From Dehalococcoidia bacterium (GTDB taxonomy: Bacteria > Chloroflexota > Dehalococcoidia > GIF9 > AB-539-J10): 64,000 nt of DNA. The stretch covers positions 63,843 to 127,842 of the forward strand of contig JAUVZB010000001.1 of assembly GCA_030602785.1 (NCBI GenBank), given 5' to 3'. Positions 1 to 64,000 of the stretch are shown in pieces. How positions within the stretch are numbered: the first letter of the stretch is position 1; the number at the start of each line of letters is the position of its first letter. The notes below the pieces were generated by a model. The model was given only the letters and a program-made list of their open reading frames with translations, was not told where the DNA came from and searched no databases. The position numbers were made by a program, and so were the translations under genes.

Positions 1-1040
1 ACGTGAACCTGCTCCAGTAGCTCACGTGTCAGGTCAACGCTGGTGTATCCCTCCGGCACCTTCGCCCAGATGAAGAAGCCGCCGTCGGGCGGGCGCGCAT
101 GCAGGCCGATTTCCGCCAGCACCTTGAGGAGCCGGTCCCTGCGCCGCTGCAGAATACCATTGTGTTCGCTCACAACAGCCTGTGAGCCCCTCAGTGCCTC
201 GACGGCGGCAAGCTGGATGGCCTGCGGAATGCCAGAGTCGAGGTTCGATTTGACCGTGAAGAGGGCGCGGATTGCGTCCTTGTTGCCGACGACCATGCCG
301 ATGCGCCAGCCCGTCATGTGATACGTCTTGGAGAGCGAATGGAACTCGACTCCCACGTCCTTGGCGCCGCTCGCCTGCAGGAAACTGGGTGGCTTCTTTC
401 CATCGAAGTAGACCTCTGTGTAGGGCGCGTCGTGACACACGAAGATGTCGTGCTTGCGCGCGAATTGGACGGCCTTCTCGAAGAACTCCAGGGGCGCTCC
501 TGCACCTGTCGGGTTGTTGGGATAGTTGAGCCACATCATCGTAGCCTTCGACGCGGCAGATTCTGGTATCTCATCCAGGTCTGGCAGGAAGTCACGCTCC
601 TCCGTCAGCGGCACGAAGTACGGGCTGCCACCGGCAATCATGGTGCTCATCGAATAGACGGGATAGCCGGGATCGGGGATCAGCACAAGGCGGCCGGCCT
701 CCACGAAGCACAGCGCGATGTGCCCGATGCCTTCCTTGGAGCCGATGAGAGGCAGGACCTCAGTGCTCGGGTCCAGGTCGACGTCGAACCTGCGCTTGTA
801 CCAGTCGGCAATCGCCTCGTGCAGCTCGGGGAGCCCCTCGGTTTCGGGGTATCTATGGTTGGCCGGCACATGGGCTTCGCTGCATATCCTCTCGATGATA
901 TGCGAAGGCGTCGGCAAGTCGGGGTCGCCTATGGCGAACGTAACGATGTCGATGCCACTGGCCCGCAGAGCGGCGATGCGCCGATTGATATCGACAAACA
1001 GGTACGGGGGCAGACGGTCAAGCCTCTTCGCGAACTGCAT
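1..1040 (-). CDS. dapL: LL-diaminopimelate aminotransferase (class I/II PLP aminotransferase). Partial: the C-terminus lies beyond the window start.
   Basis: Not in the ORF track because it runs off the window edge. My reverse-complement translation from the ATG at 1040 gives MQFAKRLDRLPPYLFVDINRRIAALRASGIDIVTFAIGDPDLPTP...NYPNNPTG...SLSKTYHMTGWRIG with no stops through to position 1. LPPYLF, NPxNPTG and the SxSK PLP-lysine motif are typical of DapL-type aminotransferases. It sits next to dapF and overlaps the dapF stop. Confidence 0.75.
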   Translation of the reverse strand, partial: MQFAKRLDRLPPYLFVDINRRIAALRASGIDIVTFAIGDPDLPTPSHIIERICSEAHVPANHRYPETEGLPELHEAIADWYKRRFDVDLDPSTEVLPLIGSKEGIGHIALCFVEAGRLVLIPDPGYPVYSMSTMIAGGSPYFVPLTEERDFLPDLDEIPESAASKATMMWLNYPNNPTGAGAPLEFFEKAVQFARKHDIFVCHDAPYTEVYFDGKKPPSFLQASGAKDVGVEFHSLSKTYHMTGWRIGMVVGNKDAIRALFTVKSNLDSGIPQAIQLAAVEALRGSQAVVSEHNGILQRRRDRLLKVLAEIGLHARPPDGGFFIWAKVPEGYTSVDLTRELLEQVH

Positions 1041-1902
1041 AGTCACTACTCCTTTGATGTGGGTCCGACCAATCGCCAACGAAGACCTGCTCCACAGGCC
1101 CTCGCAACAAGACCTCTTCATCACCTTCGGGCAACGTCACGGCCAGCACCCCCCCGGGCAGATGAACGTTCACCTCGCGGTCGCAGTACCCCAGCAACCG
1201 GGCCGCCACTGCGATGGCGCATGCTCCGGAGCCGCACGCAAGCGTCTCGCCTGCTCCACGTTCCCACACACGCGCCTCGATATCCCTGCGTCCGAGCACC
1301 CTTGCGACCTCGAAGTTGATACGTGCAGGGAAGATGTCGTGCGTCTCCATGGCAGGGCCCACCGTTCCGAGCGGATAGTCTGCTACATCGTCAGTGATGA
1401 ACGTGGCGGCGTGCGGGTTTCCCATCGACACCAGGTTCACCGAGACCGGGCGTCCGCCGGCGCTGACGGCCAACCCGAGGATGGGGCCCTTCCGTCCGGG
1501 AAGCTGAGCGGGGATTTCAGTCGGCTCGAAGCGGGGCACGCCCATCGAGACCTCGGCTGCATTCACATTGCCATGCTCGTCCCGGAACGCGGTCGCATGT
1601 CGCGTGCCGGCCAGTGTCTCAACATCAAACTCGTCTGCGCTGACCAGTCCGTGGTCCAGTACGAACTTGACGAAGCAGCGCAAGCCATTGCCACAGGCCT
1701 CCGCCTCCGACCCATCCGGATTGAACATGCGCATCTTCGGGGCGGAGCCCGTCGTGGGCGTGACAAGAATGGCGCCGTCGGCTCCCACACCAAAGTGACG
1801 GTCGCACAGCCTGGGCGCCAGCAGGCCCCACGCAAGCTCGGAGGCACGGGCATCCACGACAACGAAGTCATTCCCAGCGCCGTGGTACTTGGTGAACTTC
1901 AT
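1018..1902 (-). CDS. dapF: diaminopimelate epimerase
   Basis: 294 aa. N-terminus MKFTKYHGAGNDFVVVD; the two catalytic Cys regions are present (ACGNG, CGSGACA). Confidence 0.9.
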   Translation of the reverse strand: MKFTKYHGAGNDFVVVDARASELAWGLLAPRLCDRHFGVGADGAILVTPTTGSAPKMRMFNPDGSEAEACGNGLRCFVKFVLDHGLVSADEFDVETLAGTRHATAFRDEHGNVNAAEVSMGVPRFEPTEIPAQLPGRKGPILGLAVSAGGRPVSVNLVSMGNPHAATFITDDVADYPLGTVGPAMETHDIFPARINFEVARVLGRRDIEARVWERGAGETLACGSGACAIAVAARLLGYCDREVNVHLPGGVLAVTLPEGDEEVLLRGPVEQVFVGDWSDPHQRSSDYAVREEA

Positions 1903-2822
1903 CGCGGCACTCCTTCAATGATTCGTGCGGCGGCGTCAAGTGCAGCAGCAGGAGTCCCATAGTCGAGCCACGTGATACGCTTGTCCGCGGGGCGGAACCA
2001 TGCATTCTGCCTCCGTATCAGTCGTCTCGTCTCGCGTTTGATCTGCGCCACTGCAGCCTCAAGGTCAATCCTTCCCAGCACGTGCTCCGCCATCTCCCTG
2101 TAACCGATGCTCGTCATCGCAGGCAACGACGGGCTGAAGCCCATGTTGAGGAGAGAACTGACCTCCTCAGGGAAACCCTGCCCTATCATTCTATCAACAC
2201 GGGCATCCGCCCTGGCAAACAGACGTGACCTGTCGAGTCCTACTCCGATGATGACACTGCCCGCCGGCACAGAGCCCTTGCGCCATAGCAACTCCGATGG
2301 CAGCGTGCCGGTCGCGCGGAACAGCTCGAGCGCGCGAATCACCCTTCGCAGGTTTCGGGGATGGATCCGTGCCGCGGCGACCCCGTCGATACGCGCCAGC
2401 TCGTCATGAACGGACAGGCTCCCCTGGGTACTGGCAATCTCCTCGATCGACTTCCGGTACTCATAGTCCGGAGGCACTTCGGGTACCTGCCATCCCTCGA
2501 CAAGCGACCAGAGATACAGGCCTGTGCCGCCGACAATCAGGGGGATGTGGCCGCGAGCGGCAACCGCCTCGATGGCATCTTTCGCCAGACGAAGGTACGT
2601 CGCCAGAGAGAAGTCCTCGTCCGGACTCGCAACGTCAATCAGGTGGTGCTGGACTCGCGCCCTGTCGTCCTTCGAGGGCTTGCTTGTGCCGATGTCCATG
2701 TGACGATACACTTGGCGGCTATCGGCATTCACAACCTCGACGGACAGGCGGTCAGCCAGCGCCATAGCGAGGTCGGTCTTCCCGACCGCAGTGGGTCCGA
2801 CGATTGCGGTGAGAGGTCTCAT
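1899..2822 (-). CDS. miaA: tRNA dimethylallyltransferase
   Basis: 307 aa. P-loop GPTAVGKT and the DSRQVYR motif. Overlaps dapF by 4 nt. Confidence 0.9.
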   Translation of the reverse strand: MRPLTAIVGPTAVGKTDLAMALADRLSVEVVNADSRQVYRHMDIGTSKPSKDDRARVQHHLIDVASPDEDFSLATYLRLAKDAIEAVAARGHIPLIVGGTGLYLWSLVEGWQVPEVPPDYEYRKSIEEIASTQGSLSVHDELARIDGVAAARIHPRNLRRVIRALELFRATGTLPSELLWRKGSVPAGSVIIGVGLDRSRLFARADARVDRMIGQGFPEEVSSLLNMGFSPSLPAMTSIGYREMAEHVLGRIDLEAAVAQIKRETRRLIRRQNAWFRPADKRITWLDYGTPAAALDAAARIIEGVPR

Positions 2823-2868
2823 TCAGGGAACAATAGTGCGTAGTTCCTCGCCATCGGCGCCACGGGGT

Positions 2869-3642
2869 TCATTCGGAGGAACGCTTCTTCTCCGCGGATG
2901 CCGTCCGGAAGACAATCTCGGCGAACTCCGGGGCACGCAGGCTCGCGCCACCCACGAGAGCGCCGTCGATGTCACTCAGGCTGACGAACTCAACCACGTT
3001 ATCAGAGTCGACGCTGCCACCGTAGAGGATGCGCAGCTCGCGAGCGGAATCACTGTCCCATAGCTGTCCAATCATGTCTCTGATTGCGCGGGCGGTTAGG
3101 TTCACGTCGTCTGGCAGAGCTGGCCTGCCTGTGCCTATCGCCCATATCGGCTCGTACGCCACAACCAGTCCTTTGTATGGAGTGCTTGACTCCAGAGCTC
3201 CCTTGAGCTGATGTGCCAGGACCTGCTCTGTGCGTCCGGCCATGTTCTCCTCAAGGCTCTCACCCACGCAGAGAATCGGGGCGAGGCCGTGGCGACGCAG
3301 CGCCGCTAGCTTTCTGGCCACCAGCTCATCGCTCTCCCCGAACCACTTGCGCCGTTCCGAATGACCTACAATCACGTAATGGCACAGGTCGGCGAGCATG
3401 AGCGGAGAGACTTCGCCGGTGAAGGCTCCGGCGTCCTCGTAGAAAACGTCTTGCGCGCCAACCCTGAATTGAGTCTTTTTGAGCACGTTGCTGACCGGGT
3501 GAAGCGCGACGAACGGCGGGCAGACGACTATTTCCACTCTGGAGACGGACTCGAGGCAGTCACGCAGCGACGTGACCAACTCCACCGCGGTATCGACAGT
3601 GCAGTTCATCTTCCAGTTGCCGGCAATCAGTGGTTCTCTCAT
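2869..3642 (-). CDS. tpiA: triosephosphate isomerase
   Basis: IAGNWKMN near the N-terminus; the GHSERR and YEPIWAIGTG motifs are present. Start set at the internal ATG at 3642 (MREPLIAGNWKMN), which makes an ATGA overlap with the pgk stop (3641..3639). The ORF track extends it to 3678. Confidence 0.9.
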   Translation of the reverse strand: MREPLIAGNWKMNCTVDTAVELVTSLRDCLESVSRVEIVVCPPFVALHPVSNVLKKTQFRVGAQDVFYEDAGAFTGEVSPLMLADLCHYVIVGHSERRKWFGESDELVARKLAALRRHGLAPILCVGESLEENMAGRTEQVLAHQLKGALESSTPYKGLVVAYEPIWAIGTGRPALPDDVNLTARAIRDMIGQLWDSDSARELRILYGGSVDSDNVVEFVSLSDIDGALVGGASLRAPEFAEIVFRTASAEKKRSSE

Positions 3643-4868
3643 TTGGCCTCGCCGTTCCCCGGATGCGAACCGTCGCATGGTTGCGAGGCATCGTCGAGCG
3701 CCTCAACGCACGGAAGCGTGCCGTTCTCCAGCAACTCGAGAGTGGCGCCGCCTCCCGTGGAGACATGTGACACAAGCTCGGCTAGACCCATCTCCTGGAC
3801 GGCGTCCACGCTGGACCCGCCGCCGATAACCGTCGTTGCGTCGAAAGCCGTGAGATAGTTGATGAGGCATTTCGTTCCCAGCGCGAACTGGTCCACCTCG
3901 TAGACCCCCATCGGACCGTTCCACATGATTGTGCGGCAGGATTCGAGCTTCCCGGAGAAATACTCGATCGTCCGTGGTCCAATGTCCACTATGCCCATGT
4001 CGGATGGAATCCCGGTGACAGGGACAATCCTCACCCGTACGCCCGCCTTGACCTCCGCCGCCACAAGCACGTCCACAGGCAGCAACACCGGTACCCCCCT
4101 GCTTTCGGACTCATGAATGATGTCCCGGGCCACGTCCAGTGCCGCATCCTCAACCAGCGAATGACCAACCTCCAGTCCCCGGGCTTTCAGGAACGTGGCA
4201 GCGAGGCCGCCTCCAACCAGTATTATGTCGACGCGCTGGAGCATGCTCCTCATCATGCCGACCTTGTCACTGACCTTCGCCCCACCAAACACGCAGGCGA
4301 AGGGACGCGCAGGAGAACCGAGGAGGCCTTCCAGCGCCCTGAGTTCCTTCTCCATCAAGAGTCCGGCCGCGGACGGCAGGTAGTGCGTAATGCCCTCCGT
4401 GGATGCGTGTGCCCGGTGGGCAGTGCCAAAGGCATCGTTCACGTATACGTTTGCTAGAGCCCCAAGCTGCTTCGCGAATTCCGGGTCGTTCGCCTCTTCC
4501 TCGGCACGGAACCTGACGTTCTCAAGCAAGAGGACTTCCCCATCATGTAGTCTTGCCACAGCCTGCTCTGCCTCAGGCCCGACACAGTCCTCCACATACG
4601 CCACCGGTGTGCCGAGCAGCAGTGCAAGCCGATCAGCGACGGGCTTCAGGCGCAACTCGTCGACCACCTTTCCCTTAGGACGGCCGAGATGTGATGCGAG
4701 CACCACACGGGCTTTCCTCTCGGTCAAGTAGCGAATCGTTGGGAGAGCAGCCCTAATGCGCGTGTCATCGCTGATTTCGTCGTCGTCGCTGCCAAAGGGG
4801 ACGTTGAAGTCCACTCTCACGAAGACCCGTTTGCCTGCGACAGCCAGATCTCTCACAGTTTTCTTCAT
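3639..4868 (-). CDS. pgk: phosphoglycerate kinase
   Basis: VRVDFNVP plus the hinge and ATP motifs. Start set at MKKTVRDL (ATG at 4868), with AGGAGG 12 nt upstream. The ORF track offers TTG at 4880. Confidence 0.9.
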   Translation of the reverse strand: MKKTVRDLAVAGKRVFVRVDFNVPFGSDDDEISDDTRIRAALPTIRYLTERKARVVLASHLGRPKGKVVDELRLKPVADRLALLLGTPVAYVEDCVGPEAEQAVARLHDGEVLLLENVRFRAEEEANDPEFAKQLGALANVYVNDAFGTAHRAHASTEGITHYLPSAAGLLMEKELRALEGLLGSPARPFACVFGGAKVSDKVGMMRSMLQRVDIILVGGGLAATFLKARGLEVGHSLVEDAALDVARDIIHESESRGVPVLLPVDVLVAAEVKAGVRVRIVPVTGIPSDMGIVDIGPRTIEYFSGKLESCRTIMWNGPMGVYEVDQFALGTKCLINYLTAFDATTVIGGGSSVDAVQEMGLAELVSHVSTGGGATLELLENGTLPCVEALDDASQPCDGSHPGNGEAK

Positions 4869-5088
4869 CTTCGGCCACAACCTCCTTGGGCATCATCTCA
4901 GGTAGCGTGGGGTGGGCGCGCCGCAACCACGGATAGCGCAGCAATCGCACGATGTGTTCCTGGCAATGAACTGCGCCGACGGGAGAGGTTCACCTGCGCC
5001 CATTCATTCATGCTTCAATTGCGGACGCGGTTGGTACGCGAAATGGTAGCCACGGCAGGGTCGCGCTGTCAACAATCGGCAATCCAAC

Positions 5089-5117
5089 TTGCTTGAGTTC
5101 GACAGGTCACATATAAT
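5089..5117 (+). promoter_or_regulatory. sigma70-like promoter: -35 TTGCTT (5089-5094), 17-bp spacer, -10 TATAAT (5112-5117)
   Basis: Perfect TATAAT with correct spacing, 40 nt upstream of the 5159 ATG, which itself has GGAGG 7 nt upstream. Confidence 0.45.
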
Positions 5118-5158
5118 TAGCACTTCGCAGGCCCGAGTGCTAACCCCGGAGGTGACTG

Positions 5159-5536
5159 ATGAACTGTACGGAATGTGGCAACGCGCTGCTTCTCGACCGC
5201 GTGATTTTTCGATGTTCCTGCGGAGCATACGTACATGCGTATTGCGCCGACAACCATATTGTCCACGCGCACCGTCCCGAGTTCCAGGAGGGATTCGTTG
5301 ACCTGAATGGTGACTTTCACTTGAAGAAGGAGCCTGTAGTCGTGGCAGAACTCCTGGAACCTGAGGTCGAGGAAGAGTCACCGGAAGTTGTTGAGACGTC
5401 TCCCGACGGAGAGGAAAACGAGAAGGTGGCCGAAAAGGACGAAGATATCGCGACTGTCACCGAGACGCCTGTGGATGGGGGCGAAGTGGAAGCCGAGTCA
5501 TCCGAGTCTGAGAAGCCGGATGCCTCGTCTGAGTGA
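5159..5536 (+). CDS. small Cys/His-rich (putative zinc-ribbon) protein with a long acidic Glu/Asp/Ser-rich C-terminal tail
   Basis: 125 aa, MNCTECGNALLLDRVIFRCSCGAYVHAYCADNHIVHAH followed by about 70 residues of a low-complexity acidic tail. Good SD and promoter; no family recognised. Confidence 0.5.
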   Translation: MNCTECGNALLLDRVIFRCSCGAYVHAYCADNHIVHAHRPEFQEGFVDLNGDFHLKKEPVVVAELLEPEVEEESPEVVETSPDGEENEKVAEKDEDIATVTETPVDGGEVEAESSESEKPDASSE

Positions 5537-5563
5537 CGTGTTCCCCGTGCAGGAGGATGACAG

Positions 5564-5776
5564 GTGCCCACATACTCATACAGATGCGACAAGTGTACGC
5601 ACGAGTTCGACGTTAGACAGAGTTTCAAGGACAAGCCGCTGGCTTTGTGTCCTGAGTGCGGCGAGGAAGCTCGGCGTGTGTTCTGTCCGGTACCCATAGT
5701 GTTCAAGGGCCCCGGTTTCTATACGACGGATTCCCGACCGGGCAGCTCCGTGAAAGCTAGCGACAGCGGTGAGTAG
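5564..5776 (+). CDS. FmdB-family zinc-ribbon protein
   Basis: 70 aa, MPTYSYRCDKCTHEFDV...LALCPECGEE. This is the CxxC...CxxC arrangement typical of FmdB-family putative regulatory zinc ribbons. Confidence 0.8.
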   Translation: MPTYSYRCDKCTHEFDVRQSFKDKPLALCPECGEEARRVFCPVPIVFKGPGFYTTDSRPGSSVKASDSGE

Positions 5777-5820
5777 AGCTGCAATTCAGGGCGGGTCGGC
5801 CCATGGTAGACTGTTCATAA

Positions 5821-5894
5821 GTCCCTGTAGCTCAGCAGGATAGAGCGGCTGCCTTCTAAGCAGCGGGTCGTGGGTTCGAATCCCTCCAGGGACG
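5821..5894 (+). tRNA. tRNA-Arg (anticodon TCT)
   Basis: Cloverleaf folded by hand: acceptor GTCCCTG/CAGGGAC, D-stem GCTC/GAGC, anticodon stem GCTGC/GCAGC with loop CTTCTAA, T-loop TTCGAAT. There is one U-U mismatch in the T-stem and no encoded CCA. Confidence 0.8.
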
Positions 5895-6062
5895 CTTCTT
5901 AGTTGGCCGATTGTCTTTTCGGCCGTCCCCGCCAGGTTCCGACGGCGCCTGTGCAAGGCACCGCGGTGGTGGTCACCGGGGACATCGTGATTCGGGTGAT
6001 GGTGCACGGCAACAGTGGGCGGTCTCGACTGTGACCCGGGCAGTGCCCCACACGATTGGCTG

Positions 6063-6092
6063 TTGCAGGCCACGTACGGAGTATGGTACATT
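6063..6092 (+). promoter_or_regulatory. candidate promoter for rpsB-tsf-frr: -35 TTGCAG, 18-bp spacer, extended -10 TGgTACATT
   Basis: Read directly from the sequence, 60 nt upstream of the rpsB ATG. Confidence 0.4.
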
Positions 6093-6151
6093 AGCCAAGT
6101 TTCGCGGCTATTGAATCGTTCGAATCAGGAGAGCAACAGGACAAACGAGGC

Positions 6152-6934
6152 ATGGAGAATCCATCAGTAAAGGAACTACTTGAAGCGGGCGCCCACTTTG
6201 GCCATCACACCAGTTACTGGCACCCAAAGATGAAGCGTTACATCTTCGCTCAGCGCAACGGTATCCACATCATCGACCTGGACCAGACAGTGCAGATGCT
6301 GCAGACGGCATGCATGTTTGTCAGGGATGTCGCCGCGCGTGGCCAATCAATATTGTTTGTGGGCACGAAGCGCCAGGCTCAACAGGTTGTGGAAGAAGAA
6401 GCCAAGCGCTGTGGGATGTACTACGTGAATCAGCGCTGGCTGGGCGGCATGCTCACCAATTTCGGCAACATCCAGGCCAGGATTGACTACCTGGTGCGCC
6501 TGGAAGACCGGAGGGACAAAGGTGAGCTGGACCTGCTATCCAAGAAGGAACGGTCACGGATCGAGAAGAAACTGACTCATCTCAACGACCAGATGGGTGG
6601 CTTCAAGGAGATGACGTCCTTCCCGGGGGCCGTGTTCATTACTGATCCGCTGAAAGACAAGATCGCCGTTTCCGAGGCCAGGAAGGTCGGCATTCCGGTT
6701 GTGTCCATCGCGGACTCGAACTGCAATCCAGACCAGATCGACTACCTTATTCCGGCGAACGACGACGCCATCAAGGCCATCCGGCTGATTTCCGGCAAGA
6801 TTGCCAGCGCAGTGATTGAGGGTAGGGGCATCCTGGTCTCCGAGCAGGTAGATGAGACCGAGCAGGCTTCTGAAGAGGCAGAGGAGCCAGTGGAGATGCT
6901 CCGTTCCTATTCCTTCAATCCAGACGAAAACTAG
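6152..6934 (+). CDS. rpsB: 30S ribosomal protein S2
   Basis: MENPSVKELLEAGAHFGHHTSYWHPKM, the canonical S2 N-terminus. Confidence 0.95.
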   Translation: MENPSVKELLEAGAHFGHHTSYWHPKMKRYIFAQRNGIHIIDLDQTVQMLQTACMFVRDVAARGQSILFVGTKRQAQQVVEEEAKRCGMYYVNQRWLGGMLTNFGNIQARIDYLVRLEDRRDKGELDLLSKKERSRIEKKLTHLNDQMGGFKEMTSFPGAVFITDPLKDKIAVSEARKVGIPVVSIADSNCNPDQIDYLIPANDDAIKAIRLISGKIASAVIEGRGILVSEQVDETEQASEEAEEPVEMLRSYSFNPDEN

Positions 6935-6942
6935 ATTGGGGT

Positions 6943-7452
6943 TTGTGTATGGACATTTCTGCAAGCACGGTTAAGGAAGTACGCACCAGGACCAGCGCCG
7001 GGGTGCTGGACTGCAAGAAGGCACTCGTTGACTGTAACGGCGACATTGACGGTGCCGTCGACGCTCTCAAGAAGAAGGGTCTGGCGAAGGCCGCGAAGAG
7101 GGCCGAACGAGCTGTTGGCGAGGGCGTTATTGCCACGTATGTTCACCACAATGGCCGGATCGGAGCGCTGGTTGAATTGAACTGCGAGACCGACTTCGTT
7201 GCGCGCACGGACGATTTCCGAAAATTGGCATACGATATCGCCCTGCAGGTCGTGGGCTTGACTCCTCTGTACCTGACGGAGGACGAACGACCCGCTGACT
7301 GTGAGGCCAGTGTTGCGGAGGCGTGCCTTCTGTCACAGCCGTTCGTCAAGGATCCATCGAAGCGAGTGTGCGACCTCATCAGTGAAGCCATCGCCCGCAC
7401 GGGCGAGAACATCAGGGTTGGCAGATTCGCGCGATTCGAACTCGGCTGCTAG
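6943..7452 (+). CDS. tsf: elongation factor Ts (short form)
   Basis: 169 aa. UBA-like N-terminus TSAGVLDCKKALVDCNGDIDGAVDALKKKG, and a core containing ELNCETDFVARTDDF. Confidence 0.85.
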   Translation: MCMDISASTVKEVRTRTSAGVLDCKKALVDCNGDIDGAVDALKKKGLAKAAKRAERAVGEGVIATYVHHNGRIGALVELNCETDFVARTDDFRKLAYDIALQVVGLTPLYLTEDERPADCEASVAEACLLSQPFVKDPSKRVCDLISEAIARTGENIRVGRFARFELGC

Positions 7453-7491
7453 CATACTGCATCGACCCGGTTCGCGAGTGGAGGCAGACTC

Positions 7492-8049
7492 ATGGCCAGC
7501 GAAGTCCTCGTCAACCTGAACAGCGACATGCAGAAGTGTGTCGACGGCCTTTCTCATGAGCTGGTTTCTGTTCGCAGCGGCAGGGCAAGCTCCGGCCTTG
7601 TGGAGGGGCTGCTGGTCGAGTACCACGGCGCCTCGCTACCCGTAAAACAGCTGGCAAACATCTCCATACCTGAGGCGACTCTTATTGCCATCCAGCCCTG
7701 GGACCGCGGTGCTCTCCGCGCCATCGAGAAGGCCATTCTGAAGTCGAATCTCGGTGTAAATCCTTCCAATGACGGGAACATGATTCGGCTCGCACTCCCC
7801 TCCCTCAGTGAGGAGCGCCGGCTGCAACTGGCAAAGATGGTCGGCAAGCAAGTGGAGGAACGAAAGGTCGCTCTCAGGAACATCCGCCGGGACTGCGTCT
7901 CGAAGCTCCGGCAGATGGAGAAGAACAGGGGAATCTCCGAGAACGAACTCGAGTCCACTCTGCGAAAGGTCGACGACGTCTGCGACGTCTTCGTCCACAA
8001 AGCCGCCGAGATTGGACTCGCCAAAGAGAAGGAAATCAAAGAGATCTAG
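7492..8049 (+). CDS. frr: ribosome recycling factor
   Basis: 185 aa. The ...IQPWDRGAL...RLALPSLSEERR... pattern is typical of Frr. Confidence 0.9.
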   Translation: MASEVLVNLNSDMQKCVDGLSHELVSVRSGRASSGLVEGLLVEYHGASLPVKQLANISIPEATLIAIQPWDRGALRAIEKAILKSNLGVNPSNDGNMIRLALPSLSEERRLQLAKMVGKQVEERKVALRNIRRDCVSKLRQMEKNRGISENELESTLRKVDDVCDVFVHKAAEIGLAKEKEIKEI

Positions 8050-8114
8050 CGCCCTCGTCACTCTGCGAGCCTCCCTCGCCTCTGAGTTGTTCCTTCGTCT
8101 GCTACAATTCACGT

Positions 8115-8927
8115 GTGCTTCGTCTCAGATTCCTGACAGGCGCCATCGGGCTGTCTCTGGTTCTTTTCTCCATCTTGAGTGGACGGCCGTTCTTCACGAT
8201 ATTCGTAGCGGTCGTCGCCGCTGCGTGCGCGGTCGAAGTGTGCCGTCTCGCGCCCGGACTACACACACGTGACCCACTCCTCATCCTTGCCGTCTTGTGG
8301 GCCGCATTGCTCGCCGTGAGGCATCAGTTCGCGTACGACTTCGGCTATGGCCTGATTATCACCGGCCCACTTGTTATCTCGCTCATGATGCTCCTTCCGG
8401 TCGACGGCAGGCGGCGAACTTTTGTGGACTGGGCCTGGGCCACTGCGGGTGCATTCTACGTGGGATGGCTACTCGGACTGTGGGATGGCCTGTATTTGCT
8501 GCCGTCAGGCAGGTCTCTGGTGCTGTTTGGGATGCTGACGACGTTCGCCTATGATACGGGCGCATTCTTCGCAGGTCGCGCCTTCGGGCGCCATAAGCTG
8601 GCGCCGTCTACGAGTGCGGGCAAGACGTGGGAGGGTGTTGTGGGAGGAACAGCATCTGCGCTCGTGATTGCGCTCATAATCCGATGGGCGATTATCTTGG
8701 CGCTGGGGTCGTTTCCACTGTCCCCTGCTCTCGTGCTCGGCGCCGCTGCCCTCGTAGCCGTGGCAGCCCAGACAGGCGACCTGGTGGCGTCAGCCATCAA
8801 GCGTAGCGGCAGTGTGAAGGATGCAGGCACACTCCTGCCGGGACACGGAGGGGTGCTCGATCGCTTCGATAGCCTCCTGTTCACAGGCGCGGCGATATAC
8901 TACTACACGCTGTGGGTGGTCGCTTGA
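8115..8927 (+). CDS. cdsA: phosphatidate cytidylyltransferase
   Basis: 270-aa multi-TM protein with the CdsA signature AYDTGAFFAGRAFGRHKLAPSTSAGKTWEG. Ends in TGA. Confidence 0.85.
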   Translation: MLRLRFLTGAIGLSLVLFSILSGRPFFTIFVAVVAAACAVEVCRLAPGLHTRDPLLILAVLWAALLAVRHQFAYDFGYGLIITGPLVISLMMLLPVDGRRRTFVDWAWATAGAFYVGWLLGLWDGLYLLPSGRSLVLFGMLTTFAYDTGAFFAGRAFGRHKLAPSTSAGKTWEGVVGGTASALVIALIIRWAIILALGSFPLSPALVLGAAALVAVAAQTGDLVASAIKRSGSVKDAGTLLPGHGGVLDRFDSLLFTGAAIYYYTLWVVA

Positions 8928-10087
8928 AGAGAGTCGCGGTACTTGGCAGCACCGGGTCCATAGGAACGAGGACGCTCGAGGTGGCACGCCACCTGGGAGA
9001 CCGCATCCGTGTTGTCGCGCTTGCGGGTGGCAACAACGTTGCTCTTCTGTCAGACCAGATCGATGAGTTGCGCCCGCAACTCTACCATACGCTGCGGCCG
9101 GAGGCCGTACGCGCCGGTGGCGCGAAGCTGACCTCTCTGGAAGACATAGCGAGACATGAAGATGTCGACACCGTAGTTGTCGCAACGTCGGGCAACGCGG
9201 GGCTGAGGCCCACCATTGCCGCGTTACGCAGCGGCAAGACGGTACTCCTGGCCAACAAGGAAGTCCTGGTGATGGCCGGGGCACTCGTCATGGAGGCTGC
9301 GCGGGATTCGGGCGCACTGATGATACCTGTCGACAGCGAACACAGTGCGCTCTGGCAGTGCCTTCGTGGAGAGAAGAACGGAATCGGTCGCCTGCTTCTT
9401 ACTGCTTCAGGGGGGCCGTTCTATCGCTATGCGGCCGACCGACTGGCTGACGTCACGCCGGGAGAAGCACTCGCACATCCTGTCTGGTCCATGGGCAAGA
9501 AAATCACCATTGACTCTGCGACGCTGATGAACAAGGGGCTCGAGGTCATTGAAGCCCACTGGCTTTTCGGGGTGCCATTCGACAACATCGACGTGCTGGT
9601 GCACCCTGATTGCATCGTTCATTCGCTCGTTGAGTTCGTTGACGGGTCAGTCAAGGCACAGCTGGGGCCGCCTGACATGGCGTTGCCAATCCAATACGCG
9701 CTCAGCTACCCCGACCGGGTGCCGGGCCTGGTCACTCCTCTGTCATGGGGTGGCGCGCTCACCTTGACCTTCGAGCCTGTCGACGCGGGTAGGTTTCCGT
9801 GCCTGAGGCTGGCGGAGAAGGCAGGACGGGCCGGATTGACCTATCCCGCTGTGCTCTGCGGCGCTGACGCGGCAGCCGTCGAGCTGTTTCTGCAAGGCGC
9901 GATACGTTTCACGGATATCGCCGCGCTCGTTGAGCAGGCGATGGAAGCCCATCAACCAGAGGTGGACCCGGGACTCGACCAGATTCTCGATGCAGACGAG
10001 TGGGCACGACGGTTTGTCATGGACCGCCAGCGAATCGCTGAGTCCGCGTCAGCGGTAACACCAGAGGACAAGCAGGAAGTCAGATGA
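8912..10087 (+). CDS. dxr: 1-deoxy-D-xylulose 5-phosphate reductoisomerase
   Basis: VAVLGSTGSIG NADPH motif; 391 aa. The start is GTG at 8912 or TTG at 8924 (MKRVAVLG). Confidence 0.9.
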   Translation: MGGRLKRVAVLGSTGSIGTRTLEVARHLGDRIRVVALAGGNNVALLSDQIDELRPQLYHTLRPEAVRAGGAKLTSLEDIARHEDVDTVVVATSGNAGLRPTIAALRSGKTVLLANKEVLVMAGALVMEAARDSGALMIPVDSEHSALWQCLRGEKNGIGRLLLTASGGPFYRYAADRLADVTPGEALAHPVWSMGKKITIDSATLMNKGLEVIEAHWLFGVPFDNIDVLVHPDCIVHSLVEFVDGSVKAQLGPPDMALPIQYALSYPDRVPGLVTPLSWGGALTLTFEPVDAGRFPCLRLAEKAGRAGLTYPAVLCGADAAAVELFLQGAIRFTDIAALVEQAMEAHQPEVDPGLDQILDADEWARRFVMDRQRIAESASAVTPEDKQEVR

Positions 10088-11394
10088 TTCAGACGATACT
10101 ACTTTTCATCGTTTCGCTCCTGATAGTAGTAGTGGTACACGAGTTAGGCCACTTCATCGTGTCTAAGAAAGTCGGCGTCGTCGTAGAGGAGTTCGGCATT
10201 GGTTTCCCGCCGCGGCTGTTCGGCCGTGTCTGGAGAGGAACGATGTACTCCCTCAACGCGCTCCCTGTCGGCGCGTTCGTCAGGAGCAAGAGTGAGGACG
10301 ACGCCACCGCTGAAGGGAGCTTGGCGAGCAAGAAACCGTGGCCCAGATTCGCCGTGTACGCAGCGGGCCCCGCGTTCAACGTCGTGCTCGCGTTTCTTCT
10401 GTTGATGGCCTTCTTCGGACTGCCAAGAACAATGGTCGTAAGTGACGGCATACTGGTCTTCCAGGTACAGGCCGATTCATCCGCCGAGGCAGCCGGGCTG
10501 AGGTCTGGAGACGTCATCGTGGAGGCTGCTGGGGAGTTGCCCGAGACGTGGGGAGAACTGCAGGTCGTACTATCCAAAGTGCCACAGGGGGAGGCGGCCG
10601 AACTTGTCGTGCTGCGGGAGGGTTCCGACCGGATGGGTATCGATGTCTACCCGCGATATGATGAAGAGCTGGGCCGGAGTGTCATCGGGATTACGCTGGG
10701 GCGCAATGTAGTTGCGGCTGTTGATCCCGGCTCGCTTGCGGAGCAAGTCGGAATAGCTGTGGGCGACTCGCTGCTGGCAGTTGGCGGCAAGGCCGTCATC
10801 AACGAAATGTCGCTCAACGATGCTCTCCAGCAAGCTGCGCCAGGGTCGGCCACGGTCTTGACCCTGCTACGCGACGTCGACGCGCGCACGGTTGAGATCA
10901 GCCAGAGCCTCGCGGATTCCGAGTCGCTGGGGCTGCGGCTTCTGTGGGCGCCTAACACGAGGGTCGAGAGCCGGCCGACACCTATCGCGACAGCGGCCAT
11001 CTCGAGTGCCAAGTTCATGATCAGTATGCCGGCGCTTATCGTTTCGTCCATCCCGCTGATGCAGGATGACCCATCACTCGCGTTTGTGGGCCCGATTGGT
11101 GCTGGGCAGCTCACCGTGGAGGCGGTCGAGGCCTTCGGAATCTCGAACCTGCTCTTCATCGGTGGACTCATCAGCGTGGGGATAGCACTGTTCAACCTGT
11201 TCCCGGTACCACCTCTTGATGGTGGAGGCATGCTGTTGGCATTCACGGAGGCCGTACGCGGAGGGCGGCGACTCTCGGCGCGCGCAATACGGGTTGCCTA
11301 TTCCGTCGGGACTGCGCTGCTGATTACGTTAATCGTATTCATCACGACAAGTGACGTACTCAGACTCATCGAGGGCAGAGGATTCGGGCTGTGA
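10084..11394 (+). CDS. rseP: RIP metalloprotease RseP (site-2 protease, M50, with PDZ domain)
   Basis: HELGH zinc motif in TM1, an internal PDZ domain, and the NLFPVPPLDGG LDG motif. Confidence 0.85.
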   Translation: MIQTILLFIVSLLIVVVVHELGHFIVSKKVGVVVEEFGIGFPPRLFGRVWRGTMYSLNALPVGAFVRSKSEDDATAEGSLASKKPWPRFAVYAAGPAFNVVLAFLLLMAFFGLPRTMVVSDGILVFQVQADSSAEAAGLRSGDVIVEAAGELPETWGELQVVLSKVPQGEAAELVVLREGSDRMGIDVYPRYDEELGRSVIGITLGRNVVAAVDPGSLAEQVGIAVGDSLLAVGGKAVINEMSLNDALQQAAPGSATVLTLLRDVDARTVEISQSLADSESLGLRLLWAPNTRVESRPTPIATAAISSAKFMISMPALIVSSIPLMQDDPSLAFVGPIGAGQLTVEAVEAFGISNLLFIGGLISVGIALFNLFPVPPLDGGGMLLAFTEAVRGGRRLSARAIRVAYSVGTALLITLIVFITTSDVLRLIEGRGFGL

Positions 11395-12476
11395 TTACGC
11401 GCAGGTGGTCCACACCCATCATGGTGGGTTCTGTCATGGTGGGTGGCAACGCACCAATCTCGGTCCAGTCCATGACCAAGACGGACACCCGGGATATCGA
11501 GGCGACCGTCGAACAGATAGGCCAGATGGCACGTGCCGGCTGCCAGATAGTACGAGCCGCTGTACCGGACATGGAAGCTGCCGCTGCTCTAGCCGCCATA
11601 AGGGCTCGCACTCCACTGCCGCTCGTCGCAGACATTCACTTCGACTACAGACTGGCAATCGCTGCCATCAATGCGGGGGTAGACGGTCTGCGCTTGAACC
11701 CCGGCAACATCAGTCGCAGAGAGCATCTGGAGAAGGTTGTTTCCAGTGCGCGTGAGAGGCAGGTCCCCATCAGAGTCGGGGTGAATGCGGGAAGCCTGCC
11801 TGCCGACTACAGGGTAGATGAGTCCGTCCCTCAGCGCATGGCTGCTCTGGCCGAAGAGCAGATACGGCTCCTCGAGAGCATGGACTTCGGCCTCATCAAG
11901 GTCTCGTTGAAGGCCTTTGACGTACTGACGACGGTGCAGGCACACGAAATCATTGCCGACCGCATTCCCTACCCTTTCCATCTCGGCATTACCGAGGCAG
12001 GACCGCCAGCCACCGGTACTGTTCGCAGCGCGCTCGGCATCGGGATTCTGCTCCACATGGGCATAGGCGACACGATTCGCGTCTCGCTCAGCGGGAACCC
12101 GCTGCTCGAAGTGGACGCCGGCAGAGAGATACTGAGAGCACTCGATCTGGTGCAGGGAGGCCCATCCATCATCAGCTGCCCGACGTGCGGTCGCGCTATG
12201 CTTGATGTAGTGGAAATCTCCAGCAGGCTGTCGCAACATCTGCGTGGAGTGGATATGGCGCTCAGGGTTGCGGTCATGGGCTGCACGGTCAACGGACCCG
12301 GCGAGTGCAAGGCGGCCGATGTGGGCATTGCAGGCGGTGTCGACAAAGTGGCGCTCTACCGCGGAGGAACCTTCCTGCGCGCAGTCCCAACCGAGCAGGC
12401 GTTTGCCGCTCTGACACAAGAGATAAGCGCGCTGATTGCTGCCGACAGCAGCGAAGAGGCAACAGACAAGAGGTGA
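11391..12476 (+). CDS. ispG: 4-hydroxy-3-methylbut-2-enyl diphosphate synthase
   Basis: SVQSMTKTDTRD, the LRLNPGNI motif, and the C-terminal Fe-S cysteines (ISCPTCGR...GCTVNGPGE). Confidence 0.9.
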   Translation: MITRRWSTPIMVGSVMVGGNAPISVQSMTKTDTRDIEATVEQIGQMARAGCQIVRAAVPDMEAAAALAAIRARTPLPLVADIHFDYRLAIAAINAGVDGLRLNPGNISRREHLEKVVSSARERQVPIRVGVNAGSLPADYRVDESVPQRMAALAEEQIRLLESMDFGLIKVSLKAFDVLTTVQAHEIIADRIPYPFHLGITEAGPPATGTVRSALGIGILLHMGIGDTIRVSLSGNPLLEVDAGREILRALDLVQGGPSIISCPTCGRAMLDVVEISSRLSQHLRGVDMALRVAVMGCTVNGPGECKAADVGIAGGVDKVALYRGGTFLRAVPTEQAFAALTQEISALIAADSSEEATDKR

Positions 12477-12483
12477 CGGCACT

Positions 12484-14232
12484 ATGAGACTCTCCAAGCT
12501 TTTCGGGCGCACCACGCGGGAGACTCCCGCCGATGCGGAAACCACGAGCCATCAGCTCCTTATAAGGGCTGGAATGATAGCCCAGGTAGGCGCAGGCATC
12601 TATTCTTACCTGCCTCTCGGTTGGCGCGTCCTGCGCCACATAGAACAGATAATCAGAGAGGAAATGGACGCAGTCGGAGGCCAGGAGCTGCGAATGCCGA
12701 CGCTCCAGCCGTTCGAGCTGTGGGAGGCGTCCGGCCGCAATCTGTCCTTCGGGCAGTCGCTCTTCACCGTTCTCGACCGCAAACAGCACCGGCTTGCCCT
12801 GGGGCCAACGCACGAAGAAGTCGTCACTGACCTGGCCCGCCGCTGCTTGCAGAGCTACAGGGACCTGCCGTTGATGCCATACCAGATTCAGACCAAGTTC
12901 CGCGACGAGCCACGGCCTCGAGGGGGCCTCCTCAGGGTGCGCGAGTTCATCATGAAGGATATGTATAGCTTTGACGCGGATGAGGATGGTCTTAACACTA
13001 CGTACGAGGCGATGGCCAGGGCCTACGCCGGTGTCTACAGGCGCCTGGGCTTGCCTGCTGTCATGGTAGAGGCGGACAGTGGAGCTATCGGTGGCAAGGC
13101 ATCACATGAATTCATGGTGCTGACATCCACCGGTGAAGATGTCGTGATGCACTGTGCCTCGTGCGGCTACGCGGCAAACATGGAGAAGGCAAGCAGCAAG
13201 AAGGACCTGGTCGGAGAGGTCGTTGCCGCCGGCGAAGGCATGCTGCCCCTGGAAGAGGTGGAGACTCCCGGCAGCACCACGATAGAGGAAGTTGCCACCT
13301 ACCTGAAACTGCCGGAGCACAGCACGCTGAAGGCTGTCTTCTATGTCGCGGATGGCGAATTCGTTATTGCCGTCATACGTGGTGATCTGGATGTGAACGA
13401 GGTGAAGCTGCAACGTGCGCTCAAGTGCACACTGCTGCGACTTGCCGAGAGCGAGGAGATCGAGGCAGCGGGAATAACAGCCGGGTTCGCCTCACCCATC
13501 GGCGTATCGGGCGCGCGCGTGGTGGCAGACGATTCCGTGCCTGAGGCTCGCAACCTCGTCGCCGGCGCCAACAGGACAGGCTACCACTTCCTGAACTCGA
13601 ACTACGGCCGGGACTATGTTGCCTCGGTGGTCGCAGACATCGCGCTCGCACGTGAAGGAGATAGCTGCCCCGCCTGTGGTGCGCCGCTGGGAGCGGACAG
13701 AGGCATCGAAGTCGGTCATATCTTCAAGCTCGGGACCTCTCTCAGCGAGAAGCTGTCGGCTGTGTTCCTAGACGAGAACGGCACTTCCCGGCCGGCTGTG
13801 ATGGGCTGCTACGGTATCGGATTGGGAAGGCTTCTCGCTGCAGTAGTTGAGCACAGCCACGATGAGAAGGGAATCATCTGGCCTATGGCACTCGCGCCGT
13901 ATAAGGTCCACATCTGCGCGTTGAATCCGGACAAGGACGGCGTATCCTCCTGCGGCGAACGTCTCTATCAGGAGCTGCGGGCCGAAGGCATCGAAGTTCT
14001 GTACGACGACAGGACGGCATCCCCCGGAGTCAAGTTCAATGATGCTGACCTGATAGGGATTCCTCTCAGGCTCACTGTCAGTCCGCGCACGCTCGCGTCG
14101 GGCAGCGTCGAGGTGAAGCAGCGAAGTGAGAAGGAGTCTGGTCTCGTACCCGTGGATGAAGCCGTCGCTTCCATCGTGGCGATGGTTCGCGATGCCCTAG
14201 CCGCGCAGGACAGCGCCAACCCCGGCGTGTAG
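12484..14232 (+). CDS. proS: prolyl-tRNA synthetase
   Basis: MRLSKLFGRTTRETPADAETTSHQLLIRAGMI; class II motifs and the C-terminal anticodon-binding region are present. Start ATG at 12484. Confidence 0.9.
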   Translation: MRLSKLFGRTTRETPADAETTSHQLLIRAGMIAQVGAGIYSYLPLGWRVLRHIEQIIREEMDAVGGQELRMPTLQPFELWEASGRNLSFGQSLFTVLDRKQHRLALGPTHEEVVTDLARRCLQSYRDLPLMPYQIQTKFRDEPRPRGGLLRVREFIMKDMYSFDADEDGLNTTYEAMARAYAGVYRRLGLPAVMVEADSGAIGGKASHEFMVLTSTGEDVVMHCASCGYAANMEKASSKKDLVGEVVAAGEGMLPLEEVETPGSTTIEEVATYLKLPEHSTLKAVFYVADGEFVIAVIRGDLDVNEVKLQRALKCTLLRLAESEEIEAAGITAGFASPIGVSGARVVADDSVPEARNLVAGANRTGYHFLNSNYGRDYVASVVADIALAREGDSCPACGAPLGADRGIEVGHIFKLGTSLSEKLSAVFLDENGTSRPAVMGCYGIGLGRLLAAVVEHSHDEKGIIWPMALAPYKVHICALNPDKDGVSSCGERLYQELRAEGIEVLYDDRTASPGVKFNDADLIGIPLRLTVSPRTLASGSVEVKQRSEKESGLVPVDEAVASIVAMVRDALAAQDSANPGV

Positions 14233-16599
14233 CTTCAAGAGGATCTGCTTCTGAACTTCGTTGACCGCGGAGTCGGTCAGCGTCCTGTCGGACGCCTGAT
14301 AGACGAGTCTGATGGCGAACGACTTCTTGCCCGCGGGAATCTGCTCCCCCGTGTAGACGTCGAAGAGCGATGTCTCTGAGACCAGGGCGAACGCACGTAT
14401 TATGTCCGCTACGCTCTCGTAGCTCACGCTTTCGTCAACGACGATGGCGAGGTCTCTCTCGGAAAACGGGAAACGTGATAGCGGCTCACATATTGCGCGC
14501 AGCCGGGAGTGAGCCATCAGCCGTGCAACGTCCAGTTCGAGCATGAATACGTCGCCGCTCACTTCAAACGACTGTGGCACGGAGGGGTGGAGTTGCCCGA
14601 CTACGCCAATCCTGTCACCATCGACCAGCACGTCGGCTTGCCTGCCGGGGAAAAGCCCCCGGTCAGTCCCGGGGACGTACCGTGCAACGACTCCCGACTT
14701 GGCCAGAATGAACTCGACCAGGCCCTTGGCCTCGTAGAAATCGATTCGCGGCTCACCATGGCGCCATGATAGCGATTCCCCTGAGCCACAGAGAATAGCG
14801 CAGAGTGTCTCGCGCTCCTCCGGCAGGTCATCGCCCCGAGGCTCATACACGCGGCTCAGTTCGAACACACGCACGGGCTCTTGCTCCCGCGGGCGGTTCC
14901 TCGCCACGACGTCAAGAATACTGCCGCGCAGACTTGTGCGCAGAGTCTCTTGCTCCTTTGACATGGGGTTTGCCACTCGCACCGGCTCCGCTGCGAGGGG
15001 ATGCGATGGGGTGAGCTGTTCAAGTTTCTCGCGACTCGTGAGCGAATAGGTCAGCAGTTCCTGGTAACCCGCTCCCACCATCAGCCCGCGAAGGGTCGAC
15101 TTGAACTTCCAAATATCCGCAGGCACTGAAACAGTGCCCGCTGTGAAGCGAGGTATTCCAGCTGGGATCTGATCGTATCCAATGACTCGAACGACTTCCT
15201 CGACTAGGTCGGCCGCACCGGTGACGTCACCGCGCCAGTAGGGCACCGAGAAAGAACTGCCCTGGGCGCCGGCCTGCAGAAAACCGAACCCGAGTGACTC
15301 AAGTATCTCGCGAACCTTCTCTTCACTCACGTCCATGCCGGAGAGGCGGCGTACCTCATTTGAAGGCAGCAAGACTTCTCTTGGCTGTACCGGGTCGGGA
15401 TAGGTGTCGTGAGTGCCTAGCGCGGCAACGCCGCCGCAGAGCTCCACCATCAGCTGTGTGGCGCGGCGCACCGCAATCGCTGCCAGCTCAGGGTGGAGCC
15501 GTTTGTCGAAGCGAATCGAGGCCTCTGTCCGCAGGCCGAGGAAGGTACTTCCGTGCCTGATGGTCGCGTGGTCGAAGTTGGCGGCCTCAATCAGAATCGA
15601 GGAGGTGGAATCGGAAATCTCGGTGTTATAGCCGCCCATGATGCCTGCCACACCGACTGCCCTTTCTCCATCGGCAATCAGCAGCACGCCGCCGTCAAGC
15701 TTTCGCTCAACGTTGTCAAGCGTAGTGAACATCTCCGAAGGAGCGGCGCGGCGCACTATGATCTCGTGGGCCGCGACAGCGTCGTAGTCGAAGGCGTGCA
15801 GCGGCTGGCCGTACTCCAGCATGACGTAGTTGGTGATGTCCACCACGTTGGAAATCGGCCTCATCCCGGATGCCTTAAGACGGGCCTGCATCCACGCCGG
15901 CGAAGTGCCCATCCGGACGCCCCTCACAACAGTCGCGCAGTACCGCGGACACATGGTGGCGTCTTCGACGGAGACGCGTATGAGCGACTCCACGGGCGTG
16001 TCGTCGCTCTCATAGTGCATCGTCGGCACGTTCAGTCGACTGCCCGTAAGGACTGCTACTTCCCTCGCAACCCCAAGCAGAGACATGCAATCGGGACGGT
16101 TTGGCGTCAATTCCAGGTCGAGAATCACGTCGCCACTATAGTCGGCCAGCGAAGCGCCGACGGGCGCGTCCGCAGGGAGGACGAGAATCCCCTCGTGATC
16201 ATCTGAGAGACCCAGTTCCATCTCCGAGCAGACCATTCCCTCGGAGACGACTCCGCGTATCTTCGCAGGCTTGAGAGTTGCCGGCTTTCCACTGTGCCCG
16301 TCCAGGAGCCGTGTGCCCACCTGCGCGAATGCCACTTTCTGCCCAACGGCAACGTTGGGGGCGCCACAGACAACGGTCATCGTTCTGTCGCCCAGGTCAA
16401 CGGTGACCAATCTCAGCCGGTCCGCGTTGGGATGTGGCTCCACAGAAGTGACAAGGCTGACGGTGATTCCTTCCCACGAGTCCCCGACGCGTTCGATGCC
16501 CCCGACTTCGATGCCCGCAAGCGTGAGCCGCTGCGCCAGGCGCTCGGGCGCCCAGTCGATGGTCACGTATTCAGATAGCCATCTAAGAGAAACCTTCAT
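14197..16599 (-). CDS. pheT: phenylalanyl-tRNA synthetase beta subunit
   Basis: MKVSLRWLSEYV N-terminus from the ATG at 16599; about 800 aa with B3/4 and FDX-ACB regions. Its 3' end overlaps the proS 3' end by 36 nt (convergent). Confidence 0.9.
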   Translation of the reverse strand: MKVSLRWLSEYVTIDWAPERLAQRLTLAGIEVGGIERVGDSWEGITVSLVTSVEPHPNADRLRLVTVDLGDRTMTVVCGAPNVAVGQKVAFAQVGTRLLDGHSGKPATLKPAKIRGVVSEGMVCSEMELGLSDDHEGILVLPADAPVGASLADYSGDVILDLELTPNRPDCMSLLGVAREVAVLTGSRLNVPTMHYESDDTPVESLIRVSVEDATMCPRYCATVVRGVRMGTSPAWMQARLKASGMRPISNVVDITNYVMLEYGQPLHAFDYDAVAAHEIIVRRAAPSEMFTTLDNVERKLDGGVLLIADGERAVGVAGIMGGYNTEISDSTSSILIEAANFDHATIRHGSTFLGLRTEASIRFDKRLHPELAAIAVRRATQLMVELCGGVAALGTHDTYPDPVQPREVLLPSNEVRRLSGMDVSEEKVREILESLGFGFLQAGAQGSSFSVPYWRGDVTGAADLVEEVVRVIGYDQIPAGIPRFTAGTVSVPADIWKFKSTLRGLMVGAGYQELLTYSLTSREKLEQLTPSHPLAAEPVRVANPMSKEQETLRTSLRGSILDVVARNRPREQEPVRVFELSRVYEPRGDDLPEERETLCAILCGSGESLSWRHGEPRIDFYEAKGLVEFILAKSGVVARYVPGTDRGLFPGRQADVLVDGDRIGVVGQLHPSVPQSFEVSGDVFMLELDVARLMAHSRLRAICEPLSRFPFSERDLAIVVDESVSYESVADIIRAFALVSETSLFDVYTGEQIPAGKKSFAIRLVYQASDRTLTDSAVNEVQKQILLKLHAGVGAVLRG

Positions 16600-16615
16600 G
16601 GCGCCGCTCCAAGGG

Positions 16616-17650
16616 TCAGAACTGTCTGAGAAACCTGAAATCGTTGGAGTAGAACAGGCGGATATCGTCCACGCCGTGTCGGAGTATGCTGATACGTTCG
16701 ACGCCCATACCGAACGCGAACCCTGAATACACAGTGGGGTCAATCCCGCAGCGCGCGAGAACGTCCGGGTGTACCATTCCGGTCCCCAGAATCTCGAGCC
16801 AGCCCGTTCCACTGCACAGGCGACAACCGGCTCCCTTGCATTTCACACACTCGATTGCCACCTCGCCACCCGGCTCAACGAATGGGAAGTAGTCACAACG
16901 GAACCGGACCTGCGTATCACGGCCAAAGATGTTCTTGCAGAACTCGAACAGCGTCTCCTTGAGGTCACGCAGAGTAATATCCGTGTCGATTGCCAGGCCC
17001 TCCACTTGGTGGAACATCCAGTCGTGTGTCGCGTCAGTGGCCTCGTAGCGGTAGGTCCGACCGGGAACCACGAATCTCAACGGAGGCTTTTGCTGCTCCA
17101 TGAGCCGAATCTGCATGGGCGATGTGTGAGTCCGCAGCAGGCGGGCGTTGCTGTCATCGCGCGAGTCTACCCACAGCGTCGCGAACATGTCCCGCGCCGG
17201 GTGATTCTGGGGGATGTTGAGTGCCTCGAAGTTGTAGTAGTCCCTTTCGACTTCCGGCCCTTCGAGGACCTGGAACCCCATGTCGGCAAACACGGAGCAG
17301 ATCTCAGCGATATCCTGCGTGATAGGGTGCAGTCTGCCGTATGGCAGAGGGCGCCCTGGAAGTGTCACGTCGAGCGAGGAGTTCTCAAGGGATTCATCCA
17401 GACTGCGGAGAGACAGGGATTGCTTCTTCTCGGCAAGTTCCGCATGGAGAGAGGTCTTGATGGCGTTGGCACGGGCACCGACAGTCTTCCGCTTCCCATC
17501 AGCAAGGGAGGCAAGACCACGGAGGATAGAGGTTAGCGCGCTCTTCTTCCCCAGGTATCGCACCCGCCACGACTCAAGCTGCAGCAGGTCATGTGTCTGA
17601 GTGAGTTCCTCCAGCGCGGCGGCTTCAAGTTGGTCAAGCTCCTGCTCCAT
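16616..17650 (-). CDS. pheS: phenylalanyl-tRNA synthetase alpha subunit
   Basis: MEQELDQLEAAALEEL coiled-coil N-terminus; class II core (FRCDYFPFVEPGGEVAIEC). ATG at 17650. Confidence 0.9.
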   Translation of the reverse strand: MEQELDQLEAAALEELTQTHDLLQLESWRVRYLGKKSALTSILRGLASLADGKRKTVGARANAIKTSLHAELAEKKQSLSLRSLDESLENSSLDVTLPGRPLPYGRLHPITQDIAEICSVFADMGFQVLEGPEVERDYYNFEALNIPQNHPARDMFATLWVDSRDDSNARLLRTHTSPMQIRLMEQQKPPLRFVVPGRTYRYEATDATHDWMFHQVEGLAIDTDITLRDLKETLFEFCKNIFGRDTQVRFRCDYFPFVEPGGEVAIECVKCKGAGCRLCSGTGWLEILGTGMVHPDVLARCGIDPTVYSGFAFGMGVERISILRHGVDDIRLFYSNDFRFLRQF

Positions 17651-17669
17651 GCCTCGCTGCCCTCGCGAC

Positions 17670-18029
17670 TTACGACTCCTGGTTGACCCGGGCGGACTGA
17701 ACAACCCTGGCGAACGCCTCAGGATCCCGTACCGCCATGTCCGCCAGCACCTTGCGATTGAGAGCAATGCCGGCACAGCGAAGGCCGTTCATGAACTGGC
17801 TGTACGAAAGGCCGTTGGAGCGCGCAGCCGCGTTGATCCTCGTTATCCACAGCTTTCGGAAGTCGCCCTTCCGTTCGCGCCGATGGCCGTACGCATAATC
17901 GAGTGCGTGCAGCATCGATTCGTGGGCACTGCGATACACATGGTGCCGCGAACCGCGGTGTCCCTTGGTAATCGCGAGAACCTTCTTATGTCGATTGTGA
18001 CTTACCCGTCCATTCCTCGATCGAGGCAA
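17670..18029 (-). CDS. rplT: 50S ribosomal protein L20
   Basis: [26 protein letters not shown]. Confidence 0.95.
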
Positions 18030-18086
18030 ATGACCTCCCTCTGGAACTAGTAATGAGCTGCGAACATGGAAGCGCAGGCGTTCGGC

Positions 18087-18284
18087 CTAGGCGTATGGCA
18101 GCAGCCTGGATATGCGCCTGACATCAGCCCCCGCCACGGCGACAAGCCCGTCATACATCCTCTTCGTCCGAGGGGCCTTCCGGCGCCTGAAATGGCTCTT
18201 GCCGCACTTGGCTCGCATCAGCTTGCCGTTGCCTGTCATGTGGAAGCGGCTCTTAGCTCCCTTGTGAGTTTTCAGTTTGGGCAT
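18087..18284 (-). CDS. rpmI: 50S ribosomal protein L35
   Basis: MPKLKTHKGAKSRFHMTGNGKLMR. Confidence 0.9.
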   Translation of the reverse strand: MPKLKTHKGAKSRFHMTGNGKLMRAKCGKSHFRRRKAPRTKRMYDGLVAVAGADVRRISRLLPYA

Positions 18285-18799
18285 CTTGCTTGGCCTCCTG
18301 GGGCTTCTTGCCGGAAAGCGGAGCGAGCGTCAACGCGATGTTTCGGGCGTCTTTCGTAGGCTGGCTGCTGGGTACTGCCTCATCCTTCAGCGCTTCAGCA
18401 ACGCGCTTGAGCACCTGCCAGCCGAGCTCCGGGTAGACTATCTCCCTGCCCCGAAAACGAACCGAAATCTTGACCTTGTTCCCTTCTGCCAGCAACTCCC
18501 GTGTCTTCCTGATCTTGGACAGAAGGTCGTGTTCCTCGATCTTGGGCCTCAACCGAACCTCGCGCAACAAGCCCTTCTGGCCCTTGTGGCCCTTCTTGTC
18601 CTTCTTTATCTGCTCATAGCGGTACTTGCCATAGTCCAGCAGCCTGCACACCGGTGGTTCGGAATTGGGATCCACCATGACCAGGTCCAGGTCGTCCTCA
18701 CGCGCCTTCTGCAGCGCTGCTGCGATAGCCAGAGTTCCTAGCTGCTCGCCTTCGCCGCCGATAACGGAGACCTCTCTGGCCCTTATCTGCCGATTAATC
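18253..18799 (-). CDS. infC: translation initiation factor IF-3, with a probable non-canonical ATT (AUU) start
   Basis: INRQIRAREVSVIGGEGEQLG...VDPNSEPPVCRLLDYGKYRYE. The codon for the I of INRQIR is ATT at 18799, the classic autoregulated infC start. The ORF track extends the frame to 18846. Confidence 0.8.
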
Positions 18800-18853
18800 G
18801 GAAGACGTCTTACCGTGCGTACGTAGTGGTGTGGTCTGCCCCTCATAATTCTG

Positions 18854-20578
18854 CTAGGACTTACTCTTCACAGCGGCACGTATTTGGCTCTGCACATCCT
18901 CGATGCTGTGCAGTCCGAGGTCCTCTCCGCCCCGCAAACGCACGGACGCCCCCTCGGAGGCGATCTCTTTGTCGCCAATGACTAGCATGAAGGGTATCTT
19001 CGCCATCTGAGCATCGCGTATCTTCGACGTCATGCGCTCCGAACGTTCATCCACATCGGCGCGTATCCCGGAATCCCTCAGCGTTTCCTCAATCTTGACT
19101 GCGAACTCCACATGTCGATCTGCGATGGGAATGACTCTCGCCTGCACCGGACTGAGCCAGACCGGGAACGCCCCGCCGTAGTGCTCTACCAGACATGCAA
19201 AAAACCGCTCCATACTTCCCAGAACGGTCCTGTGAATCATGGTAACGAGGTGCTCGCCACCGTCTTCACCAATATAACAGACATTGAAGCGCTGCGGCAA
19301 ATTGAAGTCGACCTGGATTGTCGGGCCCTGCCACCAGCGGCCCATAGCATCCGAGAGCTTGATGTCGATTTTCGGACCGTAGAACGCGCCCCCACCCGGA
19401 TCGGTCTCGTAAGATATGCCGAGAGACTCAAGGGCAGCTGCAAGCGCCGCAGTTGCCTGCTCCCAAACCTCCAGGGAGCCGGCGTACTTGTCAGGTCGGG
19501 TCGACAGCACCATCTGGTACTCGCTGAAGCCGAACGTAGCCAGCATGAACCGGGCCAACTCGATGACGTCGATGACTTCCGGCTGTATCTGCTCCGGCGT
19601 GCAGAAGATGTGGGCGTCATCCTGAGTGAAACCGCGCACGCGCGGCAACCCGTACAACACGCCTCCTCGCTCATAGCGGTAGACAGTACCCAGTTCAGCG
19701 AGTCTTAACGGCAGCTCCCGATAGCTCCGGAGCCGACTCTTGAATATCATGATGTGACCGAGGCAATTCATAGGCCTCAAGAGGTACTGCTGTCCATCCA
19801 CGTCCATCGGGGAGTACAGGTTCTCCCTGTAGAACTCCCAGTGCCCGCTCTTCTTCCACTGCTCAAGCTTGCCGATGTGGGGGGTATACACGATTCCGTA
19901 GCCGCGCTTGTGGTGTTCCGCTTTCCAGAAATCCTCGACCAGTTGTCGAACGAGGCCACCGTTCGGATGCCAACACACGAGTCCGGGACCTATCTCCTCA
20001 TGTATGCTGAACAGGTCCAACTCACGGCCCAGCTTGCGATGGTCTCGCTTGGCCGCCTCCGCCTGCTTCTGCAGGTAGGCATCCAACTCCTCCTCTGTAT
20101 CGAAGGCAACGCCATAGATGCGTTGCAGCATCGGTCGTGATTCATCGCCCCGCCAGTACGCGCCGGCAGTCCTGGTGAGCTTGAAGGCGCCGAGTTGCCC
20201 GCTTGAAGCCACATGCGGCCCGCGGCAGAGGTCAGTGAAGGAACCCTGCGTGTACAGTGTCACCTGGTCTTCGTCGAGGTCCTCGAGGAGTTCGAGTTTA
20301 TAAGGCTGGTTGGCGAAGAGAACCCTCGCCTCATCCTTGGACACATCCCTCCTGGCGAAGGGAACATCGCGTGCCACAATCTTTCGCATGACGTCCTCGA
20401 TGATGGGAAGGTCGTCAGGGGTCAGAGGACGCGGCAGGTCGAAATCGTAATAGAAACCATCTTCTATCGATGGCCCTATGCCGAACTTGGCGTCAGGGAA
20501 CAGCGCCAGCACGGCCTCAGCCATGGCATGCGCCGCCGAGTGCCTGGCGGTCTGTATCCTGTCGTCGTTATTGCTCAT
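18854..20578 (-). CDS. thrS: threonyl-tRNA synthetase (short form lacking the N-terminal TGS domain)
   Basis: From the ATG at 20578: MSNNDDRIQTARHSAAHAMAEAV. The HxxxH editing-domain motif begins at about residue 13, followed by the class II core and anticodon domain. Confidence 0.85.
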   Translation of the reverse strand: MSNNDDRIQTARHSAAHAMAEAVLALFPDAKFGIGPSIEDGFYYDFDLPRPLTPDDLPIIEDVMRKIVARDVPFARRDVSKDEARVLFANQPYKLELLEDLDEDQVTLYTQGSFTDLCRGPHVASSGQLGAFKLTRTAGAYWRGDESRPMLQRIYGVAFDTEEELDAYLQKQAEAAKRDHRKLGRELDLFSIHEEIGPGLVCWHPNGGLVRQLVEDFWKAEHHKRGYGIVYTPHIGKLEQWKKSGHWEFYRENLYSPMDVDGQQYLLRPMNCLGHIMIFKSRLRSYRELPLRLAELGTVYRYERGGVLYGLPRVRGFTQDDAHIFCTPEQIQPEVIDVIELARFMLATFGFSEYQMVLSTRPDKYAGSLEVWEQATAALAAALESLGISYETDPGGGAFYGPKIDIKLSDAMGRWWQGPTIQVDFNLPQRFNVCYIGEDGGEHLVTMIHRTVLGSMERFFACLVEHYGGAFPVWLSPVQARVIPIADRHVEFAVKIEETLRDSGIRADVDERSERMTSKIRDAQMAKIPFMLVIGDKEIASEGASVRLRGGEDLGLHSIEDVQSQIRAAVKSKS

Positions 20579-20702
20579 GCTCAATGAGTCGCAAACCTTG
20601 TGCCTATCGCCCACCGGCCTGGCCCAACAACCAACCGTTCTCGCCCGGGGATACCGACGCTGACACCACGACCCCACCGAGGCGAAGCGGGAGAAAGGAA
20701 AC

Positions 20703-20775
20703 TGGGCAGTACTGGACTTGAACCAGTGACCTCTGCGATGTCAACGCAGCGCTCTAACCACTGAGCTAACCGCCC
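20703..20775 (-). tRNA. tRNA-Val (anticodon GAC)
   Basis: Reverse complement is GGGCGGTTAGCTCAGTGGTTAGAGCGCTGCGTTGACATCGCAGAGGTCACTGGTTCAAGTCCAGTACTGCCCA. All four stems pair, with anticodon loop TTGACAT. Confidence 0.9.
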
Positions 20776-20900
20776 TTGGTCGCGATTTTAGCAGAAGGCC
20801 GTAGCTACGTCAATCGTTGCGGACTCTGGATTCGTTCGTGGGCAGCCGCGCCGGCGTGGCGTGCTACCATAGGCCCGTCCCCTCGTGCGGGTTCAAGCTG

Positions 20901-21323
20901 ATGAGCAGGCAACCGTTTGAGATGGTCGCCCACACCGCGGACATCGGTGTCCGTATTCACGGCGGCGACATGGAGGAACTGCTTGTCAACGCGGCGCATG
21001 CCCTGTATTCCATCCTGTTACGCGCCACCAACCTGACGGAGCGAGTTGAGCGTGTCGTCACGGTAGACTCGCCCGATGAGGAGGCTCTGCTGGTCGACTG
21101 GCTCAACGAACTCATCTACCTGTTCGACGCCGAGCGGCTTGCCTTCTCGAGATTTCAAGTTGAGCAACTCACTGAGTGCCGTCTTCAGGCACGCTGCTTC
21201 GGTGAGCGCATTGGCAGCGCCCGGCACGAGGTGCTGCGTGAAGTCAAAGCCGCGACGTATCACATGGCACACATTCACCACGCGGCTGACGGTTACACGG
21301 CTCAAGTGATACTGGACGTATAG
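20901..21323 (+). CDS. archease (RtcB activator)
   Basis: 140 aa from the ATG at 20901: MSRQPFEMVAHTADIGVRIHG..., typical of the archease family. Immediately upstream of rtcB. Confidence 0.8.
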   Translation: MSRQPFEMVAHTADIGVRIHGGDMEELLVNAAHALYSILLRATNLTERVERVVTVDSPDEEALLVDWLNELIYLFDAERLAFSRFQVEQLTECRLQARCFGERIGSARHEVLREVKAATYHMAHIHHAADGYTAQVILDV

Positions 21324-21332
21324 GGGCGCACT

Positions 21333-22778
21333 ATGGCGGAACTCCGGAGACTGGATGAGCATCGGTGGGAAATACCGACGAGTTACAAACCTGGCATGCG
21401 TGTTCCCGGTCTCGTCTACGCAAGCGACTCGATGATCGAAAGCATCGAACGTGACCAGGCGCTTGAGCAGGTTGCCAACGTCGCATTCCTGCCGGGAATA
21501 GTGGGGCAGTCGATGGCGATGCCTGACATTCACTGGGGCTATGGCTTTCCTATCGGCGGAGTCGCGGCGACGACCGTCAAGGGAGGAGTAATCTCCCCCG
21601 GCGGTGTTGGCTACGACATCAACTGCGGAGTGAGGCTGCTGCGTAGCGACCTGACCGTTGCGGACGTTCTGCCCCGACTGTCACAGCTCCTGGAAAGGCT
21701 CTTCCACAACGTTCCCTCGGGAGTCGGCTCAAGGGGCAGAATGAAGCCTTCACAGCGGGATATCTCGCGCATCCTGGTTGAAGGCGCAGCCTGGGCAGTG
21801 AAACAGGGCTTTGGCAGCCGGGACGACCTTGCCGCGACCGAGGACGGTGGATGCATCTCCGGAGCCGATCCTTCAGCTGTGAGCGAACGCGCGCTGACGC
21901 GCGGCCTGCCGCAGGTTGGAAGTCTGGGTTCCGGTAATCACTTCCTTGAGATACAGGTTGTCCGCGATATCTTCGAGCCGGAGACCGCCTCCGCGATGGG
22001 CATAGAAAGGGAAGGACAGGTCCTCGTACTCATTCACACGGGCTCGCGCGGCTTTGGCCACCAGGTGTGCACTGACCATCTCCGGGTCATGGAGCGGGCG
22101 GTATCCCGCTATGGCATAGTCCTGCCTGACCGGCAACTGGCCTGTGCGCCAATCACATCGACTGAAGGCCGGCAATACCTGGCCGCCATGCGCTGTGCAG
22201 CAAACTATGCGTGGTGCAATAGACAGTGCATTGCACACTGGGTAAGAGAGTCATTCGCGGAGGTATTCGGCATCTCACAGGAGAGGCTCGCGCTGCGCCA
22301 GGTGTACGACGTTGCGCACAACATCGCGAAGATAGAGAGGCATTCGGTCGAGGGAAGAGAGACGGAGGTCTGCGTCCATCGGAAGGGGGCAACCCGGGCC
22401 TTTCCCGCAGGGCATCCCGCGCTGAGTGAGCGATACCGGACAGTCGGGCACCCGGTCCTGATTCCGGGCGACATGGGGCGGTCCTCATACATTGCGGTCG
22501 GGACAGAACTCGCCATGCGAGGCACGTTTGGCTCTACCTGCCACGGCGCGGGACGGCTCATGAGCCGCAGCGCCGCTCGCAGGGCTATCCGGGGACAGGA
22601 CGTGGCTGACGCCCTGCGACGCCGGTCCATCTCAGTCCGCACTGCCGATGTGGCGGCACTGGCGGAAGAGGCCTCTCAAGCCTACAAAGACATCTCGGAC
22701 GTCATGGATGTGGTCCAGGGAGCGGGGATCTGCAGGCGGGTGGCTCGAGCCGAGCCCCTGGGCGTTATCAAGGGCTGA
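21333..22778 (+). CDS. rtcB: RNA-splicing ligase RtcB
   Basis: 481 aa with the metal/GTP motifs MPDIHWGYGFPIGG, GYDINCG and HNHAG-like regions. Confidence 0.9.
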   Translation: MAELRRLDEHRWEIPTSYKPGMRVPGLVYASDSMIESIERDQALEQVANVAFLPGIVGQSMAMPDIHWGYGFPIGGVAATTVKGGVISPGGVGYDINCGVRLLRSDLTVADVLPRLSQLLERLFHNVPSGVGSRGRMKPSQRDISRILVEGAAWAVKQGFGSRDDLAATEDGGCISGADPSAVSERALTRGLPQVGSLGSGNHFLEIQVVRDIFEPETASAMGIEREGQVLVLIHTGSRGFGHQVCTDHLRVMERAVSRYGIVLPDRQLACAPITSTEGRQYLAAMRCAANYAWCNRQCIAHWVRESFAEVFGISQERLALRQVYDVAHNIAKIERHSVEGRETEVCVHRKGATRAFPAGHPALSERYRTVGHPVLIPGDMGRSSYIAVGTELAMRGTFGSTCHGAGRLMSRSAARRAIRGQDVADALRRRSISVRTADVAALAEEASQAYKDISDVMDVVQGAGICRRVARAEPLGVIKG

Positions 22779-22966
22779 CGAAGCCGCCTTCTCGAGGGGG
22801 CACGTGGTGTTTGAGGGGAGAGTCGCCCGGATGGCCCTGGCGGGTGGCCCGCTCCGACTCCATGCCGGCAACCCAACTGCGGACGCTGGCGGTGCTCAAG
22901 AAACAAGTTGCCGCTGCCCGCCCCACCGGCACCTCGCGAGACGAGCCCTGCGCCCGGGATGCGTTC

Positions 22967-24004
22967 CTAGCTCAGGATGTCTGTCAGAGACACGTTAGTT
23001 CTCACCAGCTGCGTCAACATGTCCATCTTTCCGACGTCATCCTTGACAAGCAATGGGTCGATGCTTTCGATCTGCGACGCCGTGTGGTACGTGTCGAACG
23101 GTACCAGCAGCAGAGGGATGTTCCTGTCGGACGCCTTCGAGATGATGTTCGCCGACGGCAGGACGTTGTTGGTCAGGATGATACCCGCCGAGTTGCTCTC
23201 GACAGCCGCGAGTACGAGATCGCTCCTGTCGCCTCCGGTGATGACCAGTTTGCCCTCTTTCTTGAAGAGAGGGTTCTGGAGGGCGGCATTGGTGGACATC
23301 GCTCCAACCATGATTGCGTTGACCTTGTGATTGAGGCCCTCCTCACCGGCGATAACCTTGGCCAGCAAGCGCTCTGCGAGGTGCCCGACCGATAGTTTCG
23401 TGAGTTCGGCCTCAAAGGGCACAACGCCGAGGACCTTCACACCAAGAGCGGTGATGTCTGCCAGATGAGTGCTCTTGTATTCTTCAAGGTTGCGGACCTT
23501 GTTGATAATGACGCCTGCGAAATCGACGCCCTTGATGTCAACGTAGCGCATTGCGAAAGCCAGCTGGTCAAGTATCATGCTCTCGCTGCCACCGACCACC
23601 AGCACCAGGCGCGCACTCAGCTGAGCCGCCAGAGCCATCGAGTCGAGGTTGATCGAGGCGCCATAGGAGAGTGTCTCGCCTCCCTCGACGAAGACTGTTT
23701 CCTTGCCTTCTGCCGCGGCCGCCAGCATCTCGCCCAGCTTGACCTTCATGCTCTGAGCATCGTACATGTACTTCAACTTCGCGTGCTCGAAGCCCAGGGT
23801 CATGTCCTCGGGCTTCCCTTCCAACTCGAAGACGTTGGTCATCAAGGCCGCATCGTAGTCCCAGAGCCTCTTCTTGCGGTAGAGCAGCCGGTCGCCAAGC
23901 GGCTTCATATACCCGGACGGCTTGCCAACCGCTCTTGCCATGCCGACTATCAAGCTGGTCTTGCCGGCGCTCTTGTGCGTTGAGCCCACAACTATGGTCT
24001 TCAT
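22967..24004 (-). CDS. standalone phosphotransacetylase-N-terminal-like regulatory domain protein (BioD/CobQ-like P-loop plus DRTGG domain)
   Basis: 345 aa. N-terminal VGSTHKSAGKTS P-loop. ITGGDRSDLVLAA matches the DRTGG motif of the E. coli Pta N-terminal domain. There is no acetyltransferase catalytic domain. Confidence 0.6.
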   Translation of the reverse strand: MKTIVVGSTHKSAGKTSLIVGMARAVGKPSGYMKPLGDRLLYRKKRLWDYDAALMTNVFELEGKPEDMTLGFEHAKLKYMYDAQSMKVKLGEMLAAAAEGKETVFVEGGETLSYGASINLDSMALAAQLSARLVLVVGGSESMILDQLAFAMRYVDIKGVDFAGVIINKVRNLEEYKSTHLADITALGVKVLGVVPFEAELTKLSVGHLAERLLAKVIAGEEGLNHKVNAIMVGAMSTNAALQNPLFKKEGKLVITGGDRSDLVLAAVESNSAGIILTNNVLPSANIISKASDRNIPLLLVPFDTYHTASQIESIDPLLVKDDVGKMDMLTQLVRTNVSLTDILS

Positions 24005-24008
24005 CAGG

Positions 24009-26132
24009 CTACGCCTCCATAGATTCTCTCAGCAGGATTCTCACATCAACTGCCTTGACACCCTCTCCATGGTCATACACAACCAGGGGGTTGACCTCAA
24101 TATCCGAGATTGCAGCGCAGTTCCTGAGCACCGACCCTACCTTGATAATGGAACTGGCCACCTGGTCGATATCCTTCCGCGCCTCACCCCGAACGCCAAG
24201 AAGCAGAGGATATGAGTTAATCTGACCAATCATATTCAGCGTTTCCTCACGGCTCAGAGGAAACGCCCGGAAGGCTATGTCCTTCAACACCTCGACGTAG
24301 ATACCACCGAGGCCGAACATCACGGTGGGTCCGAAGGAGCCGTCCTGGCGGGCGCCTACTATGACTTCTACTCCCGGACGAACCATCTCGTCCACCTGTA
24401 TGCCTTCGATAGCCGCGTCTGCCTTGTACGCCCGGCAGTTGCGCAGGATAGCCTCGTATGCGTCTAGCACCTCTCTCTCGTTCTCGAGGTCCAGCGCAAC
24501 TCCGCCTGCGTCGCTCTTGTGCAGTATGTCGCTGGATACCACCTTCATAACCACGGGATATCCGATCTCCCCGGCATATCTGACCGCCTCACTGGTGTTG
24601 TGGGCTATCCGACTTTGCGGGGTCACGATGCCTGCAATGCGCATCACCTCTTGCGCCTCATGGGCAAGCAGGAAGTGCCTGGCATCCGCTCTTGCCCTGG
24701 CCACAATCCTGTCGATTGCGATAGCGTCGATATCTGCCTTCTCGTCGCCGGCAAACTGGGTGCTCTTGTTACGGTAGTCCGTATACAGAGCACCCAGGAA
24801 CGACGTCATCTCATAGACATCGGGGAAGACGGGGATGCTCTTCAACTTGAGTTCCCGAATGCTCTGCTCCACCTCCGCGCCACCAAAGAGCGAGAACACA
24901 ATTGGCTTCACCGACTTGTACTCGGCGTATCGGCTCTCGGCAATCGCGCCGAACCTATCGGCATCGAAATTGGCGGTCTGACAACCCAGGCAGGCAACAG
25001 CATCGATGCTGTCATTCGCGAGGGCTACACCGAGCGCCTTGTCGTAGTCATCCGGACTCGCGCTGCCCGTGATATCCACCGGGTTCTTGGCCGAGCCGAA
25101 TGATGGCATGACGCACTCGAACGATTTCTTCAACTCTGCCACATCATCTGACAAGTTGACGCCGTATTTCTCGCAGGCATCCGCGGTGAGAACGCCAATT
25201 CCACCTCCGTTGGTAATGACGACGACGTCCTCGCCGGTTGGTGTGGGTGCATCCGGGAGGAACTTGCACCAGTTCAGGGCCTCCTGGATGCTCTCGGCCC
25301 GAATCGCGCCACACTGCCGCATCACATCGTCGAAGACCTTGTCCTCGCCGGCAAGTGAGCCTGTGTGAGACGCGGCGGCCTGGGCGCCTCGCGTGGAGCG
25401 TCCGGACTTGATGACTACGACAGGTTTCTTTCGTGTCGTCTTCTTCAGAACCTCAACGAGCCTCTCCCCCGACTTCACGCCTTCGAGGTACATCAGCACG
25501 ACTCTTGAATCGTCCTGGCAGGTCAGGTACTCAAGCAGGTCGGTCTCATCCACGTCCGACTTGTTGCCAACCGATATCATGGCAGACAGGCCGATGCCTT
25601 CAACCTTGGTTTTGCCAATCATCGCGATGCCGATGGCGCCGCTCTGCGTGATGATTGCGACATTACCCCTTTTCACGTCACTCGGACCGAAAGTCGCGTT
25701 AAGCGAAGCAGACGCCGAGTACAATCCGAATACATTCGGGCCAACCACACGGACGCCGTGTTCACGTGCGTAGTTCGCTATCTTCCGTTCCTCCGCAGTG
25801 TTGCCAATCTCCGAGAACCCGGAAGTGATGATGATTGCGAACTTGACGCCCTTTCGGGCGCATTCCTCCACAGCGCTGAAAGTAATAGCGGCTGGGACCA
25901 CAAGCACGGCCACGTCAACCGGGCCGTCCAACTCCTCCATGTCCCCGTACACCTGGAGACCCAGCAGCTTGCCGCCCCGCGGGTTGACAGGGTAGATTCT
26001 TCCCCCGTAGCCACCCGCTACGATGTTCTCCACCACCCGGTAGCCAATCTTGCCTCTTGTCTGGGACGCCCCGATTATGGCAATGCCCCTTGGCTCGAAG
26101 AGGCACTTCATGTTGGCTTCGCTATCTTTCAC
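24009..26132 (-). CDS. ADP-forming acetyl-CoA synthetase (acetate--CoA ligase), fused alpha+beta
   Basis: 707 aa. CoA-binding N-terminus (IAIIGAS...GYRV), succinyl-CoA-synthetase-like ligase domain, C-terminal ATP-grasp. Confidence 0.85.
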   Translation of the reverse strand: MKDSEANMKCLFEPRGIAIIGASQTRGKIGYRVVENIVAGGYGGRIYPVNPRGGKLLGLQVYGDMEELDGPVDVAVLVVPAAITFSAVEECARKGVKFAIIITSGFSEIGNTAEERKIANYAREHGVRVVGPNVFGLYSASASLNATFGPSDVKRGNVAIITQSGAIGIAMIGKTKVEGIGLSAMISVGNKSDVDETDLLEYLTCQDDSRVVLMYLEGVKSGERLVEVLKKTTRKKPVVVIKSGRSTRGAQAAASHTGSLAGEDKVFDDVMRQCGAIRAESIQEALNWCKFLPDAPTPTGEDVVVITNGGGIGVLTADACEKYGVNLSDDVAELKKSFECVMPSFGSAKNPVDITGSASPDDYDKALGVALANDSIDAVACLGCQTANFDADRFGAIAESRYAEYKSVKPIVFSLFGGAEVEQSIRELKLKSIPVFPDVYEMTSFLGALYTDYRNKSTQFAGDEKADIDAIAIDRIVARARADARHFLLAHEAQEVMRIAGIVTPQSRIAHNTSEAVRYAGEIGYPVVMKVVSSDILHKSDAGGVALDLENEREVLDAYEAILRNCRAYKADAAIEGIQVDEMVRPGVEVIVGARQDGSFGPTVMFGLGGIYVEVLKDIAFRAFPLSREETLNMIGQINSYPLLLGVRGEARKDIDQVASSIIKVGSVLRNCAAISDIEVNPLVVYDHGEGVKAVDVRILLRESMEA

Positions 26133-28125
26133 GCGGTGGCACCTCTGTAAACAGCATGCTCATCTCGTAGACGCCCTCCGCAGCGCGCTTCTCGAGGTCA
26201 AACCCCATCGGCTCAAATAGGTGGAGCATAGGTTTGTTCTCTACGAGCACCTCGGCGGTGAAGCCCAACAGACCGTGTCGCTTGGCCAACAATGTGAGAT
26301 AAGAAAGGAGTTCTGTCCCGATACCCGTATTATGGTACTCGTCTTTGGCTACAACCGCAACCTCGGCGGTGTGCGTTGCTTCGTCGATCCCGTACAGCCC
26401 CACTCCAACGATTTCCTCGGTCTCACCGTGGCGAATCGAGGCAAGGATGACAATCTCCCTCGTGTAATCGATTACGACAAACTCCTGCAGGCGTTCATGG
26501 GGCATGTCCTTCCGAACGGACATGAAACGACGGAACATGCTCTGGTCGGAAAGGGCGTAGAAGAAGTCCTTGAGCAACGGCTCATCGGTTATTCGCACGG
26601 GCCTCAGCAGGAGCTCAAGCGAGTCCCGGGTGGTTCGGTGTGTTTCCAACTCCTCGGGGTATTCACCACGACGACCAGGGATGAAGGCCTGGTCCATGTA
26701 GATGAGAGTTCTCTTCTTCGCCTCCCGTATGAGCCACGGCCGGAACTTCGGATGCGCCAGTGCGATGAGCTCCATGGCGCGCTCCCGGATGTTCTTCCCG
26801 TGCAGGTAGGCGATGCCGTACTCCGTCACCACGTAGTACACGTCGCCCCTGTTGAGTGTGACCCCTGCCCCCTCACTGATGGACGGCACAATGCGGGACA
26901 CTTCTCCGTTGCACGCGGTGGAACGCAGCGCAAGGATTGTCTTGCCGTTGGGAGCCAGGAGTGCACCACGCATGAAGTCGTAGTGACCGCCGATGCCGCT
27001 GTAGAACCTGCCGCCAATCGACTCCGCCGTGGCCTGCCCCGTAAGGTCAATCTCCAGAGCGCTGTTGATCGCGACCATGTTCTCGTGTTGCGCGATGACA
27101 AGCGGGTTGTTGGTATAGTCTACGGTGCGGAATTCAACAGAAGGATTGTCGTCGAGGTAGTCGTAGGTTTCGGTCTTCCCCATGCAGAAGGTGGCAACCG
27201 TCTTGCCGCGGTCGATGTTCTTGCGGGAATTGTCGATGGCGCCCCGCTTCATCAGCTCGACGATGCCATCAGAGAGCAACTCCGTATGCACTCCAAGGTG
27301 TCGCCGGTCGATGAGTTTGCCGAGGACTGCGTTGGGAACGTTGCCGTAGCCGACCTGTATGGTATCGCCATCCTGAACGAGCCGGGCCACGTAGCGGCCG
27401 ATTGACTCGACGACTTCGCTGTCCTCCTCCCCGACTCCTCGACGATACTCAAGGATAGGCTCATTGTGCCCTATTATGTAATCTACATCGCCTATGTGAA
27501 TAAAGCTATCTCCGTGAATGCGTGGCATGTGCTGGTTCGCCTGGGCGATGACCACTGACGCTTGCTCGACTGCAGCCTTCACCATGTCCACGCTGACACC
27601 AAGGCTCATATAGCCGTGCCGATCCGGCATGGACACCTGAATGAGGGCCACATCGATCGGAATCACGCCGCGCCGAAACAGCCGTGGAATCTGCGACAGC
27701 GAAATCGGGGTGTAGTCTGCCACACCTCTGTTCACCGCGTCGCGAGTACTCTCGCCCAGAAAGAAGGAGTTGTGGCGGAAGTTGCGTTTGAATTTGTCGT
27801 CCGCATAGGGCGCAAGCCCGAGCGTCCAAAGGTGAATCACCTCGGCGTCGAAGAACCCCTTCGGGTGCGACGACACGTACTCAATCAACGCCTTCACGAG
27901 ATACTGCGGTTCGCCGCATCCTGACGCGATGAAGATGACATCACCCCTGTGGATACGAGCGAAAAGCCTGTTCTCCGACGCGAACTTCTGAGGATAGGCA
28001 GACTTCAGCTCTTCGAGAACTCCGTTCGCTTGATTCTCCATTGAATTGCCTTGCTGGACAGACACCACGCTCCGGTAGGGCAACTCGCCCCGACCGGTGA
28101 CTGGGTGGGGGCTGTCACACGCCAC
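26122..28125 (-). CDS. acetyl-CoA hydrolase/transferase-family CoA-transferase fused to a C-terminal GNAT acetyltransferase domain
   Basis: 667 aa. The first roughly 490 aa resemble the 4-hydroxybutyrate/acetate CoA-transferase family. The last roughly 170 aa (LQEFVVIDYTREIVILASI...GIGTELLSYL...) have a GNAT fold. The start may be the internal ATG at 28041. Confidence 0.7.
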   Translation of the reverse strand: MACDSPHPVTGRGELPYRSVVSVQQGNSMENQANGVLEELKSAYPQKFASENRLFARIHRGDVIFIASGCGEPQYLVKALIEYVSSHPKGFFDAEVIHLWTLGLAPYADDKFKRNFRHNSFFLGESTRDAVNRGVADYTPISLSQIPRLFRRGVIPIDVALIQVSMPDRHGYMSLGVSVDMVKAAVEQASVVIAQANQHMPRIHGDSFIHIGDVDYIIGHNEPILEYRRGVGEEDSEVVESIGRYVARLVQDGDTIQVGYGNVPNAVLGKLIDRRHLGVHTELLSDGIVELMKRGAIDNSRKNIDRGKTVATFCMGKTETYDYLDDNPSVEFRTVDYTNNPLVIAQHENMVAINSALEIDLTGQATAESIGGRFYSGIGGHYDFMRGALLAPNGKTILALRSTACNGEVSRIVPSISEGAGVTLNRGDVYYVVTEYGIAYLHGKNIRERAMELIALAHPKFRPWLIREAKKRTLIYMDQAFIPGRRGEYPEELETHRTTRDSLELLLRPVRITDEPLLKDFFYALSDQSMFRRFMSVRKDMPHERLQEFVVIDYTREIVILASIRHGETEEIVGVGLYGIDEATHTAEVAVVAKDEYHNTGIGTELLSYLTLLAKRHGLLGFTAEVLVENKPMLHLFEPMGFDLEKRAAEGVYEMSMLFTEVPPRER

Positions 28126-28133
28126 AGCTGGTG

Positions 28134-28559
28134 CTAGTCCCGAATCTTCGGTAGTTCAAGTACCACGAGTGTGATTATCGTCACCACGAGCGCCAGGAGA
28201 TAGAGGCCGGACCCTGCGGCAATACCGATACCCGCAGTCACCCAGATGGAGGCCGCAGTCGTCAGCCCCGCAACATCCCCACCACGGGCTCCCCGAAAGA
28301 TGACGCCCGCCCCCAGGAAACCCACGCCCGTGACGATTCCTGCGGCGACGCGCGAGACATCCGCCCCCGCGAATCCGAAGAGAGACGCCGCGGTGAAAGC
28401 CGCCGCACCAACGGCTATCAGGACATGAGTCCTGAGGCCGGCCACCTTCCCTCTGGCCTCACGCTCATAGCCGACGGCGGAGGCGAGGACCGTCGCGACG
28501 ACAAGCCGCACAATCAAGTCGGGCCACATGGCCGCCGTGTCTGCGCTTCCTGGAATCAC
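28134..28559 (-). CDS. MgtC/SapB-family membrane protein
   Basis: 141 aa with 4 TM helices and the AVGYEREARGK motif. Confidence 0.7.
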   Translation of the reverse strand: MIPGSADTAAMWPDLIVRLVVATVLASAVGYEREARGKVAGLRTHVLIAVGAAAFTAASLFGFAGADVSRVAAGIVTGVGFLGAGVIFRGARGGDVAGLTTAASIWVTAGIGIAAGSGLYLLALVVTIITLVVLELPKIRD

Positions 28560-28589
28560 TCAATTCTCCCGATTTCGAATCCTGTCGCC

Positions 28590-30257
28590 TCAATCGGCGA
28601 AGACTGCGCCGCTACTGGCAGAGGTCACCTTCTCAGCATATCGTTTGAGGTAACCTGAGGTCACGCGTGGCTCGAAGGGCGGCAGTTCCGCCAGCCTTCT
28701 GCCGATTTCGTCATCGCTCAACGCCACGTCCAGCTTATGAGCGGGGATATCGATTCGCATAGTGTCGCCATCGCGCAGGACGGCGATGGGCCCCCTCGCG
28801 GCAGCCTCGGGAGATACGTGCCCGATGGCTGCACCGCGCGTCGCTCCAGAGAAACGGCCGTCGGTGATGAGTGCGACTGCCTTGTCCATGCCCATTCCTG
28901 AGAGCAGCGACGTGGGGGTCAGCATCTCACGCATTCCCGGACCACCCCTTGGGCCTTCATTGCGAATGACAATCACGTCTCCCGACTTGAAAGCGCCCTG
29001 CATGATTGCCTCGGTTGCCAATTCCTCTGAATCAAATACGCGGGCAGGGCCCTCATGCAGCATCATCTCAGAGGAAACAGCTGCGCTCTTCACAACCGCA
29101 CCTTCCGGCGCAACATTGCCAAACAGCATGGAAAGGCCACCCGTGGCCTCATATGGGGCTGAAACGCTACGAATGACATCTCTATCCTTCACAGAGAAAT
29201 CTCTGACGAGTTTTCCTACGCTCTTTCCGGACACGGTAGATGCATCCGCGTTGAGGTGACTCGATATCTCGTTCATGACGGCGTGGATACCACCCGCTGT
29301 GTTGAGGTCCTCCAAGTGATGATGCCCCGCGGGACTCATCCTGCACAGATGAGGCACACTCTGGCTGATCTCGTTCAACCATGAAAGAGGATAGTGAACT
29401 CCGGCTTCGTGAGCGATTGCCGTCAGATGCAGCACTGAATTCGTGCTGCCGCCAAGCGCCACGTCAACGGCGAAAGCATTGTAGATAGACTGCTCATTGA
29501 TGATATCCCGGGGCTTCAGGTCCTGTTCCAGAACCTTCATTATCTGCTCGCCTGTCCTGAACGCAAGATCCAGCCGCTGGCCGTAAGTCCCGGGAATTGT
29601 GCCATTGCCCGCTAATGCCATTCCCAGCGCCTCAGTCATGCAGTTCATCGTGTTTGCGGTGAACATGCCTGAACAGCTTCCACACCCCGGGCACGCGACT
29701 CTTGCCATCTCCTCAAGCTGCTCCTCAGACATGTCTCCCCTGACCGTCCTGCCAACGGCCTCGAAAAGGTTGCTGAGGTCAATCGTGCGGCACTCGTTGT
29801 CCACCATCACGTGTCCTGCCATCATGGGCCCGCCCGACACGAAGATGGACGGGATGTTCATTCTGGCGGCAGCCATGAGCATGCCCGGCACTATCTTGTC
29901 GCAGCTGCAGATGAATACGAGTGCATCAAAGGCGTGCGCCTGTGCAACGACCTCTGCGGAATCCGCTATCAGCTCCCTACTCGGCAAGCTGTACTTCATT
30001 CCAGGATGATTCATGGCGATGCCATCGCAGACCCCTATGGTATTTGCTTCGAAGGGCACGCCACCTCCGGAGCGAATGCCCTGCTGCACAGCTTTGGATA
30101 CCGAATCCAGGTGCATATGCCCGGGTATGATGTGGTTGTAGCTGTTGATGACACCTATGAAAGGTCTATCCCAGTCTCCCTCCGTGCATCCCAGGGCATA
30201 CAAGAGAGACCTGTGTGGAGCTCGCTCCGGTCCACGTTTCACGACATCGCTTCTCAA
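28590..30257 (-). CDS. ilvD: dihydroxy-acid dehydratase
   Basis: 555 aa. [12 protein letters not shown] and the Fe-S Cys motifs. TTG start with GAGGAGG 7 nt upstream. Confidence 0.9.
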
Positions 30258-30613
30258 CTTGGAGCCTCCTCGCCAGCGATTTGGTCTACGGAAGCCAATT
30301 CTACATCAGCCCCACCGCCCCATCAACACGAATGATGAACAGACCGTTGACCGCGGGCCGCTCTCGGTCTTAAGATGTGTCCGAGTGGTCGTGGGGCGAT
30401 AGTTTGTGCCGTGCGGAGGCTGCGTGGCGCATTGGACATCTTTCCTGTGGAGTCTTCCCTCACAAAAAGGGTGTGCAAAGGGACCACGGCGGAAGAAGCA
30501 CACTGGTCTTCGCGATGCCGCCTCGGGTGCTGGTCCCAACAGTCAGCCGAGAGGCTGTTTGCGCGGGTTGAAACTCTGCTGCGAGAATTGGTATTGGTGG
30601 GACAAGCGGCGCC

Positions 30614-30702
30614 CTGGTGGCCCTGAGCACGCGGTGACAGTGTACGTTGGAGGCAGCTAGGCTTTCTGTTAGAACTGGTGGCCCTGAGCACGCGGTGACA
30701 GT
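30614..30702. repeat. perfect 28-bp direct repeat pair (CTGGTGGCCCTGAGCACGCGGTGACAGT) at 30614-30641 and 30675-30702, 61 bp start-to-start
   Basis: Read directly from the sequence. The pair lies in the ilvD/DUF2520 divergent intergenic region, just upstream of an extended -10-like element. Confidence 0.85.
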
Positions 30703-30733
30703 TCGAGGGCGACAGGCCGGGCTCCTCTGCCAA

Positions 30734-30743
30734 TGGATATAAT
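30734..30743 (+). promoter_or_regulatory. extended -10-like element TGGATATAAT upstream of the DUF2520-panB genes
   Basis: Perfect TATAAT at 30738-30743 preceded by TG. There is no good -35. About 100 nt upstream of the 30845 ATG. Confidence 0.35.
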
Positions 30744-30844
30744 CCGACAGTCGCCCGGGGAAGAGGAGACTAGATAGATACCACTTGGAATGCGCCATCC
30801 GCTCCACCAGAGGAACGCAGTTCAAAGAAGGGGGAAAAGCAGAC

Positions 30845-31702
30845 ATGGAGAAGATCGGTTTCATCGGCGTCGGAAAGGTCGGCACGGCATTCGGAGTGAG
30901 GTTGGCGGAGCAAGGATTCCCGGTTGTTGGGGCGATGGACATCCTGCCGGAAGAAGCCTCACGTTTCTCGAATTCCATCCCCAAGTGTCGTGTATACGAC
31001 ACGGCTCAAGAGCTCGCAGACGAGATGGACTTCGTGTTCATTACTACACCGGACGATGTCATCGGCCAGGTTGCGTCGGAAGTCAACTGGCAGCCGGGCC
31101 GGACGGTCATCCATTGCAGCGGAGCCAACTCCACAGCTGTCCTGAGACCAGCGAAGCAGGCGGGCTGTCACGTGGGTTGCATGCATCCCTGCAACACCTT
31201 TGCGAGTATCCAGCAATCACTGGAGAACCTCCCCGGCTCAACATTCACGCTGGAAGCCGAGGAACCGGTCCTTGGGGACCTGAAGGGATTTGCTCAGTCT
31301 CTCAATGGCAGATGGATGCCGCTCCAGGAAAAGGACAAGCCGCTGTATCACGCCTCGGTATGCATCGCCTGCAACTACATGTACACGATAATCAGCATGG
31401 CGACCGACCTGTGGAAGCATTTCGACCTGTCTCAGGCGGACGCCACAACGGCCTTCATGCCCATACTCAGCGGCACGCTGAACAACATCGAGAACGTCGG
31501 CTTCCCGGGATGTCTCACGGGCCCCATCGCTAGGGGCGACGTAGGCACTATTCAGAAGCATTTGGCAGCATTGGAGCAACATGAGCCTTCCATGGTGCCG
31601 CTCTATAAGGCCCTTGGCCTCGAGACTATTCCGATAGGGATTGCGAAGGGTACTCTGTCTCAAGAGAAGGCCGAGGAGCTGCGGAAGCTGCTGTCAGCCT
31701 GA
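30845..31702 (+). CDS. Rossmann-fold NADP oxidoreductase with a DUF2520-like C-terminal domain; candidate PanG-type ketopantoate reductase
   Basis: MEKIGFIGVGKVGTAFG dinucleotide motif. 285 aa from the ATG at 30845. Sits directly upstream of panB. The PanG assignment is inference from context and family. Confidence 0.6.
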   Translation: MEKIGFIGVGKVGTAFGVRLAEQGFPVVGAMDILPEEASRFSNSIPKCRVYDTAQELADEMDFVFITTPDDVIGQVASEVNWQPGRTVIHCSGANSTAVLRPAKQAGCHVGCMHPCNTFASIQQSLENLPGSTFTLEAEEPVLGDLKGFAQSLNGRWMPLQEKDKPLYHASVCIACNYMYTIISMATDLWKHFDLSQADATTAFMPILSGTLNNIENVGFPGCLTGPIARGDVGTIQKHLAALEQHEPSMVPLYKALGLETIPIGIAKGTLSQEKAEELRKLLSA

Positions 31703-31771
31703 AGCCGGCTTGCGCGACGGCCGTAGCTCACACAGCGACAATCCGGCCGGACACTACAGACGAAAAGGAGG

Positions 31772-32632
31772 GTGCATTTGGCAAAGAAGAAGACCGTTCT
31801 CGATTTCTTCAAGATGAAGGAATCGGGAGAGAAGTTCACTGAACTGGCGCTCTACGACTTTACGATGGCGATGCTGGCAGAGCAAGCCGGCCTCGAGATG
31901 ATTCTCGTGGGTGACTCTATGGGGAATGTCGTCTATGGCTATGACGGCACCGTTCCAGTGACCATGGAACAGATGATCTACCACGCGCAGGCAGTCCGCA
32001 GGGGCGCGCCCAACACATTCATCGTGGGCGACCTTCCATTTCTGTCATACCAAGTGTCAGTGGAGGATGCGGTCAGGAACGCCGGACGCTTCCACAAGGA
32101 AGCCGGCATGGACGCCGTCAAGCTGGAGGGTGGGCGGCAGATGGCGCCGCAGATACGCGCTATCTCAGATGCCGGCATGCTGGTAATGGCGCACATTGGC
32201 CTTACACCGCAGAGCGCCGCACAGATGGGCGGTTTCCGCGTCCAGGGCAACACGGCGCAGGCTGCCATGAAAGTCCTCGCTGATGCAAAGGCCCTGGAGG
32301 AAGCGGGCGCGTTCATGGTTCTTCTTGAGGGTGTTCCTGGGGAGACGGGCAAGCTGGTAACCGAGAAGCTGAGAGCTCCCACTATAGGCGTGGGTGCCGG
32401 CCCGGACTGCGACGGGCAGGCTGTACTGCTGAGCGACATTCTCGGCATGTACCCCGTGTTCACCCCCAAATTCGTCAAGCGCTACGCCATGCTCGGAGAG
32501 CAGGTGGTCAGCGCGGTAGGCGAGTTCGTCGCCGAAACCAAGTCCGGAGCCTTCCCTGCCTCAGAGCATTGCTATAGGATGAAAGAGGGCGAGGTGGAGA
32601 AGCTGGAGGCAACGCTGCGCGGGAAGCGGTAG
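31772..32632 (+). CDS. panB: 3-methyl-2-oxobutanoate hydroxymethyltransferase
   Basis: LALYDFTMAMLAEQAGLEMILVGDSMG...VGDLPFLSY. The likely true start is TTG at 31778, with AGGAGG 5 nt upstream. Confidence 0.9.
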   Translation: MHLAKKKTVLDFFKMKESGEKFTELALYDFTMAMLAEQAGLEMILVGDSMGNVVYGYDGTVPVTMEQMIYHAQAVRRGAPNTFIVGDLPFLSYQVSVEDAVRNAGRFHKEAGMDAVKLEGGRQMAPQIRAISDAGMLVMAHIGLTPQSAAQMGGFRVQGNTAQAAMKVLADAKALEEAGAFMVLLEGVPGETGKLVTEKLRAPTIGVGAGPDCDGQAVLLSDILGMYPVFTPKFVKRYAMLGEQVVSAVGEFVAETKSGAFPASEHCYRMKEGEVEKLEATLRGKR

Positions 32633-32684
32633 GAACTCGGCCTGTCCGTTGAAGCGCGGCAACCCAAAGCTGGATGCGAAGAAA

Positions 32685-32711
32685 GGCTGGGCTCCCGCGA
32701 GGGAGCCCAGC
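32685..32711. terminator. bidirectional intrinsic terminator between convergent panB and dctM
   Basis: GGCTGGGCTCCC-GCGA-GGGAGCCCAGCC forms an 11-12-bp perfect stem, flanked by AAAG and TTCTTT. Confidence 0.7.
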
Positions 32712-32741
32712 TTCTTTGTCACGTGTGCGACGGATCAAACG

Positions 32742-34073
32742 TTACATCAGACTCGGCAGCCAGAGGATAATCTGGGGGAAGGCAATACAGAGAGCCATCG
32801 CACCGAGAATAATGAACACGTAGGGAAACATACCGCGGATAATGTGCCCCGTGGTAATACCAAGGGCGGGATCCGCAGCCCCTCTCACATAGAAGAGCGC
32901 GTACGCAAAAGGTGGCGTCATGAAGGACATCTGCAGGTTGACGCAAATCATCATTGCGAACCACAAAGGATCAAATCCTGCCTCTGCAGCGATTGGCGTC
33001 ACGATGGGTACCATGATGAAGATAATGCCCAACCAGTCGATGAAGAAACCCAGGACGAAGCAGATGAACATGATGACGGCGAAGACACCCCACTTGCCCC
33101 CCACTGCATCGAGCACGAAGGCGCTCACAACCTTGTCGCAATTTGCCCGCATGAACACGCCCACAAACGCGAATGCCAGCGCGCCGATAAGCAGGACCAT
33201 GCCTGCCACCCGCACTGTGGTCATGGCGGTCCTTGCGAGAACCGCCCGGTTGAGCCTGCCATAGGCCAGGGCAAGCAAGATGGTAGCCATGGCCCCGACA
33301 CCTGCCGCCTCGGTCGGAGAAGCTATGCCGAAGAAGATGCTTCCCAGCACCGCAAGGATGAGCACTACCGGCGGCAGCATGGACTTGAGCAGCTTTCCTG
33401 CCTTCACGCCAAACGGAACCTGCCGGTCCGCCAGAGGCACGGGCGGCGCCAGTTGGGGCCGAACCAGGCACAGGACAATGACGTAGATGCAGTACATGGC
33501 GGACAGAAGGAAACCCGGCAGGAAAGCTGCGAAAAAGAGCTTCCCGACAGACAGTCCGGCCATGGGGCCGTACACCACGAGCATGATGCTCGGAGGTATG
33601 AGAATACCCAGGGAACCACCTCCACACACAGCGCCTGCTGCAAGAGACCTGTCGTAGCCCCTGTTGATCATCGCGGGGAGCGCTATGAGCGCCAGCATGG
33701 TGACCGACGCGCCGATGATTCCGACACATGCGGCCACAACCGTGCCGATAAGGATGGTAGTCACCGCAAGCCCACCCCGCAAGCCACCGAGCCACAGGTA
33801 GAGCGCGTCATACATCCCTTCAGCCACCCCCGAGTGCTCCAGCATCGTCCCCATGAAGACAAACAGTGGCACGGCGAGCAGGATGTAGTTGTTCATCGTA
33901 CTGAAGAACCGCCCGTAATAGAGCTCGGACGAGATGTTCGGGCCAAACAGGAGCAGGGACATGACGATTCCCACACCACCGATTGACAGCGCAAGCGGAT
34001 AGCCGAGGAGCACCCCCACAAGGATGCCACCCAGCATCAGAATGGCGACCAGTCCGGGACTCAGATCAATCAT
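32742..34073 (-). CDS. dctM: TRAP transporter large permease (copy 1)
   Basis: 443 aa, about 12 TM helices, with DctM-family motifs. Confidence 0.85.
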   Translation of the reverse strand: MIDLSPGLVAILMLGGILVGVLLGYPLALSIGGVGIVMSLLLFGPNISSELYYGRFFSTMNNYILLAVPLFVFMGTMLEHSGVAEGMYDALYLWLGGLRGGLAVTTILIGTVVAACVGIIGASVTMLALIALPAMINRGYDRSLAAGAVCGGGSLGILIPPSIMLVVYGPMAGLSVGKLFFAAFLPGFLLSAMYCIYVIVLCLVRPQLAPPVPLADRQVPFGVKAGKLLKSMLPPVVLILAVLGSIFFGIASPTEAAGVGAMATILLALAYGRLNRAVLARTAMTTVRVAGMVLLIGALAFAFVGVFMRANCDKVVSAFVLDAVGGKWGVFAVIMFICFVLGFFIDWLGIIFIMVPIVTPIAAEAGFDPLWFAMMICVNLQMSFMTPPFAYALFYVRGAADPALGITTGHIIRGMFPYVFIILGAMALCIAFPQIILWLPSLM

Positions 34074-34575
34074 AGGGCTTGCTCCTTATGGCGAAGTGCA
34101 GGTCGCGAACCAGGGTCGCCACGCCCTGCAGGAAGAAAAAGAGCAACCCGATGAAGACGAGAGTCCTGATCGGGCCAAGAATCGGGTACCAGAACGTTAT
34201 GTTGGACTTCTCATTGGTTTCCCACGAGTAAATGACCCAGTTCCAGGCCGCATAGGTCAAGAAGCCCATGCCGGGAAGAAAGAAAACGAACCAGAGGATA
34301 CTATCCATGATGGCCTGCATGCGCCGTGGAAACCGGGCGTAGAACACGTCCACGCGGACATGCCCTTTGTGCAGGTGCACGTAGCCAAACGCAAACGCGT
34401 ACAACGCGGCGCCGGTAAACGTGATGATACAGGGAAGCTGGATCGTGGGGCTGTTGAATACGTACCTCATCATCACCTCGATACAGACGACGGCGATGAG
34501 GGCAAAAACCAGCCACTTCAACTGCTCCCCGACCCACTCATTGACGGAGTCGACTAACTTGATTGCTTTTCTCAT
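34066..34575 (-). CDS. dctQ: TRAP transporter small permease (copy 1)
   Basis: 169 aa with 4 TM helices. Overlaps the dctM start by 8 nt. Confidence 0.8.
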   Translation of the reverse strand: MRKAIKLVDSVNEWVGEQLKWLVFALIAVVCIEVMMRYVFNSPTIQLPCIITFTGAALYAFAFGYVHLHKGHVRVDVFYARFPRRMQAIMDSILWFVFFLPGMGFLTYAAWNWVIYSWETNEKSNITFWYPILGPIRTLVFIGLLFFFLQGVATLVRDLHFAIRSKPYD

Positions 34576-34670
34576 TCAATCAGATCCCTTCCAATGTTAG
34601 GCCCCCTTCCGAGCGTAGGCCCGGAAGGGGGGCACATTCCGTATCAGGGGTACTCCCGGCGCACCGGTCG

Positions 34671-35798
34671 TCAGCCCCCGTACAGGGACTTCCAAGTTTC
34701 CCAGAAGGCCGTGTGCGAGGCCAGCATCTCGGCCATGGCGGGATCCTCGGCGGCAAGCTCATCCATGTACTCGGCCGCTATCTCCAGGAACGCCTCGTCG
34801 ATTGAAGCGGGTAGCAACTCGACGGTGACTCCGAAGTCCTTGAAGTCCTGGATGGCCTTCTCATTGGCCATGTGCAGGCGGGTGTGGTAGCTGACGGCCT
34901 CAGCGCGGCCGCAGTCCTCCACGATAACCTTCAAGTCATCGGGGAGCTCATTCCACTGGTCGGTGTTGATGAGCAACTGGTAGACCTCGGTCGGAGCGCG
35001 TGTCGGCGAGAGGTAGTAGTACTTGCCGACTTCCTGCAGGCCCATGCTCCAGTCGAACGCCGGGTTCGAGCACTCGTACGCGTCGATAAGGCCGCGATGC
35101 ATCGCCTCGAAGACCTCACCCAGAGGCATATATACGGCGCCCACACCCATCCGGTTGAGCACCACGCCACCATCGCCGGACGCACGCATCTTGAGTCCCT
35201 CTAGGTCCTCCGGACCCTTCAATTCCTTATCGCAGTGAATCCAGCCTTCAGGCAGGCCATGACAGCCCGCGCCCGCGATGTCAATGAAGTTGAACCCATA
35301 TTCAGGATACCACTTGTTGGCCAGGTCGGCGCCAACGGCGCGATGCCAGATCAGGTGAGGGATCGGCGGCATGCCGCCAACCCTCTGTGACATCATGCTC
35401 CCGAACCTGATATCACCGACCATGTACGACCCCCCTCCGGCACAGAAGTCAAGCACGCCGCTGCTTACCGCCTTGTATTCCTCGGTGGCAGGACACACCG
35501 CGCCGGCCGGTTTCGCATCCCAGACCAACCGTCCCTGGCTGGCCTCGCTAATCCTCTCGCTGAGTATCACCAGGCTTTCGTGAACCGGCATGCCTGAAGG
35601 AAGTGCAGCCTGGCCGACCCAGTTGATAACCTCCGCCGCGGGAGCCGCAGGGGCCTCTTCTTCCTCCGCAGGGGCTGCTTCCTCCTCTTCAGCGGCTGGA
35701 GCAGCCGCTTCCTCGGCAGCACAGCCAATGGCGCCAATACCGAGCACCATCACCAGCGCTGTCAGTACCAACAGTAGACGCTTGGACATCTTTCTCAC
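34671..35798 (-). CDS. dctP: TRAP transporter DctP-family substrate-binding lipoprotein (copy 1)
   Basis: Lipobox LGIGAIGC followed by a long AEEAAAPAAEEEEAAPAEEEE linker, then a DctP-type fold. Confidence 0.85.
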   Translation of the reverse strand: MRKMSKRLLLVLTALVMVLGIGAIGCAAEEAAAPAAEEEEAAPAEEEEAPAAPAAEVINWVGQAALPSGMPVHESLVILSERISEASQGRLVWDAKPAGAVCPATEEYKAVSSGVLDFCAGGGSYMVGDIRFGSMMSQRVGGMPPIPHLIWHRAVGADLANKWYPEYGFNFIDIAGAGCHGLPEGWIHCDKELKGPEDLEGLKMRASGDGGVVLNRMGVGAVYMPLGEVFEAMHRGLIDAYECSNPAFDWSMGLQEVGKYYYLSPTRAPTEVYQLLINTDQWNELPDDLKVIVEDCGRAEAVSYHTRLHMANEKAIQDFKDFGVTVELLPASIDEAFLEIAAEYMDELAAEDPAMAEMLASHTAFWETWKSLYGG

Positions 35799-35918
35799 CT
35801 CCTGTAAGAATATCTATGCCAACGGCGAATACCGCTTGCAGCAGCAATTCGCCGAATGATGCCCTCTCGCCGACAGCTAACTGATTCAGGCGCACCTGGC
35901 AAACAAAAAGACTCCTCC

Positions 35919-35949
35919 AGTATAGGAAGGCACGTTTGCAGATGTCAAT
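35919..35949 (-). promoter_or_regulatory. sigma70-like promoter for TRAP operon 1: -35 TTGACA (35949-35944), 19-bp spacer, -10 TATACT (35924-35919)
   Basis: Read on the reverse complement. The same architecture recurs upstream of TRAP operon 2. Confidence 0.45.
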
Positions 35950-36070
35950 AGCTGGCGGGAAGATTCTCACAGCTAAGTGCGCGTGTTCGTATGCGAATAT
36001 CTGGCATCGAAATCCAGAACAGCAGTCCAAGCGGGTCCGCCGCAGAAGTCCCTGTAGCCGGACGGCTCTT

Positions 36071-36157
36071 TGTCAGCCCGCCCGCGCGAGGCAAACGCTA
36101 TCTCGAATCCGCTGCCGCCGACACCGCCGACTGTCAGCCGGCCCACGCGAGGCAGAC
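36071..36157. repeat. 26-bp imperfect direct repeat pair (TGTCAGCCCGCCCGCGCGAGGCAAAC and TGTCAGCCGGCCCACGCGAGGCAGAC, 23/26 identical) at 36071-36096 and 36132-36157, 61 bp start-to-start
   Basis: Read directly from the sequence. Lies between the TRAP2 terminator and the TRAP1 promoter. Confidence 0.75.
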
Positions 36158-36163
36158 ACAAGA

Positions 36164-36193
36164 ACGGGGGCAACCTGCTGCGGTTGCCCCCGT
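36164..36193 (-). terminator. intrinsic terminator after dctM copy 2
   Basis: ACGGGGGCAACC-TGCTGC-GGTTGCCCCCGT forms a 12-bp perfect stem, followed on the minus strand by TCTTGTGTCTG. Confidence 0.65.
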
Positions 36194-36219
36194 TGGGAAC
36201 TCTTGGAAGTGTGAATTTA

Positions 36220-37554
36220 CTAGACCATCTGATTGGGCAGCCAGGTGATGATCTGCGGAAACGCGATGCAAAGGGCCAGCCCTATCACAATCATGGTGAT
36301 GAATGGAATGACCCCCTTCATGATGTGATGCGTCTCGATACCAAGTTCGGGAGGAGCTGCCGCCTTCACAAAGAAAATCGCGTAGGCGAACGGAGGAGTG
36401 AGGAACGACATCTGCAGGTTAATACAGATCATCATTCCGAACCACAGCGGATCGAATCCCGCGGCCACCGCAATCGGTGTGATGATGGGCACCATTATGA
36501 ACACGATACCGATCCAATCGATGAACATGCCCAGGATGAAGCAGAGGAACATCACCAGTGCAAATGAACCCCACATACCACCCGGCGCCGCCAGGAGGAA
36601 TTCCTCAATAACCGCGCCACAGTGGGCCCGGATGAACACACCTACAAACGCGGACGCCAGCGAGGCAATCAGCAGAATCATGCCGCTCAGCTTGATGGTC
36701 TCGAACGCGGTGTCCATCAGCGCGCGGATTGTGAGCTTGCGGTAGGCGACCGCGAGAAGGACAGAAGCCAGCGCACCGACGCCTGCGGCCTCAGTGGGGG
36801 CGGCAATGCCGAAGAAGATGCTCCCAAGGACCGCAAGGATGATGGCCAGTGGGGGAACGAGTGACTTCAGCAACATCGCCGTCTTCTTGCCCAGCGGAAC
36901 ATTGCGCTCCTCGATACTGACAGGCGGGCCAGCGTTGGGCCGGATGATGCAGTACACGATGACAAAGGCACAGTAGAGCCCCGCCAGCACGAACCCCGGA
37001 ATGAAGGCCCCGAAGAACAGCTTGCCGACGCTCAGGTTTGCCATCGGTCCGTACACGACAAGCATGATGCTTGGGGGAATGAGGATGCCGAGCGTGCCTC
37101 CGGCACACACGACACCTGTCGCGAGGGACTTGTCATAGCCCCTCTTGATCATAGCCGGCAGACCGATGAGCGCCAGCATTGTTGTCGATGCAGCGATGAC
37201 GCCGACACAGGCCGCCATCAGCGTTCCGATGAGCACGGTGGTAATAGCCAGCCCGCCTCGCAATCCTCCGAACCAGAGGTACAGGGCGTCATACAACCCC
37301 TCGGCCACTCCCGACTTCTCCATCATTGTGCCCATGAATACGAAGAAGGGGACCGCCAGGAGAATGTAGTTGGTCAGCTGATTGAAGACCCGGTTGTAGT
37401 AGAGCTCAGAGACTATCTTGCCTCCAAACAGCAGGAAGCCGACAATTACCCCAACTGCACCAACGGAAACCGCGAGCGGATAGCCGAGAAGCACGCCGAC
37501 CAACACGCCACCAAGAAGGAGAATCGTTACAAGTTCCGGGCTCATGTCAATCAA
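36220..37554 (-). CDS. dctM: TRAP transporter large permease (copy 2)
   Basis: Paralog of 32742-34073. Start set at TTG 37554 (MIDMSPELV, compared with MIDLSPGLV in copy 1), which reproduces the 8-nt overlap with dctQ. Confidence 0.85.
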   Translation of the reverse strand: MIDMSPELVTILLLGGVLVGVLLGYPLAVSVGAVGVIVGFLLFGGKIVSELYYNRVFNQLTNYILLAVPFFVFMGTMMEKSGVAEGLYDALYLWFGGLRGGLAITTVLIGTLMAACVGVIAASTTMLALIGLPAMIKRGYDKSLATGVVCAGGTLGILIPPSIMLVVYGPMANLSVGKLFFGAFIPGFVLAGLYCAFVIVYCIIRPNAGPPVSIEERNVPLGKKTAMLLKSLVPPLAIILAVLGSIFFGIAAPTEAAGVGALASVLLAVAYRKLTIRALMDTAFETIKLSGMILLIASLASAFVGVFIRAHCGAVIEEFLLAAPGGMWGSFALVMFLCFILGMFIDWIGIVFIMVPIITPIAVAAGFDPLWFGMMICINLQMSFLTPPFAYAIFFVKAAAPPELGIETHHIMKGVIPFITMIVIGLALCIAFPQIITWLPNQMV

Positions 37555-38056
37555 AGCGCTCACCTCTTGCCAAGAAGTACAGGTCGCGCCAGAGTTGCGC
37601 AACACCCTGCAACAGAAGCAGCAGGATGCCGATGAATATCGCCGTCCTCATCGGCGCGAGGGGAGGATACCAGTACGTGATGACCGACTTCTCGCCGATG
37701 GCCCACGCGTGAACCATCCAGGAACCTGAGCTGTACGTGAGCACACCTATCACAGGTAAGAACAGCGCGAAGAAGCAAGCCACGTCGACGATTGCCCTAC
37801 CCCTCTCCGAAAACCGATTGTAGAGGACGTCCACGCGAACGTGACCCTTGCGCAACAGCACAAAGCCCCATGAGAGCGTGTACATCGCTGCCGCGAAGTG
37901 TATGGGCACCTCGAAGCCCCACATAGTAGGATGGTTGAACAAGTACCTCTGACCCACCTCGATACAGGTGAAAGAAATGGCGATCAAGAGGAACCAGCGC
38001 ATGCTGCGGCCCATCCATCCGTTCACGGAATCGACCAAGTGCACGAGTTTTTTCAC
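37547..38056 (-). CDS. dctQ: TRAP transporter small permease (copy 2)
   Basis: 169-aa paralog of 34066-34575. Confidence 0.8.
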   Translation of the reverse strand: MKKLVHLVDSVNGWMGRSMRWFLLIAISFTCIEVGQRYLFNHPTMWGFEVPIHFAAAMYTLSWGFVLLRKGHVRVDVLYNRFSERGRAIVDVACFFALFLPVIGVLTYSSGSWMVHAWAIGEKSVITYWYPPLAPMRTAIFIGILLLLLQGVAQLWRDLYFLARGERFD

Positions 38057-38148
38057 ATTAAGACACCTTACAGCCTCACTCCGGGCTTCCCAGCCCGGAG
38101 TGAGGCTCCATGAAGCACTAGTACCAGGTCAAAAACACAGCCGGGACA

Positions 38149-39267
38149 CTAGGGCTTGGCCCAGGTGCCTTGGATCTGCTCCTGGAAGCCGAAGTAGGAT
38201 GCCAGAATCTCGGCAGCGAACGGGTCATCGGCTGCCTTGTTCGCATAGAACTCCGCAGCAGCGACGCCGTACTCCTCCACTAAGGCATCCGGCAATCTGC
38301 GGACGTCCGTGCCGTAGTCACGGAAGTGATCGAGCGCTTCGAGGTCCAGTCTGAGGAGCTCGGAATACGCCCTGATGGTCTCCGCCTGGTTCACCTCGGA
38401 TACAATCACCTTGAGGTCGTCGGGAAGCTCGGCCCATCGGGCCGCGTTCACGATGAAGGGATTGTACTCATAGGGTTGTCGAGCTCCGGACAGCCACAGG
38501 TAGTCGCCAACTTCGTTGAGACCGAGGTCCCAGTTCAGCGTCGGGCTGGCGCACTCGAAGGCATCGATGACGCCACGGTGCATGGACTCGAAAATCTCGC
38601 CTGCGGGCATCATGACCGGGCCGGCACCGAGCATGCCAAGAATCTCCGCGCCGTCACCGGCGCCTCGAATCTTCAGACCCTTGAGGTCACCCGCCTTCTT
38701 CAGTTCCTTGTTGGTCTGCAGGAATATCTCAGGGGGGCCCATCCAACCACCATCGCGGACGATATGGACATCGTAGCCTGCAATCATCTCATCGGCGAAC
38801 TCAGCGCCGCCACCCTCGCGGAACCAGATCAACGCCTCCATCGGGGACATGCCGCCCGACACCATGGTCATCATTCCGGCCGTGGGGAACTTGTCCATCC
38901 AGTACATGTAGCAGGTCACGGCAAAGTCCAGCACGCCGGAGTCGACCGCGTCGAACTCCTTGGATGCAGGCGCAATACCACCACCGACCTCAACCACCAT
39001 CTTCAGGCGACCGCCGCTCGCAGCCTCAATCTGCTCCCCCACCCTCTTCAGTGAAGCATGCTGCTGCGTGATGCCGCCGGCATGGGACTGTCCCACCCAC
39101 TCAAAGACTTCCTCCGTGGGGGCAGCCGGGGCAGCCTCTTCCTCCTCCTCCTCAGGTGCTGGCGCTTCCTCTTCAGGAGCGGGCTCCGCTTCTGGAGCAC
39201 AGCCAACAATCAGCAAGCTGACTATCGCGAGCGCGCCAATCAGGGTCCAGACAGATTTCTTGCTCAC
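38149..39267 (-). CDS. dctP: TRAP transporter DctP-family substrate-binding lipoprotein (copy 2)
   Basis: Lipobox LLIVGC plus an APEAEPAPEEEAPAPEEEEEE linker, then a DctP fold. Confidence 0.85.
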   Translation of the reverse strand: MSKKSVWTLIGALAIVSLLIVGCAPEAEPAPEEEAPAPEEEEEEAAPAAPTEEVFEWVGQSHAGGITQQHASLKRVGEQIEAASGGRLKMVVEVGGGIAPASKEFDAVDSGVLDFAVTCYMYWMDKFPTAGMMTMVSGGMSPMEALIWFREGGGAEFADEMIAGYDVHIVRDGGWMGPPEIFLQTNKELKKAGDLKGLKIRGAGDGAEILGMLGAGPVMMPAGEIFESMHRGVIDAFECASPTLNWDLGLNEVGDYLWLSGARQPYEYNPFIVNAARWAELPDDLKVIVSEVNQAETIRAYSELLRLDLEALDHFRDYGTDVRRLPDALVEEYGVAAAEFYANKAADDPFAAEILASYFGFQEQIQGTWAKP

Positions 39268-39296
39268 CTTTCACCTCCTATTATGATTCGAAACAT

Positions 39297-39318
39297 ACGT
39301 GTGCTGGTCGAACACACG
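39297..39318. promoter_or_regulatory. inverted repeat ACGTGTGctggtcgaaCACACG in the TRAP-2 leader (candidate operator or leader hairpin)
   Basis: 6-7-bp perfect arms with a 9-nt spacer, between the predicted promoter and the dctP-2 start. The TRAP-1 leader has an analogous GGCGAAT...ATTCGCC repeat. Confidence 0.3.
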
Positions 39319-39367
39319 GGACAATTCCAAGAGGTCCGTCCCACAAATGCGACCTCCCCCGCAGGAG

Positions 39368-39397
39368 AGTATACGAATCGTCCAACGCGAAAGTCAA
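39368..39397 (-). promoter_or_regulatory. sigma70-like promoter for TRAP operon 2: -35 TTGACT, 18-bp spacer, -10 TATACT
   Basis: Read on the reverse complement. Parallels the TRAP-1 promoter. Confidence 0.4.
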
Positions 39398-39600
39398 TAC
39401 TGCGTATGAACGGCCTCATCGCTTTCCAAGACCGCCTGGACCACGAACGTCCCCGCCGACTGCTGAACTATCTCCCTCTGCCAGCCGAGGAGATTTCTTC
39501 CCCGTAGCGTTTCAGTCATGCCTGCTTCACTCATGGGTCGAACGGCAGTAACACCGCGAGTGGCGCTTTCACAGGCTCCTCACCAGTGAATCCGCATGCA

Positions 39601-40863
39601 CTACCCGTCCAGCAGTGGCAGGACAAGTGGTCCATCGGGGATGACGGCGATCTCGGCATCATCGCCCAATCGCCGCAGGGCCATGGCAACCGCCTCATCC
39701 ATGTCATGGACCGGCTCAAGCTGCATGCTGCGAACCAGTTCGTCATCAAGCTCCGAAAGCAGCATCACCTGGTTCCGAAGCTGGATGCGAGCCAGTACCT
39801 GGTTCTGCCACTGGACACCGATGGGCTCCTCTCTGCGTATTCTCTGCAGGACATCAATCGGGCCTGTGCATGACTGGTGCAATTCCAGGAACGACTCCGG
39901 ACCGGCGCCGCTGGAGCAGGAAGAAGCCGCGATAACGATGCCGCCGTCTCGCGTCACGAGGGACGCAGTGTCCATGCCCTTGACCGTCTGGTACAGATCA
40001 AGATCGAGAGGCGCGCCGCTATTCGTCGTGATGGCGATGTCTACCCTGTGTTTGACCTTTGCACCTACGACGCCGCGCGCGGCTTCGCAGCCTGCCTCGT
40101 GTGCCGTAACCATGTCCCCTGCGAATACGTTGGTGATTTCCTTCTTGTCATTGAGGAGAACAGTGACGACGAAATCGAGGCCTGCCATCCTGGCCTGCTC
40201 AACCATGTCCTCATGAATGGGGTTTCCCTGCAATACACCCGCACGTGCACGGGGGTGCTCAATCATGCGGTAGCCGTGGTTCACATAGGCCGACTTCAGG
40301 CCGAATACGCCCGGAGCGATGCTCTTGCGGCCGCCGGAGAACCCTGCGAAGAAGTGAGGTTCTATGAACCCCGTGGACAGCCGGAAATCAGCCTCTACCA
40401 CTAGCGGGTTGATGTCTACCGGCGCGCCACGGGAAGTTACGCCGATGTTCACCACTTTCGAGGGGTCATGGTTGACAACCCGGTACTGTGTCACGATGTC
40501 ATCGCCGAGGAGGCGACGCAGTTCTTCCTCTCCGAGAGGGGGATGAAGGCCGAGCGCCACGATGATGGTGATCTGCTCTTTCGGAACAACGCGCTCCAGT
40601 TCCTGCAGAATCGGTGGCAGCAGCCGGTCGTCGGGGCAGGCGCGGGTGTTGTCCGTCACTATGACGACCACGTTGTCCTGCGGCTGCACCGCATCGGCAA
40701 GAGGCTTCTGGCCGAGGGGGTTGCGCAGAGCATCACGCACTGCGCCGGCCTCGTCGTCGATGCCGGCCACGTGATGGGGCTCGAGCACAAACGCAACATT
40801 GCGCTCGGGTACCCTCACCCTCACGGTCGATGAGCCGTACGGCAGCTCAAACTCGACATGCAT
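39601..40863 (-). CDS. larA: LarA-family nickel-pincer-cofactor (NPN)-dependent 2-hydroxyacid racemase/epimerase homolog
   Basis: 420 aa with a DUF2088-type N-terminus. EPHFFAGFSGGRKSIAPG contains the conserved Lys that tethers NPN in lactate racemase. Substrate unknown. Confidence 0.75.
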   Translation of the reverse strand: MHVEFELPYGSSTVRVRVPERNVAFVLEPHHVAGIDDEAGAVRDALRNPLGQKPLADAVQPQDNVVVIVTDNTRACPDDRLLPPILQELERVVPKEQITIIVALGLHPPLGEEELRRLLGDDIVTQYRVVNHDPSKVVNIGVTSRGAPVDINPLVVEADFRLSTGFIEPHFFAGFSGGRKSIAPGVFGLKSAYVNHGYRMIEHPRARAGVLQGNPIHEDMVEQARMAGLDFVVTVLLNDKKEITNVFAGDMVTAHEAGCEAARGVVGAKVKHRVDIAITTNSGAPLDLDLYQTVKGMDTASLVTRDGGIVIAASSCSSGAGPESFLELHQSCTGPIDVLQRIRREEPIGVQWQNQVLARIQLRNQVMLLSELDDELVRSMQLEPVHDMDEAVAMALRRLGDDAEIAVIPDGPLVLPLLDG

Positions 40864-40869
40864 AGAACG

Positions 40870-42240
40870 TCACCTGATTGCCGAGCCGGGATTCAGTATG
40901 TTGTTGGGGTCAAACACCTTCTTGATGCCCCTCATGAGTTCCTCGGACTTGGGGTCCATCATGAGGTCCAGATACTGCAGGCGAATCTTGCCGACACCGT
41001 GCTCTCCCGTAATGACGCCGCCCAGCGCAATAGCTGCCTCGTAGATCTCCTTCTTCACGGCCTCCGCTGTCCCACGCTCGATGAGTTCTTTCAGCATGTA
41101 CGGGTGGAAATTGCCATCCCCCGCATGTGCGATAGTCATGATCTTGGTGTCGTACTTGTCCGCAATCGCGTCGAGCGCGTCCAGCATCCTTCCCAGGCTG
41201 GCCGGTGGCACGGTGACGTCCGAGTCGCCCGCGATTCGAGGTTTCATGGCGGAGTAGATCTCACTGCGGATCTTGAGAATCTCGGCCTGCTCTTCGCGTC
41301 TCTCAGCAATGACCACGTCGATGGCGCCGTGCTCCTGGCACACGTCGGATATCTTCTCGCACTGGAAGTAGATATCGTCTTCGTTAGAGCCGGAGAGAAC
41401 CAGGAGCAGGTGTGAGGAGCCCTTCTCAGCCAGCCACTTCATGCCGAGATTCTCGGCAGAGAGAAGAATGACGTCATGGTCGACGTACTCAATGGCCATC
41501 GGAATGACGCCGCTCTGCAATATCTTGGGCACCGTATTGATGGCGGCGTGCCTGTCGTCATAGGAGACCACGAGAGTCGCCGTCCCCGCGAACTTGGGAT
41601 AGAGGCGCATCACGGCTTTCGTGATGATTCCTAGTATGCCTTCGCTATCGATGAGGAGGTGCATGAGGTCGAGACCCGTGTTGTTCTTCAGCAGCTTGCC
41701 ACCCATCGTCACTATCTCACCCGTCGGCATGACGACTTCGAGCCCCTTCACGTAATTGCGGACGACGCCGTACTTGACCGCCCGGGTTCCGCCGGCGTTG
41801 CACGCAATCATCCCGCCTACCTGTGCGCCCTCGTCACCCGGGTGCGGCGGAAACAGCAGATTGGCATCTTCCACAGCGGCGAGCAGGTCGCCCAGCGTCA
41901 CTCCGGCCTGCGCTGTGACCATCAGGTTCTCCTTGTCTACCTCCTCGACCTTGTCGAAGCGCTCCATGGAGAGGACTATGCCGTCCTGCGTCGGCATTGC
42001 GCCGCAGCAAAGGCCCGTGCCCGCACCACGTGGGTAGACCGGTGTCTTGTCGCGGTTCGCCAGCTTGAGGATTTCCGATATCTCCTGGGCCGTGCCTGGC
42101 TTCACTACCACAACGTGCTCGGCCGGGGTAAGCCGCTGATACGGTGTCGTCTCGTCGTACAGGTAGGTCTCCATCTGCTCGCGTTCGGTGACAACCCAGT
42201 CAGCACCAACTATTGCCCTCAGTCCTTCAACGTCAGTCAT
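40870..42240 (-). CDS. FAD-linked oxidase, GlcD/D-lactate dehydrogenase family (paralog 1)
   Basis: 456 aa. FAD-binding PCMH domain (VVVKPGTAQEISEILKLA...PRGAGTG) and C-terminal ...GEHGVGKIR.... Confidence 0.85.
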   Translation of the reverse strand: MTDVEGLRAIVGADWVVTEREQMETYLYDETTPYQRLTPAEHVVVVKPGTAQEISEILKLANRDKTPVYPRGAGTGLCCGAMPTQDGIVLSMERFDKVEEVDKENLMVTAQAGVTLGDLLAAVEDANLLFPPHPGDEGAQVGGMIACNAGGTRAVKYGVVRNYVKGLEVVMPTGEIVTMGGKLLKNNTGLDLMHLLIDSEGILGIITKAVMRLYPKFAGTATLVVSYDDRHAAINTVPKILQSGVIPMAIEYVDHDVILLSAENLGMKWLAEKGSSHLLLVLSGSNEDDIYFQCEKISDVCQEHGAIDVVIAERREEQAEILKIRSEIYSAMKPRIAGDSDVTVPPASLGRMLDALDAIADKYDTKIMTIAHAGDGNFHPYMLKELIERGTAEAVKKEIYEAAIALGGVITGEHGVGKIRLQYLDLMMDPKSEELMRGIKKVFDPNNILNPGSAIR

Positions 42241-42303
42241 GGTTCTTTGCTCCTCCTCGCTCGTTTGCTTGTCGACTCTTCGCCCTTGCGGCCGGCTCGG
42301 CTG

Positions 42304-43674
42304 TCACTTGATGGCAGAGTCCGGACTCAGCACGTTGTTCGGGTCAAACAGGTGCTTCAATCCTCGCATCAGGTCAAGGGATTTCGCATCGAGGCACATC
42401 TCGAGTTCCTGTAGCTTCGTTTTCCCGATGCCGTGTTCGCCGCTGATGACACCACCCATCTCCACTGCCCTGGCGTAGATTCTCCGCTTCACTTCTTTCT
42501 CGACCCCCCTCTCCTTCAGCTCGAGCATGAGATGTGGGTGAAAGTTGCCGTCGCCGGCATGGGCAACCATGGGTATCTTGGTGTCGTACTCCGCGCCCAG
42601 CCGGTCAATCTCATCCATCAGGTCACCGATAGCCGCGGGAGGCACCGTCACATCCAGAATCTCAGCGGTCCGCGCCTTGTACGTCATGCTCGTCTCGCTC
42701 CTGACGTGCAGGATGTGGGCCTGTTCCTCCCTGCTTTCGGCCATCAGGGTGTCGACAGAGCCGTTCTTCTCACAAATCTCCGAGATCTTCTCGCACTGCT
42801 CGTAAACATCGTCTTCGTTAGTTCCAGTCACGATGATGATGAGATGCGCAACGCCTTTCGTAGCCGGCCATGTCGTGCCGAGGTAGCTGGCTGTGGCCTC
42901 CATGAGGTCATGGTCCACGTATTCCACCGCCATCGGGATTACTCCGCTCTGCAGTATCTTCGGCACACTGCGCATAGCGGCATGACGGTCATCGAATGAA
43001 ATCACGAGCGTCGCGGGGCCCGCAAACTTCGGATACAGACGCAGTATAGCCTTGGTGATGATACCAAGTATGCCCTCGCTGTCGATAATCAGCTGCATGA
43101 GGTCAAGCCCCGTGTTGTTCTTCAGCAGTTTCCCGCCCATGGTGACGATTTCGCCAGTGGGAAGTAGAACTTCCAGCCCCTTCACATAGTTGCGCACAAC
43201 TCCATACTTCACAGCCCTGGTGCCTCCAGCATTGCAGGCGATAAGACCTCCGACCTGGGCGCCCTCGTCACCGGGATGTGGCGGGAAGAGCAGTTCCGCC
43301 GATTCGACAGACTGCAGCAGTTGCGACAGCGTGACGCCGGCCTGCACGACCGCCATCAGGTTCTCCTTGTCGATCTCCTCTACCTTGTCCAGGCGTTCCA
43401 TTGACAGAACGACGCCGTCGCGTGTCGGTATGGCGCCGGCGCAGACTCCGGTGCCGCCACCGCGAGGATACACGGGGAAGCCTTCCTCGTTTGCCAGCCG
43501 CATTACCTGCGAGATCTCCTGCGCATTCGCCGGTTTCACGACAACTACGTTGTCTGCCGGCGTCATGATGAGGCCTGTGTATGTCTCGTCAATCAGGTAA
43601 CTCTCCATCTGCTGGCGATCCGTGACAACCCAGTCCTCCCCCACTATTGACTTCAGCTTCGATATGTCGAACAT
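42304..43674 (-). CDS. FAD-linked oxidase, GlcD/D-lactate dehydrogenase family (paralog 2)
   Basis: 456 aa, roughly 75% identical to paralog 1 by eye. Confidence 0.85.
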   Translation of the reverse strand: MFDISKLKSIVGEDWVVTDRQQMESYLIDETYTGLIMTPADNVVVVKPANAQEISQVMRLANEEGFPVYPRGGGTGVCAGAIPTRDGVVLSMERLDKVEEIDKENLMAVVQAGVTLSQLLQSVESAELLFPPHPGDEGAQVGGLIACNAGGTRAVKYGVVRNYVKGLEVLLPTGEIVTMGGKLLKNNTGLDLMQLIIDSEGILGIITKAILRLYPKFAGPATLVISFDDRHAAMRSVPKILQSGVIPMAVEYVDHDLMEATASYLGTTWPATKGVAHLIIIVTGTNEDDVYEQCEKISEICEKNGSVDTLMAESREEQAHILHVRSETSMTYKARTAEILDVTVPPAAIGDLMDEIDRLGAEYDTKIPMVAHAGDGNFHPHLMLELKERGVEKEVKRRIYARAVEMGGVISGEHGIGKTKLQELEMCLDAKSLDLMRGLKHLFDPNNVLSPDSAIK

Positions 43675-43701
43675 GTGGTCAGATCACTCCTTGCGGCCCT
43701 C

Positions 43702-44859
43702 TCAGATAGTCGGCCCAACTGTGTAGATGTTACAGTTGACGCCCGACCCGTCGTAGTCAAGTATCTCTGCCTTCACTTCTTCACCCGAGAACACCTGCAG
43801 AACGCTCTCATACACGCGCCTCCCTGCGTCCTCCACGGTCTCACTGCCTGTGATTATGCCGCTCACATCGATGTCGATGTATTCGGCAAGGCGCGTGCAG
43901 GTGAGTTCATTTCCAGATATCTTGATCACGGGGCTGAGTGGGAAACCCTGTGGGGCGCCGATTCCAGTTGAGAACAACATCACCTGGCAGCCCACTGAAG
44001 CCAGTCCTGTCAGGAATTCCATCTCGCGACCCGGCGAGTCCATGAAGTATAGACCCTGTCCACCGGGCCGCTCTCCGTATTTTACGACACCGTCTATGGG
44101 CAGTGTCCCCGACTTTACTATCGCTCCCAGAGACTTCTCTTCGATAGTGGTCAGCCCGCCTCTGATATTTCCTTCGGTAGGCTGTCCACCGCGCATGTCT
44201 ACACCCATTGCGTTGACACGATGCTCCATAGCTGTCACACATCCCAGCAATTTGTCGGCCACCTCAGGGCTTGACGCCCTCTTGACGAGGATGTGCTCTG
44301 CGCCAATGACCTCCGTGGTCTCCCCGAAGACAACCATCGCGCCGGCACGAACAAGCATATCAACCGCGGCGCCGGCTGCGGTATTGGAGGCCAGGCCGGA
44401 GGTGGTGTCAGAGGCGCCGCACTTGACGCCGACAATGAGGTCCGACAGCGATATTTCACACCGCTCAGCCTGCACCGTTTTCGCGAGCCGCCTTGCAGCC
44501 TCAATCCCGCTTTCTACAGCTACGGTGATGCCACCCATTGCCTGAACGCGGATAAGCTCCACAGGCTTGTCCTGCCGCTCGACGGCCACAATCTCGTCCG
44601 CGTTGACCGACTCGCAACCGAGGCTGACCAGCACAACTGCCGCGACGTTCGGATTGCGGCACAATCCGATGAGAACGTCCGTCACTATCCTCACATCCGT
44701 CGGCAACTGGCAGCATCCCTGATGGTGCAGCATCGGCCGTGCACCGTCTACCGCAGCCCCTATCCTGCGAGCCACCTCATTCACGCAGCCCACGGTGGGC
44801 ACAATCGCGACGTAGTTCCTGGCCCCCGCAGGGCCCTTCTGTCTGCTGTATCCTTGCAT
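43702..44859 (-). CDS. UxaA-family (altronate/galactarate dehydratase C-terminal domain) dehydratase with no N-terminal SAF domain
   Basis: 385 aa, with multiple conserved Cys/Gly blocks of the GD_AH_C type (GCCQLP, SLGCE, KCGASDTTSG). Confidence 0.65.
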   Translation of the reverse strand: MQGYSRQKGPAGARNYVAIVPTVGCVNEVARRIGAAVDGARPMLHHQGCCQLPTDVRIVTDVLIGLCRNPNVAAVVLVSLGCESVNADEIVAVERQDKPVELIRVQAMGGITVAVESGIEAARRLAKTVQAERCEISLSDLIVGVKCGASDTTSGLASNTAAGAAVDMLVRAGAMVVFGETTEVIGAEHILVKRASSPEVADKLLGCVTAMEHRVNAMGVDMRGGQPTEGNIRGGLTTIEEKSLGAIVKSGTLPIDGVVKYGERPGGQGLYFMDSPGREMEFLTGLASVGCQVMLFSTGIGAPQGFPLSPVIKISGNELTCTRLAEYIDIDVSGIITGSETVEDAGRRVYESVLQVFSGEEVKAEILDYDGSGVNCNIYTVGPTI

Positions 44860-44902
44860 CCCCCTCTGTACCTCCTTATCCCAGATTTCTCCGCCGCGCC
44901 GG

Positions 44903-46258
44903 CTATGGCAGTGCAGTGCCCGGATTCAGGATGTCGTTCGGGTCGAACAGCTTCCTGATGCCCTGCATGAGCTCGAGCGATTTGTCGTCAAGGCAGAGCG
45001 GGAGTTCTGCTTTCCTGATCTTGCCCACGCCGTGCTCCGCCGTGATAGTTCCACCCATTCTGGCCGCCTCTACGTATATGTCGTGTTTCACGTCATTGAG
45101 CACGCCTCGCTCATAGAGTTCCAATGGAATGTGCGGATGTATGTTTCCGTCACCTGCATGGCCGTAGGTGATGATGCGTGTCTGGTACTTCTGAGAAATG
45201 TCATCCAGTACGTCGAGGAAATTCGCGATTTCGGCCGGAGGTACGGCCATATCCAGGACGTCGGCCACCTGCGGCTTCAGCGCCGGATAGAGCTCGCTTC
45301 GAATCTTGAGGATGTTCGCCTGCTCCTCTCGCGTGTCGGCCATAAGGGTGTCTACCGCGTTGAGCCCCTCGCATACCTTGATTACGGTAGCCGCCTGAGA
45401 ATAGACATCGTCCTCATTGCTGCCGGTCACGATGACAATCAGATGCGCCATACCCTTCTCCGCAGGCCAACGCTTTCCGAGATGGTCCGCCGAAATCTGA
45501 ATCACATCGCGCTCAACATACTCCAGCGCGAGCGGGATGACACCCGTCTGCAGTATTTTCGGGACGGCCTTGATGGCGGAATGCCTGTCGTCGAACGACA
45601 CTATCAGGGTGGCCGACGCCGCGAAACACGGGTAGAGCCTGAAGATGACCTTCGTTACGATGCCAAGTATGCCCTCGCTGTCAATCATCAGATGCATCAG
45701 GTCGAGCCCGGTATTGTTTTTGAGGAGCTTGCCCCCCATTGTCACTATCTCACCCGTCGGCATGACGACTTCGAGCCCTTTCACGTAGTTGCGCACCACG
45801 CCGTACTTCACCGCGCGCGTGCCGCCGGCGTTGCAGACGACCAGTCCGCCGAGTTGCGCACCCTCATCGCCAGGATGGGGAGGAAAGAGCAGGTCAGCCT
45901 CCTCGACTTCCTTCAACATCTTCTCGAGCGTCGCGCCTGCTTCGGCCACCACCATGAGGTTCTCCTTGTCGACCTCGATAATCCTGTCGAGTCGTTCCAT
46001 CGAGAGAACGATGCCGGGAATAGTAGGCACCGCACCACCGACACAGCCTGTGCCCCCCCTGGGAAACACCGGGATTCGGTGCTCGTTCGCTAGTCTCAGT
46101 ACGCTGGAAATCTCTCAGGGGTTGGCCGGTTTCACAACCACGACATCGGAAGCGGGTTTCGGCCGAACCGGAAGGGCGGTCACATCCGTCAGGTAGCTCT
46201 CCATGAGCGCCAGGTCGGTCAGCACCCAATCCTCGCCGACGATTTCCTTCAGGTTCAT
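44903..46258 (-). pseudogene. GlcD-like FAD oxidase paralog 3, interrupted by an in-frame TGA at 46117..46115
   Basis: My translation from the ATG at 46258: MNLKEIVGEDWVLTDLALMESYLTDVTALPVRPKPASDVVVVKPANP*EISSVLRLANEHRIPVFPRGGTGC... The TGA sits exactly where paralogs 1 and 2 have Gln (KPANAQEIS). The downstream 388-aa frame (ORF track 44903-46069) is intact and conserved. Confidence 0.6.
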
Positions 46259-46847
46259 TACCAGTTCGTTCTGCATCTTGCCTCCCGATTGTAGTTTACA
46301 CGCGGCGCAACGCTATTCCGCGGCGCGGACTGATTGCAGGATGGTGCCGGGGGCCTGTGATGTGTGGGGCACTCTCGGGGAGCGCACCTGACCGAGAGGG
46401 CGCGTGTAGCAACTGCGATTGGCTGCTCACCCAGCAGAGCCAGGCCGCTGACCGGCGACGCGGGGCCGCAAATCGCTCGACGCCTACGCAGTGGCCTGCT
46501 GGGTGTCGGTTTCCAGTATCTCACTCCATCATTGCCCGATACGTGGCGAACCTGCATAACGCGGCAACCCCCCAAGGCCAACCTTTCGTCGGGAGCAACG
46601 ACCACCGTGTCCCTGAAGCATCAGTAACGCTGTCGCGGCAAGGCGCCCTGAGCCGGACGACCTCTTGCGAAACTGAGTCAAATCATGCCAAACCGGCAGC
46701 ACGGCAGGCAACAAAGCCGAACAATTGTACACGTTGCCGGGCGCACACGGTAGTCTCCTGTGAGACAGCCGGTGACCCGCCAGGATTGCCCTCAGATGTT
46801 CTTGACGCTTCGAAAGGGGCGATGCTAAGCTAGCCGCAACCTTCGAT

Positions 46848-48527
46848 TTGCGACAATTTATGGATACTGACGCCAGGACCCACCGTGTTTCTACCAGCGA
46901 TGATGTCGAGGTATCCACATATCTTGGCATCGCCCAGGCATTGCAGGGTGAAGAGCCAATCCCCCAGGATACGACTCCCCTGAGTGGGCGCGAAGCAATC
47001 GTCATACTCGACTTCGGATCGCAGTACAGCATGCTGATAGCACGCCGTATCCGCGAGTGCCACGTATACTGCGAAGTGTTGCCACACGACACGCCGTGGG
47101 AAAAGATCGAGCCTTTGAACCCCCGTGGATTCATTCTATCCGGTGGTCCCGCCAGCGTGTACTCGCAGGACGCGCCGCTGCCGCCAACCTATGTCTATGA
47201 AAAGCATCTTCCGGTTCTCGGCATCTGCTACGGGATGCAGGCCATTGCACATCAGCTCGGCGGGCAGGTCTCTCCCGGAGAGAACCACGAGTACGGGCAT
47301 GCCGTGCTCCATCTCGATGCGGGGGACTCGCCACTGTTCTCAGGACTTCCACCGTCGGGCCCGGTGTGGATGAGTCACGGTGATGTTGTGAGCGAACTGC
47401 CTCCCGGCTTCCGGGCACTCGCATATACGGAGAATTCGCCGCTCGCCGTTATCGGAAACACCGACGACATCTACGGACTGCAGTTCCATCCCGAGGTGAC
47501 ACACACACCACAGGGACGGCAAATCATCGAGAACTTCGCGTACAAAGTGTGCGGCTGCAGCGGCAATTGGACGCCTGCCCGGTTCATCAATGAGAGCGTC
47601 GACCGTATCCGCGAACAGGTGAAGGACGGCAAGGTCGTCTGCGCCCTGTCAGGTGGTGTCGACTCGGCTGTCACCGCAATGCTCATCCACCGGGCGATAG
47701 GCGACAATCTCACCTGTATCTTCATCAACAACGGACTGCTGCGCAGAGAAGAACCCGAGCGGGTTCTCAATACCTTCCACAACAATCTGAATGTCCGGGT
47801 GATTTTTGTCGACGCCACCGACCGATTCCTGCGCGGGCTAAGCGGGGTTGTCGACCCGGAGCAGAAGCGTCGCATCATCGGTGAGGAGTTCATTCACGTA
47901 TTCGAGGAGGAGGCCGACAAACTCGGCGCAGTGGACTTCCTTGCACAGGGCACGGTGTATCCGGACGTTATCGAGAGCAGCAGTTCCCCTGAACACGAGG
48001 CTTCAGCCCGAATCAAGAGCCACCACAACGTGGGTGGATTGCCGGCCCTGATGAAGCTGAACCTCGTTGAGCCGCTGAGATACCTCTTCAAGGATGAAGT
48101 TCGCGAGGTCGGTCTGGGTCTCGGGTTGCCCGAAGAAATGGTGTGGCGTCAACCCTTCCCCGGGCCTGGTCTGTCTATTCGTGTGATAGGCGAGGTGACG
48201 AAAGAACGTCTCGATATTCTCCGTTCGGCAGACTGGATCGTCATGAACGAGGTGAAGAATGCCAATCTCTATGGACAGCTGTGGCAGAGTTTTGCTGTCC
48301 TGACGGATGTCAGAAGCGTGGGAGTCATGGGCGACTTCAGAACTTACGGATACCTCATCGCGGTGCGTGCTGTGAACAGCACGGACGCGATGACTGCTGA
48401 TTGGGCGCGTTTGCCCTACGAGTTGCTCGACAGGATCTCGCACCGCATCGTCAACGAAGTTCCACACGTGAACAGGGTCGTCTACGACATCACCAGCAAA
48501 CCCCCCTCAACCATCGAATGGGAGTGA
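46848..48527 (+). CDS. guaA: GMP synthase (glutamine-hydrolysing)
   Basis: GATase domain ([28 protein letters not shown]), ATP-PPase SGGVDS motif and a C-terminal dimerisation domain. The true start may be downstream of 46848. Confidence 0.9.
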
Positions 48528-48633
48528 GCGGTCAGGTCGGGTGTGTGAACCAATCTCAATGCAAACCGTTCGGCTTCCCATTTCTACGCTCCGGGATTAC
48601 CATGCAGTCCCCTGCTGATAGGAGCATCAACCC

Positions 48634-49899
48634 GTGAAGATACTGGTGGTCGGCGGCGGAGGCCGAGAGCACGCACTCGTCTGGAAACTGGCGCAGAGCA
48701 ACCGCGTGGAACAGCTGTTCGCGGCACCAGGGAACGCGGGCACCGCACGACTCGTCGAGAACATCCCGCTTGCCGCTACGGACATCGACGGGCTCGTGAA
48801 AGCAGCAACGACAAGGAAGTGCGACCTGGTTGTCGTTGGCCCCGAGGTTCCTCTGGCGATGGGGGCGATAGACAGTCTCCATGAGGCAGGGATTCCTGCC
48901 TTCGGCCCCTCTCGCGCGGCGGCGCGGCTCGAAGCAAGCAAGACGTTCGCCCATGAAATCATGAAGAAATGCAACGTGCCGGCTGCGGAGTTTCGCTCTT
49001 TCGACTCTTTCGTTGAGGCACGCGACTATGTGGCTCAACTCAGCTTCCCGGTTGTGGTGAAGGCAGACGGACTGGCTGCGGGCAAAGGGGCGATTGTGGT
49101 GGAGTCGTTTGCCGAGGCGGAGACCGCGCTGCGGGACATGATGGAGCGCCGTGTCTTCGGAGAGGCAGGCGACAGGGTGGTCATCGAGGAGTTCCTTGAA
49201 GGCAGGGAGGTCAGCCTGCTCGCGTTCACGGACGGCGTGAACGTGGCCCCCATGGTTCCCGTCTGCGATTGCAAGAGAGCTTTCGACAACGACGAAGGAC
49301 CGAACACGGGAGGCATGGGCTGTTACAGTCCCCCCTGTTTCTTCGACAGCGGTCTCGTACGAGAGGCGACGGACACCGTGCTGCTGCCCGTGGTCCGCGC
49401 CATGGCGGATGAGGGTTGGGACTACCGGGGAGTGATATACGCAGGCTTGATGGTGAGTGAGAAAGGCATCCGCGTGCTCGAATTCAATGTGCGTTTTGGA
49501 GACCCCGAGACGCAGGTGATAGTGCCGAGACTCGAGAGTGACCTGGCGGAGATACTCCTCAGCTGTGTTGAGGGCAGACTTGAGCCCGCAGCCATCCGGT
49601 GGACGGACCGTTGCAGCGTAGGTGTCGTTCTGGCCTCCGGGGGCTACCCGGGCCCCTACCGGGACGGTGTCCCGATATCCGGTCTTGACAGCAATGACGC
49701 AGATGTCGCCCTGTTTCATGCAGGCACCGCACTGAACGACAATCTTGGCACGGTGACACATGGTGGGCGAGTGCTGGCAGTGGTTGCGACAGGAGACGGC
49801 ATAGCCGACGCGCGGAACCGTGTTTACCGCAATGTGGCCCGTGTATCCTTCCCGGGTATGATGTATCGTAGTGATATCGCCTTGAGAGAGGTTGCGTAG
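48634..49899 (+). CDS. purD: phosphoribosylamine--glycine ligase
   Basis: MKILVVGGGGREHALVWKLAQS. Confidence 0.9.
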   Translation: MKILVVGGGGREHALVWKLAQSNRVEQLFAAPGNAGTARLVENIPLAATDIDGLVKAATTRKCDLVVVGPEVPLAMGAIDSLHEAGIPAFGPSRAAARLEASKTFAHEIMKKCNVPAAEFRSFDSFVEARDYVAQLSFPVVVKADGLAAGKGAIVVESFAEAETALRDMMERRVFGEAGDRVVIEEFLEGREVSLLAFTDGVNVAPMVPVCDCKRAFDNDEGPNTGGMGCYSPPCFFDSGLVREATDTVLLPVVRAMADEGWDYRGVIYAGLMVSEKGIRVLEFNVRFGDPETQVIVPRLESDLAEILLSCVEGRLEPAAIRWTDRCSVGVVLASGGYPGPYRDGVPISGLDSNDADVALFHAGTALNDNLGTVTHGGRVLAVVATGDGIADARNRVYRNVARVSFPGMMYRSDIALREVA

Positions 49900-50361
49900 A
49901 TGGAGCCGATGATAGGAATCGTCATAGGAAGCGTGAACGACAAGGAACTCGTGGCCCCCGCCTTGCAGGTGCTCGAAGATTTCGGGGTGAAGCACGAGGT
50001 CTCCGTTATCTCAGCGCACCGCACTGCCGAGAAGGCACGCTCATACGCCCAGGCGGCCGAGGAGCGTGGCGTTGAAGTGCTGATAGCCGCCGCGGGCTAC
50101 GCGGCGCATCTTCCGGGTGTGCTTGCGAGCTGGAGCGCGCTGCCGGTTATCGGAGTTCCGCTGCCCACCAGCGAACTAAAGGGAATCGATTCCCTCCTCT
50201 CCATTGTGCAGATGCCGGGCGGTGTGCCTGTCGCCTGCACAGGCATAGGAAAGAGCGGCGCTAAGAACGCCGCGCTGATGGCCATCCAGATACTCGCGGT
50301 GCGCGATGAGCGCCTGCGGGCCGCGTATCGCACCTACAGAGACAACTTGGCTGCGCAGTGA
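49900..50361 (+). CDS. purE: N5-carboxyaminoimidazole ribonucleotide mutase
   Basis: 153 aa, IGIVIGSVNDKELV...AAGYAAHLPGVLA. Confidence 0.9.
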   Translation: MEPMIGIVIGSVNDKELVAPALQVLEDFGVKHEVSVISAHRTAEKARSYAQAAEERGVEVLIAAAGYAAHLPGVLASWSALPVIGVPLPTSELKGIDSLLSIVQMPGGVPVACTGIGKSGAKNAALMAIQILAVRDERLRAAYRTYRDNLAAQ

Positions 50362-50368
50362 GGTTTGC

Positions 50369-51715
50369 ATGATTGAACGCTATTCCCGACCTGAGATGAA
50401 GGGCATCTGGTCGGACGAAAACAAATTCGACCTCTGGGTGAAGGTCGAGGTAGCCGCATGCGAGGCGTGGACTGAGCTCGGCCGGATCCCGGCTGACGAC
50501 ATGGTCAGGATTCGACAGGCCACCGTCAATCTGGACAGACTTGCCGAGATTCTCCAGGTCACGCACCACGACATGACGGCCTTTCTCGGATCGGTGGCGG
50601 AGAGTCTCGGTCCGGAATCGCGCTACATCCACTTCGGCCTCACCTCTTCAGACGTGATGGACACGGCGCTCAGCCTGCAACTGAAGGCCGCCGCCGCTGT
50701 CCTGCAGCAGGGAGTGGATGACCTTACGCTGGCGCTGAGGTCGCGCGCAATTGAGCACAAGCACACCATCATGATGGGGCGGACTCATGGCATACACGCC
50801 GAGCCGGTTACCTTCGGACTGAAGTTGGCCCTTTGGACCAAAGAGATGGAGCGCAACTCCGCGCGTCTCAAGCGAGCAACTGAAGCCGTGGCTGTCGGGA
50901 AGATATCAGGCGCCGTAGGCACCCACGCAACGGTGCCTCTCGAGGTGGAAGAGAGCGCGTGTCACAGGCTCGGACTTGGAGTGGCCGAGATATCGAGTCA
51001 GATTGTGCAGCGTGACCGGCACGCGGAGTTCCTCTGCACGCTCGCCATCATCGCCGGTTCTCTGGAGAAGTTCGCAACAGAGGTAAGAGGACTGCAGCGA
51101 ACCGAGGTCGGGGAAGTCGAGGAGCCTTTCGAGCCCGGGCAGACTGGCTCGTCGGCCATGCCCCACAAGAGAAACCCGGAGCTCTGCGAGCGCGTCTGCG
51201 GCTTGGCACGCCTCATCCGGGCGAACGCCATGGTGTCGATGGAGAATATCTCATTGTGGCACGAGAGGGATATCAGCCACTCATCCACGGAGCGAATCAT
51301 CCTGCCGGATTCGTGCCTTGCGCTCGACTATATGCTCGCCATATTCACCTCGGTGGTCGCCGGACTGCGCGTCGACACCGAACGGATGCGGTCGAATCTC
51401 GACATGACGCGCGGGCTGGTGTTCTCACAGAGAGTTCTCATAGCTCTGATAGACAAGGGGATGAGTCGCCAGGAATCTTACGAGGTGATTCAGCGATGCG
51501 CCATGCGCGCATGGCAGGATGGACAGGACTTCCGGGAGCTCCTACAGGCGGACCCCCATGTTGCTGCCATTCTGGAGAAAAAGGACTTTGACCACTTGTT
51601 CGACTATTCATACTACCTGCGAGAAATTGACCGCATTTTCGAGCGTGCCGGAGTGACCGGCAAGGCCGGGGTGACCACCGCGAACACGGAGAAACTCGCC
51701 CCGCGCTCGTATTGA
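50369..51715 (+). CDS. purB: adenylosuccinate lyase
   Basis: MIERYSRPEMKGIWSDENKF...; fumarase/ASL signature region (GSSAMPHKRNP). ATG at 50369. Confidence 0.9.
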   Translation: MIERYSRPEMKGIWSDENKFDLWVKVEVAACEAWTELGRIPADDMVRIRQATVNLDRLAEILQVTHHDMTAFLGSVAESLGPESRYIHFGLTSSDVMDTALSLQLKAAAAVLQQGVDDLTLALRSRAIEHKHTIMMGRTHGIHAEPVTFGLKLALWTKEMERNSARLKRATEAVAVGKISGAVGTHATVPLEVEESACHRLGLGVAEISSQIVQRDRHAEFLCTLAIIAGSLEKFATEVRGLQRTEVGEVEEPFEPGQTGSSAMPHKRNPELCERVCGLARLIRANAMVSMENISLWHERDISHSSTERIILPDSCLALDYMLAIFTSVVAGLRVDTERMRSNLDMTRGLVFSQRVLIALIDKGMSRQESYEVIQRCAMRAWQDGQDFRELLQADPHVAAILEKKDFDHLFDYSYYLREIDRIFERAGVTGKAGVTTANTEKLAPRSY

Positions 51716-51727
51716 GGAGAGAGAACT

Positions 51728-52624
51728 ATGGACGCTGTGATTGAGACGTCTCTGCCGCTCGCCCTGTATCAACGTGGCAAGGTCAGGGATGTGTACGACG
51801 TCGGGGACGAATTGCTCATTGTGTCCACGGACCGAATCTCGGCTTTCGATTTCGTCCTGCCCTCCGGGGTACCGGAGAAAGGTAGGATCCTCAACCGGAT
51901 GTCGGCCTTCTGGTTCCGGAAAACATCGGACCTGCTGCCGAATCACCTGGTTGAGTCAATAGAGGACACCGAGGCACTCGAAAGGTTCGGCTCAAGGTTG
52001 GGACTGAAGGACCCTCTGCCGGATTGCCTTGTCGGGCGTTCGATGGTTGCCAGGAAGGCGAGCCGCATCTCGGTCGAGTGCGTCGTGCGCGGGTATCTCT
52101 CCGGCTCGGCATGGGCGGAGTACAAGGCTCGCGGGACCGTGAGCAGCCAGAAGATGCCTGCGGGGCTGCGAGAGAGCGAGCGATTGCCGGAACCGCTGTT
52201 CACACCCACAACAAAGAGCGAGGCGGAACACGACCGGCCGCTCACACAGCAGGATGTCTCAGACTTGCAGTTGGAGGAGACGATGCCTGTCCTGGAAACG
52301 GCGACTCGCGCCATTTACGAATACGCCGTGGACTACGCCTGGAGCCGCGGAATTATCATTGCTGATACCAAATTCGAATTCGGATGGATAGACGGACAGC
52401 TTGTGCTCATCGACGAGGCCCTGACGCCCGACTCCAGCCGCTTCTGGACGGCCAAAGACTACGTTGTCGGCAAGCCCCAGCCGAGCTATGACAAGCAACC
52501 GGTGAGGGACTGGCTGGCTGGCTCAGGATGGAATGGTCAGGCGCCCGTCCCGCCTATGCCGCCCGAGGTTGTCGAGGCGACCACGAAGCGATACATGACC
52601 ATCTACCAGTGGCTCGCGGAGTAG
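51728..52624 (+). CDS. purC: phosphoribosylaminoimidazole-succinocarboxamide synthase
   Basis: LYQRGKVRDVY...VSTDRISAFD. Confidence 0.9.
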   Translation: MDAVIETSLPLALYQRGKVRDVYDVGDELLIVSTDRISAFDFVLPSGVPEKGRILNRMSAFWFRKTSDLLPNHLVESIEDTEALERFGSRLGLKDPLPDCLVGRSMVARKASRISVECVVRGYLSGSAWAEYKARGTVSSQKMPAGLRESERLPEPLFTPTTKSEAEHDRPLTQQDVSDLQLEETMPVLETATRAIYEYAVDYAWSRGIIIADTKFEFGWIDGQLVLIDEALTPDSSRFWTAKDYVVGKPQPSYDKQPVRDWLAGSGWNGQAPVPPMPPEVVEATTKRYMTIYQWLAE

Positions 52625-52667
52625 GCACAGCCGTCGGCGCCGAGCACCTTGGTCACCATCAGCCGGG

Positions 52668-53642
52668 TCAGTACGAGGCGTACCAGCCTTCTACAACTGA
52701 CGGCGCCGCTGTCTTCTTGTACCACGGAGTTCCATAGGCGTTGGCCAGCGCGGATATGAGGCGCAATCGCTGGACAACCGTTGTGCTGAAGAACTCAACT
52801 CGCTCTGCACGTGTCTTCATCGTGGTTGCTTCCTGCCACAAGGCGCGACCTGCGAGGAACCCTGACGCACCCGCCTTGCAGGCAATCTCGACCTCGCGCT
52901 GAAACCACGAGAAGTCGACCCCCGCGCTGAGAATTATCCACGGTGCCTGGCTTGCTTCGTCCAGTCGCTTGCAGAACTCGAACATCTTGTTCTCGTCCTT
53001 CTCGACCTTCACGTCGGCGGGGAACTCCGCCTTGAGCACATCAATGCCGAGCGGACTGATATCTCTGGCAGTCTGGATGACAATGTCTGGCTTGATGGCC
53101 GCGTAGCCTCCTGTTGACGCCTCATCGCCAAGAGGGTAACCCACCGGCTCCACGACGAAAGCAAGGTCCTGTGCGGCACAATCAGCGGCGAGCTTCCGGA
53201 CGAGGTCGAGTTGTCTCGGCGCAACATCCACCCCGGGCCGGTAGTACAGAAGCAGCTTCGCGCCATCGGCTCCCATGCGCCGGATCTTTGCTGCGCCCCA
53301 ATCAGAGAGTTCGCGGCTGATGCGTCCCTCAGCATCGCCCGCATAGCCGGTCTCTTCAAGCGACACAACCAGCCCTGAGCTGCCAGCCAACAATCCAGAA
53401 GCAATGGATTGGGCCGCTCCGAACAGCGGGTCCAGCAAGATGGCACTGCTCTCAGACGAAAGCGTGCGACAGATGTCGAGTTTGAAATCTACCATGTCCT
53501 GATAGGTCGGCTCTCTGTCCAGAACGCCTTTCAGCATCTTCTGCAGAGAGCCACGGTGGTCCAGGGCGCACATGCAGAGACGGCCTCGTTCATCCGCCAT
53601 GCGTTGCAGTCCGCGATACTTGCCTAACGATATTGTGTTCAC
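52668..53642 (-). CDS. class I aldolase of the LacD (tagatose-1,6-bisphosphate aldolase) family
   Basis: 324 aa. The N-terminus (LGKYRGLQRMADERGRLCMCALDHRGSL) follows the LacD pattern. Confidence 0.65.
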   Translation of the reverse strand: MNTISLGKYRGLQRMADERGRLCMCALDHRGSLQKMLKGVLDREPTYQDMVDFKLDICRTLSSESSAILLDPLFGAAQSIASGLLAGSSGLVVSLEETGYAGDAEGRISRELSDWGAAKIRRMGADGAKLLLYYRPGVDVAPRQLDLVRKLAADCAAQDLAFVVEPVGYPLGDEASTGGYAAIKPDIVIQTARDISPLGIDVLKAEFPADVKVEKDENKMFEFCKRLDEASQAPWIILSAGVDFSWFQREVEIACKAGASGFLAGRALWQEATTMKTRAERVEFFSTTVVQRLRLISALANAYGTPWYKKTAAPSVVEGWYASY

Positions 53643-53646
53643 TCAT

Positions 53647-54615
53647 TCACCTCGCTAGCGTTCTCATCAGGTGAAACATGTCCATGTCGAGTTCCTTCTG
53701 TTGTGACCAGGTGAGTTCGAAGGGAGTCTCAGCCACCTTTCCAGCCAGCTCGCCGACCATCACTCCGGTCCTGCCCTCAACCAGTGCCCGTACCGCTCCC
53801 GAACCAAGCTTGCTCGCAAGCAATCTGTCACGCGCTGTGGGTGCACCACCCCGCTGGACGTGCCCGATTACGCACACCCGGTAGTCCATTTCCAACTTTG
53901 TCCCGACGCGCTCCGCGATCTCGAATGCCCTGCCCGCGTCATCCCCCTCCGCTACCACAATAATACTCGCTCGTTTGCCCGCCTCAAACTGGGTGCGAAT
54001 ACTGGCGCAGAGCGCGTCAATGTCGGTTCGCACCTCAGGCACGAGAACTTCCTCCGCACCACCGGCAAGACCCACGTCCAGCGCGATGAAGCCCCGAGTC
54101 CGCCCCATCACTTCGACGAAGAACAGCCGCTGGTGAGCCTCGGCAGTGTCCCTGATGCGGTCAATGGCATCAAGGCCGGTGTTGACCGCGGTGTCGAATC
54201 CGATGGTGAAGTCCGTTCCGTACACATCATTGTCTATCGTTCCGGGAATGCCGACTACATGCACGTGTGTCAGCTCGGCCAGGGCCTGGGCCCCTCGAAA
54301 AGTACCGTCGCCGCCAATCGCCACGAGGCCGTCAAGAGATGCCTCTTCCAGGCTGTCGGCTCCCCGGCGAAGGCCTTCGGGGGTCTTCATCTCCTCGCAG
54401 CGCGCAGTCCCGAGGAGCGTGCCTCCGCGATGCAGGACGTTCGCGACTGAGCGCGGGCCAAGAGATACGAACTCGCGTTCGAGCAGACCGGCGTATCCGC
54501 GCCTTATGCCTATGACTTCGAGACCGTACGCCGAGCCGCAGCGAACCACGGCCCTGACCGCAGCATTCATGCCCGGGGCATCTCCACCACTAGTCAGTAC
54601 CGCTATGCGTTTCAT
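53647..54615 (-). CDS. pfkA: ATP-dependent 6-phosphofructokinase
   Basis: MKRIAVLTSGGDAPGMNAAVRAVV from the ATG at 54615; GGDGT and MGR motifs are present. Confidence 0.85.
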   Translation of the reverse strand: MKRIAVLTSGGDAPGMNAAVRAVVRCGSAYGLEVIGIRRGYAGLLEREFVSLGPRSVANVLHRGGTLLGTARCEEMKTPEGLRRGADSLEEASLDGLVAIGGDGTFRGAQALAELTHVHVVGIPGTIDNDVYGTDFTIGFDTAVNTGLDAIDRIRDTAEAHQRLFFVEVMGRTRGFIALDVGLAGGAEEVLVPEVRTDIDALCASIRTQFEAGKRASIIVVAEGDDAGRAFEIAERVGTKLEMDYRVCVIGHVQRGGAPTARDRLLASKLGSGAVRALVEGRTGVMVGELAGKVAETPFELTWSQQKELDMDMFHLMRTLAR

Positions 54616-54731
54616 GGCACTCGTCACCTCTAGTACAGACTAACACACCACAACGATAGAGTAGGAGGGAAGGGAAAGACCGGCCGAGGAAGACCAGGCA
54701 CGCTCGGCTGCGCTGCGGCCAAGAAGCGTGT

Positions 54732-55322
54732 TCAGCGCTCCAACACGCCTTTGGTGCTCGGCACTTCTCCCTTGCGTCTCACGTCCAGACGACACGCTTC
54801 ACAAAGCGCACGCGCAAGCGCCTTGAAGAGCGATTCGGCCTTGTGGTGGTCGTTCAGTCCGCAGTCGACTCTCGCGTGCAGGGACACTCTCGCCTCGACA
54901 GCAAAGGTCGTGAGGAAGTGGCGCACCAGGTCGCTTTCAAGGTCGTCGATAGCGGCTGTGGAGAAAGGCGCCACGACCACCGCTCCTCCCCTGCCGCTCA
55001 CGTCGAGGGCAACCATAGACAGCGCCTCATCCATGGGGACGAGTGCGTGAGACATGCGCACGATGCCTTCCTTGTCGCCGAGCGCCTCGTTCAGCGCCCT
55101 GCCCAGGCATATCGCGACGTCCTCGACGGTGTGATGCTGATCATCGCCACGCGCTGTAACCTTCAGGTCGAACATGCCGTGGCGTGCGAGCTGAGTCAGC
55201 AGGTGGTCGAACATGCGGACACCGCTGGCTATCTCCGACACACCGGTGCCATCGATATCCAGTTCGATGCGCACAGCCGTCTCGGACGTCTCGCGAACCA
55301 CAGTCGCCGTCCTATGCTTCAT
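54732..55322 (-). CDS. hisB: imidazoleglycerol-phosphate dehydratase
   Basis: VRETSETAVRIELDIDGTG...DQHHTVEDVAI. Overlaps the hisC end. Confidence 0.9.
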   Translation of the reverse strand: MKHRTATVVRETSETAVRIELDIDGTGVSEIASGVRMFDHLLTQLARHGMFDLKVTARGDDQHHTVEDVAICLGRALNEALGDKEGIVRMSHALVPMDEALSMVALDVSGRGGAVVVAPFSTAAIDDLESDLVRHFLTTFAVEARVSLHARVDCGLNDHHKAESLFKALARALCEACRLDVRRKGEVPSTKGVLER

Positions 55323-56424
55323 TCCACACCTCCTCAAGAGCAGCCAGAAGAGCATCCGTGTCCTCCGGCAATCCTGCACTAATCCGCAGACAGTCCCTGA
55401 GTCCCGGAGATTCGTAGAACCTCACGAGTATCCCCCTCTTTCGAAGGCCGTCTCTCAGGCGCTTCGCCGCCGTGGTGGTGCCGGCGCCGTCCTTCTCAGC
55501 TACTCTGCAGAGCAGGAAATTGGCCTGGGACGGAAATGGTTTCATCCAGGATAACTGCGATAGCTGCGCGAACAGCCTATCCCTCTCCCGCTTCAACTTC
55601 TCGACGTTACCGCGCAGGTACTCGACATCCTGAAGCGACGCGATGGCCGCAGCTTCACCAGCGACATTCACATTGTAGGGTTGCTTTATCTTCAGAAGAT
55701 ACGCAGCGATTCTCTCATGACACAGGGCATATCCTACCCGCAGCCCCGCGAGGCCGGCCCACTTGCTGAACGTGCGCAGCACTATGAGATTGGGGTTGTC
55801 AGGCACGAGAGCAGCGACGGAAGACTCACCGAATTCGTAGTATGCCTCATCAACCGCCACAACATGGCCCGCCCTCAGCAACTCGAGCACCTCATTCCTG
55901 GTAACGGTCCCGCCCGTGGGATTGTTTGGCGAGGCGATGAAGATCACCCGCGTCCTCTCGGTCACTGCCGAACGGAGCCCGTCGATGTCCAGATCGAAGT
56001 CAGCCACGCGGGGCACGTCAACAAGGGTTCCTCCACAGACGCTAACCGTGAATGGATACATACCGAATGTGGGTGGACAGTTGAGGACCTCCTCGCCCGG
56101 TCGCACAAATAGCCTGAGCACGAGGTCTATGAGGTCGTCGCTTCCGTTCCCGCAGACTATGCTCTCCTCGGGAAAGCCGGTGTAGCCGGATAGTGCCTGT
56201 CTCAGGTTCCTCTGAAGGGGGTCCGGATAGATGTGATAGTACGGGAAGCGGGCCAGGACTTCGCGCGCCCGGGGAGAACTCAGATACGGGTTCTCATTCC
56301 CGTCGAGTTTTATGATGCGCCTTCCGAGCTCCCTTTCGAGCACGTCAATCGGCTCGACGGGGTCATAGCCCCGCATCGCAGCAAGGCCGGGCCGCATCAG
56401 TTTCTCAACGCCGTCAATATCCAA
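55312..56424 (-). CDS. hisC: histidinol-phosphate aminotransferase
   Basis: 370 aa, LDGNENPY...TFSKWAGLAGLRVGY. Confidence 0.9.
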   Translation of the reverse strand: MDIDGVEKLMRPGLAAMRGYDPVEPIDVLERELGRRIIKLDGNENPYLSSPRAREVLARFPYYHIYPDPLQRNLRQALSGYTGFPEESIVCGNGSDDLIDLVLRLFVRPGEEVLNCPPTFGMYPFTVSVCGGTLVDVPRVADFDLDIDGLRSAVTERTRVIFIASPNNPTGGTVTRNEVLELLRAGHVVAVDEAYYEFGESSVAALVPDNPNLIVLRTFSKWAGLAGLRVGYALCHERIAAYLLKIKQPYNVNVAGEAAAIASLQDVEYLRGNVEKLKRERDRLFAQLSQLSWMKPFPSQANFLLCRVAEKDGAGTTTAAKRLRDGLRKRGILVRFYESPGLRDCLRISAGLPEDTDALLAALEEVWNEA

Positions 56425-56456
56425 GAGCTACACCTCGCTTGGCCGGTCGAGCGCCT

Positions 56457-57779
56457 CTATGCGCTGCCGAGTCGCTTCTCAATCGCACGGGCATGAGCCT
56501 CAAGTCCTTCTGCCCGCGCAATCGTGATAGCAGCAGGTCCGAGGTCGCACATTGTAGCACTGCTGAGATGGGCGATAGTGCTGAATTTGATGAAATCCTC
56601 GACGCCAAGCCCCGATGAGAAACGAGCGCTTCCACCCGTGGGCAGCACGTGACTGGGCCCGTCTATGTAGTCCGCCATGACGACCGGGGAATCGCCCCCG
56701 AGGCAGATGCATCCGGCGTTCCTGATGTCCTCCAGCAACTCGCGTGGCCGGGCCACCATGAGTTCCAGGTGCTCGGGCGCGAACTCGTCGCTGAGTGTGA
56801 CAGCCTCGTCGAGCGTGTCCACCACGGCAATCACGCCGCGTTTCACGGCTTCTTCCACCGCATCCTTTCGGGGCAACGAGCCGAGTTGCACGGCGAGCTC
56901 TTGAACCACGCGGTCCGCGAGGGCCGATGAGTTCGTCACCAGCACAACTGCCGCCTGCGGGTCGTGCTCTGCCTGAGCCAGGATATCTGCAGCGCAGTAC
57001 GCCGGAGATGCTGACTCATCTGCAATAATGAGCACTTCACTCGGGCCGGCCAGGCTGTCGATTGCCACAGCCCCGAATACCATCTGCTTCGCGAGAGTGA
57101 CGAACACGTTCCCGGGGCCACATATCTTGTCGACCCTGGGAACAGACTCCGTCCCATAAGCCAGCGCTGCTATGGCCTGCGCACCGCCCATGGCGAACAC
57201 GCGGTCCACGCCGGCGATATCGCAGGCGACCAGTATCACGGGCGAGACTTCACCCTGCGGTCCGGGAGGAGTCGCAACTACAATCTCGTCCACACCGGCG
57301 ACCTTCGCCGGCACCGCGGACATCAGGACAGACGAAGGATAGGAAGCTCTTCCCCCGGGCACGTACAGGCCAACGCGTTGAAGTGGAACGGCCTTTCGGC
57401 CCAGCTCAGCGCTGTAGAACGAAGTCCCGGCACCAAGCGCGCACGCCTCGTGAAAGCTCCGGATGCGGGACGCCGAGAGGCGCAGCGCAGCGATAAGCTT
57501 TTCATCAACCTGGGTGTAGGCAGACAATATCCTGCTACGGGGAATTTCGAGAGTGGGGACGTCGACCCCGGATATGAGCTTCCCGTACCGGGCAACCGCA
57601 CTATCACCGGCCGTCCTCACATCCGCGAGGATTCGCTCCACGACTTCAGCAGGGCTCAGAGGCTCGCCGAACGTGGTTCGTATGTTCTCGAGCAGGGATG
57701 GCTGTGCCTCGAGCGACTGCAGAGGATCGCTCCGCCGCAGAAGCCTCAAAGCACGGTCGAACCCGACAACGCGTTTCAC
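56457..57779 (-). CDS. hisD: histidinol dehydrogenase
   Basis: 440 aa. GTG start making a GTGA overlap with the hisG stop. Confidence 0.9.
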
Positions 57780-59215
57780 TCCACAGCCTCCGCCAGCATT
57801 GCCGCGAGTTCCTCAATCCTCTCCCTCTTGGAAGGCGTTTCAAGGCTGTTCACATTGGCAATCAGGCACGCGCTGGAGCGCAGGATGACCTCGATAATCT
57901 TGAGTCTGTTATCGACAAGGGTCTTGCCTGTCTGGGTGTTGTCGACCAGCAGATCTGCGTCGTCGGGAAGGAAGGCCTCGCTGGCGCCCCAGGTCGGAAC
58001 GATCTTGTAGGCGCCGATGTGGTTGTCCCTGAGGTACTTATCGGCGAGGTTCGTATACTCGGATGCCACCCGTAGCGGTCTCAGACCACCGCAGGCCACG
58101 AAATCCCGCAACTCCTCAGTGCTGCTCACGGGGATGTCCTCACTCAGGGCGGCAACCACTCTCACCTTGCCGAACCCGAGGTCAACCAGTTCCTTGACCG
58201 GGCTTCCCGGAAAGCAAGAAAGGTGCTCCCGCAGCCAGTCCTGACCGGTTATCGCTACATCGAAATGCCCACAGGCCACCTGGAGAGGCATATCCTGAGG
58301 TCGAACGACCTTGACAGCGAGCCAGGGCGGGCCGGCAAGCAGCCGCCGCTCTGTAGTCTTGCCCGCGTACCCCGGCACATCGAGTCCAGCACGTTCCAAG
58401 AGCTCAACTGCCGGCGTCTTCTGATGACCGTCCGGCAGCGCAAGGCGAAGCTCGCGGGCTTGCCAGCGCGCAAGTGTCTCATTCGGAGCCTGCATCTGGC
58501 GCTCGGTTTCATCAGTGCCGTAGCTGGCATCGTGATCTCCAGATGTGCCCTCGAAGCAGGCGAGTATGTCGCTCATGTTTTTCCGCGAGAGCGAATCGGA
58601 ATTCGCCACGAGGACGGCGTTGACGTCGAAGAGTTTCTTGAGTGGCACGAGCCCCTGGGAGAAGAGGTCTCGCTCATTCCGCGCCCACATGACAACTAAG
58701 TCGGCGCTTTCGGGTGGGTAGGCGCCGGCCGCGCCCCAGACGGGGAAGACGCGGAAGCGCCTAAGCCGCAGCTCCGCAGCAAGCATTGTCGCCACGTTCG
58801 GATACTCGGAGACAATGTGAAGAGTCCGGTCAGATGCGCTCACAGCATCCATTGAGCAGAAGCTCGAATAGCGGCTTGCAGCGAGGTACACGGCGCCATC
58901 GCGATATTTCAGCGGCGCTATCTCCACAAGCGCCGCTGCCGGATAGCGCGCCTTCAGCTCTTTCACCCAGTCGGCACCGCAGATGCCCAGGTCGTAGTTA
59001 CCCACCGACACATGTACGGAGATGTCCTTCTCCTGCAATATCTTGGCGGACAGGTAGTCAAAGCGGGAAGACCAGACACGATACTGTCGGGTCTTGGAAT
59101 TGTAGTCTTCGAATGCCATACCGCTGCTCGCCAGCAGTTCAGATGTAGGAGTAACGAACCTTCCCTTCGGAAGAGCGAATCGGATGGTGCGGGGACTGGT
59201 GGCCTCCACTCTCAA
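57776..59215 (-). CDS. hisG: ATP phosphoribosyltransferase with an internal tandem duplication: two HisG short-form-like domains in one 479-aa polypeptide
   Basis: Half 1 (IRFALPKGR...DLGICGADWVKE...LVANSDSL) and half 2 (LRLALPDGH...DVAITGQDWLRE...DLLVDNTQTGKTLVDNRL...LIANVNSL) both follow the HisG-short pattern. Only half 2 keeps the PRPP-binding D-x-V-x-T-G-x-T-L motif. Confidence 0.75.
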   Translation of the reverse strand: MRVEATSPRTIRFALPKGRFVTPTSELLASSGMAFEDYNSKTRQYRVWSSRFDYLSAKILQEKDISVHVSVGNYDLGICGADWVKELKARYPAAALVEIAPLKYRDGAVYLAASRYSSFCSMDAVSASDRTLHIVSEYPNVATMLAAELRLRRFRVFPVWGAAGAYPPESADLVVMWARNERDLFSQGLVPLKKLFDVNAVLVANSDSLSRKNMSDILACFEGTSGDHDASYGTDETERQMQAPNETLARWQARELRLALPDGHQKTPAVELLERAGLDVPGYAGKTTERRLLAGPPWLAVKVVRPQDMPLQVACGHFDVAITGQDWLREHLSCFPGSPVKELVDLGFGKVRVVAALSEDIPVSSTEELRDFVACGGLRPLRVASEYTNLADKYLRDNHIGAYKIVPTWGASEAFLPDDADLLVDNTQTGKTLVDNRLKIIEVILRSSACLIANVNSLETPSKRERIEELAAMLAEAVE

Positions 59216-59218
59216 GCC

Positions 59219-60481
59219 CTAGGAGACAAGCTTTTCGATCACCTCGGTGACCGAGCACGCTGCCTTCTCCTTGGTTTTGCAGTCCGTCAATTCCACGGTG
59301 CCGGGAGCCTCCGGTACGACTCGGACAATCCACCGGAACCGGTCGAGGAAGTCGCTGCCACGGCAGATACCGACGGCAACTGCACCACCGGCTATGCGAA
59401 TGGCTCCCGCCACATCCAGGGCGAGCCTCAGAGCTTCCGGTGAGTTCTCGTCGCAGACAACGGCGACAGCGGCCCCGGAGGACTCCTCCCCGGCCAGCAG
59501 GTCCATGATCTGGTCAACGTACAGAGCAAAGCCGCACGCGGGGATATCCGGGCCACCCATCATGGGAATGAGATTGTCGTACCGGCCGCCACCGCCGGCC
59601 TTCTCTCCGTCCCCGGTCAGGAGCTGGAAGCAGATACCCGTGTAGTATTCGAAGCCTCTGACAGCCATTATGTCGATTTCATAGCCACACTCAAGTTCGT
59701 CGAGCAGGCGTGCCACTTCGATAAACCTGTCCAGCGCCTGACGGAAGGGTTCTCTCGCAGACGAGGACAGCGCGCGAATATTCTCGAGATAGCCGACGGA
59801 GTCGCCCTTCAACTCGATAAGGGGAAGCAGATAGCGTTTGGTCTGTCCGACAACGGATACTGCTTCAAAAAGGCCTCGCCAGTCTCCATCGAGCGCGGTC
59901 TCTACCAGTCGCTTCTTCTCTACTGTTGCCAGGTCAAGCTCGTCGATGAGTGCCTGCAGCAGGCCGGCGTGACATATCTGCAGTCGAACACCGTCAAGTC
60001 CGAGACGCGCAACAACATCCCGTGCAAGTTGCACAATCTCGACCTCGGCAACAACAGGCGCCCCGCCGATGAACTCGGCGCCGCATTGCCATCGCTCGCG
60101 GTTCTTGTTGCCGGTCTGCTCGAAAACAAAGCTGTTCGTGACATACGACAGCCTGACCGGGACACGCGGTGACAGGTTCTCGACATACAGCCGCGCAACC
60201 GGGATGGTGCTATCGGGACGCAGCACCACACGCTCTCCGCTCCAGCCGTCCCAGTCGAGGAACGAGTACACCCTCCTTACCATGCCGGGCGTCAGCGTAC
60301 CGAGAGCAGTAAACAACTGCAGGTACTCGATGGTGGGCGGCTTGACCTCTTCGTAGCCGTACGCAGTACAGCCCGCTCTGAAGGCGCTTTCGACGCGGCG
60401 GAAGCGAGCCATGTCTGCAGGCAACAAGTCACGCATGCCCCTGCATTTCTGGTGTGACAGCACTGGTTCTGGCATAGTCAT
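59219..60481 (-). CDS. hisZ: HisRS-like protein, most likely the ATP phosphoribosyltransferase regulatory subunit HisZ (alternative: histidyl-tRNA synthetase)
   Basis: 420 aa with class II aaRS-like motifs (MRDLLP...GGRYDNLI) and a degenerate motif 2. Immediately upstream of a short-form-type hisG, as in hisZG operons. Confidence 0.55.
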   Translation of the reverse strand: MTMPEPVLSHQKCRGMRDLLPADMARFRRVESAFRAGCTAYGYEEVKPPTIEYLQLFTALGTLTPGMVRRVYSFLDWDGWSGERVVLRPDSTIPVARLYVENLSPRVPVRLSYVTNSFVFEQTGNKNRERWQCGAEFIGGAPVVAEVEIVQLARDVVARLGLDGVRLQICHAGLLQALIDELDLATVEKKRLVETALDGDWRGLFEAVSVVGQTKRYLLPLIELKGDSVGYLENIRALSSSAREPFRQALDRFIEVARLLDELECGYEIDIMAVRGFEYYTGICFQLLTGDGEKAGGGGRYDNLIPMMGGPDIPACGFALYVDQIMDLLAGEESSGAAVAVVCDENSPEALRLALDVAGAIRIAGGAVAVGICRGSDFLDRFRWIVRVVPEAPGTVELTDCKTKEKAACSVTEVIEKLVS

Positions 60482-60591
60482 AGACCAGTGTGATTCTACA
60501 TGACCGACAGCGCACGTTCAATCTGCGCAGCCTCGGCTTGCACGCAGAGTGGAACTACCGCTGTTGGAACTTACAATACGCGCAAATACGT

Positions 60592-60620
60592 TTGTTGCCG
60601 TCTCAGCATTCATTTATAAT
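60592..60620 (+). promoter_or_regulatory. sigma70-like promoter: -35 TTGTTG, 17-bp spacer, -10 TATAAT (60615-60620)
   Basis: Read directly from the sequence, 22 nt upstream of the nfeD ATG at 60642. Confidence 0.45.
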
Positions 60621-60641
60621 CGTCTTGAGGAGGAAGGAGTG

Positions 60642-61952
60642 ATGTTCAGACGACTGAGAGTCGTCACTCTCGCGCTCATAGCGTTCGGTGCTCTCATCTC
60701 GCTTGCCGGCCCTGTCACAGGCGATGAAAGCCGGAAGGTCGTGGTTCTCGAAGTGGACGGCACCATAGTTCCCGTCATCGCCCAGTATATTGACAGGGGA
60801 ATCGACCTCGCTGAGGATACCGGCGCAAGCGCGTGTGTCATCAAGCTCAACACCCCTGGAGGCCTCCTCACCGCAACCGAGGACATCGTCTCGAGCATCA
60901 TGAATGCGGACGTACCCGTCGTTACGTACGTGAGCCCCAAAGGCGCGTGGGCCGCATCGGCCGGGACCTTCATCACACTTGCGTCGCACGTCGCGGCCAT
61001 GACACCGGGGACTACGATAGGCGCCGCACATCCGGTCGCTGGTGGCGACCAGGAGATTCCCGAAGACCAGATGAAGAAAATCACCGAGTTCTCGGCGAAG
61101 TGGATGAGAACCATCGCCGAGGACAGGAATCGGAACGCGGAAGAGGCCGAACTGGCGGTCACCGAGAGCAAGTCGTTCACGGATACGGAAGCGCTTGAAG
61201 CTGACATCATCGACCTCCGGGCGGAATCGCTTGAGAGCCTTCTCGAGCAAATCGACGGCACCGAGGTTGCCCTCGCGAGCGGCCGGACAGTCATCCTCGC
61301 TACTGCCGGAGCGACAGCCGAGACGGCCGAGATGACCCCGTTCGAGAAGTTTCTGCACACGGTGACCGACCCCAACGTGGCGTATATCCTCTTCACGTTG
61401 GCGACAATCGGGCTTATCACGGAGATTTCGAGTCCCGGTCTCATCGTCCCGGGCGTCGTAGGTGGCATCTGCTTGATTCTCGCGTTCTATTCACTGGGTG
61501 TGCTTGACGCATACTGGGGAGGCATGGCTCTGATGCTGCTCGCCATGGGACTCTTTGTGGCGGAGTACTTCACAGCCTCGTTTGGCGTCCTCACCGCGGG
61601 GGGAGTGGCCGCCCTTGTGCTCGGGTCCATCATATTATTCAGTCGGACTCCGGGCGTTGAAGTGGACACGCGATTGATTGCCCTCGTCACGGCAGGAGCC
61701 GCGGGTTTTGGCGTGTTTGTACTCGGCGCCATTATCCGGGGGCAACGGCGCCCCAAAGTCACCGGCACTGACGGCATGCTTCAGGGCCGGGCGATTGCCA
61801 GGACACCACTGACTCCAAGGGGCACAGTGCTCGCTGAGGGCGAACTGTGGAATGCCGTGGCGGAAGGCGAGCACGTGGCGCCCGGTGAGGAAGTCACCAT
61901 TGTCAGCGTGGACCGAATGCAGTTACGCGTCCGCAAGCGCCCCACATCCTGA
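60642..61952 (+). CDS. NfeD-family membrane-bound ClpP-class serine protease (long form) with a C-terminal OB-fold
   Basis: Signal peptide or TM helix, then a ClpP-like domain (VLEVDGTIVPVIAQYIDRG...TPGG), several TM helices, and a C-terminal NfeD beta-barrel. Confidence 0.8.
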   Translation: MFRRLRVVTLALIAFGALISLAGPVTGDESRKVVVLEVDGTIVPVIAQYIDRGIDLAEDTGASACVIKLNTPGGLLTATEDIVSSIMNADVPVVTYVSPKGAWAASAGTFITLASHVAAMTPGTTIGAAHPVAGGDQEIPEDQMKKITEFSAKWMRTIAEDRNRNAEEAELAVTESKSFTDTEALEADIIDLRAESLESLLEQIDGTEVALASGRTVILATAGATAETAEMTPFEKFLHTVTDPNVAYILFTLATIGLITEISSPGLIVPGVVGGICLILAFYSLGVLDAYWGGMALMLLAMGLFVAEYFTASFGVLTAGGVAALVLGSIILFSRTPGVEVDTRLIALVTAGAAGFGVFVLGAIIRGQRRPKVTGTDGMLQGRAIARTPLTPRGTVLAEGELWNAVAEGEHVAPGEEVTIVSVDRMQLRVRKRPTS

Positions 61953-61965
61953 GGTGACCAGACGA

Positions 61966-62283
61966 ATGTTGTTGCTAGCAGACTGGGATATCACAGGCCC
62001 CACAGCCCTGCTGGTCGGGTTGACCGTGGCCTTCCTCGTTGTGTCTGTGGTGGCGGTGGTTCGCAGCCAGAGGCGCAGGCCGATGGCGGGAACGGATGAT
62101 ATTCTTGGCCTTGTCGGAACGGTTCGTACTCGCCTCAAGCCGGAGGGCAGCGTGCAAGTACGCGGTGAACTGTGGGAGGCGGTCGCGAAGGGCCGGGACC
62201 TGGAACCGGGCACAAAGGTTGTCGTCACGAAAATCGAGGGATTGAGACTGACAGTGAGGATAAAGGAGGAAACGGATGATTGA
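61966..62283 (+). CDS. NfeD short form (TM helix plus OB-fold domain)
   Basis: 105 aa from the ATG at 61966: MLLLADWDITGPTALLVGLTVAFLVVS..., with a C-terminal GELWEAVAKGRDLEPGTKVVVTKIEGLRLTV OB-fold like the C-terminus of the upstream gene. Confidence 0.7.
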   Translation: MLLLADWDITGPTALLVGLTVAFLVVSVVAVVRSQRRRPMAGTDDILGLVGTVRTRLKPEGSVQVRGELWEAVAKGRDLEPGTKVVVTKIEGLRLTVRIKEETDD

Positions 62284-63049
62284 CCTCGGGTGGATACTTT
62301 ACGCATTTGTTGCGCTCGTCGTCTTGATGGTGCTCTCTTCGGCCATTAAGATCGTTCAGGAGTACGAGCGGGCAGGCATTTTCAGACTCGGGCGATTCGT
62401 TGGATTGAGAGGGCCGGGACTCGTACTCATCATCCCGTTCATCGAACGGGCGCGCAAGGTAGACCTGCGTGTGGTGACCATGGACGTCCCCCAACAGGAG
62501 TGCATCACGCTCGACAACGTGACGGTTTCTGTCGATGCAGTAATCTATTTCCGCGTTGTGGAGCCGGCGGATGCAATCTTGAAGGTGCTGGATTATGTCA
62601 AGGCTACTTCCCTTCTGTCCCAAACGACTCTGCGAAGCGTTGTGGGTCAGTCCGAGTTGGACGAACTGCTCTCCCATCGCGAGCGGCTGAACGAACGGGT
62701 CCAGTCCATCGTGGACGAAGGCACCAATCCATGGGGAATCAAGGTAAGCCTGGTGGAAGTCAAGGACGTCCAGCTTGCAGAGTCCATGCAGCGCTCGATG
62801 GCGGCACAGGCCGAGGCCGAGCGCGACCGAAGAGCCAAGGTTGTGCATGCCGAGGGTGAGTTCCAGGCAGCGGCGAAGCTGGCCGAGGCCGCGGCGCTCA
62901 TGTCCGGCCAACCCGCCGCGCTCCAGCTCAGATACCTGCAGGCCATGACGGCCATCGCCACAGAGAAGACGAACACCATTCTGTTCCCGATCCCCATCGA
63001 CCTCGTGAAGCCGTTTCTCGAGCGGCAGCAGCCGCCCAAGGACCAGTAA
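62276..63049 (+). CDS. SPFH/band-7 stomatin-like protein
   Basis: 257 aa. N-terminal TM helix, then an SPFH domain (IKIVQEYERAGIFRLGRF) and a coiled-coil AQAEAERDRRAKV region. Confidence 0.85.
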   Translation: MIDLGWILYAFVALVVLMVLSSAIKIVQEYERAGIFRLGRFVGLRGPGLVLIIPFIERARKVDLRVVTMDVPQQECITLDNVTVSVDAVIYFRVVEPADAILKVLDYVKATSLLSQTTLRSVVGQSELDELLSHRERLNERVQSIVDEGTNPWGIKVSLVEVKDVQLAESMQRSMAAQAEAERDRRAKVVHAEGEFQAAAKLAEAAALMSGQPAALQLRYLQAMTAIATEKTNTILFPIPIDLVKPFLERQQPPKDQ

Positions 63050-63073
63050 TCCCTCCACGTGAAATAGCGCGAA

Positions 63074-63107
63074 GGGGGTGCGCAACAACTTCTTGTTGCG
63101 CACCCCC
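63074..63107. terminator. bidirectional intrinsic terminator between convergent stomatin and pyrD
   Basis: GGGGGTGCGCAACAA-CTTC-TTGTTGCGCACCCCC forms a 15-bp perfect stem, followed by GCGTGTTTG. Confidence 0.7.
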
Positions 63108-63154
63108 GCGTGTTTGACCTGCGCTTGTAGCGCAGCCACTAAGGCTGCCGCGAG

Positions 63155-64000
63155 CTACAGCACTCCTCTCAACTCTCCTATGTCCGCCACACCGTGCCGC
63201 TCCATGAAGGAGGCGATTCCGTCAACGATTTCCAGCATGGAACGCGCGTTTGTGAATGTGGCTGTCCCGACCTGCACGGCGGTCGCACCGGCCATGATGA
63301 ATTCGAGAGCATCCTCTGCGGTCGAGATTCCACCGCAACCAATGACTGGAACATCAACCGTGTGAGCGACCGCATGCACCATGTAGAGCGCAACAGGCTT
63401 GATAGCCGGGCCGGACAGGCCGCCCGAAGGCGTCCCCAGCCGTGAGGTGCGTGTCTCAATGTCGACGGCCATGCCGCGCAGGGTGTTGATGAGACACACG
63501 GCGTCGGCGCCCGCGCTCACGACCGCCGTGGCAATCGAGGCGACGTCAGTCACGTTCGGGCTGAGCTTCACAATGAGTGGCAATCCGGTGGTGGCCCGGA
63601 CTGCGGCCGTCACGCGGGACGCGGAGTCGGGGCTCGTGCCGAATTCCAGACCACCACGGGACACGTTCGGACAACTGATGTTCAGCTCCACTCCGGCCAC
63701 CCCAGGAACCGTATCCAGCATAGCCGCAACCTCGGCGTACTCCTCGATTGAGTGCCCCGCGATATTCACGATTACCGGTACATCCCATGTGGCCCAGAGG
63801 GGTGCCTTATGGCGCACGACGGCCTCAACACCGATGTTCTCCAACCCTACGGAGTTGAGCACTCCTGCTGCGGTCTCCCAGATACGCGGCTGAGTGTTAC
63901 CGTCCCATGGGCGGCGGGTCACGCCTTTCGTGACGATGGCTCCGAGCCGCTGGACGTCCAGAAGTTCTCCGTATTCGGTCCCGTAGCCGAAGGTCCCCGA
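63155..64000 (-). CDS. pyrD: dihydroorotate dehydrogenase catalytic subunit (class 1 type). Partial: the N-terminus lies beyond the window end.
   Basis: The frame continues to the window edge (my translation of the last 78 nt: SGTFGYGTEYGELLDVQRLGAIVTKGVTRRP). The FMN-binding motifs NISCPN and GCGGIST are present. Confidence 0.85.
   Translation of the reverse strand, partial: SGTFGYGTEYGELLDVQRLGAIVTKGVTRRPWDGNTQPRIWETAAGVLNSVGLENIGVEAVVRHKAPLWATWDVPVIVNIAGHSIEEYAEVAAMLDTVPGVAGVELNISCPNVSRGGLEFGTSPDSASRVTAAVRATTGLPLIVKLSPNVTDVASIATAVVSAGADAVCLINTLRGMAVDIETRTSRLGTPSGGLSGPAIKPVALYMVHAVAHTVDVPVIGCGGISTAEDALEFIMAGATAVQVGTATFTNARSMLEIVDGIASFMERHGVADIGELRGVL

What the first reader, a model, noticed from the sequence alone, without database searches (positions are those of the whole stretch)
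22967..28125. Acyl-CoA module: CoA-transferase fused to GNAT, then an ADP-forming acetyl-CoA synthetase, then a standalone Pta-N-terminal regulatory-domain protein
The three genes are co-directional and tightly packed. The CoAT-GNAT stop and the ACD start overlap by about 10 nt, which suggests translational coupling. They lie downstream of ilvD-mgtC with gaps of 30 nt or less.

Protein lysine acetyltransferases of the Pat/PatZ type are fusions of an NDP-forming acyl-CoA synthetase-like domain with a GNAT domain, and actinobacterial versions place the GNAT first. Here the GNAT is the C-terminal domain of the upstream CoA-transferase and is immediately followed by a full ACD. That reads like a split, permuted Pat-like arrangement with an extra catalytic CoA-transferase.

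The DRTGG/P-loop protein resembles the allosteric N-terminal domain of Pta, yet it sits beside ACD, the enzyme that replaces Pta-AckA. It may be a detached regulatory subunit for the ACD. This is inference.
Basis: partly seen in the sequence, partly recalled or inferred. Interest (0 to 1): 0.6.

Follow-up and report, generated by a model that had tools for sequence, protein, structure and literature searches.

The report
Conserved acetyl-CoA module with Pat-type acetyltransferase
Three tightly packed genes (a CoA-transferase fused to a Pat-type protein acetyltransferase domain, an intact ATP-forming acyl-CoA synthetase, and a stand-alone copy of the regulatory half of phosphotransacetylase) form an operon conserved across many anaerobic bacteria and archaea, apparently never studied, and probably controlling the acetyl-CoA/acetate branch point.

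Summary
On the minus strand lie CoAT-GNAT (26122-28041), ACD (24009-26132) and a BioD-like + DRTGG "PtaN" protein (22967-24004).

The trio is a conserved module, not a local accident.
- Anchored on PtaN relatives in metagenomes, 44 of 46 evaluable loci have ACD directly upstream. 28 of 31 have the full CoAT-GNAT > ACD > PtaN order.
- It occurs in Dehalococcoidia, Syntrophales, Bipolaricaulota, Methanomassiliicoccales and Thermoplasmatota.
- Anchored on CoAT-GNAT, ACD is the commonest neighbour. In some loci an AMP-forming Acs sits nearby instead.

The GNAT domain is Pat-type. Its best solved relatives are PatZ, SlPatA and mycobacterial Pat, and the catalytic Glu (PatZ E809) is kept.

"Split Pat" is only partly right. 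The ACD keeps both catalytic histidines in 84 of 84 relatives and is closer to real ACDs than to PatZ. The CoA-transferase keeps its Glu and its GXGGXXD motif. PtaN keeps an intact Walker A and has an invariant YRKKRLWDYD loop.

My best reading is an acetyl-CoA/acetate node module with built-in lysine-acetylation feedback and a nucleotide-binding regulatory subunit. I found no paper describing it. It is a new variant of a known kind, of moderate to high interest.

The parts
26122..28041 (-). CoAT-GNAT fusion gene. It is 639 aa from ATG 28041; the mechanical ORF extends to GTG 28125.
   Evidence: Pfam. Homologues are 639-640 aa and start at the equivalent Met. AF2 model has pLDDT 82.7 and pTM 0.70.
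26719..28002 (-). CoA-transferase part (AcetylCoA_hydro + AcetylCoA_hyd_C), of the 4-hydroxybutyrate CoA-transferase family.
   Evidence: PDB 9vag 2e-119 and 3eh7 2e-118, aligned over about 430 residues. Below the NCBIfam equivalog cut-off (295.9 vs 674.8), so the substrate is unassigned.
27280..27282 (-). Codon of the putative catalytic Glu of the CoA-transferase (HTE motif, residue 254 of the 639-aa protein).
   Evidence: Aligned to HTE of the 4HB-CoA transferases. Glu in 95 of 104 relatives, Asp in 8. The GXGGXXD motif (GIGGHYD) is also kept. Its identity as the catalytic residue rests on knowledge of the AbfT/AarC family.
26200..26613 (-). Pat-type GNAT domain.
   Evidence: Relatives with 36-39% identical GNATs include ACD-like+GNAT (type I Pat) proteins P0375 and P0386.
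26362..26364 (-). Codon of the GNAT catalytic Glu (residue 560), equivalent to PatZ E809.
   Evidence: Gap-free alignment to PatZ 726-827 places it on E809. The role of E809 is taken from PMC12184503. Glu in 102 of 108 relatives.
26140..26146 (-). SD-like AGAGGTG box, 7 nt upstream of the GTG start of ACD, lying inside the end of the GNAT coding sequence.
   Evidence: Sequence. Conserved in 8 Dehalococcoidia loci.
24009..26132 (-). ADP-forming acyl-CoA synthetase (ACD, fused alpha-beta). Start is GTG 26132 or ATG 26111.
25365..25367 (-). Codon of the ACD alpha-type phosphohistidine (SHTG).
   Evidence: His in 84 of 84 relatives. PatZ has Leu at this position (PMC12184503).
24519..24521 (-). 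Codon of the second (beta-type) active-site His of ACD (HKSDAGGV).
   Evidence: His in 84 of 84 relatives.
22967..24004 (-). Stand-alone PtaN-like protein (BioD-like P-loop domain + DRTGG domain, 345 aa).
23957..23965 (-). Walker A G-K-T of PtaN.
   Evidence: Invariant in 105 of 105 relatives and in alignment A1.
23852..23881 (-). Invariant YRKKRLWDYD loop of PtaN (residues 42-51).
   Evidence: Near-invariant in 105 sequences. It is the only segment of the AF2 model with pLDDT below 50 (residues 41-47).
28134..28559 (-). mgtC-family gene upstream. Lineage-specific neighbour, probably not part of the module.
   Evidence: Linked only in Dehalococcoidia loci.
28590..30257 (-). ilvD upstream. Lineage-specific neighbour.

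Best explanation
The three genes form a conserved operon that manages the acyl-CoA/acetate branch point in energy-limited anaerobes.

(1) The ACD is a working ADP-forming acyl-CoA synthetase. It catalyses acyl-CoA + ADP + Pi <-> acid + ATP + CoA.

(2) The N-terminal 445 residues of the first protein are a working family-I CoA-transferase. It moves CoA between acetate/acetyl-CoA and another short-chain acid.

(3) Its C-terminal Pat-type GNAT domain uses acetyl-CoA (or another acyl-CoA) to acylate a lysine on a partner enzyme of this node. The likely targets are ACD or PtaN here, and AMP-forming Acs in genomes where Acs takes the neighbouring position. This would give acyl-CoA-dependent feedback, as Pat and AcuA do for Acs. 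The CoA-transferase domain would take the place of the CoA-ester-binding regulatory domain of Pat.

(4) PtaN is a nucleotide-binding (BioD-like P-loop) + DRTGG partner of ACD. Its role would be analogous to that of the N-terminal allosteric domain of class II Pta.

Shown: the domain identities, the intact catalytic motifs, and the cross-phylum synteny. Inferred: the physical association, the acetylation target, the substrates, and the direction of flux.
For: Domains and motifs:
- Conservation among relatives: CoAT Glu 95/104, GNAT Glu (PatZ E809) 102/108, ACD His-alpha 84/84 and His-beta 84/84, PtaN GKT 105/105.

Synteny:
- PtaN-anchored: 44/46 loci have ACD directly upstream and 28/31 have the full triad in the same order.
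- CoAT-GNAT-anchored, in species-representative genomes: of 51 evaluable loci, 19 have ACD+PtaN directly downstream, 2 have them elsewhere in the locus, and 11 have a second ACD paralogue with both His.
- AMP-forming Acs lies near CoAT-GNAT in L018, L021, L030, L063, L077 and L026. In L018 it sits with a cNMP-binding protein and a SatP acetate channel.
- Every recurrent partner therefore interconverts acetate and acetyl-CoA.

Other support:
- The module is 65-70% identical between bacterial and archaeal phyla, which indicates strong selection.
- The junctions are tight and there is a conserved SD-like box.
- There is precedent for stand-alone PtaN-like proteins next to acetate-forming enzymes. 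DVU3031 lies beside pta-ack (PMC4481167). AF_1212 (PDB 2ioj) is numbered next to AF_1211, an acetate-CoA ligase (PMC8359953).
- GNAT-Acs regulatory complexes are known (PMC11910552, listed).
Against: - There is no experimental or co-purification evidence.
- No deacetylase gene recurs in the neighbourhoods.
- ACD is not a known Pat substrate.
- One third of the evaluable CoAT-GNAT loci (17/51) have neither ACD nor PtaN nearby.
- In Syntrophus aciditrophicus the nine ACD paralogues are each below 0.1% of transcripts, and ATP is made by Acs1 (PMC4992975). In that order ACDs are therefore not the main catabolic route. I did not establish which of the nine, if any, sits in such a module.
- Substrates are unassigned. 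All NCBIfam equivalog scores are below cut-off.
- GNAT domains can also acylate small molecules.
Confidence: 0.45

Rival explanations
1. Purely catabolic CoA-recycling pair. The CoA-transferase passes CoA from a longer or other acyl-CoA to acetate, and ACD then makes ATP from the acetyl-CoA. This is like the ASCT/succinyl-CoA synthetase cycle of anaerobic protists. On this view the GNAT domain is not a protein-regulatory acetyltransferase; it is a small-molecule or N-terminal acetyltransferase, or merely a structural CoA-binding appendage.
For: - Both catalytic machineries are intact.
- The CoAT domain is about 50% identical to characterised 4-hydroxybutyrate CoA-transferases.
- The hosts are fermenters, syntrophs and acetogens.
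- Association with either ACD or Acs would also fit a shared acetate/acetyl-CoA pool.
Against: - The closest solved and curated relatives of the GNAT are all protein lysine acetyltransferases of the Pat family. The catalytic Glu and the acetyl-CoA loop are conserved.
- Type I Pat proteins are among its nearest non-CoAT relatives.
- This view does not explain PtaN.
Confidence: 0.2
2. The ACD serves mainly in trans as the regulatory, acetyl-CoA-sensing domain of the GNAT, as in type II (GNAT-first) Pat, and not as an enzyme.
For: - The gene order GNAT > ACD mimics the type II domain order.
- The GNAT is Pat-type.
- PatZ aligns over the full ACD length at 262 bits.
Against: - Both active-site histidines are kept in 84/84 relatives, whereas PatZ has Leu245 at the first one (PMC12184503).
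- The ACD scores much higher against real ligases: 473 and 378 bits.
- The GNAT already has a fused CoA-ester-binding domain.
Confidence: 0.08
3. PtaN is an enzyme or an ATP-driven switch in its own right, not a passive allosteric subunit. It could be a BioD-like ATP-dependent carboxylate/phosphoryl-transfer enzyme, or a SIMIBI-type dimerising ATPase.
For: - Walker A GKT is invariant.
- From memory, not tested here: the E. coli Pta N-domain has lost the Walker lysine.
- The invariant flexible YRKKRLWDYD loop suggests a functional site.
Against: - No substrate can be proposed from sequence.
- The DRTGG domain is otherwise found in regulatory modules, namely CBS-pyrophosphatase and Pta.
- This is compatible with the best explanation rather than exclusive of it.
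Confidence: 0.2
4. The module acts on 4-hydroxybutyrate or another short-chain acid rather than on acetate/acetyl-CoA.
For: The best solved relatives are 4-hydroxybutyrate CoA-transferases and the ADP-forming 4-hydroxybutyrate-CoA ligase 8wzu. The best NCBIfam hit for the ACD is HydDutCoALig.
Against: - Scores are far below the equivalog cut-offs: 577 vs 1300 and 295.9 vs 674.8.
- 8wzu is favoured because it shares the fused alpha-beta domain order.
- The alternative neighbours are Acs with the ACAS_N domain and a SatP acetate channel.
Confidence: 0.15
5. The adjacency is fortuitous and there is no functional link.
For: Promoter and terminator scans are uninformative.
Against: 44/46 and 28/31 conservation of order across phyla. 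The junctions are 4-11 nt.
Confidence: 0.02

Closest known systems
Pat/PatZ (type I) and SlPatA (type II) bacterial protein lysine acetyltransferases
   Same: The GNAT domain is homologous (PatZ 7e-17, SlPatA 4e-12). The catalytic Glu (E809) and the acetyl-CoA phosphate loop are conserved. The GNAT is joined to a large CoA-ester-binding domain, and it lies near acetate-activating enzymes.
   Different: The fused domain is a family-I CoA-transferase with an intact active site, not a His-less ACD-like domain. A separate, catalytically intact ACD follows. This architecture is absent from the type I-V scheme (PMC12184503).
AcuA-AcsA (Bacillus subtilis) acetyltransferase/synthetase complex
   Same: The concept is the same: a GNAT encoded next to, and acting on, the enzyme that interconverts acetate and acetyl-CoA, giving acetyl-CoA-dependent feedback (PMC11910552).
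   Different: AcuA is a stand-alone GNAT of another subfamily and its target is AMP-forming Acs. Here the main partner is ADP-forming ACD, and no interaction has been shown.
N-terminal regulatory domain of class II phosphotransacetylase (E. coli/Salmonella Pta); stand-alone DVU3031; AF_1212
   Same: It has the same BioD-like + DRTGG architecture. It is encoded beside an acetyl-CoA-to-acetate enzyme: DVU3031 beside pta-ack (PMC4481167), and AF_1212 numbered next to the ACD AF_1211.
   Different: It is not fused to a PTA_PTB domain. It has an intact Walker A and a family-specific invariant YRKKRLWDYD loop. AF_1212 is only the DRTGG half.
ADP-forming acetyl-CoA synthetases (ckcACD1 4xyl; Nitrosopumilus 4-hydroxybutyrate-CoA ligase 8wzu)
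   Same: The domain set is the same and both active-site histidines are present.
   Different: Scores are below all NCBIfam equivalog cut-offs, so specificity is unknown. It is embedded in a triad with CoAT-GNAT and PtaN.
4-hydroxybutyrate CoA-transferase (AbfT family: 3gk7, 3eh7, 9vag)
   Same: About 50% identity over about 430 residues. The HTE Glu and the GXGGXXD motif are conserved.
   Different: It carries a C-terminal Pat-type GNAT domain. The Gln of GGQxDF is His in this lineage (His in 24 of 104 sequences, Gln in 80).

Membership tests
Pat/PatZ-type protein lysine acetyltransferase (GNAT types I/II) | GNAT domain of the Pat subfamily | tested here: met
   Best PDB hits are PatZ, SlPatA, Rv0998 and MsPat. 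NCBIfam Pat model 1.9e-19, though below the whole-protein cut-off.
Pat/PatZ-type protein lysine acetyltransferase (GNAT types I/II) | Catalytic Glu (PatZ E809) and acetyl-CoA phosphate loop (G-x-G) | tested here: met
   Gap-free alignment. Glu in 102/108 and G-I-G in at least 103/108 relatives.
Pat/PatZ-type protein lysine acetyltransferase (GNAT types I/II) | GNAT fused to a non-catalytic NDP-forming acyl-CoA-synthetase-like regulatory domain | tested here: not met
   The fusion partner is AcetylCoA_hydro/AcetylCoA_hyd_C. The adjacent ACD is a separate protein and keeps both His.
Pat/PatZ-type protein lysine acetyltransferase (GNAT types I/II) | Acetylates the active-site Lys of AMP-forming acyl-CoA synthetases | not testable with these tools
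   Only indirect evidence: Acs is the neighbour in 6 loci.
Family I CoA-transferase, acetyl-CoA hydrolase/4-hydroxybutyrate CoA-transferase type | Both Pfam halves at full length, and close similarity to solved members | tested here: met
Family I CoA-transferase, acetyl-CoA hydrolase/4-hydroxybutyrate CoA-transferase type | Catalytic Glu and GXGGXXD oxyanion motif | tested here: met
   The assignment of these residues as catalytic comes from established knowledge of AbfT/AarC.
Family I CoA-transferase, acetyl-CoA hydrolase/4-hydroxybutyrate CoA-transferase type | Reaches an equivalog cut-off that would name the substrate | tested here: not met
   TIGR03948 scores 295.9 against a cut-off of 674.8.
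ADP-forming acetyl-CoA synthetase (NDP-forming acyl-CoA synthetase superfamily) | CoA-binding, Succ_CoA_lig, Ligase_CoA_2 and ATP-grasp_5 domains | tested here: met
ADP-forming acetyl-CoA synthetase (NDP-forming acyl-CoA synthetase superfamily) | Two active-site histidines (SHTG and HKSD) | tested here: met
   84/84 each.
ADP-forming acetyl-CoA synthetase (NDP-forming acyl-CoA synthetase superfamily) | Acetyl-CoA specificity (equivalog score) | tested here: inconclusive
   TIGR02717 scores 492 against 567. HydDutCoALig scores 577 against 1300.
Class II Pta N-terminal domain (PtaN, BioD-like + DRTGG) | AAA_26 + DRTGG, homologous across the N-terminal half of Pta | tested here: met
Class II Pta N-terminal domain (PtaN, BioD-like + DRTGG) | Covalently linked PTA_PTB catalytic domain | tested here: not met
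   No PTA_PTB hit; the protein ends at 345 aa. It is therefore a stand-alone paralogue, not a Pta.
Class II Pta N-terminal domain (PtaN, BioD-like + DRTGG) | Allosteric control of the partner enzyme | not testable with these tools
   Synteny only.

The most novel reading that the evidence does not exclude
The triad is a physically coupled acyl-CoA-sensing switch and a new class of prokaryotic lysine acyltransferase.
- The fused, active CoA-transferase senses organic acids or makes the acyl-CoA donor in cis.
- The Pat-type GNAT then acylates a lysine of the invariant flexible YRKKRLWDYD loop of PtaN, or of ACD.
- The modified P-loop/DRTGG adaptor sets the activity or direction of the ATP-forming ACD.

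This would be a dedicated post-translational control circuit for substrate-level phosphorylation, shared by syntrophs, acetogens, Dehalococcoidia and methanogen-related archaea.
Probability: 0.15. Interest if true: 0.8.

Novelty: new variant of a known kind. Interest (0 to 1): 0.55.

Why it matters
Reversible lysine acetylation of acetate-activating enzymes is the best-understood case of protein acetylation control in bacteria. The current scheme has five KAT types, none with a CoA-transferase domain (PMC12184503). This family adds a widespread architecture: more than 8000 homologues were found, at 65-70% identity across bacterial and archaeal phyla.

The family is tied to ADP-forming ACD, an enzyme for which I know of no regulator (my knowledge, not tested here). 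It also gives stand-alone PtaN/DRTGG proteins a concrete, testable partner; these are currently annotated only as "DRTGG domain-containing".

The hosts live near the thermodynamic limit, so control of the acetyl-CoA-to-acetate ATP-yielding step is central to their energy budget.

Tried and rejected
- **Literature.** Ten full-text searches were made. They combined DRTGG, ADP-forming, GNAT, CoA-transferase, BioD-like, AF1211/AF1212, Syntrophus and the Pfam domain name. None returned a paper describing the CoAT-GNAT fusion or the triad. One query was rejected for syntax, and the AF1212 query returned only unrelated accession strings.
- **Promoters and terminators.** The scan of 22500-30800 found counts no higher than in shuffled sequence. 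Operon boundaries therefore cannot be set this way.
- **ilvD-mgtC as part of the module.** Rejected. They are linked only in the Dehalococcoidia relatives.
- **'Split Pat' with a non-catalytic ACD.** Rejected on histidine conservation and on relative scores.
- **4-hydroxybutyrate as substrate.** Considered because the best PDB hits for both enzymes are 4HB enzymes. Not adopted, because the equivalog scores are far below cut-off.
- **Recurrent deacetylase gene.** Neighbour clustering found none among the top clusters.
- **Acs or sirtuin in the window.** None was evident among the 57 large ORFs. Only part of the window was checked with Pfam.
- **AF2 models.** The models of PtaN and of CoAT-GNAT confirm the folds but cannot address complex formation.


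Full report
**1. What is in the sequence**

All genes of the finding are on the minus strand. In order of transcription they are:
- ilvD (28590-30257)
- an MgtC-family gene (28134-28559)
- a CoA-transferase-GNAT fusion (ORF 26122-28125)
- an ADP-forming acyl-CoA synthetase, ACD (24009-26132)
- a 345-aa AAA_26 + DRTGG protein (22967-24004)

Downstream, RtcB and archease converge on the other strand.

- AcetylCoA_hydro (1.9e-50), AcetylCoA_hyd_C (5.7e-64) and GNAT models (3e-9 and 3e-8) in the first protein.
- CoA_binding_2, Succ_CoA_lig, Ligase_CoA_2 and ATP-grasp_5 in the second.
- AAA_26 and DRTGG, with no PTA_PTB domain, in the third.

An identical contig exists in a public run (L001). The closest genome is a Dehalococcoidia MAG (L002, 92%), so the window is from Chloroflexota.

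**2. Start codons and junctions**

Homologues of the fusion are 639-640 aa and begin at the Met encoded at 28041. The 28-residue extension to GTG 28125 is therefore probably not translated, and the gap to mgtC is about 92 nt rather than 8 nt.

For ACD, GTG 26132 overlaps the upstream stop by 11 nt. It is preceded at 7 nt by AGAGGTG. The GTG, the SD-like box and an in-frame ATG at 26111 are all conserved in eight related loci.

The ACD stop and the PtaN start are 4 nt apart. Consensus promoter and terminator scans were no better than shuffled sequence.

**3. Is the trio a real unit?**

Yes. I made two independent scans.

*Anchored on the fusion protein, in one genome per species.* I located the other proteins with tblastn. 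The 51 loci with enough downstream sequence break down as follows:

| Neighbourhood | Loci |
|---|---|
| ACD + PtaN directly downstream | 19 |
| ACD + PtaN elsewhere in the locus | 2 |
| A more distant ACD paralogue, still with both histidines | 11 |
| PtaN only | 2 |
| Neither | 17 |

- In L018 that Acs sits with a cNMP-binding protein and a SatP-type acetate channel.
- Unsupervised clustering of all neighbours gave ACD (37 of 63 loci), PtaN (22), a Cytidylate_kin2-family protein (12) and Acs (9) as the only recurrent partners across lineages.

*Anchored on PtaN, in metagenome contigs.*
- 44 of 46 loci with at least 2.2 kb upstream have ACD directly upstream.
- 28 of 31 loci with at least 4.3 kb upstream have the complete CoAT-GNAT > ACD > PtaN order.

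*Taxa* carrying the module include Dehalococcoidia, Syntrophales/Smithellaceae, Bipolaricaulota, Methanomassiliicoccales, Thermoplasmatota and a bin labelled Woesearchaeota. The fusion protein stays 65-70% identical across these phyla.

The ilvD-mgtC linkage is confined to the Dehalococcoidia relatives. It is not part of the module.

**4. What each part is**

*GNAT domain.*
- Its best solved relatives are all protein lysine acetyltransferases of the Pat family: PatZ 9it0 (7e-17), SlPatA 4nxy/4u5y, Rv0998 4ava, MsPat and Sulfolobus Pat.
- The gap-free alignment to PatZ 726-827 puts Glu560 on PatZ E809, the catalytic residue, and G-I-G on the phosphate loop G822-G824 (PMC12184503).
- These residues are conserved in 102/108 (Glu) and at least 103/108 (loop) relatives.
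- In a search of 1.8 billion cluster representatives, the nearest relatives are other CoAT-GNAT proteins, small stand-alone GNATs, and genuine ACD-like + GNAT (type I Pat) proteins at 36-39% identity.

*CoA-transferase part.*
- It is about 50% identical over about 430 residues to 4-hydroxybutyrate CoA-transferases (9vag 2e-119, 3eh7).
- It keeps the HTE glutamate (95/104) and GXGGXXD.
- It scores far below any NCBIfam equivalog cut-off, so the substrate is open.

*ACD.*
- It aligns best with real ligases: 8wzu 473 bits and 4xyl 378 bits, against 262 bits for PatZ.
- It keeps both active-site histidines in 84 of 84 relatives. In PatZ the first one is Leu245, which abolishes ACD chemistry (PMC12184503).

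*PtaN.*
- It matches the N-terminal half of class II Pta over its full length (PRK05632, 2.3e-33).
- Walker A GKT is invariant (105/105).
- A YRKKRLWDYD loop is nearly invariant, yet it is the only low-confidence stretch of the model. That pattern is typical of an interaction or modification site.

**5. How it most likely works**

Every recurrent partner of the fusion protein interconverts acetate and acetyl-CoA: ACD, a second ACD paralogue, or AMP-forming Acs. PtaN is almost never found without ACD.

All four catalytic or nucleotide-binding centres are under selection. None of the parts looks like a degenerate sensor.

I therefore read the operon as an acetyl-CoA/acetate node module. ACD is the ATP-coupled engine. 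The CoA-transferase links it to other short-chain acyl-CoA pools. The Pat-type GNAT gives acyl-CoA-dependent lysine acylation feedback on the node's enzymes. PtaN is a nucleotide-binding partner of ACD, comparable to the allosteric N-domain of class II Pta.

Precedents:
- Pat/PatZ and AcuA act on Acs (PMC12184503; PMC11910552).
- The stand-alone AAA+DRTGG protein DVU3031 lies beside pta-ack (PMC4481167).
- AF_1212 is numbered next to AF_1211, an acetate-CoA ligase. Their adjacency is inferred from the consecutive locus tags.

The physical interactions, the acetylation target, the substrates and the direction of flux are all inference. My confidence in this reading is 0.45.

**6. Caveats and rivals**

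- A purely catabolic CoA-recycling pair, like the ASCT/SCS cycle, would explain CoAT + ACD. It would not explain the Pat-type GNAT or PtaN.
- PtaN might itself be an ATP-using enzyme or switch.
- The true substrates might be 4-hydroxybutyrate or another acid. Both enzymes have 4HB enzymes as their best solved relatives, but the scores are far below cut-off.
- In S. aciditrophicus the nine ACD paralogues are poorly expressed and Acs1 makes the ATP (PMC4992975). In Syntrophales, ACD-based modules may therefore be ancillary or regulatory rather than the main catabolic route.
- One third of the evaluable fusion genes have neither ACD nor PtaN nearby.

**7. Comparison with what is known, and novelty**

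The published scheme of bacterial GNAT lysine acetyltransferases has five types (PMC12184503):
- Types I and II have ACD-like regulatory domains.
- Type III has cAMP-, ACT- or NADP-binding domains.
- Types IV and V have no regulatory domain.

A CoA-transferase partner is not among them. Ten full-text searches found no description of this fusion or of the triad. Public annotation calls the proteins only 'GNAT family N-acetyltransferase' and 'DRTGG domain-containing protein'.

Each domain is a clear member of a known family. The fusion fails the defining architecture of Pat types I/II, and PtaN fails that of Pta because it has no PTA_PTB domain.

I rate it a new variant of a known kind. It is a widespread, strongly conserved and uncharacterised module. 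It would interest people working on protein acetylation and on energy conservation in anaerobes, but it is not a new principle.

Noticed in passing
P0318, P0332 (960-967 aa): A longer variant of the fusion carries an N-terminal extension of about 330 aa with a 4Fe-4S dicluster ferredoxin domain ahead of CoAT-GNAT. This suggests a redox-linked version of the same protein.
   Followed up: partly
L019:10031-10741, L022, L024, L028, L033, L034, L060, L036, L038, L039, L027, L032, L055: In Syntrophales/deltaproteobacterial loci a 236-aa Cytidylate_kin2-family P-loop protein recurs. It follows PtaN, or it sits between CoAT-GNAT and a second ACD paralogue. It may be a fourth, lineage-specific member of the module.
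   Followed up: partly
L018:7986-13290: In another Dehalococcoidia genome the fusion gene is followed by a stand-alone cNMP-binding protein, an AMP-forming Acs and a SatP/YaaH acetate channel, instead of ACD-PtaN. Mycobacterial Pat has its cNMP domain fused.
   Followed up: partly
L029:200-2083 and 3174-5057: Two tandem copies of CoAT-GNAT lie in a Methanotrichaceae MAG, with no ACD or PtaN in the locus.
   Followed up: no
L032:11092-14927 (also L027): Here PtaN follows CoAT-GNAT without an ACD. It is followed by a 150-aa protein with no Pfam hit and by PHA synthase PhaE/PhaC-like genes.
   Followed up: no
L072:8001-12765: In one Dehalococcoidia MAG the whole module gives broken, overlapping tblastn segments. 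It is either a decaying copy or an error-rich assembly.
   Followed up: no
window 23852-23881 (PtaN residues 42-51): The invariant YRKKRLWDYD motif coincides with the only low-confidence (pLDDT below 50) segment of an otherwise confident AF2 model.
   Followed up: partly
window 34671-46069 (-): An organic-acid utilisation cluster. It holds two DctP genes, DctM and a DctQ-like TRAP transporter gene. It also holds a LarA-type lactate racemase, three GlcD-like FAD oxidases and a galactarate/altronate-dehydratase-like protein.
   Followed up: partly
window 32649-33986 (+) and 32-34 kb / 36-38 kb: A 445-aa ORF has no Pfam hit. Two 2-kb bins have unusually high AT skew, 0.23-0.25.
   Followed up: no
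window 20703-22778: tRNA-Val(GAC) lies on the minus strand. An archease-RtcB RNA ligase pair on the plus strand converges on the PtaN gene. The RtcB neighbourhood is conserved in the Dehalococcoidia relatives.
   Followed up: no

Follow-up and report, generated by a model that had tools for sequence, protein, structure and literature searches.

The DNA examined here, a stretch of 64 kb (hereafter, the window), carries a block of 11 minus-strand ORFs between panB and guaA. We propose, with moderate confidence, that this locus serves to turn small chiral 2-hydroxy-monocarboxylic acids, whether L or D, into 2-oxoacids and above all into pyruvate, and that it was vertically inherited in a Dehalococcoidia lineage. 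In the proposed pathway, two lipid-anchored TRAP systems, whose binding proteins differ, would import the acids, with DL-lactate and similar compounds (glycerate or 2-hydroxybutyrate, for example) as candidate substrates, and LarA, a predicted nickel-pincer (NPN) enzyme of the lactate-racemase group, would interconvert their L and D forms. The D forms would then be oxidized by LctD-like FAD/metal-dependent D-2-hydroxyacid dehydrogenases (the GlcD paralogs), whose electrons probably pass to an Etf encoded elsewhere, while an iron-type UxaA/GarD large subunit (UxaA-L) would dehydrate a glycerate-like 2,3-dihydroxy substrate to a 2-oxoacid. The resulting pyruvate could serve as a source of acetyl-CoA and ATP by way of the ADP-forming acetyl-CoA synthetase of the same window. 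The choice of small monocarboxylic 2-hydroxy-acids follows from four observations: the F-F-W-Q specificity quartet of LarA, the nearness of the GlcDs to LctD, the nearness of the DctPs to a lactate/2-oxoacid-binding clade, and an lct-type cluster in a sister lineage.

Gene order and age of the cluster

The original prediction of eleven co-directional genes, flanked by panB and guaA on the opposite strand, was confirmed, and Pfam and NCBIfam profile searches agree with its family assignments for all eleven: DctM, DctQ, and DctP twice, Lar_N with LarA_C, FAD_binding_4 with FAD-oxidase_C three times, and GD_AH_second with GD_AH_C (Table 1). The last gene has its first ATG at 46276, which moves the end of the block from the 46258 given earlier. 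The dctM2 ORF extends to 37605, and its likely start, judged by comparison with DctM1, is the ATG at 37545. In line with the earlier remark that the island encodes no transcriptional regulator, domain searches with Pfam and NCBIfam found none in the 11-gene block; likewise, neither Etf, larB/larC/larE, nor a regulator was found among the scanned ORFs of ≥200 aa in the 64-kb window. The enzyme genes are separated by gaps of only 6–63 nt, and this tight spacing, together with their co-conservation, fits one functional unit that would import the substrate, invert it at C2, and carry out D-specific oxidation and/or dehydration. To this extent the earlier idea of a self-contained pathway holds, but the sugar-acid substrate it allowed for is disfavored by the LarA quartet (see below). 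The operon structure of the block is putative.

The same locus had been described as an island shaped by recent adaptive duplication, and neither part of this description is supported. The GC content of the block (0.58–0.60) equals that of its flanks, and many Dehalococcoidia MAGs keep both its gene order and its guaA/purD and panB flanks. Synteny extends over the entire block in at least 10 Dehalococcoidia MAG species, at 72–85% identity (UxaA-L, 75–80%; LarA, 71–77%; GlcDs, 74–85%); in some relatives, the block also holds an extra IlvD-family dehydratase. The GlcD paralogs are 62–66% identical to one another and form three separate ortholog clades, each with its own conserved pocket, and the TRAP paralogs are 68% (DctM1/DctM2), 47% (DctQ1/DctQ2), and 42.5% (DctP1/DctP2) identical, whereas the GlcD and TRAP paralogs each have positional orthologs at 74–89% identity. 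The duplications are therefore old, and the block is a long-conserved, vertically inherited gene cluster in anaerobic Dehalococcoidia rather than a recently amplified island.

Table 1. Features of the cluster and its surroundings (positions within the 64-kb window).
Feature	Position	Strand	Evidence or remark
ADP-forming acetyl-CoA synthetase	24009–26132		~7 kb from TRAP end of cluster
panB	31772–32632	+	Flank of 11-ORF block
Terminator-like GC-rich hairpin directly 3′ of dctM1	32686–32711	-	11-bp stem, 9 GC pairs; consensus scan only
dctM1, TRAP large permease, 443 aa	32742–34073	-	Pfam DctM 2.2e-76; TIGR00786 301.5 bits (cut-off 268)
dctQ1, TRAP small permease, 169 aa	34066–34575	-	Pfam DctQ 5.7e-19
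dctP1, TRAP solute-binding protein, 375 aa	34671–35798	-	Pfam DctP 3.1e-32; lipobox and acidic Glu/Ala/Pro linker
Promoter-like site TTGACA-18-TATACT 5′ of dctP1	35919–35948	-	11/12 matches; consensus scan only
Terminator-like hairpin directly 3′ of dctM2	36163–36194	-	13-bp stem, 9 GC pairs; consensus matches only
dctM2, TRAP large permease	36220–37545	-	Pfam DctM 2.3e-84; TIGR00786 312 bits
dctQ2, TRAP small permease, 169 aa	37547–38056	-	Pfam DctQ 6.5e-18
dctP2, TRAP solute-binding protein, 372 aa	38149–39267	-	Pfam DctP 2.6e-30; lipobox and acidic linker
Promoter-like site TTGACT-18-TATACT 5′ of dctP2	39368–39397	-	10/12 matches; consensus scan only
LarA, predicted lactate-racemase-group NPN-dependent 2-hydroxyacid racemase, 420 aa	39601–40863	-	Lar_N 2.6e-61; LarA_C 2.1e-36
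GlcDa, predicted LctD-like FAD D-2-hydroxyacid dehydrogenase, 456 aa	40870–42240	-	FAD_binding_4 + FAD-oxidase_C
GlcDb, second paralog, 456 aa	42304–43674	-	FAD_binding_4 + FAD-oxidase_C; 66% identical to GlcDa
UxaA-L, UxaA/GarD-superfamily large subunit, 385 aa	43702–44859	-	GD_AH_second 5.4e-34; GD_AH_C 4.4e-84; no SAF domain
GlcDc, third paralog	44903–46276	-	In-frame TGA 46115–46117; PRGGGTG loop (46046–46060) one Gly short
guaA	46848–48527	+	Flank of 11-ORF block

Probable substrate range of the racemase, dehydrogenases, and binding proteins

LarA scores 459.2 bits on the NCBIfam lactate-racemase model NF033504, 0.8 bits short of the cut-off of 460, and matches the solved structures 2yjg (6.9e-87) and 5huq (6.6e-82). 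All of its catalytic and NPN/cofactor residues (Arg75, His108, His174, Lys184, His200, Tyr294, Gln295, and Lys298) are kept, and its specificity quartet (equivalent to F175/F176/W358/T359) reads F-F-W-Q both here and in almost every ortholog. Phe, Phe, Trp, and Glu or Gln are usual at these positions in lactate racemases, and the Gln-bearing LarAH43 slightly prefers glycerate (1.14e5 M-1 s-1) over lactate (0.83e5 M-1 s-1) (PMC11770544). The quartet thus points to small monocarboxylic 2-hydroxy-acids as the probable substrates. COG0277 and ETF are the commonest neighbors of group-1 LarA (PMC7583248, Table S1).

The three GlcDs share the subsite-A residues defined in mLDHD (R347, H398, H405, E442, and H443; PMC10589216), which are invariant in all three classes, while each class has its own conserved set of residues at the subsite-B positions; the paralogs are thus ancient and, by these residues, predicted to have different side-chain pockets. 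GlcDa, with LctD (7qh2, 1.9e-86) as its best structural match, keeps R, H, H, E, H in subsite A, has an L/Y/D/Y pocket, and clusters with the Etf-linked GlcDs of the sister lineage (L024). The GlcDb pocket is V/S/I/H, where the first three positions are invariant among orthologs and the fourth is mostly His (Thr or Tyr in four). GlcDc belongs to the family, as originally stated, but in this genome codon 54, which in orthologs encodes Glu, Gln, or Gly, is an in-frame TGA, and the PRGGGTG FAD loop is one Gly short. A separate Logan assembly of run SRR14872671 (which may be the same sample) shows both lesions, which are therefore not an artifact of one assembler. The orthologs in other MAGs are intact (458 aa) with a conserved C/Y/V/H pocket, and GlcDc is probably a recent pseudogene here, leaving two of the three GlcDs intact.

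Both DctPs find their best PDB matches in 4pet, 5cm6, and the lactate-binding protein TTHA0766 (2zzv), although the likeness to TTHA0766 is distant (87–107 bits). They appear nearest to the lactate/2-oxoacid-binding TRAP clade, with a putative ligand of this type; the DctP1 lipobox, read from the translation, is AIGC.

C4-dicarboxylates are the classic cargo of TRAP DctP systems, which counts for a pathway in which LarA would be a malate/tartrate racemase, UxaA-L a tartrate dehydratase, and the GlcDs D-malate or D-2-hydroxyglutarate dehydrogenases. Malate racemases also epimerize tartrate, and for the LarAH group to which Mar1 belongs, a 100% association with COG2721 altronate dehydratase is tabulated (PMC7583248, Table S1). 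We nevertheless regard this pathway as very unlikely: LarA has W-Q in place of the H/Q-K pair of malate racemases and reaches 409 bits on the malate-racemase model (cut-off 500), the GlcD pockets are unlike that of D2HGDH, which is described as cationic (T/N/K), and the top structural relatives of the DctPs bind monocarboxylates.

A sugar-acid (hexonate or uronate) pathway, with LarA as a gluconate/mannonate C2 epimerase feeding an altronate- or galactarate-type dehydratase, would suit a superfamily whose members are mostly sugar-acid dehydratases (PMC6336799). In two other contexts (L009 and L043), a 59–60%-identical UxaA-L indeed stands beside KduI, KduD, Eda, KdgK, and a TRAP system. Gluconate 2-epimerases, however, typically carry E-V-A-H instead of F-F-W-Q, and the NCBIfam hexonate-epimerase models give LarA only 25 bits. 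Moreover, KDG kinase, aldolase, and uronate isomerase are absent from the block and its orthologs, the nearest relatives of the DctPs bind lactate or 2-oxoacids, and the additional IlvD of some relatives, which could be counted in favor, scores as a true dihydroxy-acid dehydratase (718 bits, cut-off 618). This pathway is unlikely, and small monocarboxylic 2-hydroxy-acids are the preferred substrates.

The UxaA-type subunit

UxaA-L had been taken for a UxaA-family dehydratase; the family is right, but only the large-subunit part is present. Its alignment to GarD (6u7l) covers residues 124–504 only, with the N-terminal SAF domain absent, and an HMM built from SAF subunits found none when the 64-kb window and eight orthologous loci were translated in all six frames. 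Four conserved cysteines (Cys25, Cys49, Cys82, and Cys147), proposed as iron ligands of the superfamily (PMC6336799), are all kept within the large subunit. UxaA-L shares 48% identity with a heteromeric homolog from an L-fucose-type context (L047) and 41% with a putative SuyB. A LarA-family gene lies near its closest homologs (~60% identical) in six of the seven contexts examined, the exception being a Halodesulfurarchaeum locus (L010), and near a 50%-identical Sporomusa homolog too, so that the pairing recurs in unrelated lineages, in keeping with the tabulated association of the Mar1 group.

We infer that UxaA-L may dehydrate a short 2,3-dihydroxy-acid such as glycerate, although glycerate is not a known substrate of any UxaA/GarD member. 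Without SAF, it may also be inactive, have a partner encoded elsewhere, or do something else. All 12 contexts examined outside the Dehalococcoidia include an SAF partner, and an SAF small subunit accompanies every other two-part homolog examined. The loss of this partner here could have left UxaA-L a non-functional or unrelated passenger in what is simply a lactate-utilization cluster, with GlcDc as an example of gene decay in the same locus. This is improbable, because UxaA-L is intact and its ortholog identity matches that of LarA and the GlcDs, which argues for similar constraint, and because its own sequence holds all four proposed cysteine ligands.

In Chromohalobacter, a racemase is known to supply a lyase, and sulfolactate degradation would use the same logic, with UxaA-L like the sulfolactate sulfo-lyase SuyB, a GlcD like SlcD, and LarA as sulfolactate racemase. 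SuyAB is a heteromeric member of the superfamily, but sulfolactate sulfo-lyase does not conserve the four cysteines kept in UxaA-L (PMC6336799); a putative SuyB (Variovorax, SuyAB-like context) lacks three of them. The window also lacks SuyA (by the SAF HMM), a sulfite exporter, and sulfite dehydrogenase, and LarA has no cationic residue placed for a sulfonate group, which makes sulfolactate an extremely improbable substrate.

Comparison with known systems

The original prediction knew of no characterized pathway with this gene combination, which applies to the UxaA-type subunit; the remainder, a transporter, a LarA racemase, and an FAD-dependent D-lactate dehydrogenase, is the lct module characterized for lactate utilization (PMC8914356; PDB 7qh2). 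Like the present locus, the lct cluster of Acetobacterium woodii and Anaerobutyricum (LctA-G: permease, D-iLDH LctD, EtfAB, and racemase LctF) joins a transporter to a LarA-family racemase and an FAD_binding_4/FAD-oxidase_C dehydrogenase, and LctD of A. woodii is the best solved relative of the window GlcDs. The present locus differs in having two TRAP systems in place of an LctP-type permease, three diverged dehydrogenase paralogs in place of one, and a UxaA-type dehydratase subunit, and in lacking Etf and the LctA regulator. The sister lineage L024 has the order TRAP-EtfB-EtfA-GlcD-LarA-GlcD, followed by enolase and glycerate kinase, with its GlcDs in the GlcDa clade; this is the lct architecture described previously (PMC8914356).

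In LarAH group 5 (Mar1) loci (Desguin et al., 2020, Table S1; e.g., Sporomusa termitida pSPTER), a LarA-family isomerase adjoins a UxaA-family large subunit and an organic-acid transporter, as here; however, these loci, whose pathway is itself uncharacterized, have a different LarA group, an SAF small subunit, TTT rather than TRAP, and no GlcD paralogs. UxaA-L has the second and C-terminal domains and the four conserved cysteines of the UxaA/GarD superfamily (UxaA, GarD, D-arabinonate and D-idonate dehydratases, heteromeric SuyAB, and a predicted L-fuconate dehydratase) but neither SAF domain nor SAF subunit. The closest solved relatives of both DctPs are TTHA0766-type lactate-binding TRAP proteins, from which they differ in their low similarity and as lipoproteins with long acidic linkers. 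LarA shares its domain architecture, catalytic/NPN residues, and F-F-W pocket with LarA of L. plantarum and T. thermosaccharolyticum and LarAH43 of Enterocloster asparagiformis, at moderate similarity to these proteins (279–295 bits), and its Gln at the T359 position with LarAH43. With the added UxaA-type subunit as the only uncharacterized element of the combination, the cluster is a variant of known lactate-utilization clusters.

Gene content, surroundings and conservation of the panB-guaA block

Matches to Pfam and NCBIfam HMMs uphold the family names that the original prediction gave across the whole eleven-gene block, which lies on the minus strand bracketed by panB and guaA, and, as had also been stated, no regulator was found in the block.

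Features of the panB-guaA block and its surroundings
Feature	Position	Strand	Assignment or remark
DRTGG/AAA_26 protein, ADP-forming acetyl-CoA synthetase, acetyl-CoA hydrolase/transferase	22967-28125	-	adjacent genes
ilvD of the window	28590-30257		
Oxidoreductase	30785-31702	+	DUF2520/Rossmann-like
panB	31772-32632	+	
Two complete DctP/Q/M TRAP sets		-	Pfam, NCBIfam; P, Q and M subunits together
DctP1	34671-35798	-	TRAP binding protein
DctP2	38149-39267	-	TRAP binding protein
LarA	39601-40863	-	Lar_N (2.6e-61) and LarA_C (2.1e-36), Pfam
GlcDa	40870-42240	-	FAD_binding_4 and FAD-oxidase_C; Pfam, NCBIfam
GlcDb	42304-43674	-	FAD_binding_4 and FAD-oxidase_C; Pfam, NCBIfam
UxaA-L	43702-44859	-	GD_AH_second and GD_AH_C, Pfam
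GlcDc	44903-46276	-	FAD_binding_4 and FAD-oxidase_C; Pfam, NCBIfam; nearest guaA
FAD loop of GlcDc	46046-46060	-	PRGGGTG
TGA in GlcDc	46115-46117	-	codon 54, in frame
guaA-GlcDc intergenic region	46277-46847		571 nt
guaA	46848-48527	+	

The enzyme genes are separated by 6-63 nt. A consensus scan places strong hairpins directly 3' of dctM2 and of dctM1, and near-consensus sigma-70-like sites 5' of dctP2 and dctP1; an organization into three transcription units is suggested, a prediction from consensus matches only. Upstream of these three putative units, a search for a shared operator returned only 12-mers at chance level, and an Rfam search of window positions 30000-49000 gave no credible riboswitch or known RNA (sole match, E = 0.95). 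The unusually long guaA-GlcDc intergenic region has no Rfam or promoter-like match, and the ORFs overlapping it look spurious.

The window surroundings are housekeeping in nature (tRNA synthetases, purine and histidine biosynthesis, glycolysis), and the composition of the block is not distinct from its flanks. Look-ups of the exact proteins, together with a scan of GTDB genomes, showed this arrangement to be shared by many Dehalococcoidia/Dehalococcoidales MAGs at 72-91% amino-acid identity to the window; soda-lake sediments, an anaerobic bioreactor, Danish soils, and Zodletone spring are among their sources. The conserved order runs from guaA through GlcDc-UxaA-GlcDb-GlcDa-LarA-(sometimes an extra ilvD)-DctP2Q2M2-DctP1Q1M1 to panB; the neighborhood comparison proposed earlier thus finds the locus genes co-occurring across Dehalococcoidia MAGs. 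The same synteny, together with composition matching the flanks, overturns the description of the block as an island, and its horizontal acquisition as one was rejected on these grounds: the locus is a vertically inherited core.

Several variations were observed around this core. The extra ilvD, situated between LarA and DctP2 in L002-L006, L013, L014, L019, and L022 of the compared loci, reaches 718 bits with the equivalog model of dihydroxy-acid dehydratase (cut-off 618) and shares just 55-57% identity with the ilvD of the window; it is missing from the cluster in the window, L012, L017, and L021. In these last three relatives, a second panB-like gene occupies the position of the DUF2520/Rossmann-like oxidoreductase, which lies directly upstream of panB and which we assume may be of the ketopantoate-reductase type. 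Further out, the trio comprising the DRTGG/AAA_26 protein, the 707-aa acetyl-CoA synthetase, and the acetyl-CoA hydrolase/transferase, which has a GNAT domain fused to it, could plausibly complete pyruvate catabolism with the formation of acetate and ATP.

LarA and its pairing with a SAF-less UxaA-type subunit

Aligned to 5huq, LarA retains R75, H108, H174, K184, H200, Y294, Q295, and K298 (L. plantarum numbering), where His108 and His174 are catalytic and Arg75, Lys184, and His200 bind NPN, and all eight residues are present in every ortholog. The specificity quartet (positions F175, F176, W358, and E/Q359) reads F-F-W-Q, as it does in nearly all orthologs; F, F, W, E/Q is the usual quartet of lactate racemases, a group that also racemizes glycerate and 2-hydroxybutyrate and whose Q-bearing member LarAH43 has a slight preference for glycerate (PMC11770544). 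With the NCBIfam lactate-racemase equivalog NF033504, LarA scores 459.2 bits (cut-off 460). By its residues and domains, LarA is a putative member of the lactate-racemase group. No larB, larC, or larE was found among the scanned ORFs (200 aa or longer) of the 64-kb window.

UxaA-L aligns to GarD residues 124-504, i.e., to the large-subunit part only, and the SAF domain is missing. That a SAF small subunit lies hidden in the intergenic gaps was considered, and an HMM trained on such subunits found none in six-frame translations of the window and eight orthologous loci (best E = 0.27). The four conserved cysteines of the superfamily, with which C25, C49, C82, and C147 of UxaA-L align, have been proposed as iron ligands and are not conserved in sulfolactate sulfo-lyase (PMC6336799). 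All four are kept in UxaA-L, and three of the four are missing in a putative SuyB (Variovorax, SuyAB-like context), which argues against a sulfolactate role of the SuyAB type, as does the lack of a small subunit. UxaA-L is 75-80% identical across the Dehalococcoidia orthologs, and since it is as conserved as its neighbors, it is probably functional.

Outside the clade, homologs approximately 60% identical to UxaA-L have an adjacent SAF small subunit in all seven contexts and a LarA-family gene nearby in six, the exception being a Halodesulfurarchaeum locus (L010). The LarA-family neighbor is an NCBIfam "group 22" NPN isomerase in L007, L008, L042, and L044, and in the KDG-type loci L009 and L043 it is a LarA of the LAR type with F-F-W-Q. 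Cultured Sporomusa termitida carries LarAH-SAF-UxaA-L with a TTT transporter, and LarAH group 5 has a 100% association with COG2721 (PMC7583248 Table S1). Co-occurrence of larA and uxaA is seen in these six contexts and in Sporomusa; among more distant homologs (36-49% identical) the SAF partner is retained, but LarA is no longer a neighbor. Literature searches on LarA with UxaA, and on SuyB with altronate dehydratase, found nothing relevant. In the group 22 contexts, the SAF small subunit, UxaA large subunit, and isomerase form a recurrent module, followed by an FGGY kinase and a DeoR regulator in L007, L008, and L044 and preceded by a GlcD+CCG pair in L007 and L044; L042 has the core only.

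Three diverged dehydrogenases, one of them lesioned

The best solved relative of the GlcD paralogs is LctD (7qh2; 1.9e-86), with which A. woodii oxidizes lactate in an Etf-dependent manner, and the gene adjoining the racemase gene is of this LctD-like kind, GlcDa lying 6 nt upstream of LarA. The locus does not fit the glycolate oxidase GlcDEF: the GlcD equivalog TIGR00387 gives 349-357 bits (cut-off 568), and no CCG-domain protein (GlcF-type Fe-S subunit) is present in the locus.

The original prediction attributed the repeated genes to recent adaptive duplication. However, the GlcD paralogs are mutually 62-66% identical and the TRAP paralogs 42% (DctP1/DctP2), 47% (DctQ1/DctQ2), and 68% (DctM1/DctM2), whereas between positional orthologs the identity is 74-89% for every paralog. 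A neighbor-joining tree resolves three separate GlcD clades with every species present in each, and the GlcDa clade also takes in both GlcDs of L024, a locus from a sister lineage (a Dehalococcoidales MAG that is more distant). With the mouse LDHD structure as a guide to pocket positions (PMC10589216), the metal and carboxylate subsite (R347, H398, H405, E442, H443) does not vary among the three classes, and four side-chain-pocket positions are class-specific (GlcDa L/Y/D/Y, GlcDb V/S/I/H, GlcDc C/Y/V/H) and kept within each class, except that the fourth one varies somewhat in GlcDb. Recent duplication is refuted by these identities, clades, and pockets; judged from the sequences, the GlcD divergence is old subfunctionalization, and the locus offers three naturally diverged D-2-hydroxyacid dehydrogenases.

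GlcDc in the window carries two lesions, an in-frame TGA and a FAD loop short by one glycine, and is otherwise an intact ORF with its catalytic residues preserved. The ortholog genes are intact, with E, Q, or G at codon 54; selenocysteine or another recoding was rejected on the grounds that none of these is Cys and that the second lesion is present. Both lesions recur in the Logan assembly of SRR14872671 (a run that may be the window's own sample), so they are not an artefact of one assembler and an assembly error at the TGA is unlikely. Pattern scans of metagenomes, two in number, turned up no additional copies. In this population GlcDc has probably become a pseudogene recently, and the intactness of the rest of the ORF suggests that its inactivation is very recent.

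Proposed function and relation to lct clusters

The nearest solved relatives of both DctP1 and DctP2 are 4pet, 5cm6, and the lactate-binding TTHA0766; the first two structures were, we presume, solved with pyruvate bound. The signal peptides of both proteins end in a lipobox Cys (AIGC and IVGC, respectively), followed by a Glu/Ala/Pro-rich acidic linker of 30-40 residues, and lipid anchoring in a cell without an outer membrane is suggested.

The logic of import, inversion, and oxidation or dehydration that was originally predicted stands in outline, with the likely substrate class narrowed to small monocarboxylic 2-hydroxy-acids. LarA and UxaA-L would be coupled, C2 inversion preceding beta-elimination; because LarA is LAR-type, the substrate of UxaA-L would be a short 2,3-dihydroxy-acid such as glycerate, which is the weakest part of the model. 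Rather improbably in our estimation, LarA and the SAF-less, iron-type UxaA-L would turn DL-glycerate, or a similarly short 2,3-dihydroxy-acid, into pyruvate independently of ATP, alongside three D-2-hydroxyacid dehydrogenases with distinct pockets, and pairs of LarA-family isomerases with UxaA large subunits would constitute a module that first inverts C2 and then dehydrates. Three different LarA groups were seen in such pairs, which come from Dehalococcoidia, from Sporomusa, and from several metagenomic contigs of unassigned origin; this combination of nickel-pincer racemase and UxaA-type dehydratase, widely recurrent and so far without an assigned function, is testable. In anoxic sediments, Dehalococcoidia are an abundant group with few cultured members, and little is known of the carbon sources they use. 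If this is a conserved locus for hydroxy-acid uptake and stereo-convergence, fermentation products such as D/L-lactate would be substrates for the lineage. A literature search on lactate racemase and Dehalococcoidia found nothing relevant.

Characterized lct clusters comprise a permease or transporter, D-iLDH, EtfAB, and a racemase (PMC8914356), and the commonest neighbors of group-1 LarA are COG0277 and ETF (PMC7583248 Table S1). Like them, the window locus pairs an LctD-type dehydrogenase with an adjoining gene of the lactate-racemase group. On the other hand, EtfAB (LctBC) has no counterpart, as no ETF domain was found in the window (ORFs of at least 200 aa) or orthologous loci, whereas Etf is present in the sister locus L024, where TRAP-EtfB-EtfA-GlcD-LarA-GlcD, with enolase and a DUF4147/MOFRL glycerate kinase next in line (3670-15622), form an lct-like cluster with a possible glycerate link. 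Nor does the window locus have an LctP-type permease or LctA regulator, the transporter role being filled by the TRAP systems. The core of the locus is thus a variant of the known lct-type lactate-utilization module, to which dual TRAP uptake, three diverged dehydrogenases, and a SAF-less UxaA-type subunit are new.

Follow-up and report, generated by a model that had tools for sequence, protein, structure and literature searches.

What does the larA homologue encoded in this 64-kb stretch of Dehalococcoidia DNA (the window, in what follows) do, and from where would its product obtain the nickel-pincer nucleotide (NPN) on which enzymes of this kind depend? We conclude that the gene probably encodes a working LAR-group LarA racemase, set in an operon for the uptake and oxidation of hydroxy acids and supplied with cofactor by larB, larE and larC genes that lie elsewhere in the genome. 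The evidence for each part of this answer, and the weight of the alternatives, are considered in turn.

Identity and active site of LarA

How closely does the predicted protein resemble the racemases of known structure? The ORF opens with ATG. Its product matches Pfam Lar_N (DUF2088) over residues 9–209 (2.6e-61) and LarA_C over residues 272–412 (2.1e-36); the two-domain Lar_N plus LarA_C architecture of the LarA superfamily is present and spans residues 9–412. The top NCBIfam model is NF033504, ‘nickel-dependent lactate racemase’ (1.2e-137). At 459.2 bits the score is 0.8 bit short of the curated equivalog cutoff of 460, while the LarAH10 model reaches 318.6 bits against a cutoff of 540. The best match among solved structures is the LarA apoprotein of T. 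thermosaccharolyticum (2yjg, 6.9e-87), followed by L. plantarum LarA (5huq, 6.6e-82), a broad-spectrum LarA (9eid, 1.4e-78) and Mar2 (6d6z, 2.1e-69). The first two share both domains with the present protein and align with it over the full length at 37–38.5% identity, with E values in the range 1e-82 to 1e-87. Judged by its sequence the ORF encodes a full-length LarA, and the similarity is far beyond chance. It is a further member of a known family and, as such, an ordinary find.

Does this LarA retain the residues that hold the cofactor and perform the chemistry? The block GFSGGRKS, residues 174–181, is identical in the T. thermosaccharolyticum and L. plantarum enzymes and occupies residues 178–185 of the latter. 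In the alignment with 5huq, K180 falls on K184, the lysine that tethers the NPN, and H196 falls on the nickel-coordinating H200. The catalytic histidines H108 and H174 of L. plantarum LarA correspond to H107 and H170; D72 and R75 correspond to D71 and R74, S180 to S176, and Y294, Q295 and K298 to Y291, Q292 and K295. We take D72, S180, Y294, Q295 and K298 to be the residues that bind the carboxylate and hydroxyl groups of the substrate in the LarA structures. R75 has been named as NPN-binding (PMC11770544). The likeness to both solved LarAs extends over the NPN, nickel, catalytic and carboxylate-binding residues and over F/F/W, the first three positions of the specificity signature considered below. 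Unlike L. plantarum LarA, which has T359, the present enzyme has Q353 at the corresponding position.

These residues are also kept among relatives. In L. plantarum numbering, D72, R75, H108, H174, F176, S180, K184, H200, Y294, Q295, K298 and W358 are invariant in 120 of the 120 best homologues, which span 62–100% identity to the present LarA. Measured against four relatives, the dN/dS of the gene is 0.05–0.18. At the level of the sequence, such strong purifying selection argues for a working enzyme. With all the cofactor-binding and catalytic residues kept and dN/dS low, it is plausible that LarA works as an NPN enzyme.

The preliminary description of this DNA had placed the NPN-tethering lysine within GFSGGRKS and had singled out His108, Lys184 and His200 for comparison with L. 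plantarum LarA. Both points are borne out: the lysine is K180, conserved throughout the 120 homologues, and the three equivalents are H107, K180 and H196. Its view that the protein could plausibly function as an NPN enzyme is likewise strengthened, with H107, K180, H196, H170, R74, Y291, Q292 and K295 all in place in the predicted protein. It had also allowed that the enzyme might use a different mechanism. Of this there is no hint, given full conservation of the cofactor and catalytic residues and a dN/dS in the range stated.

The 120 best homologues come from metagenomes and, where they are named, are called ‘nickel-dependent lactate racemase’ of Dehalococcoidia or Chloroflexi metagenome-assembled genomes (MAGs); the same name is used by NCBI for proteins at 63–91% identity to this LarA. 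Two Logan contigs of run SRR14872671 encode identical proteins: LarA is found on one of 11 kb, and the UxaA-like protein of the operon on one of 4 kb. LarA homologues are found in 8 of the 19 Chloroflexota genomes of the COG database (PMC11770544, Table S1). Nothing relevant emerged from a literature search on LarA or the nickel-pincer cofactor in Dehalococcoidia or Chloroflexi.

The operon and its relatives

In what company is larA found? It closes the series of enzyme genes in a minus-strand operon (table 1), in which the order is GlcD, UxaA, GlcD, GlcD, LarA, followed by two TRAP systems. The larA start follows the stop codon of the adjacent oxidase gene after 6 nt. The spacer between larA and dctP contains a sigma-70-like site, TTGACT-18-TATACT, at 39397–39368, and dctP is immediately preceded by an AGGAGG ribosome-binding site. 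With Rfam models only two tRNAs were detected in the window, and the surroundings of the operon showed no riboswitch.

Table 1. Genes and other features of the larA operon, listed in the direction of transcription, with positions in the window.
Feature	Position	Strand	Basis or details
GlcD-like paralogue 3	44903..46276	-	full-length alignment to intact 458-aa orthologue; in-frame TGA at codon 54
UxaA/GarD-family dehydratase ‘large subunit’, 385 aa	43702..44859	-	GD_AH_second + GD_AH_C
GlcD/LctD-like FAD-linked oxidase 2, 456 aa	42304..43674	-	66% identical to larA-adjacent paralogue
GlcD/LctD-like FAD-linked oxidase, 456 aa, putative D-lactate/D-2-hydroxyacid dehydrogenase	40870..42240	-	Pfam FAD_binding_4 + FAD-oxidase_C
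LarA-family NPN-dependent lactate-type racemase (predicted), 420 aa	39601..40863	-	Pfam, NCBIfam and PDB matches
larA–dctP spacer, 333 bp	39268..39600	-	sigma-70-like site + AGGAGG
TRAP solute-binding protein DctP-1, 372 aa	38149..39267	-	Pfam DctP
DctQ-1	37547–38056	-	TRAP permease subunit
DctM-1	36220 to ~37545	-	TRAP permease subunit
Second TRAP system	32742..35798	-	DctP-2 34671–35798, DctQ-2 34066–34575, DctM-2 32742–34073

What kind of dehydrogenases accompany the racemase? The three GlcD-like proteins are paralogues, 63–66% identical to each other. The best PDB match of the larA-adjacent oxidase is chain C of 7qh2, the LctD of the A. woodii Ldh/Etf complex (1.9e-86), with glycolate oxidase and mitochondrial D-lactate dehydrogenase next; against the glcD model the larA-adjacent protein scores 348.6 bits, under the cutoff of 567.9. 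The neighbours had been described beforehand as D-2-hydroxyacid dehydrogenases. They are in fact of the FAD-linked GlcD/LctD type (COG0277) and not of the NAD-dependent ‘D-isomer-specific 2-hydroxyacid dehydrogenase’ family. In paralogue 3 the in-frame TGA, at 46115–46117, stands where the other paralogues carry Gln. No record of the truncated 388-aa product was found; a Logan contig (L033) begins downstream of the stop.

The uptake systems point in a similar direction. The best PDB matches of DctP-1 are 4pet, 5cm6 and 2zzv, all at about 1e-30, and DctP-2 is likewise nearest to this group. The last, 2zzv, is the lactate-binding protein TTHA0766; the first two are pyruvate complexes. The gene context of lactate use is present in part: LctD-like dehydrogenases adjoin larA, and the TRAP binding proteins belong to the lactate/pyruvate group. 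The three dehydrogenase paralogues, taken with the UxaA-type dehydratase, suggest more than one substrate.

The architecture of the UxaA-like protein resembles a ‘large subunit’, as it is named by JGI. It has no SAF domain, and no gene for a SAF small subunit was seen in the operon. We considered whether it might be a SuyB-type sulfolactate lyase partnered by a sulfolactate-racemase LarA, and dropped the idea because the operon has no SAF small subunit. A sulfolactate racemase is opposed also by LarA itself, which does not have the basic residue with which malate racemases engage the second acidic group.

Is this arrangement peculiar to one genome? We compared 31 related loci from species-representative genomes, nearly all of them Dehalococcoidia or Dehalococcoidales MAGs. 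The source genome is outside the representative set, and the nearest loci encode LarAs at 91% identity (full length) and 95% identity (partial). The core order GlcD–UxaA–GlcD–GlcD–LarA is repeated in the nearest relatives, L004, L008, L009, L013 and L025, and also in L012, where larA was missed by the ORF caller; wherever such a locus reaches far enough, DctPQM–DctPQM comes next. Of the 31 loci, 15 have a GlcD-like gene and 10 a UxaA-like gene, the latter being missing from other relatives that keep GlcD–LarA. In L015 the order is TRAP–EtfB–EtfA–GlcD–LarA.

Several relatives have an ilvD gene at the position of the larA–dctP spacer. We considered this IlvD/EDD gene as a sugar-acid dehydratase and set it aside, the copy in the window scoring as biosynthetic IlvD (798.5 bits, cutoff 644) and standing beside panB. 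The presence of ilvD near larA in relatives is probably housekeeping synteny.

How does the operon compare with systems already described? Unlike the gene in the organisms of 5HUQ and 2YJG, this larA lies outside a larABCDE operon, with no LarD or nickel transporter nearby, and belongs instead to a catabolic operon. In L. plantarum the role of LarA is to supply D-lactate for the cell wall. A closer parallel is offered by the lct clusters of gut anaerobes, in which lctD encodes a D-iLDH, lctB and lctC the electron-transferring flavoprotein (ETF), lctE a permease and lctF a racemase, and which are induced as a unit on lactate; strains without the lactate racemase use D-lactate only (PMC8914356). 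As in the clusters of A. woodii and Anaerobutyricum soehngenii, the racemase gene shares an operon with a gene for an FAD-dependent, putatively D-specific dehydrogenase of the LctD type and with an uptake system. The operon differs from the lct clusters in that it has no EtfAB and no LutR-type regulator, has TRAP systems in place of the lactate permease, and includes, besides three paralogous dehydrogenases, a UxaA-type dehydratase that the lct clusters lack. Neither ETF genes nor a lactate permease (LctP) were found in the operon or in the window as a whole. With its EtfBA, L015 resembles the lct arrangement, a TRAP transporter replacing the permease.

The cofactor-maturation genes

If LarA requires the NPN, where are the genes that make it? 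Scans of about 55 ORFs in the 64-kb window with Pfam and NCBIfam profiles gave no larB, larC or larE, there being no family-level match to AIRC/LarB, DUF111/LarC or LarE. The window and 468 kb of related loci were also searched by six-frame tblastn. The queries were L. plantarum LarE (100% identical to 5udq), L. plantarum LarB as read from the 7mj0 alignment, and the N-domain of M. thermoacetica LarC from 12bi. They returned only the PP-loop of GMP synthase, with E values of at least 0.014, and one chance-level LarB match. The earlier statement that the window lacks these three genes thus holds by both methods. Two genes of the window have the folds named in the preliminary description for LarB and LarE, and were rejected as candidates. 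The PurE at 49900–50361 is not LarB, since it scores 175 bits with the purE model (cutoff 149.6) and 29.9 bits with the LarB model (cutoff 175). Nor is the GuaA at 46848–48527 LarE: it scores 798.6 bits as a GMP synthase and 31.2 bits with the LarE model (cutoff 150).

The same absence extends to the relatives, for larB, larC and larE are missing from within 10 kb of larA in all 31 related genomes. Might the genome then be without an NPN pathway, so that LarA is inactive, works by a different mechanism, or receives cofactor scavenged from the community? The absence from the window and from the vicinity of larA in the relatives would be expected on such a view. However, among the neighbours of 57 group-1 LarA genes, counted over three genes on each side, LarC appears in 42% and LarB in 33% (Desguin 2020, Table S1), so a larA without an adjoining maturation gene is common. 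Moreover, the invariance of the NPN-contacting residues in all 120 homologues and the low dN/dS are expected neither of a relic nor of a repurposed scaffold. A further point against it is that about 15% of surveyed genomes carry larB, larE and larC without any larA homologue (PMC11796402). We regard a genome without the pathway as very improbable.

Within that alternative, a particular version has the genome truly devoid of larB, larC and larE and its conserved LarA loaded with NPN taken from neighbouring microbes. The analogy behind it is with Dehalococcoides, for which corrinoid scavenging is known. We know of no precedent for scavenging of the NPN, and we regard this version as extremely improbable.

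LarA homologues occur together with homologues of the pathway enzymes in about 9% of the surveyed genomes (PMC11796402). In the present clade the NPN pathway, if present, is always unlinked to larA, as judged over 10 kb in the 31 related genomes. We infer, as a reasonable default, that larB, larE and larC are located elsewhere in the genome.

Substrate and proposed function

On what substrate might the enzyme act? In the LarA family four positions, the equivalents of F175, F176, W358 and T359 of L. plantarum LarA, go with specificity: F, F, W and E/Q are usual in lactate racemases; the last two are H/Q and K in malate racemases; E, V, A and H mark gluconate epimerases, and Y, F, H/Q and T hydroxyglutarate racemases (Urdiain-Arraiza et al. 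2024, PMC11770544). The present enzyme has F171, F172, W352 and Q353, the LAR signature, and on this ground falls in the LAR group. Its 120 best homologues agree, with F at the F175 position in 111, F at the F176 position and W at the W358 position in all 120, and at the T359 position Q in 82, E in 37 and D in one. The same group contains LarAH43 of Enterocloster asparagiformis and LarAH51 of Clostridium pasteurianum, both with F, F, W and E/Q, a likeness judged from the published signature.

The LAR signature does not, however, mean lactate alone. LAR enzymes also take glycerate and 2-hydroxybutyrate, and LarAH43, whose T359 position is occupied by Q as in the present enzyme, works about as well on glycerate as on lactate, with a slightly higher kcat/KM for glycerate (PMC11770544). 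A Q at this position therefore does not fix the substrate. Could LarA use the same NPN chemistry on a short 2-hydroxy acid other than lactate, such as glycerate or another 2,3-dihydroxy acid, supplying a stereoisomer to the UxaA-type dehydratase and to the FAD dehydrogenases? The Q shared with LarAH43 would suit such a role, as would the retention of a UxaA-family large subunit inside the operon in 10 of the 31 related loci; three dehydrogenase paralogues and two TRAP systems, for their part, suggest several substrates. But Q or E at the T359 position is equally the general LAR signature, and among solved structures the adjacent dehydrogenase and the binding proteins come nearest to proteins of lactate or pyruvate. 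Nothing links the UxaA-like protein of this operon to glycerate, and its gene is missing in other relatives with GlcD–LarA. Taken together these points make a glycerate-type substrate rather unlikely, though it is the likeliest of the alternatives.

What of malate or another dicarboxylic 2-hydroxy acid? The LarAH6 model, that of a malate racemase, is the second-best NCBIfam match at 409.5 bits, and in LarAH group 5, to which Mar1 belongs, a COG2721 gene (UxaA family) is always adjacent. The operon resembles that of Mar1 (Desulfitobacterium hafniense) in having a LarA homologue near a COG2721 gene and a tripartite uptake system. Yet 409.5 bits is below both the LarAH6 cutoff of 500 and the score of the same protein with the LarA model, and among solved structures Mar2 matches less well than the three LarAs. 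The specificity positions argue the same way: W followed by Q, E or D is found in this LarA and in all 120 of the best homologues, in contrast to the H/Q and K of the malate racemases. With the LarAH5 model the score is 341.3 bits against a cutoff of 462. By these scores and residues the present LarA is not a member of LarAH group 5, and a MAR-like activity is exceedingly unlikely.

The neighbouring dehydrogenases had been thought to point to a substrate other than lactate. The opposite is the case. A COG0277 FAD/FMN dehydrogenase adjoins 35% of group-1 LarA genes and is the commonest non-Lar neighbour, followed by ETF (32–33%) and L-lactate permease (25%) (Desguin 2020, Table S1). The lct clusters pair lctD with lctF, the paralogue next to larA is nearest to LctD, and the F, F, W, Q signature opposes the claim as well. 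Lactate is favoured, though not to the exclusion of other substrates; the most precise statement that the sequence allows is that the substrate would be lactate or a very short 2-hydroxy acid.

How, then, might the operon work? In the reading that we prefer, that of a LAR-group racemase serving hydroxy-acid oxidation, the TRAP systems would import a 2-hydroxy acid, either lactate or another very short one such as glycerate or 2-hydroxybutyrate. In LarA the NPN, made by larB, larE and larC sited elsewhere in the genome, would be tethered to K180, with its nickel coordinated by H196. H107 and H170 would take turns as acid and base, the cofactor storing a hydride in the meantime, and C2 would be inverted by this proton-coupled hydride transfer. 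We infer that the flux runs from the L-form to the D-form, which the D-specific FAD-dependent dehydrogenases would then oxidize to the 2-oxo acid, in the case of lactate pyruvate. A single stereospecific route of oxidation would in this way serve both enantiomers, as is the case for anaerobic lactate users with lct clusters. Against this reading count the absence of the NPN genes from the window, the near miss of the NCBIfam LarA cutoff, the modest identity to characterized LarAs, the promiscuity of LAR-group enzymes, the missing lactate permease and ETF genes, the UxaA-type dehydratase, the triplicated dehydrogenases and the premature stop in one of them.

The finding matters little beyond annotation: a nickel-pincer racemase of the LAR type is placed in a conserved hydroxy-acid operon. 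Some interest attaches to the UxaA-type dehydratase that lacks SAF, to the triplicated dehydrogenases and to the cofactor pathway of the genome. For the organisms themselves, the locus suggests that uncultured Dehalococcoidia of sediment or groundwater can exploit lactate, or similar short 2-hydroxy acids, in either enantiomeric form by way of D-specific flavoenzymes.

Interruption of the upstream-most GlcD-like gene

How should the internal stop in the upstream-most of the operon's three GlcD-like genes, which encode paralogous FAD-linked oxidases, be read? The TGA occupies codon 54, a position at which both other paralogues have Gln. Because of it, ORF tools return only a 388-aa product with a GTG start at 46069. 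The intact 458-aa orthologue from the larA-bearing locus L004 of a related genome aligns with the window gene over its full length in a single frame, at 77.5% identity. Three readings fit the TGA: the gene is a pseudogene, the codon is recoded, or the assembly is wrong at this point.

Two independent Logan contigs of run SRR14872671, L001 and L033, each end within a GlcD paralogue, of which 288 residues remain at the contig end. Short-read assemblies of the operon are therefore probably fragmented by the GlcD paralogues, which are 63–66% identical, or by strain variants.

Features discussed, with positions in the window
Feature	Position	Strand	Remarks
ORF	718-1962	+	coding-like GC3
ORF	2361-2843	+	coding-like GC3
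IlvD, biosynthetic	28590-30257	-	798.5 bits (cutoff 644)
Two complete TRAP systems	32742-39267	-	DctPQM twice in tandem after larA
UxaA/GarD-family 'large subunit'	43702-44859	-	GD_AH_second + GD_AH_C, without SAF domain
GlcD-like paralogue, upstream-most in operon	44903-46276	-	in-frame TGA at 46115-46117
GuaA	46848-48527	+	PP-loop
PurE	49900-50361	+	AIRC-fold
ORF	62225-63139	-	coding-like GC3

Genes downstream of larA and elsewhere in the window

In L004, L005, L009, L010 and L013, ilvD lies just downstream of larA, between it and dctP, whereas in the window it is found beyond panB and a DUF2520 reductase gene, which indicates local rearrangement. The larA–dctP spacer of the window measures 333 bp and carries a predicted sigma-70-like site (39397-39368). 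The closest relatives of both TRAP binding proteins belong to the lactate/pyruvate-binding subgroup. Naive longest-ORF calling picks wrong-strand ORFs here, 32649-33986 (+) over DctM-2 and 34024-34557 (+) over DctQ-2.

The only AIRC-fold and PP-loop proteins within the window are PurE and GuaA. We rejected them as LarB and LarE, respectively. Both are housekeeping purine enzymes of the pur cluster (purD-purE-purB-purC, with guaA adjoining). Three ORFs of 160–414 aa (table) gave no Pfam or NCBIfam matches, and tblastn ruled them out as LarB, LarC or LarE. An archease–RtcB RNA ligase pair (20817-22778, +), unrelated to larA, lies amid the translation genes thrS, infC, pheT and proS.

The UxaA/GarD-family large subunit

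The gene context of LarAH group 5, namely COG2721 and a tripartite transporter, resembles the SuyB/SlcHFG sulfolactate system. In the present operon no SAF small-subunit gene is visible as a partner of the UxaA-like large subunit, which sits between GlcD paralogues in 10 of the 31 related loci (L004, L008, L009, L012, L013 and L025 among them). In published work on LarAH group 5 (Mar1), the COG2721 gene always adjoins, a tripartite tricarboxylate transporter often does, and the KM for malate is very high. A sulfolactate-type role for the group may be worth testing.

Follow-up and report, generated by a model that had tools for sequence, protein, structure and literature searches.

The gene g3, the first of a conserved Dehalococcoidia operon, is probably a young, strain-specific null allele, a pseudogene at a nascent stage. 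It belongs to the GlcD/LctD-type FAD-dependent 2-hydroxyacid dehydrogenases and carries two lesions 57 nt apart, a premature in-frame TGA at codon 54 and a 3-nt in-frame deletion that removes one residue from the Gly-rich loop of the FAD-binding domain. Orthologues in the same genomic position have neither lesion, and contigs from a second assembly pipeline reproduce both exactly. Throughout, "the window" denotes the whole 64,000-nt stretch of DNA analysed.

Gene structure and domain content

The disrupted gene and its parts are the following:

44903–46276, minus strand: g3, the gene that opens the operon, disrupted, with 457 codons (TGA counted) for a GlcD/LctD-type FAD-dependent 2-hydroxyacid dehydrogenase (translation, Pfam, orthologues)
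46281–46286, minus strand: intact Shine-Dalgarno sequence GGGAGG, with the ATG 4 nt downstream (read in the sequence)
46115–46117, minus strand: premature in-frame TGA, codon 54 of g3 (read in the sequence; the same in Logan contig L033)
46052–46060, minus strand: 3-nt in-frame deletion in a GGN-GGN-GGN repeat (alignment to orthologues; missed by the first-pass annotation)
46115–46276, minus strand: N-terminal fragment ORF of 53 codons, product of the nonsense mutation (public collection entry P0137 and Logan SRR14872671)
44903–46069, minus strand: residual ORF of 388 codons with an internal GTG start at 46069 (P0131, 388 aa, in an NCBI-derived record)

The minus-strand frame runs from an ATG at 46276–46274 through 53 sense codons to the TGA at 46117–46115, and then through 403 sense codons to a TAG at 44905–44903. 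The first-pass annotation had described a single in-frame TGA in an otherwise intact frame, with both halves of the gene aligning to two paralogues, and both statements hold, the amino-acid identity to the paralogues being 62–63%. The extent it gave, 44903–46258, has the wrong start: the gene begins at the ATG at 46276, and orthologues begin MQNELV.

The 403 residues encoded after the stop match PF02913 (FAD-oxidase_C, 8.7e-53) and PF01565 (FAD_binding_4, 5e-30), the latter only from profile position 12 because the first strand is encoded 5' of the TGA. PF01565 followed by PF02913 is the order expected for the VAO/PCMH 2-hydroxyacid dehydrogenase subfamily (GlcD/LctD/LDHD/D2HGDH). Residues R326, H373, H380, E414, and H415 are present in g3, in columns that are invariant across a 35-sequence alignment, and they align to R347, H398, H405, E442, and H443 of mouse LDHD, which are catalytic and metal-binding residues of that enzyme (PMC10589216). 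The HAGDGNIH and AEHGVG motifs align as well. The uninterrupted coding sequence of a functional subfamily member is broken in g3 at codon 54; g3 is thus a member by descent that is disabled as a gene.

The next in-frame starts after the TGA are the GTG at 46069 that opens the residual 388-codon ORF and the ATG of "...SMERLD...". Neither is preceded by a Shine-Dalgarno motif, and both products would be without β1-α1 of the FAD-binding subdomain. In the public protein collection, P0137 (53 aa) and P0131 (388 aa) are called as separate genes on a 172,992-nt NCBI contig; these entries are two fragments of one gene.

Operon context and paralogues

Downstream of g3, the operon comprises:

43702–44859, minus strand: UxaA/GD_AH-like dehydratase large-subunit homologue, intact (Pfam PF04295 and PF20629; synteny)
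42304–43674, minus strand: g2, intact paralogue, 456 aa, ending in TGA (sequence, Pfam)
40870–42240, minus strand: g1, intact paralogue, 456 aa, ending in TGA (sequence, Pfam)
39601–40863, minus strand: LarA-like (lactate-racemase family) gene, intact (Pfam PF09861 and PF21113)
36220–39267, minus strand: TRAP transporter genes DctP, DctQ, and DctM, distal end of the operon (Pfam PF03480 and PF06808; synteny)

The order guaA, divergent g3, UxaA-like gene, g2, g1, LarA-like gene, and DctPQM is shared by at least 12 related loci, where g3 is intact. Each of g1, g2, and g3 forms its own orthologous group, and the three are co-conserved in at least 12 related genomes; g3 is therefore old and separately maintained rather than a recent redundant duplicate. 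The redundancy implied by the earlier phrase "pseudogene in a tandem array" does not fit paralogues that are ancient and share only ∼64% nucleotide identity. Separate conservation of all three suggests that they act as several enzymes of one 2-hydroxyacid pathway or as subunits of a hetero-oligomer.

The operon (36220–46276, minus strand) recurs across a Dehalococcoidia clade (L008–L015, L034–L050, and L080) and is always divergent from guaA-purD-purE. Its UxaA/GD_AH-like protein has no SAF N-terminal domain. Three other metagenome contigs of the operon show irregularities, namely an apparent frameshift in g3 of L060 (2–511 / 471–1343), an apparent frameshift in g2 of L036 (5451–5846 / 5842–6819), and a mosaic of g2-, g3-, and g1-like segments in L077 (2845–4186); these could reflect real decay, recombination, or sequencing errors.

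Relation to characterized homologues

The closest solved homologue of g3 is LctD (7QH2_C, E = 1.5e-88, residues 45–453), followed by 3PM9, glycolate oxidase (9QGZ), D-2-HGDH, and LDHD. LctD of Acetobacterium woodii (PDB 7QH2 chain C) is the FAD subunit of an electron-confurcating lactate dehydrogenase/Etf complex, and it shares with g3 the PF01565 and PF02913 domains and the HAGDGN and EHG(I/V)G motifs. Its Gly-rich loop reads RGsGTG, whereas that of g3 is one residue short and g3 itself is truncated at codon 54. EtfAB genes are also missing next to g3, whose partners are instead the UxaA-like homologue, the two paralogues, the LarA-like gene, and the TRAP transporter. For 9QGZ, 6LPN, and 8JDC the homology is at the family level, with the catalytic and metal residues of mouse LDHD conserved in g3.

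The g3 orthologous group is limited to a Dehalococcoidia clade, and archaeal relatives are ∼54% identical. Homologues at ∼53–55% identity occur in Bathyarchaeia, Nitrososphaeria, and Njordarchaeum MAGs (L022–L031, L054–L064), many of them with the FAD loop in a V-G-G-R-T-G form. Their occurrence hints that genes of this dehydrogenase group have been passed between domains.

The stop site in relatives

A protein search recovered 33 full-length g3 orthologues, nearly all of 458 aa and 72–91% identical, all from Dehalococcoidia/Chloroflexota MAGs. The closest g3 cluster (12 members) reaches 94% identity, with the same operon position for true orthologues. Among true orthologues (33 plus ∼12), the position of the stop is occupied by Ala, Gly, Glu, Asp, Gln, or Arg, and across 70 further bacterial and archaeal loci by E/Q/D/K/A/G/R/H/N/T; neither Cys nor a stop occurs there in any of ∼105 homologues (the 35-sequence alignment plus the 70 loci). 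The site, at which residues vary, opens the helix that follows β1 and is far from the catalytic residues. The first-pass annotation had taken the TGA to replace a conserved Gln; Gln is present in both paralogues, but the range of residues in orthologues shows that it is not conserved. The comparison with orthologues that it had proposed finds a sense codon at the site in every relative examined. In individual loci the codon is as follows:

L080, L001, and L034: GCA
L004: GGA
L006: GGG
L002: GAA

The nearest orthologues thus have GCA, GGA, or GGG, and GGA is one G>T transversion from TGA. No near-identical strain with a sense codon was found in the genome contigs scanned (best match 92%) or in metagenome contigs (best 91%), and the six proteins in which one step reverts codon 54 (to G/R/W/C/S/L) had no exact match in the public protein collection. 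By exact look-up, a protein identical to the UxaA-like neighbour occurs only in SRR14872671.

A shortened FAD-binding loop

At the second lesion, g3 reads AGG GGG GGC ACA where orthologues read AGG GGT GGC GGC ACC, so that one GGN unit is lost and a run of seven G is left at 46053–46059. The loop between β2 and β3 of the FAD-binding domain accordingly changes from R-G-G-G-T-G to R-G-G-T-G, one Gly short. All ∼105 homologues, as well as the PDB homologues, have the longer form (R/Q/V-G-x-G/N/R-T-G, six residues), and g3 is without this full-length loop of the subfamily; HMMER gaps g3 at the same place against the "RGsGTG" of LctD. Of the earlier statement on domain integrity, the lack of frameshifts and the retention of the C-terminal domain stand, and the claim that the whole FAD-binding domain is preserved does not.

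In the alignment, chain positions 78, 79, 81, and 85 of 6LPN are L, A, N, and G. An offset of 46 matches these to L124, A125, N127, and G131 of human D-2-HGDH, which identifies the second Gly of the loop as G131. The β2-β3 loop of D-2-HGDH directly takes part in FAD binding, and the G131V substitution, at the FAD-binding site, abolishes FAD binding and activity (<5%) (PMC7801405). By this analogy, the one-residue deletion in g3 is very likely damaging. A literature search for a description of a "PP loop" found none.

Reproducibility of the lesions

Both lesions were checked against Logan contigs, which come from a different assembly pipeline but probably from the same read set as the genome. 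Contig L033 (run SRR14872671), reached through an exact match to the 53-aa fragment, is 100% identical to window positions 45749–52276, including the TGA and the deletion, and contig L081 (same run) is 100% identical to 41716–45770. The lesions are in this sense reproducible, as expected of a real pseudogene, with the read set probably shared. Only run SRR14872671 carries this exact sequence.

The first-pass annotation had offered an assembly error in a repeated region as one explanation. Paralogue DNA is ∼64% identical overall and 50–60% identical around the TGA, which lies outside any repeat; the only long word common to paralogues measures 38 nt and lies 340 nt from the TGA region. With unique sequence at the site and an independent assembly that reproduces the TGA exactly, this explanation is rejected at the assembly level. 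L033 and L081 break exactly at the 38-nt word shared by g3 and g1 (45741–45778 = 41708–41745), where a k-mer assembler stops because the word is common to both genes, and the join that the window makes across it agrees with the gene order in all relatives. The other window genes checked, including rpsB, tsf, frr, archease, rtcB, hisD, guaA, and the TRAP genes, are intact, so errors do not pervade the assembly of the window. An assembler artefact is excluded, and a read-level error is unlikely.

Selection and age

Pairwise dN/dS between g3 and its orthologues is 0.06–0.09 (Nei-Gojobori). On the terminal branch leading to the window, a three-taxon comparison gives dN of 0.014–0.018, dS of 0.25–0.29, and omega of 0.05–0.07, equal to the omega of the sister branch L080 (0.05–0.07). 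Neither approach shows the rise in dN/dS by which relaxed constraint on a pseudogene is recognized. Nine positions are unique to the window's g3 relative to 12 close relatives, among them the stop, the deletion, and two gene-conversion residues.

The gene was thus under strong constraint until very recently. Neutral drift for even ∼5% of the branch would nearly double the nonsynonymous count, so the inactivation must be very recent. An unraised dN/dS is what is expected if inactivation occupies less than a few percent of a branch with dS of ∼0.25–0.36; it dates the event and does not refute a pseudogene. The term "very recent" in the first-pass annotation, for which a dN/dS test had been proposed there, agrees with this result, here obtained against orthologues.

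Alternative explanations

That the organism's real g3 is intact, and that the window records either an error in sequencing or consensus calling or a minority variant, not fixed, that was taken up into the consensus, is an unlikely reading. It draws on the metagenome-type nature of the assembly, on the confinement of the exact sequence to one run, and on the occasional frameshifts in other metagenome contigs of the operon (g3 in L060, g2 in L036). G>T changes are also a known oxidative-damage artefact. However, an error would have to account for two separate lesions, both 100% reproduced by an assembler that requires repeated k-mers, and a clean 3-nt deletion is atypical of short-read error. 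The region is moreover unique rather than repeated, and no other broken gene was found in the rest of the 64-kb window.

Only the bare in-frame TGA in an oxidoreductase gene speaks for selenocysteine insertion or for UGA reassigned as a sense codon; g3 does share an in-frame UGA in a redox enzyme gene with bacterial selenoprotein genes. It differs from them in having no homologue with Cys or Sec at the site, no SECIS, no Sec machinery seen, and no conservation of the UGA in relatives, at a position that is variable and remote from the catalytic residues. The 86 nt around and downstream of the UGA show no SECIS-like fold (z = −0.70; 44 of 200 shuffles fold as well), and Rfam gave no match on the gene strand, at the gathering threshold or even at E ≤ 10. 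ARAGORN and Rfam found no tRNA-Sec or suppressor tRNA in the 64-kb window, whose only tRNAs are tRNA-Arg(TCT) and tRNA-Val(GAC). TGA terminates 26 of the 51 long ORFs in the window, about half, among them g1, g2, the UxaA-like gene, guaA, and purE, and the C-termini of these five coincide with those of their orthologues; TGA is thus in regular use as a terminator here, as the first-pass annotation had held. Its view that selenocysteine is unlikely and that no SECIS-like hairpin is present is equally upheld. On the fold, Rfam, tRNA, and terminator evidence, selenocysteine and code reassignment are rejected, with a probability that we regard as practically negligible. A non-programmed alternative, low-level readthrough of CCC-UGA-G by a near-cognate tRNA (e.g. 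tRNA-Trp), would make g3 an attenuated rather than a null allele. Among bacterial stop codons UGA leaks the most, and in E. coli termination is weaker after a C-terminal Pro; here a Pro codon precedes the UGA, the position tolerates many residues, and the frame, ribosome-binding site, and catalytic residues are intact. Yet no stimulatory structure is found in the downstream fold or by Rfam, the window holds no suppressor tRNA, no relative has a stop at the site that would signal selection for readthrough, and the product would still have the shortened FAD loop. Readthrough of this kind is very unlikely, and it is highly improbable that the strain, helped by the Pro-UGA-G context, makes a little full-length enzyme in which the short loop is tolerated, with g3 acting as a naturally attenuated allele. 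The recoding and readthrough option of the first-pass annotation thus finds no support in the orthologues, in the folds, or in the presence of a second lesion.

A probable nascent pseudogene

In the reading of g3 as a null allele, the loss of function, the ancestral codon, and the order of the two mutations are inferred. One mutation would be a nonsense change at codon 54, for which a single G>T transversion from GGA to TGA is the simplest route, and the other a slippage-type loss of one GGN unit, taking a glycine from the FAD-contacting β2-β3 loop. Translation from the intact start and ribosome-binding site would end after 53 residues; the 403 codons beyond the TGA lack a ribosome-binding site, and no functional enzyme is therefore expected. 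That two independent lesions lie within 60 nt of each other, in a gene that every relative has kept intact, speaks for a lapse of selection on g3 in this lineage. Several features point the other way, in that the catalytic residues, ribosome-binding site, and start codon are intact, and since there is also neither a frameshift nor relaxed selection, the case for loss of function is carried by the two lesions. A very recent nonsense mutation, the first option of the first-pass annotation, is accordingly the one supported, by a pair of reproducible lesions found in none of the relatives.

In these respects g3 resembles ordinary young "unitary" nonsense pseudogenes, which combine a disabling point mutation and a small indel in an orthologue-like gene with intact neighbours and no signature of relaxed selection as yet; nothing sets g3 apart from them. 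Pseudogenes by nonsense mutation are an already known phenomenon, and g3 is ordinary gene decay, not recoding. The fitting annotation is pseudogene, or disrupted FAD-binding oxidoreductase; a label of selenoprotein or recoding candidate would be misplaced. Its interest lies in showing a conserved operon gene in which decay has only just set in, with two lesions and no signal of relaxed selection yet.

Gene conversion between paralogues

One further feature of g3 involves its paralogue g1:

45741–45793, minus strand: short g1-to-g3 gene-conversion tract, containing the 38-nt exact repeat (45741–45778 = 41708–41745)

Over ∼50 nt, g3 is 97% identical to g1, compared with 77–83% to g3 orthologues, and elsewhere its identity to g1 is ∼64%. 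The tract gives g3 the paralogue-type residues N163 and M172, where orthologues have Q and L. At this locus, 38 nt of conversion between ancient paralogues suffice to break up assemblies built on de Bruijn graphs.

Other features of the window

A stop-free stretch of 425 codons lies antisense to g3 (44816–46093, plus strand) and resembles a typical high-GC shadow ORF. Between g3 and guaA, an ORF of 158 aa (46357–46833, plus strand) has no Pfam match on record; L006 has it in the equivalent place, 61% conserved, and the Logan contig carries it as a called gene. This hypothetical protein may regulate the divergent operons. The LarA-like gene and dctP are separated by a non-coding gap of ∼330 nt (39268–39600; ∼300 nt in L010), in which an internal promoter or other regulatory element of the operon may lie.

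Elsewhere in the window, archease and RtcB RNA-ligase genes, a known activator-ligase pair, are adjacent (20817–22778, plus strand) and lie beside tRNA-Val(GAC) at 20703–20775.
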